Part shown: one piece after another, positions 1-33,869 of the stretch
Layout of the letters: every line of letters starts with the position of its first letter
How positions within the stretch are numbered: the first letter of the stretch is position 1
NCBI GenBank assembly: GCA_003990765.1
Contig: RBNJ01000294.1
Span: 1 to 33,869, forward strand
Reading direction: 5' to 3'
Source of the DNA: Jimgerdemannia flammicorona
Lineage: Eukaryota
Length of the DNA: 33,869 nucleotides
Position numbers and translations under genes: made by a program
Notes under the pieces: model-generated
Seen by the model: the letters and a program-made list of their open reading frames with translations, nothing else
Told to the model about the DNA's origin: nothing
Database searches by the model: none

Positions 1-348
1 GACCTTCTGGTACTTTCCGAATGCTTAGAAATCCTTTCTTGGCACCGAGCATTAACTAGTACTTATTTAGTTAGTCACTGAATGTCCTGGAAACTTGTAG
101 AACTTTATTTGTCATCATTTGTCATCTCTGCCGAGAACTTTCCTCTTGGCATTTTCCTTTGATTTCTCAGATCCTTCCAGATCCTTCTTTCAGATCTTGT
201 ATAAATAACCCCTTTGTTCTCATGAATAAAGCTCAGAATACTTTCTCCCAGAAATCCTTCAAGAATACTTGAATCCTTAGTATCTCTTCGAGCTACTTAG
301 GACCACCAGAATTAGTCGCTTCCTCATTTAGAAACTAGAACCATTACA
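1..348 (+). repeat. Partial LTR of the chromovirus C family (3' or solo LTR), inserted into gag of element A
   Basis: 170-348 closely matches the reverse complement of the C LTRs (25008-25471, 30517-30978) and ends ...CCATTACA. No PBS follows; 349 onward resumes gag sequence homologous to B 9365 onward (agtttgctaagataact vs gatttgctgaaatgact). Confidence 0.85.
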
Positions 349-3300
349 AGTTTGCTAAGATAACTACATACTTGGTAATATTGTTAGAGAAGTTCAAAAT
401 ACCAACAGGAGATCAGTACAGAGATTTGCAGTTGCTATAGAAGAATGCAATATTATATACTTTAGATACAGAGAAGAAGACCACTATACAAAGAGTTACA
501 TAACTGAAACAAGACTCAAAGCCCAACTAAGCAATGCTATCAGAACTAGAGAATAAACCAATACAGTAGTCATTAAGGAGATTGGTGACACTGATAATAA
601 AGAATACTATAAGAAGTCTGAATTCTACTCTGTTACTGAAGATACTAGAATCTAGTCCAAGCCCTATGACAAGAAGGGCAAGAGCAAGTCAGTTGGAAGA
701 CTAAAGAAGACCCCAGCTATCACTATTCAAAGCAAAATCCAATTTAAGGAGATTGATTAAGACATGGATTTAGATGAAGCTATCTGCCAAATTATTGAAG
801 GCACTACTCTAGTCTCCAAAAAAAGTGAAAGCAAGAAAGATCAGAAGCTACACAAGACTAAGATCCACTAGTTGATATCTATAAGAATCTCAAGAAATAG
901 AAGGTCAATGCTACTTTTGGACAACTAGCTAAAGTTCTTAACTTCAGACAGCAGTTGAGAGTAAGACTTATAATAATTATCAAGAATGAAGAGTACAAGA
1001 TCATAGAAGCTCACAATGTACAAGAAGAATCCAAACACTCAGGCAAAGATCTGAAGACTAGCACAAGACATCAGCCTATACTCTATATCAGATTGAAGAT
1101 GGTATCTTTGATACCATCATTGATACTGGTGCTGGAGGATGCCTTATGAGCAAGAAGACAATTGACTGCCTAGACTGAGACAATGAAGAGTTTACCAAAA
1201 TGGTCTATGTTATAACAAATGGTATATGAGCTATCCCCTTAGATAAGATCCAAGAAGTCCCCATCAAGATAGGAGAAGCTACCATCCCAGTAAATGTGAT
1301 TATTATAAGTACTACCAACAATGATATTCTAATTGACAACTAATGGCTTTATAAGGCCAAGGCTATCATTGACCTTAATGCCCAGAAGATGTAGATCAAC
1401 TATAGAGGAAGAAAGGTATGAGTCTCTATCAATGGCCACAAAGGAGTACTATCAGATATGAAGGAAGGAGATGAAGAGGACACAGAAGTCTTCATACACT
1501 CAATGTATAAGAACAAGAGTAAGACACCCAAGCTCACAGATGAGCAGTGATATAACAAGATCATTGATAGTTATACTCCTCAAGAAAGATACCACCATGG
1601 TATCAGAATGTACTGCTCCAAACATTTGAATAACTACTGGTCCTGTATCAGTGAAGTCAGGAAAATCTGCTAACAAAAGCATGAGCAAGAAGCTGCTAAA
1701 GCAAAAAAGAAAGCTAAGAAAGATGACCAACCCCCAGAGCTTCAAGCTGATAGTGATGATGAGGAGGAGTATGAACCAGACATCACTCTTAAGGTCAAGA
1801 AGTTCCATCCTGAAGTCAAAATCTCAGAATATAAGACTAAAGGAGCTATATAAATAGACCTTACTAGCATTTAAGATGCTATCCTCAAACCATAGACCAC
1901 TACTCTACTTGGCACTAGAATTGGAGTCAAGTTGCTAGAAAACTATGTCAAAATTATCAAGACTAGAAGCAGTCTGGCCAAAAGTGAAATCTCAGTTGAA
2001 AGAGGAGTAATTAACCCTAATTACACTGGTGAGATCTTCTTTATAGTCAAGAATCACAACTCCACCACTCCATTCAAAGTCAAGAAGCATAACAGAATTG
2101 GCCAGATACTGATTCATGAAGTCAAAAAGCCCCAGATTACTAAAGCCATTAAACTTATCAAGACTAAGAGAGAAGAATAAGACTTTTGATCTACTAGAAG
2201 AGGAGTCTATGATATCATCAAGATTACTGAACTTGAGCACAAGAGAGACAAGGACCAGAACAAGTACATATATACCATTTGAGAAAACTTTTTCCTAAAA
2301 GAACAACTTCTCAAGATCCTGTACCAGAATGAAGAAGTACTTACTATAGACTTCAGGAACATCTACAATCAAGACCCAAGTACTACTATGAAGTTGACAC
2401 TGATAATATCAAGCTCATCTATTAGAAAGCCAGATCTATACCATCTGTTTACAGAGAATAGCTGCAAGCAGAACTCAAGGAAATGAAAGAAGCTAGAATC
2501 ATTAAGCAAACTATCAGCCCCTGGACTTCACTTATTATTCTTGCTCCAAAGAAAGGAAGTAAGCCTGGAGAGTTTGTTCCAAGACTCTGTATTGAATACA
2601 GAAAGCTCAATGCAATTACTAAGAAGGATAGACAGCCCTTGCCAAATATTCAAGAAATCCTTACCACTCTTGGAAGTGAAGCCAAATACTATACTATCTT
2701 GGATCTGTTCTCAGACTTCCATCAGATTGGTCTCACTTAAGATATCAGTAAGAAATCAGCCTTCATCACATCAGATACCATCTATATCTACCTGTAAATG
2801 TCATTTAGAATGTACAATATCTCAGTAAGTTTTCAGTAAATGATGAATAGAGTCTTCAGCAATGAGATTGGAAAATGGCTCTTTATCTATATTGATAATA
2901 TAATCATCTTCAACAATACTGCACAGGAATATGTCAATTATATATAACTAGCTCTCAAGAAGCTCAAGGAGTATGGCCTCTACAATAAGTCTAAGAAGTA
3001 TAATTTTACAGCTCAAGAAATCACCTACCTAGGACACATCATTAACCAGACTGAAATTCACATGGACCTTATGAAGATTAAGGCTGTTGGAGTCTACCCA
3101 AGACCCAGAACAACTACAGAAGTCTATGTCTTCCTTAGACTGGCCTCCTACTACAGAAGATTTATCAAAGAATACTCCAACATTGCAGCACCTATCTACA
3201 AGCTACTGAAGAAGGAGAACAAATTTGAATAGACCAAGAAATATCAAAAAACCTTCAATGAACTCAAGACCAGATTGATCCAAGCACTCATCCTCAGGAG

Positions 3301-4905
3301 ACTAGATTGGAACCTAGAGTTCATCCTGCAGACAGATGTAAGTACTATAGAACTTAGAGCAGTCCTAGCTTAGAAGAAAGATAGACATGAATATGTTATC
3401 TCCTATGTAAGCCAAGATATCCATAGAGCAGAACAGAACTATAAGTCATAAAAGCTTGAATGCTAAGCAGTAGTTTGTACAGTAAAGTTTCACTACTATC
3501 TAGCTAGGAAATACTTTATTATTTGAAAAGATCATTCTGCTCTTATCTGACTATTCAATAGTCTGAACCCCAAAGAAATATATACCAGATAGATATACAG
3601 ACTGTAAGAGTATGAATCTACTATTAAGTACTACTCAGAAAGAACTAATGCCAATACTGATGTATTCTCAAGGTCATCTTGAAATATCTTCAACAAGACT
3701 ATTCAATATGAATAATGAGCTATACTATAGATTAATCAGCTACCTTGGGTAGTAGAAGATGCCCAACCACCTCAAACTCTAGACTATCACCATCATCAAC
3801 TAGACTTTGAATCAATTTGAACTAGACAACACCACACTCAGAAAAGGAGAAAAGCTTATAATACCTGAATACAGAAGAATCAAGTAATAAAGGAAGTACA
3901 CAAACAAGGATATCTAGGAGGAACCAATATATATAACAAAGTAAGAAGAACTATATAGTGGCCTAAGATAGAAGAAGACCTATACCAATTTGTCAAAGAA
4001 TATGACAAGTACCAAAAACAGAAATAAGATCACTAAGACCAGGTACCCAGATCATCAAGAATTGAGTCTATCTCCTTCCACCACATCACAATGGATATCA
4101 TTGGATCACTACCAGTAATACTATTAGGAAACCACTATATTATAGTTATTATAGACCTCTTTATCAAATAGATAGAAGCAGGAGTATTACAAGAAGTCAA
4201 TACTCTCTCTATAGCTGACTTCCTGTACTAAGAAATCATTTGCTGCTACAAGACACCAAGGTAAATCACCACAGACCAAGGTATAGAATTTTTCAATGGA
4301 TTCTATATTCTATGAGATAATGTATTAGAAATATAAGATTCAGTATACCAAGACCACTACATACCATCCTCAAGGAAATAGATAGACAGAAAGAACCAAC
4401 AAGACTATCAAGAACATCCTGGCAAAGATCTCAGACACATATGACAATTGGGATAACTATCTCCCAACTACTCTCTCTGTCCTACAAGATATATAGTCAC
4501 AGAGTACACACTTTATCCCAAGAGAACTGCTCTTTGGAGAAGAAGATTCCAATAGAACCTTAGCCACAAATCTAGATCTAACTTGGAGATAGATTGACTC
4601 AGAAATCTGAAGACTACACCAAATCAGAAAGAAGGCTGAAGATTACATCATCAAGTTACAAGAACTGATAAGGAAGAATGCAGAAAAGAATCACAAGACC
4701 CTAGAACTCATCCAAATTGGAGAAAAGATCCTACTGTATTGAAATATGATAGAAGCCTCATAGTCATGAAAACTGGAGCCTATATGGAAAGGACCCTTCT
4801 ATGTATAAGATATTAAGAGAACTATCTCCTGGTTTAGAAAACTCTCAGAGACTGTACTACCTATCACAGTATACAGGAATAGACTCAAGAAGTACTATGT
4901 ATAAA
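349..4905 (+). pseudogene. gag-pol polyprotein remnant of element A (many transition-derived stops and frameshifts)
   Basis: ORF fragments 1932-2180 (dUTPase: TRSSLAK, GVINPNYTG, NRIGQ) and 2483-2740 (RT); end placed by homology with the B pol end. Confidence 0.85.
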
Positions 4906-5260
4906 CCTATATAAGAGAAGCAAAACATAATGACTGTCTGCAAGGTTCTAGTCCATAAATCATACCAGCATGTCCCATGACTAGCAGGCAATCTATTTGG
5001 ACCATTCTCTAAGAGATACAGCACTAGCAACTACTTATCCATGAGACTTTCGAAGTCAGAGGTATTTGAACCATCAACTGATTGGTCAAGATCATAATCA
5101 GGCCCTTGCTCTATATGAAGGGAGTGATCTATGCCAAAATATATAGAAAAGATACCAGCTCATAAACACTACTTTTTGACCCCCTGCCAGAGGTTATGAG
5201 ATTAGCAAATTTTTCAGACTGGACCAATGAATAAGAATGTTCAAGAGAAGATCCTTATTC

Positions 5261-5270
5261 AGGAGAAAGA
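5261..5270 (+). other. Polypurine tract of element A
   Basis: tattcAGGAGAAAGA directly before the LTR start; equivalent to B's tattcAGGAGGAAGt before its 3' LTR. Confidence 0.8.
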
Positions 5271-7077
5271 TATAATGGAGATCTCAGAATAATAATATTA
5301 GCACAGGAGTCAGCCTTTCTTTATAAGCTACCAGATCAGAGTATATATAAGAAGATCATATAGTATAACTTACCCAGGTTATAAGATGAGCAATGATGAT
5401 CAACTATGAGTCATTGTGACCATAAGAAAGATATCTTGAGGAATATATAACTCCTTATTATTGAGAGAAAGGATAATAAAATCCATTCTCTAAAGTTGGG
5501 AGGGGGGGAGAAGCTGCAGGATGAAAGTAACAGCTGTGATATTATGAGCTCCACATTCAGTTCTATGCCTCTGAGGTAACTTGCACAATTGATGGAAAAC
5601 TTGCATACAGTAATATAGAATACATAGAGTACATAAGAAAATCTCCACTAATAAAATAAAGATCAGTTGAGTGTCTAAAAAGTTGGATCTATTATGACAA
5701 CATCTTGAGAAATATAAAAGAAGAATCAAGAAACTACAGTAGCAGCAATCCAAACAAAGCTCACAAAATAGTTCAAAAGACTTACCACAAACAAATGCCT
5801 ACTGCTCACTAAACCTCAAGGTTCAGGAACTACCAAGGCTCCTCAGTCTAGAAAAGGATATTCTGAGACATCAGAAGAGTCATGAGGACCCATACAAGAA
5901 GGACTCCTAACATCAACCTGGATACTGGTGACCCTTATTATTATATTCTCTATTACTGAAAAATAGAAACAAGGATCACTATTACTACTGAATATCTCCG
6001 AATGTGACAGGAATATAAAATAAGAAACCTCCACTATCAGAAATTCCCTCAGGTCAGTCCCCAAGAAATATAAGATACCACCCCCATAGATATATATAAA
6101 ATAAGGACAGCTAAGAAGATTTATCAGGTCTTTAGGTATATACTATAGTCAATCTCCAACTTAGAGTATACTAGAATCTCAGACTTCAAGGAATGCTCAG
6201 CCTGCTGTACTAATGTACTAGAGTCCATAGTGGCCACAGAAGCCCAGTCCACTATAACCCTCAATAGTGATAAAGTAGAAGAGTTCTGGTATACCATCCT
6301 CCAAAACAATTCAGATCAATTTATGCAAGAATTGATCTCAGCATTCCAAGACCCCAGCATTCAGATTAGATCTCTCTAAGTCTCCATATTTGTTTCTTAT
6401 TTTATAGAAGAGAATGTTATATATTAGAGAGCCCCTGCTGAATATGATGATATTATTAGTAATAACATCATTCTGCATAATATATGCAAAACATACAAAG
6501 TAGATGAAATATTTGCAGATCTTATTTCCTTCAGCAGTAATGAAGATGAAGCCTCCATAGTTCTGAACATTCTGCTCTAATCTTGGTAACACCAAAGTCT
6601 TCTGGCTTTCTCTTTCTGTATAACTGAATTCTACTAGTATCCTTTTTCTGTAATATCTGAATCTTTGAGCACTCTTTTCCTATACTACTGAAATCTACTA
6701 GTATCCTGAACTTGTACAACTATTTGTATAGATACTTAAATTTATATTTACAACTATAGTTTTCTGGATTTTAGTATTTTATTTGGTTATTGAAATTTAT
6801 ATTTAGCTTTATAACTTAGCAACTACTGAATTATATTTTGTATAAATATTCCTCTTATTTCCTTTGAAATAAAGTCAGTCAAGTTTACTTACCCTCAATT
6901 CCATACAAATATCTTAGAGATAATAAGACAGTTTAAAGATAAGAAGTTTAAGGACTATAAGACCTTGGGAAGGCACTCTAATAAGAACTTGCTTATAACA
7001 AACTTATAGTAAGTCTAAGATATACACCTTGAAGAGAATCTGATATATTTGAAGAACTCAGAAACTACTATATAATA
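5271..7077 (+). repeat. Long (~1.8 kb) 3' LTR of element A
   Basis: Starts TATAATGG (mutated TGTAATGG) right after the PPT and ends TATAATA (mutated TATAACA). Homologous at both ends and over most of its length to the TSD-flanked copy at 15981-17477. TATA (gtataaata ~6840) and AATAAA (~6868) present. Confidence 0.85.
5795..6580 (+). pseudogene. LTR(U3)-encoded ORF of unknown function, 262 codons, frame intact but with internal stops
   Basis: ATG 5795 to TAA 6580 in one frame: MPTAH...DIRRVMRTH...QEYKIRNL...RTAKKIYQVF...ADLISFSSNEDEASIVLNILL*. Most stops align with sense codons in the second copy (16223-17030). Confidence 0.7.
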
Positions 7078-7836
7078 GTATATATATTCTGCTAAAAGAT
7101 GATCACAAATGTCATTTTTATAATATAAAATAATTTTAATTCCTCCTTTTTTTTTATTTTTTATTATTATCTGTTTTTAATATTTAGCTATAATTTGAAT
7201 ATATATAATTGATATTTTCATTGATAATATTGCAGCCATAATTATTTAAAATTACTTTGTTTGCAAGTAATAAATATATTGAACAAAAATGAAATTATTA
7301 TTATATAATAAAACAACTATAATGCAGATTATTGTATTTTGGTTGAGGTTTTCCCTAATAGTATGAAACTATTTATTTAAATTATCTCCACATTTTAGCA
7401 TTCTGAACAATATCAGTCAGATACTCCTTCTAGTAAATTGCTGTTATAGTATATCTGCAATATAGTACAGAGATATTTGTGAGTAATATTAGACTCTGAT
7501 AATATTGTTATCAATTAAGTTGATATATGGGTCATGTTTAAGACCATGTTTCACATGTTCAACTTGATGGATACTTTGAAAAATACTTGTTGGAAATGCT
7601 TTTTAGTTTTGACCCTCTAGCTAGTTGTTGTATATATAAAGTATATACTAATTCTTTAGAATATCAGATGATTGCAACTATATAGGGTATGTACTCCTTA
7701 AATATATATGTAGTAGAGGTATGCAAAGGTGGAATATATTTTAATACTAAATTGTATATGTTCTATATTGTTATTATTCTTAATATTTATTCTTTCTTAG
7801 TTAAATATATATATTATAAATTTTTTTTATTATCTA

Positions 7837-8104
7837 TATTGGATATATCTACTCTGATTATATCTGTATATATCTGATATCTAAATTTACTACAAATAGA
7901 GTCAGATAAATCTAGATATAGTTATATATATATTAATATTATATTTTATATCAATATCTACTCTACTATATTGATATGGTAACTCAATATATAGATACAT
8001 AATATTATACCATATATCATTCTATCATTTTATATCATTTATCAGTAATATATAAAATATATAACCTATACAACTTCAATAAAATTGCTCTCTCTTCTAT
8101 AATA
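7837..8104 (+). repeat. Putative 5' LTR of copia element E
   Basis: TATTGG...TAATA read as mutated TGTTGG...CAACA, ending 2 nt before the PBS; AATAAA ~8078. No partner LTR in the window to confirm. Confidence 0.4.
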
Positions 8105-8106
8105 AA

Positions 8107-8119
8107 GATTATGAGCCCT
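8107..8119 (+). other. Primer-binding site of copia element E (internal tRNA-iMet / half-tRNA type)
   Basis: GATTATGAGCCCT differs by one G>A from GGTTATGAGCCCT, the Ty5/copia-type PBS. Confidence 0.75.
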
Positions 8120-8134
8120 ACTAGCACTAAGTAA

Positions 8135-8602
8135 TGTGATGATATAGCCAGATTTGGAAGAAGGAAATAGAGAACAGACACTTGATCACACCCAGTCCCA
8201 AAGTAGTATAGCCGCATAGTTAACAGTCCTTGATTTCGCAATCTGCTAAATATTTCGCAAAGTGCAAGATCGAGCTTCCCGATATAGTATAGCATTTCGC
8301 AACCTGCTGAATATTTTGCAAAGTGTTAAATGACTCATAACTTAGCCATGTAACTCAGTAACCATCTTATAGCTTGCAAACTTGTATAAATAACCCAGTA
8401 TCTTCGAGTGAATAAACCTCAGATTGAAATAGTTCAAAGCAAAAGAGATAGCAAAGGAACTAGTAAGCCTGTGGGCAAATACACTTCGAACTCACCCACC
8501 CTCCCCTGCAACTTCAAGAGACTCTGCAAGAGTCAGAACAGTCAAGTTTTCAAAATATAGAAATCTGACATACTTTCAAGAGTAAGTGTTCGCTACATTA
8601 CA
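8135..8602 (+). repeat. 5' LTR of element B
   Basis: TGTGATG...CATTACA; about 25 substitutions and no indels versus 14372-14839 by manual alignment (~95% identity). Confidence 0.97.
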
Positions 8603-8605
8603 ACT

Positions 8606-8623
8606 TAGTACCCATTGGCTGGT
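8606..8623 (+). other. Putative PBS of element B (cognate tRNA not identified)
   Basis: tagtacccattggctggt 3 nt after the LTR; the D copy (21582-21599) keeps TGGTACCCATTGGCTGGT. Confidence 0.6.
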
Positions 8624-8704
8624 GATTCAAGATGAATCCCTCACTTTCAAGCTGAATAACAAACAACCGCCACTACCCAAACCAAGCCCCAATACCCAGA
8701 CAAG

Positions 8705-11700
8705 ATGGATATGAGACCACCAGTATTCCATAGATATACCTCAGATGAATCAATTATCACCTTTATTGATGATTTCGAGCAGTATGCTGCTGTAAGGACC
8801 CTGACAGCAGCACAGCAAGTAGCCCTCATGCCCTTCAGCCTACGAGGCCCTGCCAGAGCAGTATTCACAGCCGCAACCCATGCAGGAAATGATGCCAATG
8901 CTATACTGACAGCACAGAAGACCTGGCTCTGAAATACATATTATACAGACGAGATCAAGCAAGCCCTGAAGGATCAGCTCAATATAACATGCTAATGAAT
9001 AAGCGAGGATCAAACACATTCTATATCAGAATTCGATATCAGATAATCCTTGCAGATTATGCTGCTGCTATCCAAGATCAAGTAGCCGAAGCAACCTTCA
9101 TGAAAGGAGTCCACCCAGAAATAGCCATGGCCATCCACTCATCACCAGTGATTCTGGATCTGCCACAGAAGGTCACCTATGCTCAGTGATACTGGATAGT
9201 CAGACATCCACAAGACCATATAATGGAAAGAGTCACAGGAGTCAGAATGGAGGCACCCAAGGCAACCAGTGTGATTCCTACCACAATGATCAATCAAAAC
9301 ACACCTCAGCTAAAAGCTACAGAGCAGCAAAAGAATAGTGACCCTATGGAGGAACTCGCCAAAAGATTTGCTGAAATGACTGCCCACCTGGGAGATGTGG
9401 TAAAGGAAATTCAAGGAAGAAACTGCCGCTCTGTTCAGAAGTTCACTGCCATCTCAGACAAGAAGAAAGGTACCTGCTATACTTGTGGAGAAGAAGGCCA
9501 CTACTCCTATGAATGCATGAGTGAAACCAAGTGCAAGGCACAACCAAGCAATGCTACACGAAACAAGGAGCAGGCCAATACAATTACCTTCAAGGAGAAT
9601 CAGAGATTCTGACAAAGAAGAATGGGAGGCCTATCCAGCTCAGACCAGCAAGAAGGATGCTTGCAAAGAACCCTACAAGAGACCACCAGGAAGACCCAAG
9701 AAGAACTCAGTGGAAAAGCAGATGGAAACTGCCACGGAAAGCCAAGCCAAAGAGATAGACCAAGATACAGAGCTGGAGCAAGCAGTTCAAGATATCATCC
9801 AAGGAATCACTCCAGCCAGCGAAGGAGAAAAAGAGAAAAAGCTTTGCAAGACCAAGACCTTCAAGTATGATATCTTCAAGGACCTCAGCCAATAAAAGGT
9901 CAATGCAACCTTTGGTCAGCTTGCAGAAATCTCAACATTCAGACAGCAAATGAGGTTTGGACTTGCTGAAACAACTAAGGAATAGGGATGGAAGATAACC
10001 GAGGCCAATAATGTTCAAGAGGACTCAGGAGAAGAAAGTGAGGACAATCGCAAAACCTCTGCATATGCAATATGCCAAATCAAAGATAGAATCTTCGAGG
10101 CCATCATTGATACAGGAGCAGGAGGATATCTCCTCAGCAAGAAGGCAGCAGACCACCTAGGTTGGGATGTAGAAGAAGCAACTAAGCTGGTGTTCATCAC
10201 AGCTGATGGCACAAGAGCTACATCTCTGGGAAAGATCCGAGATGTCCCCATCAAGATTAGAGGAGCAACCATCCCAGTAGATGTAATTGTAACCAATGCC
10301 ACTAACTATGACATCCTCATTGGCAATCAATAGCTTCACAAAGCCAAGGCAGTAATTGATCTCAATGCTCAGAAGATGCAGATCACCTACCAGGGACAGA
10401 AGATACGAATTCCCATCAATGTCAACAAAGGAGTCCTGCCCAACATAGAGGAAGAAGAGAGCAAGCAAGAGGAAGCTTATATGGTAACTACTCCAAAGAA
10501 GAAGAAAGTTGGATGGATGAGCAAAGAAGAATGGTGCAAGAAGATGGCAGAAGGCTATGCACCACAAGGAGTCTGTCCTCACTGGATCAAGATGTACTGC
10601 ATAGAGCACATCAATGATTGCTACCAGTGTACCATCGCAATCAGAAAGATCTACCAGGAAAGAAGACAGAAAGCTCTCGAAAAACAGATCAGGAAAGATA
10701 AGAAGGAGGAAGATGATGAACCACCAGCCCTCCTGGAGGACAGTGATGATGAAGAAGAAATCAAGGTCAAGATTCAAAAGATCCACCCTGATGCAGTCTT
10801 GCCAGAATACAAGTCAGAAAATGCAGCCGGAATGGACATCACTACAGTAGAAGAGACTGTACTGGAACTCCAGACAACCACCCTACTTGCAACTGGATTG
10901 GAGATGACCATCCCAAAGGATCATGTTGGGATTCTCAAGACAAGAAGCAGTCTGGCTAGAAGCGAAATTACAATTGAAGGAGGAGTCATCGATTCAGATT
11001 ACATTGGAGAAATTCTACTCATTGCTAGGAATCACAATTCTACAATCCCATTTCTAGTCAAGAAGAAGGACCGATTGGTGCAAATGTTGATCTTTCCGAT
11101 CCTACAACCAAAGATCATAGAAGTTAAGAAGCTGGAGGAAACAAGAAGAGGAAAGAAAGAATTTGGATCCACAGGAAGAGGAGTATTCACCAATACCAAG
11201 ATCACCGAACTCGAGCATAAGAAGGAGAAAAACACAACCAAGCACAGCTACACCATCGGAAATGAATTTCCACTTAAGAAAGAACTCAAGAAAATACTCC
11301 ACGAATTCGAGGATGTCCTTGTCACAGATTTCAAGGATATCAAAGGAAAGACCCCTCACTACTATCATGAAGTAGATACTGGAGACACTGAACCAATTTA
11401 TCAGAAGGCAAGACCTGTCCTGCCAGCCTACTGAGAATGGCTCAGAGAAGAAATCAAGCAGATGGAAGAAGCTGGCATCATTAAAGAAGCAAGCAGCCCC
11501 TGGTCCTCACCTGTTGTACTAGCCCCGAAAAAAGGTAGCAAGCCTGGAGAATTCGCCCCAAGACTCTGTGTTGACTACAGAAAGCTCAACATGGTTACCA
11601 AGAAGGATCGCCAACCACTGCCCCTCATCAATGACATCCTCATAATACTGGGAGATGAAGCACAGTATTACAGCACCTTGGACTTATACTCAGGATTCCA

Positions 11701-13883
11701 CCAAATCGGACTCACAGATACAGCAAGTGAAAAGTCAGCTTTCATCACTCCAGATGGAACCTACATCTACCTATGAATACCATTTGGAATGTGCAATGCA
11801 CCAGCAAGCTTCCAGTGAATGATGAACAAAATCTTCTGCTATGATATGAGAAGATGGATAATGGTCTACGTCGATGATGTAATCATCTACAGCAAGACAC
11901 CTGAGGAACATCTGCAGCACATACAGCAGATAATGGAGAAACTAAGACAACATGGCCTTTACATCAAACCCAAGAAGTGCAAGCTCGCAGAAATCAAGAT
12001 CTCCTATCTCAGCCACATCATCAACCGAGATGGAACACACATAGACCCCCTCAAGATACAAGCAGTGGCAGCATACCCAAGACCCACCACTGTTATGGAA
12101 GCCCAAGCCTTCATGGGACTCACCTCCTATTATCGCAGATTTATTAGAGGATTTTCTAATATTGTGGGACCAATCTACGAACTTAACAAGAAGGATACCA
12201 AGTTCCAGTAGACTGGCAGACAACAAAAAGCATTTGATGAACTCAAGGTCAGACTGACCCAGGCACCCATCTTCAGAAGACCTGACTGGACTCAAGAATT
12301 CATCCTACAGACTGATGCAAGCACACAAGAACTAGGAGTAGTCCTAGCTCAAAAGAAAGACAAAGTAGAGTATGTCATCACATACCTCAGCTGCAGAACC
12401 CGAGGAGCTGAAAAAGAATATGAATCCTACAAGTTGGAATGCCTCGAAGTCATCTGGGCCATAGAAAAGTTCCACTACTATCTGGCTGGAAGATACTTTA
12501 CCATTCAAACAGACCACTCAGGTCTCACCTGACTACTGACAACTGGACAACCCAAAGGAATCTATGCCAGATGGATAATGAAGTTGTAAGCTTATGATAT
12601 AACCATTGTACATCACTCTGGAAGAACCAATGCCAATGCAGATGCCCTCTCACAGATACCCTGAAGGACCCCACCCCTACAAAATCATCATGAATAAGGA
12701 GCTCTACTATGGAATTATCACATACCTGGGACAGCGAAAGATGCCCCAACATCTGGAAGAATGGACACAAATGATTATCAACAGAACATGGAAACAATTC
12801 GAAACCAATGGAGAAATACTGAAGAAAGGAAAACTAATAGTCATACTAGAACACAAGAAGGAGCAAGTGATGAAATTAGTATACAAACTTGGCCATCTAG
12901 GAGGAATGAATACATACAACAAAGCAAGAAGAACAATATGGTGGCCAGGGATGGAGGAAGATATCAGACAATTTGTCAAGGCCTGTGACAAATGCTAGAA
13001 ATAGAAACAAGATCAACGAAATCAAGCCCCAGGATCAGCACACATAGAACTAGTACCATTTGCCCACATTGTAATGGATATAATTGGTCCTCTACCCTTG
13101 ACTTTGACTGGCAACCGATACATCATCATCATTGTAGACCTCTTTACAAAATGGATAGAAGTGGGACCCCTTATGGAAGCCAATATACAGTCAATCACCA
13201 ATTTCTTCCACAAGGAAATCATCTGCCAGTTCAAGACCCCAACACAAGTAACTACAGATAGAGGAACTGAATTCGTGAACCAGTTCTTCAAAGTTCTCTA
13301 CAAGAAGTACAAGATCCAGCATATTCAGACTACAGCATATCACCCTCAAGGAAACAGACAAGTAGAAAGGACCAACAAAACCCTCAAGAATGTTATCACC
13401 AAGATCTGTGATAAATACGAGAACTGAGATCACTATCTACCAATAGCATTATCTGCTCTCTGGGATATCCGATCACAAAGTACCCACTTTATCCCTCAAG
13501 AAATGCTGTTCGGAGAAGAATGTTCTCAGGGAACCTTATTATCCAATGGAGATGCTGTATGGAAACATGTAGATATAGAAATACAGAGACTACATCAAAT
13601 AAGAAAGAAGGCTGAGGATTACATAACGAAGGTGCAGACACTACAATGGAGGAATGTGGAAAAGACCCACAAACCCTTGGAGATTATCAAGATAAGAGAC
13701 AAAGTCCTAGTGTATTGGAATATGGTTGAAGCTTCATAGTCATGAAAACTGGAGCCCAAGTGGGAAGGACCTTACCTTGTGCAAGATATAAAAGGAACCA
13801 CCTTTTGGCTACGAAAACCCTCAGGCACAATAATCCCCACCACTATTCATCGAAACCGACTTAAGAAATATCATGGCCAGTAA
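8705..13883 (+). pseudogene. gag-pol polyprotein of element B (gag, CCHC knuckle, aspartic protease, dUTPase, RT, RNase H, integrase), disrupted
   Basis: CYTCGEEGHYSYEC 9475-9516; AIIDTGAG ~10100; RT LCVDYRKLN and YVDD ~11867; RNase H LQTDAS ~12305; integrase TDRGTEF and TTAYHPQGN; WEGPY ~13761; stop TAA 13881-13883. Stops are mostly CGA>TGA, TGG>TAG/TGA, CAA>TAA. Confidence 0.95.
10760..11176 (+). CDS. Trimeric dUTPase domain within B pol, between protease and RT
   Basis: All five motifs in the open frame 10376-11434: AGMDI, RSSLA, GVIDSDYIG, DRLVQ, RGKKEFGSTG. Confidence 0.95.
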
Positions 13884-14334
13884 CAAAAGTACTGTGATGG
13901 CACTCAAGATCACTAGTGCTGCCCAAAGAGCCATTGAGAGGCAATGGTGCACCACCGAGCCTCCAACTATAGAGGAGTCTTATGATAGTATCCAAAGCAT
14001 CGTACAGACTCATCTCTCTCGGATCTCACACTTCAAGGCCTATCAGCATCGAAACGAATTCCAAGAGTACTTCAAACTCAGTCAAGTACTCAACCAAGAC
14101 CCAGAAATGACCAAAGAAAATTGGATCGCAGAATCTCAGCTCTCCTATTCCCAGATCACCATCGCCAAGAGAATCTACAAGCTATTCTGAGAGGATGAAT
14201 CAGCACTAGTGCACCTGTGAGGAGTGACCCCTGCAGACTTTGACCGAGTCAGACAACACTATTGGGAAACAGTAATGTAACAAATTGCACAATACAAGAC
14301 CATACAGACCATTGAAGCTTGGGAGTTTGAATAA
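13873..14334 (+). pseudogene. Extra ORF (ORF3) of element B, ~153 codons, unknown function
   Basis: ATG overlaps the last 11 nt of pol; 105 aa open, continuing in frame through three single-transition stops to TAA 14334. Homologous to the LTR-encoded ORF of family A. Confidence 0.75.
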
Positions 14335-14361
14335 ATGCTTTAGAGACGAGATCATCTATTC

Positions 14362-14370
14362 AGGAGGAAG
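14362..14370 (+). other. Polypurine tract of element B
   Basis: AGGAGGAAG one base before the 3' LTR. Confidence 0.85.
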
Positions 14371-14371
14371 T

Positions 14372-14839
14372 TGTGATGATATAGCCAGATTTGGAAGAAG
14401 GAAATAGGGAACAGACACTTGATTGCACCCAGTCCCAAAGTAGTATAGCCACATAGTTAATAGTCCTTGATTTCACAACCTGCTAAATATATCACAAAGT
14501 GCAAGATCAAGCTTCCCGATATAGTATAGCATTTCACAACCTGCTGAATATTTTGCAAAGTGTTAAATGACTCATAACTTAGCCACGTAACCCAGTAACC
14601 ATCTCATAGCTAGCAAACTTATATAAATAACTCAGTATCTTCGAGTGAATAAACCTCAGATTGAAATAGTTCAAAGCAAAAGAGATAGCAAAGGAACTAG
14701 TAAGCCTGTGGACAGATACACTTCGAACTCACCCACCCTCCCCTGCAACTTCAAGAGACTCTGTAAGAGTCAGAACAGTCAAGTTTTCAAGATACAGAAA
14801 TCTGATGTACTTTCAAGAGTAAGTGTCCGCTACATTACA
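14372..14839 (+). repeat. 3' LTR of element B
   Basis: Direct repeat of 8135-8602, followed by TSD gtag. Confidence 0.97.
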
Positions 14840-16222
14840 GTAGCTATAGCAAATATATTTCTTTAAATATAGATACACTATACTAGAATTATCAGATGAT
14901 TAGTCTAGTAATATAGATATATTAATTACAAGTATTCTCATAGATATAATCTCAATAGATATGGGAAATATAGTTCTAGTTATAAGTATAAATAGAGCCA
15001 AGTGGTCTATCTTGAGCTTTTACAGGAAAGTTTATATTATTTGAATATTCCATATTATGAATCTCCTTGACAAATATGGCTCAGCAGAGTATACAAAGTT
15101 ACAAGTACTGATTCAAGATTACAATGCTTCAAATAATTACTGAGTATTATATAAGATTATATTCATATTATTAAATTCTCAAATGAAGCTCATAATATAT
15201 ACTATGATATATAGCTTATAAGATATAGAAGACTTTATATAATTATCATATATAAGCATCTATATTAAATTGATTTTACTTGAAATCTCAACTATTCAAT
15301 TTATGAATAAAATCTAAGAAGAGCATCTATGAATACATCAGTTATGTTGATAATCTGATGAATTAAGTAAATTCTCTCAGTACATCTGCAGATTATATTG
15401 GCAATAATAATAAGGTTATAGAACTTATAAGAGGACTTCCAGATGTATATACATAATGTTATTATTTAGCTATATATAGAAGTGGCAGACTTATAAACTA
15501 TATCTATATAATAATATCTTCTATAGATCCTGTAAATGTAGTTCCAAATGAGATCAAAGTACAGATAATAAAACCAATAAACCAAAACCCAAAATCAATA
15601 CAATAATAGTCAATCAACTAAGTATGATAGTTACTATGAATATTATATATAGAAAAAACTATTATTATTACTGAGAAAATGATAAGGAGAGTAGTGAAAA
15701 TAAACAATATAGAAGCTAGCATTGACAATATCAGGGTAATAGAAAGAACTATTGAGGTAAAGGAAAGTATATAATATAAATACTACCAAAAGAGATGATA
15801 ACAGTGGTGTATTTTTTGTATAAGCAATATATATAGATGACTATATTTTTACCACTAAATCCACTGATCTGTCATCTACAAATCCTGGTCAGTAAAATAA
15901 TTTTGAGTCAATAAAAAGTGATAATGATATCAGTATCTAAGAGAGAAAATATCAACAGAGTGAGCAGTATACATTACTATTGTAATGGTGACCCCAGAAT
16001 GATGACATCAGCACAGGAGACAGCCTTTCCTTATAAGCCACCAGATTGGAGCACAAGAAGATCATACGGCATATAAGATGAGCAATGATGACCAACTGTG
16101 AGTCATTGTGACCACAGCATGAGCATCCTGAAGAATATAAAAGAAGAATCAAGAAACCACAGTAGCAGCAACCAACAAGAACCACCAATCCCAAAATAGC
16201 TCAAAGACTTACCACAAACAAA

Positions 16223-17030
16223 ATACCTACTGCCCACCAAACCTCAAGGTCAAGGAATCATCAAGGTATCTCAGTCGAGGAAAGGATGTTCCAAGACATC
16301 AGAAGAGTCATGAGGACCCACTCAAGAAGGACTCCTAGCATCAACCTGGGTACTGCAGACCCTTATCACTTTATCCTCTACTATAGTGAAATGGAAACAA
16401 GGATCACTATTACTACCAAATACCTCCAAATGTAACAGAAGTATGAAATAGGAAATCTCCTCTACTGGGAGTTCCCACAGGCCAGCACCCAAGAGCTACA
16501 TACAAGATGCTACTCTCATGGATATATGTGAAACAAGGATAGCTAGAAAGATCCATCAGATCTTCAGGCATGCACCATGGTCAATCCCTAACTTGGAGTA
16601 TGTTAGAGTCTCAGATTTCAGAGACCTATCATCCTGCCATATCAATGTACTAGAAGCCAGGGTGGCTACAGAAGCCCAGTCCACCATCACCCTCAACAGT
16701 GAAGAAGTAGAAGACTTCTGGTACCCTATCCTCCAGGACAACCCAGATCAATTTCTGCAGAGATTGATCTCAGTATTTCAAGGCCCAAGCATCTGAGTTA
16801 GATCTCCCCAAGACCCCACATTTGTTTCTTATTTTGTGGAAGAGAACCTCATAGACTGGAGAGCTCCAGACCTTGTCTCCGATTTCCCTGCCACAGCCGA
16901 ATGTGATGATGTCATCGATGACATCATTCCGCATAATATTGAAGTATATGAAAATGATGAATTCACAGATCTCATCTCCTTCAGTGATGATGATGATGAA
17001 GCCCCCATAATCCTGAACTTTCTGCTCTAA
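16223..17030 (+). pseudogene. Second copy of the LTR-encoded ORF
   Basis: Start ATG>ATA at 16223, a 4-bp taca duplication near 16497-16504 shifts the frame, two internal stops. Contains track ORFs 16518-16796 and 16836-17030, which share one frame. Confidence 0.75.
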
Positions 17031-17048
17031 GTTCTTTGTTAAACTAGA

Positions 17049-17168
17049 TAATGCCAGCACCAGTATTCTTATGTAATACTGAATAATGCCAGCACCAGCA
17101 TTCTGAGGTGATGTGAAATTGTTCCAGCACCGGTATTTTGATGTGATACTAAATAATGCCAGCCCTGG
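17049..17168 (+). repeat. 35-bp tandem repeat (~3.4 units) in U3 of the solo LTR
   Basis: Units begin at 17049, 17084, 17119 and 17154 (taatgccagcaccagtatt...). Confidence 0.85.
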
Positions 17169-19012
17169 AACTTAGTAGTTTTAGTTATTGGAATTTATAT
17201 TTAGCTTTATATCTTAGCAACTATTGAATTATATTTTGTATAAATACCCCTCTTATTTCCTCTGAAATAAAGTCAGTCTTCTCAGTGCAATATACACACT
17301 TTCTTGCAAGCAATCTAAGAGATAACAAGATAGTTAAAGATAAGAAGTTTGAGGACTATAAGATCTTGGGAAGGCACTCCAATAAGAACTTGCTTATAAC
17401 AAACTTGAGTTAGTCTAAGAGATATACCTTAAAGAGAATCTGGCATATTTGAAGGACTCAGTGACTACTATATAACACTATATATCTGATGAATGCACTG
17501 CAAACATAGTTAATAACAACAATATCTAACTAATAAATTCTAGAGCCATGTAATATATAATACTATACAGAGAATAATTCTCTATATATAAGCCTTTCAA
17601 GTATTCTATATCTTTCAAAATAGGAGATAACAATGTTATCTATACTCAAAGAAAGGGAAATATAGAAATATATCTCTATAGTAATATTATAGAACTCACT
17701 AGTATCATTCTAAATATACTATATACTTCAGAAATCAGTAAAATCTCTTTTTGATAAACAAGATGATGTTCTGTAATAATAAATATATATATATATGTTC
17801 AAAGAGCAAAACTGTATATAATTTAGATAACAAAAAGCTAATAATAGTCTTAAATGAGATACTGAATAGTGTAAAACTCTCTATATATGTGATAACTATG
17901 TCTAATATATCCAATATATAGTATTAATACTTAGAAAATATTGGCAAATTAAGCCTTGAAAGAATGATCTAAAGTGGCTCAGTCAATAAATTACTGATAT
18001 ATATATATCTGAAGAATAACCTTTATAAGATATATATAGAAAACAAAACATTCTAGCAACTATTCAAGAAATGATTAAAGTGTGCATCAGAGATTCTTGA
18101 CCTTATATATATAGATATATGTGGGCTAATATATATACTATTGTACTCTAGAAAGAAATATTTTATTATATTTATCAATTATTATATATATAAAGTATAT
18201 ATATACTTTTTATTAGTAAAGAGTGAATTCTTAGATAAATTCAAAGAATTCAAAGTGATCACTGAGAATAAGACAAGATATAGAGAGCATGCTATATAAT
18301 TAGATAACAGATACAAATACATTAATAATATATTCAAGTAGTTTCTAAAAAAAATATAGTATATATTATCAAATTACAGCTCCTTATATATCTCAACAGA
18401 ATGGTATAGCTGAGCAATTTAACTATATAATCATTAAAATAGTTTGAATGATGATTAATATACTTGATTATCATATTCTTATTAGATCAAAACTATTAAA
18501 ATAGCAGTATATATATATAATTGATATATTTCTCAAGTACTAAGCAAAGGGTCTAGCAACAATAAGTATTCCAGAGATAAGAATCTTATCTCTAAAGAAT
18601 TGTAGAGTAAAACTAAGTCTGATATATCTCATCTATATTTATTTGGTTGTGAGACATATATCCTCAATAAAAATAATACCAATTAGTATAAATTTGAGCC
18701 AAAAGTAAGCAAGTATAGATTTCTTAGATATTCTAGCAAGACATATTAACTCTGGGATTCACACAAGTAGTATATAGTTATTTTGTATAATATATAGTTT
18801 AGAGAAAAAGGAAATCATCTATCCTATATAGATATATCTATCAGTATTTCTATATATATCTCAGCTAGTATAAGTGCACATCTATCATCTATCTCTCTAG
18901 TGATCAATCAAAATTATTTTCAACTACTATATATATCAGAGTCTGAGCTAGAGTTGCTAAGAATAATAGAGATCAAAGATAAAGATAATGGTGAACTCTC
19001 CAGTAAAGAGAG

Positions 19013-19948
19013 TTTTTTTTTTTTTTAATAGACCCAAAGTCCTATAGATTTTATTAGAAGAAAACCTAGACTATATAGGCCAAAACCATCCCCCACCACT
19101 TACTGAGCACTATATCCCTATTAGACCTAGGCTAGCTATTATTCAGCAGCTTGACTATACCAGGTGCAGTAGAGTAAAATTACCCATATCTCATTCTGTG
19201 TACTATGCTCTTTCTACCACTAGAGAGTAACAAACACACACTTTAGATATACTCCCAAAATTCCAATATATATATAAGTTATATCTGAGCTGATTCACGT
19301 AATCTCTGCCTCTCCAAGGAGAGCAACAGATAAAGAAAAACTCTCCTCAAAGTACAGAACAGTGGGTAGGACCTAGTTCTCTCTGATGAGGTAAATAGAG
19401 AACTTATATATAAGATGTGAGAAGACTCCCAATACCCTACTACTCAAGCCTGTGATTCTCAATTATGTTGTTATATCAGTTCTCAGTTATAGTTAAGTAT
19501 AGTCAAGACATCTAATCCAGATAGCCTCAGGCCTTATAACTGCCTCCAATGACTGGGGCCCATTTTCACAAATGGCCAAAACTAGTCAAGAGTGATATCT
19601 ATCATCTAAGCACTCAGTATCAATCAGAAGGCCCTACTGATACAGTATCTGCTCTAGTCCCAATGACTGCCCCTAGCCTGATACTCTACTGGTCTATCAT
19701 AATCACTCTTCATCTTATCTATAATAGCTATCTCTTCTTTCATCCTGACTCTACCTGAAAAGTAGTCACCTATACCAGAACTATACTTACCAGAAAGCTC
19801 ACCAAAGCTCAGAGAGCTCTATGACAGGTACTGAAGATCTATAGGTAACCTATACAGATACCTCATGCCCAAGGATACTAATAGAGGAACATCTTATTAC
19901 TATGGTCTCTCTCTCATATCTTGTAATAAGTATAACAAACCAATCTAA
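19013..19948 (-). mobile_element. Poly(A)-tailed retroposed insertion (probably a 5'-truncated non-LTR element)
   Basis: T14 run at 19013-19026; flanking repeats agtaaagagag (19002-19012) and ggtagagggag (19949-19959) differ only by G>A; lies between copia IN and RT. No diagnostic protein motif recognised. Confidence 0.6.
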
Positions 19949-21083
19949 GGTAGAGGGAGTATAAGTTGTGAAAAGAGAACTTAGAAGGTTGTCTACTAAA
20001 TCTTATGACCAGTAAGATAGTAGAGAAAGAGGTATCAGTAATGAGAGATCTTCTATCTCTATAAAGAATAAGTAAAAGTACTCTAACATTTACTAAGAAA
20101 CTTGTTCTGATTTAGAAAATTATTGAAATATATTAGCAAGTACTAAATAGCAATATTTGGACTATATATGCTATGCCAAAGTATATATATATATATATAT
20201 ATATTATAATATCTTCTAATGAGTCAAATATATATAATGAAGCTATAACCAGTTCTGATAAAGAGAAATAGAAATAAGCTATGGATGAAGAATATGATTT
20301 ACTTATCTAGAATAGTATATAGGATTTTGTATCTCTTCTATCAAATTGCTAAATAATTATATCAAAGTGGGTCTATAAAATCAAGCATAAGAACAACTGA
20401 AGCATAGAGTGATATAAAGCTCATTTCATTACCAAGAGTTACTTATAAGATTACAGCATAGACTACAATAAGGTATTTTCACTGATATTCAAGCTTACTT
20501 CACTTAAAATACTCCTTGTAATCAGTATGCTATATAATCTAGAGATCTATAAAATAGATATAGAGATAGTATTTCTGAATAGTAATATAGATATTAAACT
20601 ACATATCTATCAATTATAAGAATATGAAAATAGTGAGCTTATATATAGATTATATCAGAGACTATATGATATCAAATAAGCAGAATAATTCTAAAATAAA
20701 AAGATTGATGAATATATCCATAATGATAGATTTATATATTGTGAAACAGATAATTATATATATATCTAACATTATAATAATAGAAGCATAGTATTTATCA
20801 GTATTTGAATTGATAATATAATTATTATTGAAAACAAGAATAGGCTTAACAGAGTCAAAGAAGTCCTCTACTGAGAATTCAAGATAATAGATTTAGACAA
20901 TATATCCTTTCTTTTAGAGATATCCATTAAATGTAATAGAAATACATATACTATACATCTCTTATAAGTGATATATACTTAAACAATCCTTAAATATTTT
21001 AATATAAGTAATTGTAAGTCTGTTGGCACTTATTTATAAATTAAAAAAGCTGAACACTATAATCAAGAATCATAACAATATAC

Positions 21084-21578
21084 TGTGATAGTAGATCTAA
21101 ATTAGGAATAGAAATCAGAGAAATTAGGCATTTGATCACAGTATCTAAACCCAATTCCTAATATAGTATAGTCTTATGAATAGTAGTTATTATTATTTCA
21201 CAACTGTAAAAGTTTTTATAAATATTGAACTCTTTACAAATATTGAAGATTTTGTAGGTATTGAAAATTTTGCAGATGTTGAAGATTTTGCAGATGTTAA
21301 ATAATTCAATACTTGTAAAAAGTGACTCATAGGAAATATAGTCATAACTTAGCCACCTTATAGCTAGCAAACTTATATAAATAACTCAGTAAATAAACCT
21401 TAGATTGAAATAGTTCAAAAGCAAAAAGAAAGCAAAGGAACTATAAAGCCTGTGGGCAGATATACTTTGAACTCACCCACCCCTGCATCCTGAGGACTCT
21501 GTGGAGTAAAAAGAAGATTAAGTTTCTAAAATACAGAAATCTGACATACTTTCAAGATTAAGCATCTGCTATATTACA
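21084..21578 (+). repeat. 5' LTR of element D
   Basis: TGTGATA...TATTACA, followed by acTTGGTACCC; 3' half aligns with the B LTR. Confidence 0.85.
21222..21300 (+). repeat. 18-bp tandem repeat (~4.5 units) in U3 of the D LTR
   Basis: Unit approximately tgttgaagattttgcaga; explains the (FNICKI)n shadow ORF 21158-21370. Confidence 0.8.
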
Positions 21579-24500
21579 ACTTGGTACCCATTGGCTGGTG
21601 ATTTAAGATGAATCTCTCACTTTTAAGCTGAATAATAAATAACTACCACCTGAACAACCATACAAATTGAACTAAGATATCCAGACAAAATAGATATAAG
21701 ACCACCAGTATTTCATAGTTACATATACTTCAGACAAGTCAATCATTACCTTTATTGATAATTTCAACCAATATACTACTATAAGGGGCCTGACAGTAAG
21801 GCAGCAAGTAACCCTCATGCCCTTCAGTCTCTGAGGACCAGCAAGAGCAGCATCACAGCTACAACCCATATAGAAAATGATGATAATGCTATGCTAGCAG
21901 TATAGAAGACCTGGCTCCAAGCCACATACTATATAAATGAGATCAAGCAGGCACTGAAGAATTAGCTCAATATAATATACCAAGAAATGAGTGAGGATCC
22001 AAATATATTTTATACCAGAATCTGATATCAGATAATCCTTACAGATTATACTATCACTATTAGAGATTAAGTAGCTGAAGCAATCTTTATACTCAGAGAT
22101 AGCCCTGGCTATCTACTCATCATCAATAGTTCTGGATCTAATACAGAAGGTCACTTATATTCAACAATACTGAATAGCCAGATATCTACAAGACTATACA
22201 ATGAAGAGAATCACTGGAGTTGGAATCAAAGCACTCAAGGCAACCAGCATGATCCCTACTATAGTGATTAATCAAAACACACCTCAACCAAGAGCTACTA
22301 AACAATAGAGAAATAGTGATTATATAGAGGAACTTGCCAAGAAGTTCACCAAAATGACAGCCTACCTAGGAGATGTAATAAAGGAAATTAAAGGAAGAGA
22401 CTGCCACCTAGTTTAGAAATTCACCATCACCTCAGACAACTTACTATATCTGTGGAGAAGAAGACCACTACTCTTATGAATGTATGAGTGAAACTAAGTA
22501 CAAAGCCCAACTAAGCAATACTACTTGAAATCAGAATTAGGTCAACATTATCACCTTTGAGGAGATTGAGAAATCAGATAAAGAGAAATAAGAGACCTAT
22601 CCTGCACAGACCTCTAAGAAGGATGTCTACAAAGAACTCTACAAGAGATCACCAGGGAGATCTAAGAAGAACTCTATGGAAAAGCAGATAGAGACTTCTA
22701 TAGAAAGTCAAGATAAATAAATAGATCAAGATATGGAGCTAGAATAGGCTGTTTAAGATATCATCCAAGAAACTACTCCAGCTAGTGAAGGAGAAAAGAA
22801 GAAGAAGCTTCACCAAACCAAGACCTTCAAGTATGATATCTTCAAGGATCTCAGTCAACAAAAGGTCAATACAACCTTCAGTCAGCTGGCAGAAATATCT
22901 ACATTGAGACAGTAAATGAGATATGAACTTGTTGAGACAACTAAGAAGTAAGGATGGAAGATAACTGAGGCCAACAATGTTCAAGAGAACTCAGGAAAAG
23001 AAAGTGAAGACAACTGTAAGATCTTTGTCTATACAACCTATCAAATTGAGAATAGAGTCTTTGAGACTATCATTGATACCAGAGCAGGAGGATGTCTTCT
23101 CAGCAAAAAAAGCAGCAGACTGCCTAGGTTGGGAAGTTGAGAAAGTAACCAAATTGGTATTCATCACAGCAGATGGTATAAGAGCCACACCTCTGGGAAA
23201 GATCTAAGATGTTTCCATCAAGTTTGGAGAAGCAACCATTCTAGTGGATGTAATTATACTAATGCAACCAACTATGACATCCTTATCAACAATCAATGAC
23301 TTTACAAAGCCAAGGTAGTAATTAATCTGAATACTCAGAAGATGCAGATCATCCACTACAAACAAAAGATTCCAATTCCCATCAATGTTAACAAAGGAGT
23401 CCTGTCTGAGATAGAGGAAGAAGAGAGTAGACAAGAGGAGGCCTACATAGTGACAACTCAGAAAAAGAAGAAGAAAATCAGATGGATGAGTGAAGAAGAC
23501 TGATGTAAGAAGATTATAAAAGGATATGCACTATAAGGAGTCTACCCCCATGGGATCTGAATGTACTGTATAGAGCTTATCAATGAGTGTTACCAGTATA
23601 CTGGTAAAATCAAGGAGATCTACTACCAAAGAAGAGAGAAAGTCCATAAGAAACAAGTAAGAGAAGAAAAGAAAATAAAAGAAGAAGAGAATGATGAACC
23701 ACTAGCTCTTCTCAAAGACAGTGATGATGAAGAGAAAATCAAGATCAAGATTAAGAAGATTCATCCTGATATAGTCTAATCAGAATATAAGTCAGAAAAT
23801 GCAACTGAAATAAATATTACCACAGTAGAAGAAATGGTACTTAAACCCCAGACAACTACCCTACTTATAACTGGTCTGAAGATGACCATTCTAAAGGACC
23901 ATATCAGAATCCTCAAGACAAGAAGCAGTCTGGCTAGGAGTTAAATCACAATTGAAGGAGGAGTTATCAATTTAGACTATATTTGAGAAATACTACATAT
24001 TACTAAGAACTACAATCCTATGATTCTATTCCCAATCAAGAAGAAGAACTGACTGGTATAGATATTGATCTTTCCAGTTCTTCAGCCAAGAATTATAGAA
24101 GTCAAGAAGTTGGAGGAAATAGAAAGAGAAAGGAAAGAATTTGGATCTATAGGAAGAGGAGTGTTCACTAGTATCAAGATCACCAAGCTAGAGTACAAGA
24201 AGGAGGAAACTACAAACAAGCACAGCTATACTATTGGAAATGAATTTCCACTCAAAATGGAGCTCAAGAAAATACTCCACAAATTTGAGAATATTCTTAC
24301 CATAGACTTCAAGAATATCAAAGAAAAGACTCTATACTACTATCAAGATATAGATATTTGAGATACCAAACCAATTTACCAGAAGGCAAGACCTATCCCA
24401 CCAGGCTACCAAAAGTGGCTTAGAGAAGAAATCAAGCAGATGGAAGAAGCTAGTATCATCAAGGAGGCCAGCAGTCCCTGGTATTCACCAGTTATACTAG

Positions 24501-25007
24501 CTTCAAAGAAAGTAAGCAAGTCTGGAGAATTCACTCCAAGACTCTGTGTTAATTATAAAAAGCTCAATGTAGTCACCAAGAAGGATCACCAACTACTGCC
24601 CCTTATTAATGATATCCTTATAACTCTGGAAGACAAAGCATAGTATTACAGTACCTTGGATCTATACTCAGAATTCTACCAAATCAGACTCACAGAAACA
24701 GCAAGTGAGAAATCAGCCTTCATCACCCCTGATGAAATCTATATCTACCTGCAAATGCTATTTGGAATGTGTAATACCCCTGTAAACTTCTAGCAAATGA
24801 TGAATAAAATCTTCTGCAATGATATGAAAAGATAGATTATAGTTTATATAGATGATATTATTATATACAGCAAGACAGCTGAAGAATATCTGCAGTATAT
24901 CCAGCAGATGATAGAGAAGCTGAGACAGCATAGGCTTTACATTAAGCCCAAGAAGTACAAGTTTAATTGAGATCATCTATCTTGACTACATCATCAATCA
25001 AGATAGA

Positions 25008-25471
25008 GGTAATGGTTCTAGTTTCTTTAAGAGGAAGTGGCTTAATCTGGAAGCTCTAGCTGGTCTAAAGTAGCTTGAAGAGATACTTAAAGATTCAAGT
25101 GTTCTTGAAGGATTTCTGGGAGAAAATATTCTGAGCTTTATTTAGGCAGAAAATAAGGATATTTATATATAATCTAAAAGAAAGATTCAGAAGGATCTTG
25201 GAAAGAAAGAAAAATGCCAAGAAATAAGTTCTCAGCAAAGCTGACTAATACTATTCTACAATGTTCCAAAAGGTTCTATAACTAGCTAAGACAAGATACT
25301 TAGTATCAAGAAAAGATAAGAATGTTCTAGTGATGTCTGGGTGCTAATAAAAGGTTTCTAAGCAAGTAGAAGGTAGTAGAACATTGTAGAATATTTAAGA
25401 AATAATAAGAAAAGACTAACTAAAAGATGTGAAAATATACTAAAACTAAATATGACTGTGAAATTATTATA
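25008..25471 (-). repeat. 3' LTR of element C
   Basis: Direct repeat of 30517-30978; preceded on the minus strand by PPT aaagagagaga. Confidence 0.92.
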
Positions 25472-25809
25472 TATCTCTCTCTTTAAAAACTAATATTCTT
25501 ATTGAGTTCTTAGGTAATATAAGACTAGATATATTTAACCAAAATTTCTCAAACTTATATTGGTACATTGATAGGGATTGGCCATCCTCATATAGGGCAG
25601 AGGACCTATTACCAGACTAACTAACTAGGAGAGATTTGAACCCAGCTGATAGCTTCATTTCAGTGGACTTCTTATTCATTAAATATTCTGCTGGTTCCAG
25701 GGTCCCCAAGTAAACTTCTAATGCATAAGACACTGGTCATTGCCATAGGTTATTGACAATCCAAGGAAGTCACTACAGGGATTGGACAATATATTTTGCT
25801 TCAAAGATT

Positions 25810-28800
25810 TAAACTAGATCTTGAGAGTTCTTAAGATTGACCAGTAGTTCCCAGATAGCATTATATTCAGGATAGCCCATCCCTTGACTAGATATTCAGG
25901 ATGGTGGTAGTAGATTTGTTTTTCAAGAATTTTCTCAGCTTTATACTTAATATGATCTTCAATAATCATAGAGATAGATGGCTTAGAAATATGACCAGGG
26001 TAGAGCAGTAACTGGTTCCAGGTATTGAGGTGTGACACATGAAAGACTAGGTATACTCTCATGGTTTCAGGTAGCTTGAGATGATAGGAGGATGCAGAGA
26101 CTTGTTCAGTAATCTCAAAAGATCTAATATACTTAGATTGAAACTTGTTTGAAGGACAGTTGACTTGAGATTATATCTTGAGATTCTTAGTAGATAGTAG
26201 GACTTGATCTCCAACAGTGTAAGTAATATTATAGTATTTCTTATCAGTATACTTAGCTTGATGCTGTTGAGCCTTCTGAAGATTCATAGTGGTAATCTTG
26301 AGTAGTTCATCCATTTTGTCTATAAGGCTCTTGATAGTAGGGACTTATATTTGACTGCTTTTCTTAAAAGAGAAGAGAATTGCAGGGGTTTTGGGATCTT
26401 GACCATAGAGTAACCAGAAAGGAGAAAGACCAGTAGATGATTGGACAGTATTATTATATGTATATGAACTCTATATAAGTCAGATAGTGGTCTCAATCAT
26501 CTTACTCATAAAAAACATAGTTTCTAAGCATTTGTTCTAGAGTTCTATTCATGTGCTCAGTTTGTCAATTAGTTTGTAGGTAAAAGGGTGTAGACTTAGC
26601 CAATTGGATTCCCAAGGTCTTGAAGAGAGTTTGCCAGAAATAGCTGGTGAACTTGGAGTTATAATTACTGACAATTACTCATAGCAGGCCATAGTGACAG
26701 AAGATGAACTTGAAGAAGATTCTTACAATCTCAGGTATAGTAGCATTAGTGGAAATTGGTAGTAGTTATAGAAAACTGGCTGTCACTTGGTTGGTAGACT
26801 TATTGCACTGGTTTAGATCACAGCTGACAATATAGTTCTTGATTTCCTTGACCATACTTAGCCAATAGTAGTAGTATTGAATGTTCTTGACAATCTTCTT
26901 GATTCCCAGATAACTAGTAAGAGGGGAGTCATGGTATTCTTACAAAACCTTATAGCATAGGTTCAAGTTTCCAGATAGGTAGACTTGGTCTTAATGATAG
27001 ATCAGGTTGTTCTCAATAATATATGTATCCTTGAGCTTATTTGAGAAAACTCTAGTAGTGACTGTATCTTTTTTGTAAACTTGCCTAATTTGGTCTAGGA
27101 ATTCTAATACCAAGATAACTTGCATTATTGTGATCAGGGTATCTTGATAAGGCATCTGATACTATAAGTGTCTTGCCAGGCTTGTAAATGATCATCAGGT
27201 TGAAGGTTTGAAGTTTGAGGCTCCACTTGGCTTATAGACATGACAGAGTAGATTGGGTATTGATGTACTTGAGAGATTGATGGTCAGTAATGACATCAAA
27301 CTCAATATCTTCTAGATAACATTATTAGTAGTCTAGTGTATATATTATTGTCAGTAGTTCCTTCTCATAGGTGGCTAGTTAGCTGGGGCCAACTTGTGGG
27401 ACTCAAAAGTAATGAGATAGTGTCCTTTGCCATCATCTTATGACAGGACTACTCTAATGGCAAAATTCAATACATTAGTAGTGACTATGAATTTTAGGCC
27501 TTGATCTGCATTATGTAGAACTGGAGTATGGGTCAGGTGGTTCTTGAGTTCTTGAAAAGCTTGTTGACAGAAGAGGTCCCAGGTATAGGGTATATAGTGG
27601 TCCAAGTGCTGGGCCTTTCTCATGAGGTTAGTCAGTGGCTTGGCAATGCCAGAGAAGTTTCTGACAAAGCATCAGTAGTAGCCAGCTAAATCAAGGAAGG
27701 ATCGGAGTTCTGTGAGATTTAACAGAATGGGTCATTCTTCAATTACTTCTATCTTGTATAGGTCTACTTAAATTCCTTGTGCAGAGACAATGTGGCCAAG
27801 ATATTTGACTTATTTCTTAAAGAATTTGCACTTCTTAAGCTTAGCATAAAGCTTGTGTTTTTGCAGGAACTCTAGGACTATTCAAATATGTTTGAGGTAT
27901 TCTTCTTTAGTTGTACTAAAGATCAGAATGTCATCAAGATATACCAAAAGGAAAATAAATAGTTAGTCCTTGAATATCTTATTTATTAAAGTCTAGAATG
28001 TAGTGGGTACATTGGTGAGACCAAATGATATAACCAACAATTCATAGAGTCCAAAGGAGGTCATGAATACAGTCTTAGAAATATCTTCTAACTTGATTTG
28101 AATCTGGTGATATCCTGACATAAGATCAAACTTGGTGAAGTATGTACTTGGCATTCTTGAGGGTATCAAAGATTTGATCAATCAAGGGTAGCAGATAGTA
28201 GTTCTTAATAGTAAGCTTGTTAAGTATATGATAGTCTATACAAATTCACAGAGTACTATCCTTCTACTTGACAAATAAGACTGATGAGCCATAAGGAGAT
28301 TTACTTGGCTGGATGGCTTCTTATACAAGTAGTTCTTCTAGTTTCTTAACTACTTCAATTTTGAGTAGTGATATGTGGTATATATGTCTCTTAGGTAATA
28401 TAGCTCCTGGGGTCAGTTTGATTTCATAATCAACTTCTCATGTAGGTGGTAGATCAGGTAGCTTGTCTGGAAAGACATTCTTGAATTCTTCTAGCAATAG
28501 CTTAATACTTTCATTCACTAATAGTCTCTTGTCTTATTTCTTGGGATGGACCATTATAATAAAGGTATATATTGTCTTCTTGAGTACTCTCTTATACTGT
28601 ATAGCTGACAGTGTTACAATCTGGGTCTTCCTCATGGTCTTGTCTGTCTTGATAGTGATGTTGGCTCCATGTTGAAGTAAGGTAACTTCATTCTTATATC
28701 AATTGATATCTGGGATATATTTTATATGCCAGAGTTTTCCTAGGATCAGATTATGATCTCTTAGTAATGTAATCTCAAAGTCTACTCATTCCCAATATTT

Positions 28801-30490
28801 CCAGATCTTAAATGGTAGTTTGGCAGCAATTAACTTAATGGAGTATAGAGTACTGTCTACAGTGACCTTACTATTGTTCTTGGGTACAGGCTTGGTAAGA
28901 ATCTTGAGGTTTTTGATGAGGTTCTATTTGATGAAGTTCTCTGTAGCTCTACTGTCTATGAGTACTTGAACTTCCTTTCCTTTAACTAGGCCTTTGAAAA
29001 TGAGCATAGCTTAAGCATGATTTTCAGTAAGACTTACTGCTTGATCAGTATTACCAAAATCTTTTTGGTCTCATTTAGTTTCAGGGAGTTCTTGAACTTC
29101 TGTAATCTTGAGTTGACTGGCTTTACTAGGATCATTTGTACAACTCAGTCTCCTTTCATGACTGTGTAGTCTTGATCCTTCTGGTTGATAAGCAGAACTT
29201 GAACTTGTCCTCAAAAGTCTGGGTCAATGACACCAGTACCTACATCTAAATAATGTTTGACACTAAGTCATGATCATAGTACAATTCTGGCATAATGTCC
29301 TTCAGGACATTGAACTGCAATTCCTGTAGGCACTAGAGTTTGGCTCTTGACTGGAATGGTGACTTATTTGACAGAGTATAGGTCAAGACCAATAGCTTCT
29401 TCTGTTTGATATTGAGGGACCTGGGCCTTTGAGTGAAGCTTCTTAATCTTGAGCTCAGATTGATAGTGAGATTGATGGGTGTATCTTTGGACAATATGGT
29501 GACTGGTCTTGAGGGTTTTCTAGTCTTCTTAGGATATTTGGTTGCAATATATCCTGTTTGGTAATATAAGAAATATGCTCTAGATTTCTTTAGATAGTCC
29601 TTTTATTTAAGAGTAAGCTTGGTGTTCTTTTGTTCATAGTGTCCAAATCCATTAATGCTGGGCTAAATATTCTTGATTAGTTTCTGTGGTATTTCTCAAA
29701 ATAGTTCTTCTTATAGTGTTCTGGTTCAAAGCAATTACCAAAGGTAATGACATCAAACCTATTGGCAATTCTCATAGCTTTATTAAGGTTTTTAGGCTCT
29801 TCCAGCTCAACCTTGACTTGTGTATTTCTCTTCAGACCTCAGAAATAGTGGTCTATCTTTTTGTCCTCAGATATTACTGATAGCTTGAGTAGGATTAACA
29901 AGAATTCTACATTATAGCTTTATATAGACTTGAGTTGCTTAATGTTCACTAGCTTGTCTCTGACTAGCTTAGTAGTATTAGAAGACTTGAACTGCCTGAG
30001 AAGGGCTCTCTTGAAAGCTTTCCAGTCTCTGATTCATATATAAAAATATATAGATATAGTTATAATATGATTATATCACCAGATGGCTATATTTCCTCAG
30101 AGAAGTATGGCAGAAAATTGGACTTATATCTATTCCTCTATTCTTGTAAACTCAAAGTATTGGTCTAACTAAAAGGTCCATGAATCTGTAGATAGTCCTT
30201 CTTGATAACTGTTGAAGATATCTGTCTTGATTGTCTTGAAACTAACTGATACTATAGTAGGATGTAATGTACTTGCAGTTCTTGTTTTCTGCTATCCTAG
30301 TTGTACTTAAAGTTCTTGGATTTGATGGACTATAGCATTGATTATTTTCTCTATACTAACTTGTAGTCCTCCTGCTTCTTCTGTAGCAGAGGGGTCTGGC
30401 TGGTAGATTGACTCTTCATAGCTCTTTTTAGGTTTGTATGACTAGTTGTAACTGGTTTCTGAATTTGTATGAGATTTCTTAATAAGGTAA
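25810..30490 (-). pseudogene. gag-pol remnant of element C (ends approximate)
   Basis: Mutated zinc knuckle GAYFLYYQTGYIATKYP ~29530-29580; FDLMSGYHQI and FGLTNVP in ORF 27993-28181; VFHVSHL and KAEKILEK..EYLVK in ORF 25814-26062. Confidence 0.88.
29044..29453 (-). pseudogene. dUTPase domain of element C, between gag zinc knuckle and protease
   Basis: Manual translation: LKIKKLHSKAQVPQYQTEEAIGLDL...TGIAVQCPEGHYARIVL*S*LSVKHYLDVGTGVIDPDF*GQVQVLLIN...KGD*VVQMIL...ETK*DQKDFGNTD. All five motifs recognisable; missed by the ORF track. Confidence 0.9.
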
Positions 30491-30500
30491 GATATAATGG

Positions 30501-30514
30501 CACTACTGCTACCA
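30501..30514 (-). other. PBS of element C, tRNA-iMet-like
   Basis: Minus strand TGGTAGCAGTAGTG 2 nt after the 5' LTR; TGGTAGC matches the 3' end of eukaryotic initiator tRNA-Met. Confidence 0.7.
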
Positions 30515-30516
30515 AG

Positions 30517-30978
30517 TGTAATAGTTCTAATTTCTTTAAGAGAAGTAGCTTAATCTGGAAGTTCTAGTTGGTCTAAAGTAGCTTAAAGAGATACTTAAAG
30601 GTTCAAGTATTCTTGAAGGATTTCTGGGAGAAAATATTCCAAGCTTTATTCAGGTAAAGAATAAGGATATTTATATATAATCTGAAAGAAATATCTGAAA
30701 GGATCTTGAAAAGAAAGAGAAATGCCAAGAAATAGATTCTTAGCAAAGCTGAATAATACTGTTCTACAATGTTCCAAAAGGTTCTATGACTAGTTAAGAT
30801 AAGATGCTTAGTACTAAGAAAAGACAAGAATGTTCTAGTTGTGTATAGGTGCCAAGAGAAGGTTTCTAATCAAGTAGAATATAGTGGAACATAGTAGAAT
30901 ATTCAAGAAATAACAAGAAAAGACTAACTAAAAGACATGAAAATATATTAAGACTAATATGACTGTGAAATTATTATA
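30517..30978 (-). repeat. 5' LTR of element C
   Basis: Direct repeat of 25008-25471, adjacent to the PBS. Confidence 0.92.
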
Positions 30979-32146
30979 ATGTAACACACACAGACTCTCT
31001 CAAGATTCAAGCAATAGCAGTATATCTAAGGCCCACTATGGTTACTGAAGCCTAAGCCTTTATGAGACTTGCCTTATACTACTGTCAATTTATCAGAGGA
31101 TTCTCTAACATTGCAGACCCAATATATGAACTCAATAAGAAGGATACCAAGGTCCAATAGACTGACAGGCAACAAAAAGCATTCAATGAGCTTAAGGTCA
31201 GATTGACCCAGATGCCCATCTATAGAAGATCTGAATGAACTTAAGAATTTATACTGCAGACAGATGCAAGTACCCAAGGACTAGGAGTAGTCTTAGCTCA
31301 AAAGAAAGACAAAGTAGAGTATGTCATTGTATACTTAAGCCAAGAAATCTGAGAAGCTGGAAAAGAATATGAATCCTACAAGTTAGAATATCTCACAGTT
31401 ATCTGGTCTGTAGAAAAGTTCTACTACTATCTTACTGAAAGACACTTCACTATTCAGACAGACAACTCAGCCCTTATTTGGCTACTAACTACTTAGCAAC
31501 TCAAAGGTTATACCAGATGGATCATGATATTGCAAGCATATAATGTAACTATTATGTACCACTCAGAAAGAACTAATACCAATGTAGATGCTCTCTTACA
31601 GATACTCTGAAGGACTCCCAACCAGCAAATCAATCATGAATAAAGAGCTCTACTATAGAATAATCACCTATCTGAGACAGCAAAAGATGCCCCAATATCT
31701 GGAAGAATGGACTCAAATGATTATCAATAGAACATAGAAACAATTCAAAATCAATAAAGAAATATTAAAGAAAGGAAAGCTGCTAGTTAAAGAAGGAGCA
31801 AGTAATAAAATCAATATATAAACTTGGTCATCTAGGAGGAATAAACACATATAATAAAGCAAGAAGAACAATATAGTAGCCAGGAATGGAGAAAGATATC
31901 AGATAATTTGTCAAGACCTGTGACAATTATCAGAAACAGAAATAGGATTAATAAAATAAAACCCCAGGATCAGCACATATAGAACCAGTATCATTTGCCC
32001 ACATTGCAATAAATGTGATTGGCCTTCTATCATTGACTTTGACTGGAAACTGATATATCATTGTCATCATAGACCTTTTCACGAAATAGATAGAGGCAGG
32101 ACTCATTAAGGAAGTCAATGCACAGTCAATTGTTGATTTCTTTCAC

Positions 32147-32393
32147 TTTTTTTTTTTTTATAGTCACTTGGACTCTTTTCTTTATTAATATACTTAATAT
32201 ACCCATCTATTCTATACTTAAAACACTGTGCCCACCTCTAACCAATCCCCCTAGGAACTCCTCCCCTCCCCCCCCCACCCTTCCCCCCCTCTCCCTCCTG
32301 ATGATAGACCTCTTTGCTATTCACCATCTCCACCTGTCCCCCACTCTGTTCATATATCCCTTCCACCAGACAGTGATGTTGCCCACCTGGAGA
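32147..32393 (-). mobile_element. 247-bp poly(A)-tailed retroposon (5'-truncated LINE 3' end or SINE-like) in the D integrase
   Basis: T13 at 32147-32159; 15-bp TSD gttgatttctttcac (32132-32146) / gctgatttctttcac (32394-32408); minus-strand AATAAA ~20 nt before the tail. Removing it restores colinearity with B. Confidence 0.9.
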
Positions 32394-32531
32394 GCTGATT
32401 TCTTTCACAAAGAAATTATTTGCTAGTTCAAGACCCCAATACAAGTAACTACAGATAGAGGAATAGAATTTGTAAACCAGTACATTTGGACCACAGCATA
32501 CTATCCTCAAGGAAACAGACAGACAGAAAGG

Positions 32532-33869
32532 TTTAACATCTTTCACTGGTAACATTCAGTGACATAAGACTCAGACAATATTTTCCAAAACATTTTTGAT
32601 AAAAGGAGACTATCAATATAGGCAGTAATGAGCATACTAGTAAGTATGTCAGTCAGGGGGGCAGCAGTGCCTTTGGCTGACAGCAGGTCAGGAGAAGGCA
32701 AGAAGACAGTTTGGAGATGCCAGAGCCCCCTATGGTGGGCCATGGTGTTGGTGGTGGAGAGAGGGGTGGAATGAGACAACATGGAGGGGAGAGGATGACT
32801 TTTGCTGATAAGGTCAAGATGGAGAGGATGGCATCTGGTCTGGATAGTTGGCTGGGACTGGGGAAGACATTGATGGCTTCAGCTGGGGGATAGAGAGTGG
32901 CCCCCATGGGAGGGTCAGGCAGTAGAGGGGGGGGTGTAGGGGCTGAGAGTGTGACTGCTGATAGTGCTGTGACTGGGGATCTGGAAAAAATCCAGATTTA
33001 CAGTTGTTAGTAGATCAGAGCAGGGGAAGGGCATGAGGCTACTGCTGGAAGATGCATTGGTGGAGGATTTCCAGCTGGGTGATAGGATGGAATATATGTG
33101 GGAACTGGGGGGGGGGACTTATGGCCTAAAGCATAGTAAATGGTATGGATCAGCAAGCAGTGGAACTGGAATGATATTTGGCTTTGGAGCAAGCAGGTGA
33201 TGCAGTGGCTTCCCCCCCAAGTTCTGGATAGTATGGTGGAGGTTCCTGAGGCAGAATGTGATGCTGAACTATCAGTCAGGGCACTTGGTGGTAGATGGTG
33301 CATTTGATTGTGAGGAATGTATGGATATTGGCTAGGAGGGGGGAGTGATACAAATATCTGAACATTGGCTGGGAGAGTGTGAAGTTTTTGGGAGAGTTTT
33401 GGCACCATATTGTAAACCAGCTAGGACTATAGCCCCTAGTAGTGGGGGAAGGGAGAAGGTGGGAGAACCTCTGCCAAAGGTTGTGGGTGGGGTTGGGGAT
33501 AAGTGGTTGATCTTGGGATAGGCTCTGGCAATTTAGATAGGGCTGGCCAGACATTGGCTTCATGTCTTCAAAGGGGGCCAGAGATTTGTGGTTAAGACTA
33601 AGATAGTATATTGAGAATGATTAATAATTGAAATTTTGAATAGTTGGTGGAGAGAGTGGGGACTGGGTGGGGGGGGCTGGTAGAGTCTGGTAAATTGTAT
33701 TAGAAGAAAGAGTGGAGGGAGGGTTCAGGTGGTGGGTGGCTGGATTGTATTCCAGCAGAGAGAGATGAAGAGTGGAGAGTGAGATCCAAGGGGTATTAGT
33801 TGAGGAGTTGTGGGTACAAATATATTTTTAATTTAGATTATGTAGTAATAAAGGGAAGTCTGAGTAACT
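32532..33869 (-). mobile_element. Probable non-LTR (LINE) ORF2 fragment, linker and start of RNase H
   Basis: Abrupt switch to G-rich plus strand where D homology ends; minus-strand LITAYIDSLL (~32610-32635) resembles a mutated RNase H YTDGS start. No RT motif visible in the window. Confidence 0.4.

Follow-up and report, generated by a model that had tools for sequence, protein, structure and literature searches.

Two Ty3/gypsy retrotransposon families probably share a divergent accessory gene, internal in one and inside the LTR in the other

Two Ty3/gypsy families appear to carry homologous copies of one accessory gene at different positions relative to the site of plus-strand priming. In element B the gene is internal and single-copy, between pol and the polypurine tract (PPT), and in family A it lies inside the LTR. 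We consider this the best overall explanation of the sequence, with a probability of roughly three in four. The window, that is, the whole 33,869-nt stretch of DNA that was analysed, is a nest of Ty3/gypsy retrotransposons with dUTPase, mutated by transitions in a RIP-like manner, and its two ORFs would represent one divergent, uncharacterised accessory-protein family, a conclusion largely supported by the profile comparisons described below. These two mutation-riddled elements, with their distant versions of a gene, bear on how elements shift a gene across a replication boundary. Coordinates are collected in Table 1.

Table 1. Positions of the elements, genes and signals in the window
Feature	Position	Strand	Remarks
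Element A internal region	349..5270	+	5'-truncated; 349 aligns to B 9365 (RIP-aware alignment)
A polypurine tract CAGGAGAAAGA	5260..5270	+	best match of B PPT plus LTR start in 4899-7081
A 3' LTR, copy 1	5271..7077	+	homology to 15981-17477; starts TATAATGG, ends ATATAATA
250-bp segment	5451..5700	+	LTR copy 1 only, between 19-bp direct repeats
TATAAAAG, A copy 1	5713-5720	+	82 nt 5' of A1 start
A-family LTR gene, copy 1	5795..6580	+	261 codons; A-family HMM 253 bits over 5810-6583
Tandem repeat, 32 nt x 3.0	6613..6707	+	TRF; shortly 3' of copy 1 gene
Element B 5' LTR	8135..8602	+	468 bp; 94.7% identity to 14372-14839; begins TGTGATGA, CATTACA end
Element B gag-pol (PR, dUTPase, RT, RNase H, integrase)	8705..13883	+	Pfam, X-read-through translation
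TATAAAAG, element B	13787..13794	+	inside integrase coding end, 86 nt 5' of ORF3 ATG; putative internal promoter
B ORF3	13873..14334	+	153 codons; three in-frame stops at 14188, 14218 and 14278
B polypurine tract CAGGAGGAAGT	14361..14371	+	adjoins 3' LTR; boundary fixed by repeat 8135/14372
Element B 3' LTR	14372..14839	+	TATA 14620-14629, AATAAA 14648-14653
A-family solo LTR, copy 2	15981..17477	+	homology to copy 1, TGTAATGG to ATATAACA
TATAAAAG, A copy 2	16136-16143	+	87 nt 5' of A2 start
A-family LTR gene, copy 2	16223..17030	+	HMM hits 16235-16507 (89 bits) and 16491-17027 (249 bits), two frames
Tandem repeat, 35 nt x 3.3	17048..17163	+	TRF; 3' of copy 2 gene; unit contains TGTGATACTGAATAATGCCAG

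Element B has the organization of a Ty3/gypsy (Metaviridae) element, with pol in the order PR-RT-RNase H-integrase and dUTPase between PR and RT. Pfam searches matched RVT_1 (2.8e-30), dUTPase (9.4e-26), Integrase_H2C2 (2e-15) and rve (2.5e-11), in addition to RT_RNaseH_2 and gag-asp_proteas. Its gag-pol contains stops and one frame change, and the pol stop is the TAA at 13881-13883. The LTRs have the ends TGTGAT...ATTACA, short flanks (GTAA/GTAG) and an adjoining PPT, the structure of an LTR retrotransposon. Transitions account for 23 of the 25 differences between the two B LTRs, and the two A copies differ by 194 transitions versus 82 transversions. Elements A and C are both homologous to element B by tblastn, with 46–61% identity between the A and B pol.

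Opening at its ATG, B ORF3 shares 11 nt with the end of pol, stop codon included (ATGGCCAGTAA), and the whole gene lies 5' of the PPT, exactly as the first-pass annotation of this DNA had placed it. The frame opening at 13873 reads MASNKST...QEY-x30-IAKRIYKLF*EDESALVHL*GVTPADF...EAWEFE*, and its internal stops (TGA, TGA and TAA, in that order) fall opposite R, R and Q of P0001, an intact relative of 153 aa to which it is identical at 124 of 153 positions. Ten relatives were found in all, at 70–83% identity (E 1e-48 to 4e-28). B ORF3 descends from a real gene and has decayed, its stops having been made by transitions.

In element A, pol ends at a TAA (4902-4904), after which comes a 355-bp non-coding spacer (4905-5259) with no signal resembling ORF3. 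The A PPT and LTR start are near-identical to those of element B; the match scored 39.5, versus 28.9±3.3 for shuffled sequences, and 2 of 300 shuffles reached that score. Homology between the two A copies starts at the exact base after this tract, copy 2 beginning TGTAATGG where copy 1 has TATAATGG. Copy 1 also contains TATAAATA at 6841-6848 and AATAAA at 6868-6873. Two other assignments were rejected: a G-run at 5498-5510 that resembles a PPT sits in the 250-bp segment absent from the second LTR copy, and positions 1-348, considered as the 5' LTR of A, match at 72–79% the LTR of element C, an unrelated element, with A truncated at 349.

The gene of LTR copy 1 is a single frame running from the ATG at 5795 to a TAA at 6578-6580 and reading QEY-x30-TAKKIYQVFRYIL*SISNLEYTRISDF. 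It contains 9 internal stops, opposite Q, R or W of the relative P0021, and is identical to that protein at 160 of 261 positions. The gene in copy 2 has lost its start (ATG to ATA) and contains a premature TGA at 16794-16796 and a frameshift between ~16470 and 16518. The upstream part of copy 2 reads QKY and, because of this frameshift, stands in a different frame from IARKIHQIFRHAPWSIPNLEYVRVSDF (copy 2, from 16518), and the pair of QEY-x30 strings quoted earlier, although present, uses an A string that is a composite of two copies. The earlier placement of the A gene 3' of the PPT and inside the LTR stands, but with the PPT at 5260-5270 rather than at the G-run and with a gene of ~261 codons rather than a short stretch.

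This placement follows from copy 2, which is a solo LTR. It is flanked by a 4-bp direct repeat, CTAT, at 15977-15980 and 17478-17481 (a 4-mer match has a chance probability of 0.007), lacks a PPT on its upstream side, is followed by no internal sequence resembling that of A or B, and lies in unrelated DNA. Comparison of these flanks with the halves of a B-like LTR gave two conflicting marginal alignments, reached by 3 of 300 and 2 of 100 shuffles. The PPT and LTR 5' end lie 0.24–0.5 kb upstream of the A gene, which places it in U3; downstream of the PPT and enclosed by the LTR repeat, it has the arrangement of a U3-borne gene of the sag, nef or bel kind. Since the window holds no complete A element bearing both LTRs, the evidence for a gene within the LTR consists of one 3' LTR, a solo LTR with its 4-bp repeat, and motif logic.

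We compared the B and A genes as single copies and as families. The two window copies by themselves are not significantly similar: their local BLOSUM62 score was 41, versus 32.1±5.6 for shuffles, and 159 of 2000 shuffles reached it. The pairwise alignment proposed earlier thus did not by itself survive the shuffling check proposed with it, but between the families the likeness far exceeds chance. With 6 A sequences, hhalign of the B against the A family gave a probability of 71.9% (P 3.5e-5), and with 14 it gave 87.1% (P 4e-6) over 98 columns. The latter score of 44.5 was reached by none of 300 shuffled A alignments, 100 each by column (maximum 25.3), 8-block (31.7) and 20-block (39.9), and the reversed alignment scored 13.1. 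On the intact B protein P0001 the A-family HMM scored 24.7 bits (E 6.7e-10, Z=1), and none of 2000 shuffles did so (maximum 8.2). Across families, each HMM recognised the other's members (Z=1): all 11 B sequences at E≤0.0033 and 13 of the 14 A sequences at E≤0.0024. For each of P0019, P0023 and P0021, 0 of 1000 shuffles reached the B HMM score. BLASTP of P0001 gave E 2e-6 with P0023, pairing AIAHLQGVT with ALAHLRGVT, and 3e-4 with P0021. In six frames of the window, the sole match of the A HMM beyond the A copies was B ORF3; the B HMM gave the A copies 0.4 and -0.9 bits, level with a noise hit.

These comparisons indicate that the families share an N-terminal domain of ~100–125 residues (around residues 60–150 of P0021). 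In the A form this is extended by another conserved block and by a C-terminal tail of acidic character. For the upstream match described earlier the register is ambiguous: hhalign keeps the pairing EESYDSI / EERMFQDI by 22 added gap positions, whereas the HMMER alignment is nearly gapless and leaves these motifs unpaired.

Relatives of the A-type gene have open frames of 214–342 aa at 30–90% identity. With a 92-aa window fragment as query, a near-length word search found nothing and an exhaustive search found relatives. Five of the 10 rows of the exhaustive search (P0015-P0018 and P0020) were discarded; these proteins of 709–1507 aa match query residues 20–61 only, in 4–8 repeated stretches at 20–26% identity, and P0015 is a repetitive protein rich in T/S/N. 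One metagenomic A-type locus, L001, has an intact ORF of 291 codons, the sole plus-strand ORF of at least 100 codons on its contig. A purine run followed by TGTAAT begins in the stop codon of this gene; the 67.7 kb of the window (both strands) contain this motif just 7 times, and what follows it is a putative LTR, of which L001 has only 272 bp. When the B and A alignments were used to scan viral contigs and genome contigs, no loci emerged.

The motif TATAAAAG stands 80 nt upstream of the L001 start codon, and at -80 to -87 in all copies. In its neighbourhood the B and A sequences cannot be aligned. In element B this TATA box falls in coding sequence and could be there by chance. With TATAAAAG 80–87 nt before the ATG and the LTR AATAAA downstream, the gene may be its own transcription unit.

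The proteins are not env-like, lacking the signal peptide and transmembrane segment of an errantivirus- or Athila-type ORF3, and resemble no characterised family, as the first-pass annotation had supposed. None of the fetched family members contains a hydrophobic stretch of at least 18 residues, GRAVY ranged from -0.5 to -0.7, and neither family profile had a significant sequence match among Pfam-A families or in the PDB, where the single match was at E 0.076. HTH_Tnp_Mu_2 (PF09039) matched the window ORF at 14 bits (E 0.055), below its gathering cut-off of 20.5 bits, and matched 3 of 11 B-family members (best E 0.031) and none of 14 A-family members. The structure check suggested earlier gave AlphaFold2 models of low confidence (pLDDT 55.4 and 53.8), both predicted to be helical. 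A fold search with these low-confidence models had a top VIA Z of 4.9 and no chain at Z≥5, and the ESM Atlas gave only small helical clusters (0.83 for P0021, 0.95 for P0001), with neighbour clusters partly in common and no usable family. The N-terminal 160 aa have a pI of 4.5–8.1 (6.4–8.1 in four of five) and the tails a pI of 4.05–4.45; DNA binding is not favoured, since the N-domain is not basic.

Could the A and B ORFs be unrelated, their likeness due to chance or to convergence, both proteins being small, helical and hydrophilic? We consider this unlikely. The window pair's score among its shuffles and the near-zero bits of the B HMM on the A copies would fit such a reading, as would a shallow B family (Neff 1.44), an hhalign probability below 95% and structures that offer no confident pair to compare. 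These points are outweighed by the hhalign P value that no shuffled alignment approached, the HMMER score and its reciprocal, the BLASTP match with its shared motif, the climb in score upon adding A sequences, and the shared location of both genes, 3' of pol in elements that are themselves related. Similarly improbable is that the A gene lies outside the true LTR, 15981-17477 being a truncated 3' fragment and the real A LTR only the last 400–450 bp 3' of the gene, which would give both families one layout. This would suit the lack of a two-LTR A element in the window, the last ~250 bp of the A repeat, with TATA, AATAAA and terminal motifs as in the 468-bp B LTR, the LTR-start-like unit (TGTGAT/TGTAAT) repeated just 3' of the gene, and the L001 PPT immediately 3' of its gene. 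However, the A1/A2 homology begins at the base after the PPT that best matches that of B, copy 2 has CTAT/CTAT flanks and neither PPT nor A-internal DNA upstream, no purine tract precedes the post-gene TGTAAT units, and no significant similarity links the stretch 3' of the gene to the PPT/LTR start of B or L001. The TGTGATACTGAATAATGCCAG unit has a loose likeness to the LTR 5' end, without statistical support.

A very improbable reading is that the ORFs are non-functional, open through recency or conserved as cis-acting RNA or DNA (packaging, promoter). It accords with the absence of a known domain and the low-confidence folds. Yet frames of 214–342 codons stay open in relatives with just 30–47% protein identity, which is unexpected without selection on the protein; conservation falls in blocks with near-invariant residues, and the L001 frame is the only long one on its strand. 

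On the favoured reading of a shared, protein-coding gene, B ORF3 would be the defunct copy of a protein that is conserved, soluble and for the most part helical, and family A would carry a longer paralogue of ~260 codons; we speculate that these proteins act in trans as non-structural helpers. The most likely, if speculative, role is that of a regulator or adaptor, with an acidic, hydrophobic-studded tail recruiting host factors as a transactivator does; a speculative alternative is that they counteract host genome defence.

The gene probably lay outside the LTR ancestrally, because in both B and L001 the PPT and LTR start come right after the stop codon. In the A lineage the gene would have been enclosed once a B-like PPT/LTR-end module stood upstream of it, either by a new priming site or by recombination between elements. 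As part of U3, the A gene would then be duplicated in both LTRs at each replication cycle and persist in solo LTRs. A shift of the priming site had been put forward as the cause; no relic PPT or LTR start was statistically detectable after the A ORF, and recombination that brought a PPT/LTR end of the B kind to the 5' side of the gene accounts for the difference equally well. Several candidate traces of the event were rejected on shuffling. The B ORF3 DNA score of the A spacer was reached by 134 of 300 shuffles and its score as a relic of the A gene by 12 of 300. For the L001 PPT/LTR start against the A LTRs the counts were 160 and 287 of 300, for the A LTR start against the remaining A LTR 141 of 300, and for the A or L001 leader against the B pol end 334–447 of 500. 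The 3' parts of the A and B LTRs share motifs, but their alignment is not significant, its score being reached by 11 of 100 shuffles. A tentative extension, which we regard as rather doubtful, is that the family-A LTR is a self-contained cassette (TATAAAAG promoter, 260-codon ORF and LTR poly(A) signal) that arose when recombination set a B-like PPT/LTR-end module upstream of a once-internal gene. If true, every LTR, solo ones included, is a potential expression unit for a trans-acting factor (a transactivator or genome-defence antagonist), and family A is a retrotransposon counterpart of retroviral U3 genes, with the transition caught between sister lineages.

Little is understood about the accessory genes that LTR retrotransposons carry and, to our knowledge, genes inside LTRs are almost exclusively retroviral. 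One uncharacterised family that is internal in one lineage and in the LTR of its sister would be a natural experiment in the co-evolution of priming boundary and gene content. A gene in the LTR is doubled per element and kept in solo LTRs, which would alter the dose of any factor acting in trans and could bear on the inflation of repeat-rich fungal genomes. Annotation pipelines now call members of such a family, for which there is no Pfam model, 'hypothetical' or mask them as repeat. Our literature search on ORFs within the LTR or U3 of retrotransposons found only retroviral (MMTV) text; that on fungal extra ORFs, covering accessible text, found only a legend with an unnamed 'add. ORF' and an antisense ORF, brtn.

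Extra ORFs also occur in plant gypsy elements. The accessible text of Novikova et al. (2010, PMC2864245) describes fungal Ty3/gypsy elements with an 'additional ORF of unknown function' and the dUTPase-bearing PosPlaTy3. These share with the window elements a fungal-type gypsy organization, dUTPase between PR and RT (PosPlaTy3-5) and an extra ORF; they differ in that the accessible text gives no sequence family, PPT/LTR position or LTR-borne copy, so the ORFs are alike by description only. The available text on bdelloid rotifer LTR retrotransposons reports extra ORFs 3' of pol (PMC5408684), and that on Boty reports brtn (PMC8365987). Like the window genes, the rotifer, plant and Boty ORFs are accessory ORFs located 3' of pol, either captured or novel; brtn is antisense whereas the window ORFs are sense, and none of them alternates between internal and LTR positions in the accessible text.

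The foamy virus genes tas and bet are accessory genes 3' of the structural genes that have a promoter in upstream coding sequence and reach into U3. The TATAAAAG-ORF-LTR poly(A) arrangement here, with its putative promoter, resembles that layout; the hosts and class of element differ, and no similarity was found in sequence or, with the low-confidence models, in fold. In HIV and SIV, nef overlaps the PPT and U3, and the sag product of MMTV is a membrane glycoprotein. The sag gene is an ORF within the LTR U3, according to the accessible text of PMC9412291. Neither family profile had a PDB sequence match that would indicate homology to sag, nef, tas or bet. Like the A gene, sag and nef lie beyond the site of plus-strand priming or straddle it, and are hence duplicated with the LTR. 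They differ from it in that the window protein has no TM segment and no homology to them, the element is non-enveloped, and in a sister family the gene is found outside the LTR.

The window is a nest of Ty3/gypsy LTR retrotransposons, as judged from self-comparison and from Pfam searches of read-through translations, and two related families in it, A and B, carry an accessory gene on opposite sides of the polypurine tract (PPT). Element B encodes gag, protease, dUTPase, RT, RNase H and integrase. Element A, whose pol is 46–61% identical to B pol, is 5'-truncated at 349, which aligns to B position 9365. The second B-like copy, B2, breaks off short of the ORF3 region, and its alignments flanking element C overlap by ~5 bp. 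Element C shares only 29–36% identity with B in pol, and no integrase match was seen in it. A dUTPase domain lies between protease and RT in all three families. Bases 1–348 were considered as A's own LTR and rejected; they are the end of a further C-like LTR (62–348, 72–79% identity).

Coordinates of elements, genes and segments in the window
Feature	Position	Strand	Description
Element B	8135–14839		Complete; 468-bp LTRs, 94.7% identical; ends TGTGAT...ATTACA; flanks GTAA/GTAG
B2	21350–25007 and 30979–~32540		Second B-like copy, interrupted by element C
Element C	25008–30978	minus	463-bp LTRs, 88% identical; inserted in B2
dUTPase, B	10790–11170		Pfam dUTPase, 9.4e-26
dUTPase, A	~1800–2200		tblastn match
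dUTPase, C	29061–29453	minus	tblastn match
B ORF3	13873–14334	plus	153 codons; in-frame stops TGA 14188, TGA 14218, TAA 14278
A gene, copy 1	5795–6580		ATG 5795 to TAA 6578–6580; single frame, 261 codons, 9 internal stops
A gene, copy 2	16223–17030		ATA start; frameshift between ~16470 and 16518; TGA 16794
250-bp segment	5451–5700		LTR copy 1 only; between 19-bp direct repeats duplicating the TATA-box region
A spacer	4905–5259		355 bp, pol stop to PPT

The two A repeats differ by 194 transitions and 82 transversions, and 23 of the 25 differences between the B LTRs are transitions; together with blocks of 22–26% G+C, this bias fits RIP-like decay and would point to a fungus as host. The low-G+C blocks (7000–8100, 17500–19000 and 20000–21500) lie between recognizable elements and presumably represent repeats mutated past recognition; the ones compared with A, B and C showed no similarity to them. 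Past the B2 truncation, ~32540–33869 has 45–49% G+C, a strong G-over-C skew (up to 0.44) and no long ORF; its minus-strand frames are rich in P, S and T. A C-rich microsatellite (CTCCCCCC-like, ~5 copies) occupies 32258–32296, within the B2 integrase region.

Our analysis confirmed the ORF3 frame that the first-pass annotation, made from the sequence alone, had read in B, as well as its position 5' of the PPT. ORF3 begins at an ATG (13873) overlapping the pol stop TAA (13881–13883) in ATGGCCAGTAA, and it ends 26 nt before the PPT CAGGAGGAAGT (14361–14371), which adjoins the 3' LTR at 14372. Ten database relatives are 70–83% identical to it (E 1e-48 to 4e-28); one of them, the intact 153-aa protein P0001, has R, R and Q opposite the three window stops. 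Element A retains an ATG at the corresponding place (4896–4916), also overlapping the pol stop, which opens only a 5-codon frame (MYKPI, then stop).

The LTR of A does contain an ORF, as annotated, but it is larger than was described, and the peptide string quoted for it is a composite, with QEY from copy 1 and the downstream peptide from copy 2. TGA 16794 closes a 92-codon open part of copy 2, and an exhaustive search with this 92-aa query returned P0011 (90%, 247 aa), P0012 (54%), P0013 (41%, 342 aa), P0014 and P0019; five further rows, all long repetitive proteins, were dropped. A profile search added P0021, P0022–P0028 and two tail fragments. P0021 is full length (271 aa) and starts MP..., as does copy 1, and the metagenomic contig L001 carries an intact 291-codon A-type member. 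That frames remain open in relatives down to 30–47% protein identity implies that selection acts at the protein level, in agreement with the earlier proposal. Directly 3' of the A gene are tandem repeats of 35 nt (x3.3, 17048–17163) and 32 nt (x3.0, 6613–6707). Each unit contains a TGTGAT/TGTAAT...GCCAG string whose loose likeness to the LTR 5' end is without statistical support; the repeats could be enhancers or a relic boundary.

The A and B genes had been called homologues from a manual alignment of the window copies. These two copies by themselves do not demonstrate it: their local score of 41 (shuffles 32.1 ± 5.6) was reached by 159 of 2000 shuffles, and the B-family HMM gave the window A copies ~0 bits, tied with a noise match. 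At the level of families, however, the relationship emerged by several routes. Profile alignment with hhalign gave 71.9% (P 3.5e-5) using 6 A sequences and 87.1% (P 4e-6, 98 columns) using 14, in the same core register as the manual alignment. No column shuffle in 200 reached the 6-sequence score (maximum 24.4), and the 14-sequence score of 44.5 was reached by none of 100 at each of block sizes 1, 8 and 20 (maxima 25.3, 31.7 and 39.9); reversed-alignment controls scored 17.0 and 13.1. Against intact P0001, the A-family HMM reached 24.7 bits (E 6.7e-10, single test; 0/2000 shuffles, maximum 8.2), its positions 26–150 aligning to residues 16–141 nearly without gaps, and across the window its sole match outside the A copies was B ORF3. 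Reciprocally, the B HMM scored P0019, P0023 and P0021 at 11.8, 10.8 and 9.5 bits (0/1000 shuffles each). BLASTP aligned P0001 with P0023 (E 2e-6, 31% over 67 residues, ALAHLRGVT opposite AIAHLQGVT) and with P0021 (E 3e-4). From these family comparisons, an N-terminal domain of ~100–125 residues is likely homologous between A and B (probability about 0.85–0.9). HMMER and hhalign treat the upstream motifs EESYDSI and EERMFQDI differently, which leaves their pairing uncertain.

In A, the gene had been placed 3' of the PPT and inside the LTR. This placement held, on a different PPT. The tract originally chosen, probably the G-run 5498–5510, lies inside the 250-bp segment missing from copy 2 and mimics a PPT. 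The best match to the B PPT and LTR start within 4899–7081 is ATTCAGGAGAAAGA/TATAATGG (5257–5278), whose score 2 of 300 shuffles reach. Homology between the A copies starts at 5271/15981, the base right after the PPT part of this match (copy 2, TGTAATGG), and stops at a matching point (ATATAATA 7077, ATATAACA 17477). Copy 2 is flanked on both sides by CTAT (4-mer match chance 0.007, with slight freedom in end placement). No PPT precedes it and no A- or B-like internal DNA follows it (scores reached by 30/40 and 14/40 shuffles). The PPT match, the limits of homology and the copy-2 flanks argue that the gene is inside the LTR, with 15981–17477 most plausibly a solo LTR and 5271–7077 a 3' LTR, the entire A gene falling within. 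The A spacer showed no ORF3-like signal. Upstream of the solo LTR, PPT-like and B-like PPT/LTR-start strings occur at 15759–15775 and 15908–15951, and in a conflicting alternative alignment 15824–15975 pairs with the central part of a B LTR; remnants of a further LTR, itself heavily mutated, may surround the solo LTR.

Contig L001 bears on how the gene may have come to cross the LTR boundary. Directly after its A-type gene stands AAGGAGGGAGGAT/TGTAATAAG, a purine tract with a canonical LTR start. The window has seven motifs of this class (both strands), two of them at the A and B junctions, and L001 has one, which begins within the stop codon. A tree built from the shared domain sets the B family apart from four A-type groups (support 100/100) and groups L001 with P0012 and P0013, separate from the window-like group. 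Only the A family of the window has the gene within the LTR, with B and L001 both carrying it outside, so an inward move is the simplest reading of three data points and a midpoint-rooted tree. The first-pass annotation had left the direction open and invoked a shifted plus-strand priming site. The PPT/LTR end of A resembles that of B more closely than that of L001, suggestive of recombination as opposed to a priming site newly formed in situ; testing for relic boundaries past the A gene gave negative results. L001 also contains a 33-nt direct repeat (170–202 and 1481–1513, 82% identical, GTCAGGCGGAAC...CAGAACA), one copy preceding the TATA box of the gene, the other in the putative LTR, which may be a shared regulatory motif.

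Upstream of each start codon is TATAAAAG, at a distance of 86 nt in B, where it falls within the integrase coding end, of 82 and 87 nt in A copies 1 and 2, and of 80 nt in L001; the DNA around it cannot be aligned from B to A. Because this motif lies upstream and an LTR TATA/AATAAA region lies 3' of each gene, we hypothesize that the gene is expressed on a separate short transcript, in which case every A LTR would be a complete gene unit. The proteins are hydrophilic and predicted to be helical, with near-neutral N-domains, and they contain no TM-like run, as the earlier reading had it. The A-family tail is strongly acidic (pI ~4.1) and carries conserved hydrophobic motifs, LISF and LNF among them. 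No Pfam family or PDB sequence matches the proteins, and their low-confidence structural models gave no match to a known fold; a Mu-transposase HTH was rejected as sub-threshold (14 bits against a cut-off of 20.5). Our best guess, held with low confidence, is a non-structural, transactivator-like regulator or adaptor.

Extra ORFs are known in gypsy elements. For fungi, one report, in which PosPlaTy3-5 has a dUTPase between PR and RT, shows such an ORF without a name, as "add. ORF" in the legend to a figure (PMC2864245), and the element Boty has the antisense extra ORF brtn (PMC8365987). The A and B genes are a real, uncharacterized accessory-gene family of dUTPase-bearing gypsy elements, as first proposed, and will concern transposable-element specialists. 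In phrase searches of an incomplete body of literature, no protein gene within a retrotransposon LTR was found to be described. Among retroviruses, genes lie in or across U3 in the case of MMTV sag, nef and the foamy-virus bel genes.

Follow-up and report, generated by a model that had tools for sequence, protein, structure and literature searches.

Family A, a group of Ty3/gypsy elements represented by two long terminal repeats (LTRs) in the DNA analysed here, appears to carry a protein-coding gene inside its LTR, in the U3 portion upstream of the promoter and poly(A) signal of the element. The window, which is the whole stretch of DNA analysed, comprises 33,869 nucleotides of Jimgerdemannia flammicorona (contig RBNJ01000294.1), and both copies of the gene in it are dead. 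The joint reading, namely that the unit is an LTR, that it holds a gene in U3, that the gene belongs to a real protein family and that the copies in the window have decayed, is given a probability of roughly 0.7. The elements and repeats concerned are the following.

15981-17477, forward strand: family A LTR in solo form, 1497 bases long, with TG..CA ends, matching 5271-7077
15977-15980, no strand: left copy of the target-site duplication, CTAT, identical to 17478-17481
17478-17481, no strand: right copy of the target-site duplication, CTAT, read from the sequence
5261-5270, forward strand: polypurine tract of element A, AGGAGAAAGA, which aligns with AGGAGGAAG before the 3' LTR of element B
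5271-7077, forward strand: 3' LTR of element A, 1807 bases, with termini decayed to TA..TA
8135-14839, forward strand: element B, a related full-length Ty3/gypsy element with paired 468-bp LTRs that hold no ORF, defined by LTR pairing and domains

The unit at 15981-17477 is a genuine solo LTR of Ty3/gypsy family A. Its termini are TG at 15981-15982 and CA at 17476-17477, and the chance of a 4-base match between its flanks, which contain about 25% G+C, is estimated at ~0.01. These flanks are AT-rich and unrelated to the internal region of element A. An earlier note on this DNA had claimed that the same unit recurs in element A, and it is indeed present directly after AGGAGAAAGA at 5261-5270. 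BLASTN pairs positions 1-162 of the solo LTR with 5273-5450 (74%), positions 144-1050 with 5701-6580 (76%), and positions 1185-1495 with 6764-7075 (84%), and the copy in element A has about 250 additional bases at 5451-5700 when compared to the solo copy. The 5' LTR of element A falls outside the window. The internal region of element A is 66-68% identical to element B over 836-4848, and a Pfam scan of one piece of the element A frames gave no match. Element B contains CCHC, protease, dUTPase, RT, RNase H, and integrase domains, and thus has the CCHC gag and the protease-RT-RNase H-integrase order of the Ty3/gypsy group (Metaviridae). Its LTRs are 94.7% alike and its target-site duplication reads GTAA/GTAG.

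Copies of the LTR outside the window were followed in contigs of four public runs, X1, X4, X6, and X2, which are of DNA or unspecified kind. The contigs, ~110-260 bases each, were aligned to the window at a likeness of at least 80%, and the aligned contigs number 1904, 183, 241, and 445, respectively (2773 in total). Summed depth in X1 rises from 8.5 to 1234 at the bin beginning 15984, at the left end of the solo LTR, and drops from 1840 to 5 past 17474, at its right end; depth steps at both ends are present in all four runs. Loose contig ends before 15981 read ...TTATTCAGGAGGAAGA in X1 (6), X4 (3), X6 (5), and X2 (1), and this sequence is the end of the element A internal region including the purine tract. 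After the LTR end, two short contigs continue into ACTTGGTGCCCATTGGCT..., one from X4 at 17477, which extends 123 letters beyond that position, and one from X2 at 17470. The leader is the counterpart of the sequence from 8603 onward, after the 5' LTR of element B. Since contigs run into this primer-binding leader, the family A unit also exists as a 5' LTR. The TG..CA ends, the identical CTAT flanks, the depth steps in four of four runs, and the purine tract or leader beside other copies all bear out the claim that the unit is an LTR and that it is solo here.

The layout inside the LTR is as follows.

16223-17030, forward strand: decayed accessory ORF of ~268 codons, solo copy, traced by tblastn and sequence
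5795-6580, forward strand: decayed ORF, copy in element A, with ATG kept and 9 in-frame stops
15981-17268, forward strand: presumptive U3, so placed by its position upstream of the TATA box and poly(A) signal
17239-17246, forward strand: TATAAATA, presumed promoter of the full-length RNA, with the same motif aligned in both element B LTRs
17266-17271, forward strand: AATAAA poly(A) signal, aligned with (G)AATAAA in element B
16134-16143, forward strand: TATA-like AATATAAAAG, candidate promoter within U3 from sequence only, ~80 bases upstream of the ORF start
17048-17163, forward strand: tandem repeat, 35 bases x 3.3, candidate enhancer by its presumed role, between the ORF stop and the TATA box

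The LTR start, the TATA-AATAAA core, and the LTR end all align between family A and the paired LTRs of element B, and the family A LTR corresponds to a B-type LTR design plus ~1 kb additional in U3. The ORF family itself has no match in element B. The ORF lies wholly within the LTR, and its location upstream of the core that is common to the element B LTR places it in U3 by position. The claim that the frame precedes the TATA/AATAAA core is thus correct, as TATAAATA at 17239-17246 and AATAAA at 17266-17271 are both downstream of it. Another arrangement would keep the gene but place it in a very long R, with RNA running from the TATA-like motif at 16134-16143 to the AATAAA at 17266; the full-length RNA would then open with the ORF as its first cistron, and so would a short mRNA confined to the LTR. 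The presence of AATATAAAAG ~80 bases before the ORF start agrees with a long R, as does the conservation of the 100 bases preceding the ORF, the best-kept stretch between the two LTR copies (16124-16222, 81 of 93 aligned bases alike). Moreover, the passages cited from PMC3485330 propose an R of ~2 kb for the rice element Retrosat2. However, the core, in which TATAAATA is followed after ~20 bases by AATAAA, matches the ORF-less LTR of element B in both place and sequence, and on the simplest reading it has an equal job in A and B, which leaves the ORF in U3. In addition, a poly(A) signal inside an R of 1.1 kb would truncate most 5' transcripts. The long R is considered quite unlikely, and the U3 location is preferred.

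The window contains two pseudogenes, not genes. The solo copy of the ORF begins with ATA at 16223-16225, where copy A has ATG, and meets a premature TAA at 16433-16435, a frame shift caused by a tandem TACA duplication at 16497-16504, and a second premature stop, TGA, at 16794-16796, before the natural TAA at 17028-17030. The longest stop-to-stop piece in it has 114 codons. When the relative P0005 was compared by tblastn, the solo copy gave 73% over residues 1-93 and 70% over residues 92-271 in two frames, and copy A gave 59% identity over residues 1-271 in one frame. The earlier statement that both copies hold the same ~260-codon frame is correct with regard to homology, but the frame is open in neither, with four lesions in the solo copy and nine stops in copy A. 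The description of a gene-bearing solo LTR has to be given up, as the solo copy is dead and so is the copy in the 3' LTR of element A. The acidic-hydrophobic tail quoted in the same place is present in the solo-copy frame.

The lesions of the solo copy are private or rare, and are not common to most other copies. At 16225 the other copies have G, with 614 of 676 depth units in X1, 27.3 of 27.3 in X4, 83 of 87 in X6, and 208 of 210 in X2. Position 16435 reads G in all four runs, and at 16796 G has the most depth in X1, X4, and X2, X6 having no depth there. At 16500, the site of the TACA duplication, contigs depart from the window in four of four runs. Short LTRs lacking the ORF, which the earlier note had named as grounds for refutation, were not seen: no joint that skips the ORF occurs among the 2773 aligned contigs of the four runs. 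No single intact ORF copy linked to an LTR end was seen among these contigs of ~110-260 bases, and owing to that length, the claim that the ORF is present in 5' LTRs rests on the mechanism together with the lack of a skipping joint.

To judge from sequence comparison, the ORF is a member of a genuine protein family in which intact forms exist. Ten database relatives of its protein are found at 29-83% identity, including a complete form of 271 amino acids. The first five have 63-83% identity, and one of them, the full 271-residue member, has the same start, MP..(R/H)QTSRSRNHQG. When 1.84 billion representatives were searched with a profile, only five real matches were obtained; this search added P0008-P0011, down to 29% identity. 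Relatives down to that level preserve length, motifs, and charge pattern, and P0010 and P0011 retain both the core motifs and the distribution of charge. The contigs that encode the relatives are all short (778-1625 bases), and the relatives are unannotated and known here as called ORFs; the databases contain called ORFs only, so intact forms are selected by design. Two sequences were excluded from the alignment of relatives, namely P0012 (E = 6e-4), a low-complexity repeat protein, and P0007, which has a foreign tail matching the minus strand of 6537-6692. A third candidate, L001 from metagenome contigs (30% over 78 residues), was rejected, as it shares only KLNSEEVEDF and is full of stops.

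Scans of genome contigs and viral contigs for related loci found nothing, and fused or longer forms were absent among longer proteins (0 of 2424 candidates, which is weak evidence). Pfam at E up to 1 has no family for the window protein or eight relatives, and PDB sequences at E up to 10 gave no match. The ESM Atlas returned nothing, with a best feature score of 0.83 and all structure TM values below 0.5. AlphaFold2 models built on five and on eight sequences have mean pLDDT values of 35.7 and 46.7, respectively, which is poor confidence. VIA-align against 48,161 chains gave long-helix matches only, at Z ≤5.4 over residues 43-98, below the bar of the tool for helical models. Readings of DLISF and ILNFLL as clathrin-box, SUMO-interaction, Atg8-interaction, or nuclear-export motifs were rejected, because not all relatives retain the aromatic and acidic positions required.

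The ORF also shows signs of purifying selection. Among 259 codons compared between the window copies, the first position differs in 57, the second in 39, and the third in 72 (chi-square p = 0.002). The dN/dS ratio between them is 0.35 over 245 codons (17 skipped), whereas wrong-frame controls gave 0.74 and 0.87; as these controls are below 1, transition bias inflates dS and the value of 0.35 overstates the constraint somewhat. A ratio of about 1 had also been named beforehand as grounds for refutation, and the value measured from these two copies differs from it. Gaps between the window copies of the ORF are 27, 3, 3, and 3 bases long, in addition to the single 4-base duplication. In the runs, among the length changes listed (18 further ones exist), three of three in the ORF are multiples of three and nine of nine outside it are of 1-2 bases. 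Among the ORF sites listed at which most other copies differ from the window, 17 of 27 are third positions and 14 of 27 are synonymous (from 40 of 356 entries).

These patterns bear on the view that there is no gene and that gene callers produced the database ORFs from a repeat that lacks stops by chance. The origin of all relatives from short contigs and their lack of annotation agree with that view. Against it, an open frame of 271 codons at ~40% G+C has an estimated chance of the order of 1e-7. Non-coding DNA would also not be expected to show a skew between codon positions, gaps that keep the frame, an excess of synonymous changes, or conservation at 29-47% identity. Between the two antisense frames, 16770-17171 and 6338-6679, the likeness is 50% over 90 aligned residues, less than the 59% identity over 271 residues of the copy A sense frame to P0005; these frames have no database relatives and were rejected as a gene. 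The absence of a gene can be given almost no weight.

A passenger origin, in which a host or foreign coding piece was captured into U3 and is sometimes open but useless to the element, is judged quite improbable. It would suit the lack of a recognised family, fold, or function, the death of both window copies, and the likeness of the ORF DNA (78%), which is no better than that of the LTR regulatory ends (81-87%). A passenger would be expected to drift, yet relatives to 29% identity keep length, motifs, and charge pattern, and the dN/dS of 0.35 stands against 0.74-0.87 in the controls. Among the changes listed, length changes in threes are found inside the ORF only. Moreover, no longer or cellular-looking homologue appeared among the 2424 longer candidates or the five real matches from 1.84 billion representatives.

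On the preferred reading of a gene that serves the element, the family A LTR would be a B-type LTR of ~470 bases enlarged by ~1 kb within U3, and the insert would be an accessory gene of ~270 codons. By the established mechanism of reverse transcription, the 3' end of the RNA supplies the U3 sequence for both LTRs, so that each new insertion would begin with the gene in duplicate, and recombination between the LTRs would leave one copy. Those in the window decayed later, mostly through transitions, and the gene would be maintained in active lineages of the family. As the ORF is upstream of the only AATAAA of the LTR, any ORF mRNA would end where the full-length RNA ends. It could begin at a U3-internal promoter, the TATA-like motif at 16134-16143, which would make every LTR, even a solo one, a gene complete in itself; splicing of the full-length RNA is the other possible source.

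In the ORF protein, a basic N-terminus is followed by a conserved helical core and by a long tail that is acidic and interspersed with hydrophobic residues. Residues 1-60 of P0005 carry a net charge of +8 and residues 151-271 one of -23, which describes composition only, and there are 9-13 bulky hydrophobic residues per 30. No DNA-binding fold was matched by the family model in the structure comparison with 48,161 chains. The best guess from the sequence is that the protein would act in the nucleus and regulate expression of the element that encodes it. A role as an acidic activator of transcription from the LTR, suggested by charge pattern and composition, is possible but falls short of even odds. 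An adaptor for the export of unspliced RNA, like Rev or CERV, is unlikely, and the remaining probability goes to functions other than these two. The fullest version, in which each LTR with its U3 promoter, 270-codon ORF, and own poly(A) signal is a self-contained gene for a trans-acting nuclear regulator, either activator or RNA-export adaptor, is doubtful. If it were true, every insertion would add two copies and every solo LTR would retain one, and the family would pool a shared helper protein, where dead or solo copies may supply live ones. No description of such an arrangement for Ty3/gypsy elements was found in the literature searched.

Accessory frames in or overlapping the U3 of the 3' LTR are known in vertebrate retroviruses, namely MMTV sag, HIV/SIV nef, and foamy-virus bel/bet, of which nef and bet merely overlap U3. 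To our knowledge, few LTR retrotransposons have accessory genes, most of which lack an explanation, and the known ones are internal and lost on collapse to a solo LTR. Like sag, nef, and bel/bet, the family A ORF would encode an accessory protein in U3, would be doubled in the LTRs of the DNA form, and would occupy the 3' terminal part of the full-length RNA. In contrast to these viruses, the carrier here is a Ty3/gypsy retrotransposon with dUTPase and without env, and unlike nef and bet, the ORF is contained entirely in the LTR and begins 242 bases into it. No relation of the ORF protein to sag, nef, or bel proteins in sequence or fold was found, as Pfam at E up to 1 gave no family and PDB sequences at E up to 10 gave no match.

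Among gypsy elements, a close comparison is CERV of Cer1, a Gypsy/Ty3 element of C. elegans. In the passages cited from PMC10309623, CERV is encoded by a spliced Cer1 mRNA, the Cer1 LTRs have 491-492 bases, and the protein has no known homologues and acts in the nucleus on Cer1's own RNA. The ORF product would similarly be an accessory protein that is specific to one gypsy family and has no recognised homologues outside it; unlike the family A ORF, CERV is given no LTR location in those passages (PMC10309623). A CERV-like export function for the ORF protein would be a guess from its basic head and leucine-rich end.

In plant and fungal elements, additional ORFs (aORFs) include the env-like frames of Athila and Bagy2, the antisense frames of Grande, RIRE2, and Retand, and brtn of Boty (PMC7264820, PMC8365987, as excerpted). 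The family A frame resembles them, as described in these excerpts, in being a conserved extra frame of unassigned function that is kept in most copies of the family. The excerpted text of PMC7264820 places aORFs "in the internal region", on either side of gag-pol, and has no wording that puts them in the LTR, whereas the family A frame lies within the LTR and thereby persists when an element is reduced to a solo LTR. The rice elements Retrosat2, RIRE3, and RIRE8 have LTRs of more than 3 kb, with ORF0 upstream of gag-pol in the internal region, according to the excerpt of PMC3485330. Family A shares with them an unusually long LTR and an orphan additional frame whose evolution is faster than that of pol; on the contrary, ORF0 of Retrosat2 belongs to the internal region of a plant element, the family A ORF is in the LTR, and the two have no sequence relation (PMC3485330, same excerpt). 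The dUTPase-bearing fungal Ty3/gypsy elements mentioned in the excerpt of PMC2864245 are PosPlaTy3-5 and elements of Phanerochaete and Tuber. As in PosPlaTy3-5, the dUTPase of element B is located between protease and RT, and this arrangement is the chief indication from the sequence of a fungal host; that excerpt has an "add. ORF" in a figure legend and does not mention a frame in the LTR. A database search with the 366-residue protease/dUTPase piece of element B gave three matches.

A gene in U3 is doubled with each insertion, outlives its element in the solo LTR, and shares the RNA 3' end as sag and nef do. If the ORF protein regulates the element, a retrovirus-like layer of control would have arisen independently in a probable fungal gypsy lineage, and solo LTRs, which are usually deemed inert scars or promoters, could be coding. 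There is also a warning for annotation, as LTRs can be the source of orphan proteins in soil metagenomes. In the remainder of the window no tRNA genes or Rfam families were found, and the single Pfam match among its other frames is an SH3_Tf2-1 domain in element C.

Composition and self-comparison show that the window consists of nested LTR retrotransposons in very AT-rich DNA, with a G+C content of 22–29% between elements versus 36–45% in the better-kept ones. The low-G+C (22–29%) stretches are at 7001–8000, 15001–16000, 17001–19000, and 20001–21000. The window contains the following elements:

Up to 5270, internal region of element A, followed by its 3′ LTR at 5271–7077; the 5′ end is outside the window (self-comparison)
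8135–14839, element B, with paired 468-bp LTRs that are 94.7% alike and flanks GTAA/GTAG (self-comparison)
15981–17477, the solo unit (self-comparison)
21350–25007, resuming at 30979–32481, a B-like element split by element C
25009–30978, element C, nested in the B-like element; its 463-bp LTRs are 88% alike, and its minus strand encodes a Tf2-type SH3 domain

Part of the LTR of element C recurs in inverted orientation at 62–348, on the 5′ side of element A. Element B has the domains CCHC gag, protease, dUTPase between protease and RT, RNase H, and integrase, and is therefore a Ty3/gypsy element; the same dUTPase layout is reported for fungal elements (PMC2864245), and the host is likely a fungus. 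The coding region of element B is scattered over many frames, so it is decayed too. The internal region of element A shows 66–68% identity to element B.

The solo unit starts with TG, ends with CA, and is flanked by CTAT on either side, and a copy of its sequence is directly preceded by the purine tract AGGAGAAAGA of element A. Contigs of four public sequencing runs (X1, X4, X6, and X2), two of them from soil metagenomes and two from an organism, were aligned to the window at a likeness of at least 80%. At 15981, contig depth rises by one to two orders of magnitude in all four runs, and it falls again past 17477; these steps set the LTR ends independently of any reader's choice. The LTR identity, the ends, and the target-site duplication proposed in the earlier note are confirmed. 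Contigs departing before 15981 end in ...TTATTCAGGAGGAAGA (six in X1, three in X4, five in X6, and one in X2), which is the end of the A-type internal region including the purine tract. Two others continue into ACTTGGTGCCCATTGGCT... (one of X4, extending for 123 letters past 17477, and one of X2, at 17470), the counterpart of the sequence 3′ of the 5′ LTR of element B at 8603. The purine-tract and ACTTGGTGCCCATTGGCT joins therefore show that the unit exists elsewhere as both 3′ and 5′ LTR, the latter in two short contigs, and 15981–17477 itself is a solo LTR. The AT-rich right flank (17518–17690), itself covered by a few soil-metagenome contigs at 80–90% likeness, may be another low-copy repeat.

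The solo LTR aligns with the LTRs of element B in the first 20 bases, the TATAAATA-AATAAA core, and the last ~60 bases, and the distance from LTR start to TATA box is 250 bases in element B versus 1260 in the solo LTR. By this alignment, the A-type LTR corresponds to a B-type LTR enlarged by ~1 kb in its presumed U3. The 3′ LTR of element A has ~250 additional bases (5451–5700) immediately before the upstream region of the frame discussed below, with a ATCTTGAG(G/A)AATATA-like motif recurring on both sides (5433–5450 and 5704–5720); they were either inserted in element A or lost from the solo lineage through a deletion between short repeats.

The earlier note described the same frame in both LTR copies and treated it as open. 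The frame is located in the ~1 kb U3 addition and is indeed shared by the solo copy (16223–17030) and copy A in the 3′ LTR of element A (5795–6580), with no further related place in the window, but it is open in neither. In the solo copy, the start codon is changed to ATA, premature stops are present at 16433–16435 (TAA) and 16794–16796 (TGA), and a tandem TACA duplication at 16497–16504 shifts the frame; copy A retains its ATG and has nine in-frame stops. Compared site by site across short contigs, with no single copy spanned end to end, the start-codon, TAA, and duplication lesions are absent from most other copies in all four runs, and the lesion at 16796 from most in X1, X4, and X2, X6 being without depth there. 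Transitions account for 136 of 168 differences between the copies of the ORF. The transitions are not centred on CpG: at the listed sites with T here and C in the majority, the next base is A seven times, C eight times, and G once. Deamination of methylated CpG is therefore an improbable cause of the decay. Among copies, the GAT/TGA triplet run at 16984–16999, which encodes the tail's aspartate stretch, differs in length by 3, 6, or 12 bases.

Among 5.8 billion proteins, a word-indexed search picked out five relatives of the frame's product with 63–83% identity, one of which is complete, with 271 residues, the same starting methionine, and the same ...LNFLL end. Profile searching against 1.84 billion representatives yielded six proteins with E ≤ 0.001, five of them real, with identity down to 29% (P0008–P0011); the sixth, P0012, was discarded as a low-complexity repeat. 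The distant members retain the blocks W.EYEI, AKK.HQ.F.H.P, LQD.PDQ.LQ, and F.GP.I, and likewise the charge pattern. Judged from these protein sequences and from the signs of selection given below, the frame is a real gene at the family level. The last ~36 residues of the database relative P0007 match the minus strand of the window at 6537–6692 (E = 1e-4), and its contig seems to carry an inverted or chimeric LTR copy.

Between the two window copies, 57 of 259 first codon positions are mismatched, as are 39 of the second and 72 of the third positions (p = 0.002). The dN/dS of the pair is 0.35 over 245 codons, with 17 skipped, versus 0.74 and 0.87 in wrong-frame controls counted in the same way; since the controls are also below 1, transition bias explains part of the low value. 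All but one of the five gaps between the window copies are multiples of three, and among the length changes listed for the run contigs (18 further rows exist), the three inside the frame are of 3, 6, and 12 bases and the nine outside are each of 1–2 bases. Among the best-supported 40 of 356 differing sites, 27 are in-frame positions where most other copies differ from the solo copy, including 17 third positions and 14 synonymous changes. Codon-position skew, dN/dS, in-frame gaps, and synonymous sites thus speak for selection on the putative coding frame. Given the intact relatives and these signs of selection, the proposal that a U3-borne gene is duplicated with every insertion and persists in solo LTRs is valid for the family, although both window copies are dead and represent only its remains.

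Frames associated with U3 are present in retroviruses, where MMTV sag is within U3 and an overlap with U3 is known for nef and the foamy bel/bet region. In LTR retrotransposons, as far as the literature covered goes, the extra frames of plant aORFs and Boty brtn (PMC7264820; PMC8365987), Retrosat2 ORF0 (PMC3485330), and bdelloid ORF3s (PMC5408684) are in the internal region, whereas the present frame is inside the LTR. In the main texts of the open-access literature, no frame inside the LTR of a Ty3/gypsy element was found. The sole match for a "gene within the LTR" was rejected as a host gene inside the body of an element.

No Pfam family matches the protein, no solved structure was found by sequence, the ESM Atlas returned nothing, and a search for a longer, fused form found none. 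The AlphaFold2 models are poor (mean pLDDT 35.7 and 46.7), and fold comparison gave generic long-helix matches only (Z ≤ 5.4). In the database relative P0005, the head is basic (net +8 over the first 60 residues, including RRAMRTRTRR), the middle is a conserved, helical core, and the tail is acidic (net −23 over the last 120 residues) and rich in bulky hydrophobic residues, with DLISF kept and a hydrophobic C-terminus. The best guess from these features is that the protein would be a nuclear regulator of the element. It might tentatively be an acidic activator that acts on the LTR, with a probability of about one in three; an adaptor exporting unspliced RNA, by analogy with Rev or CERV (the latter described in PMC10309623), is a less likely function.

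The only AATAAA of the LTR is downstream of the frame, and any mRNA of the frame would therefore have to end where the element RNA ends. This mRNA could start at a candidate promoter inside U3, marked by a TATA-like motif at 16134–16143 within the best-conserved 100-base stretch of the LTR, or could alternatively originate by splicing. A tandem repeat of 35 bases, present in 3.3 copies, lies between the stop of the frame and the TATA box.
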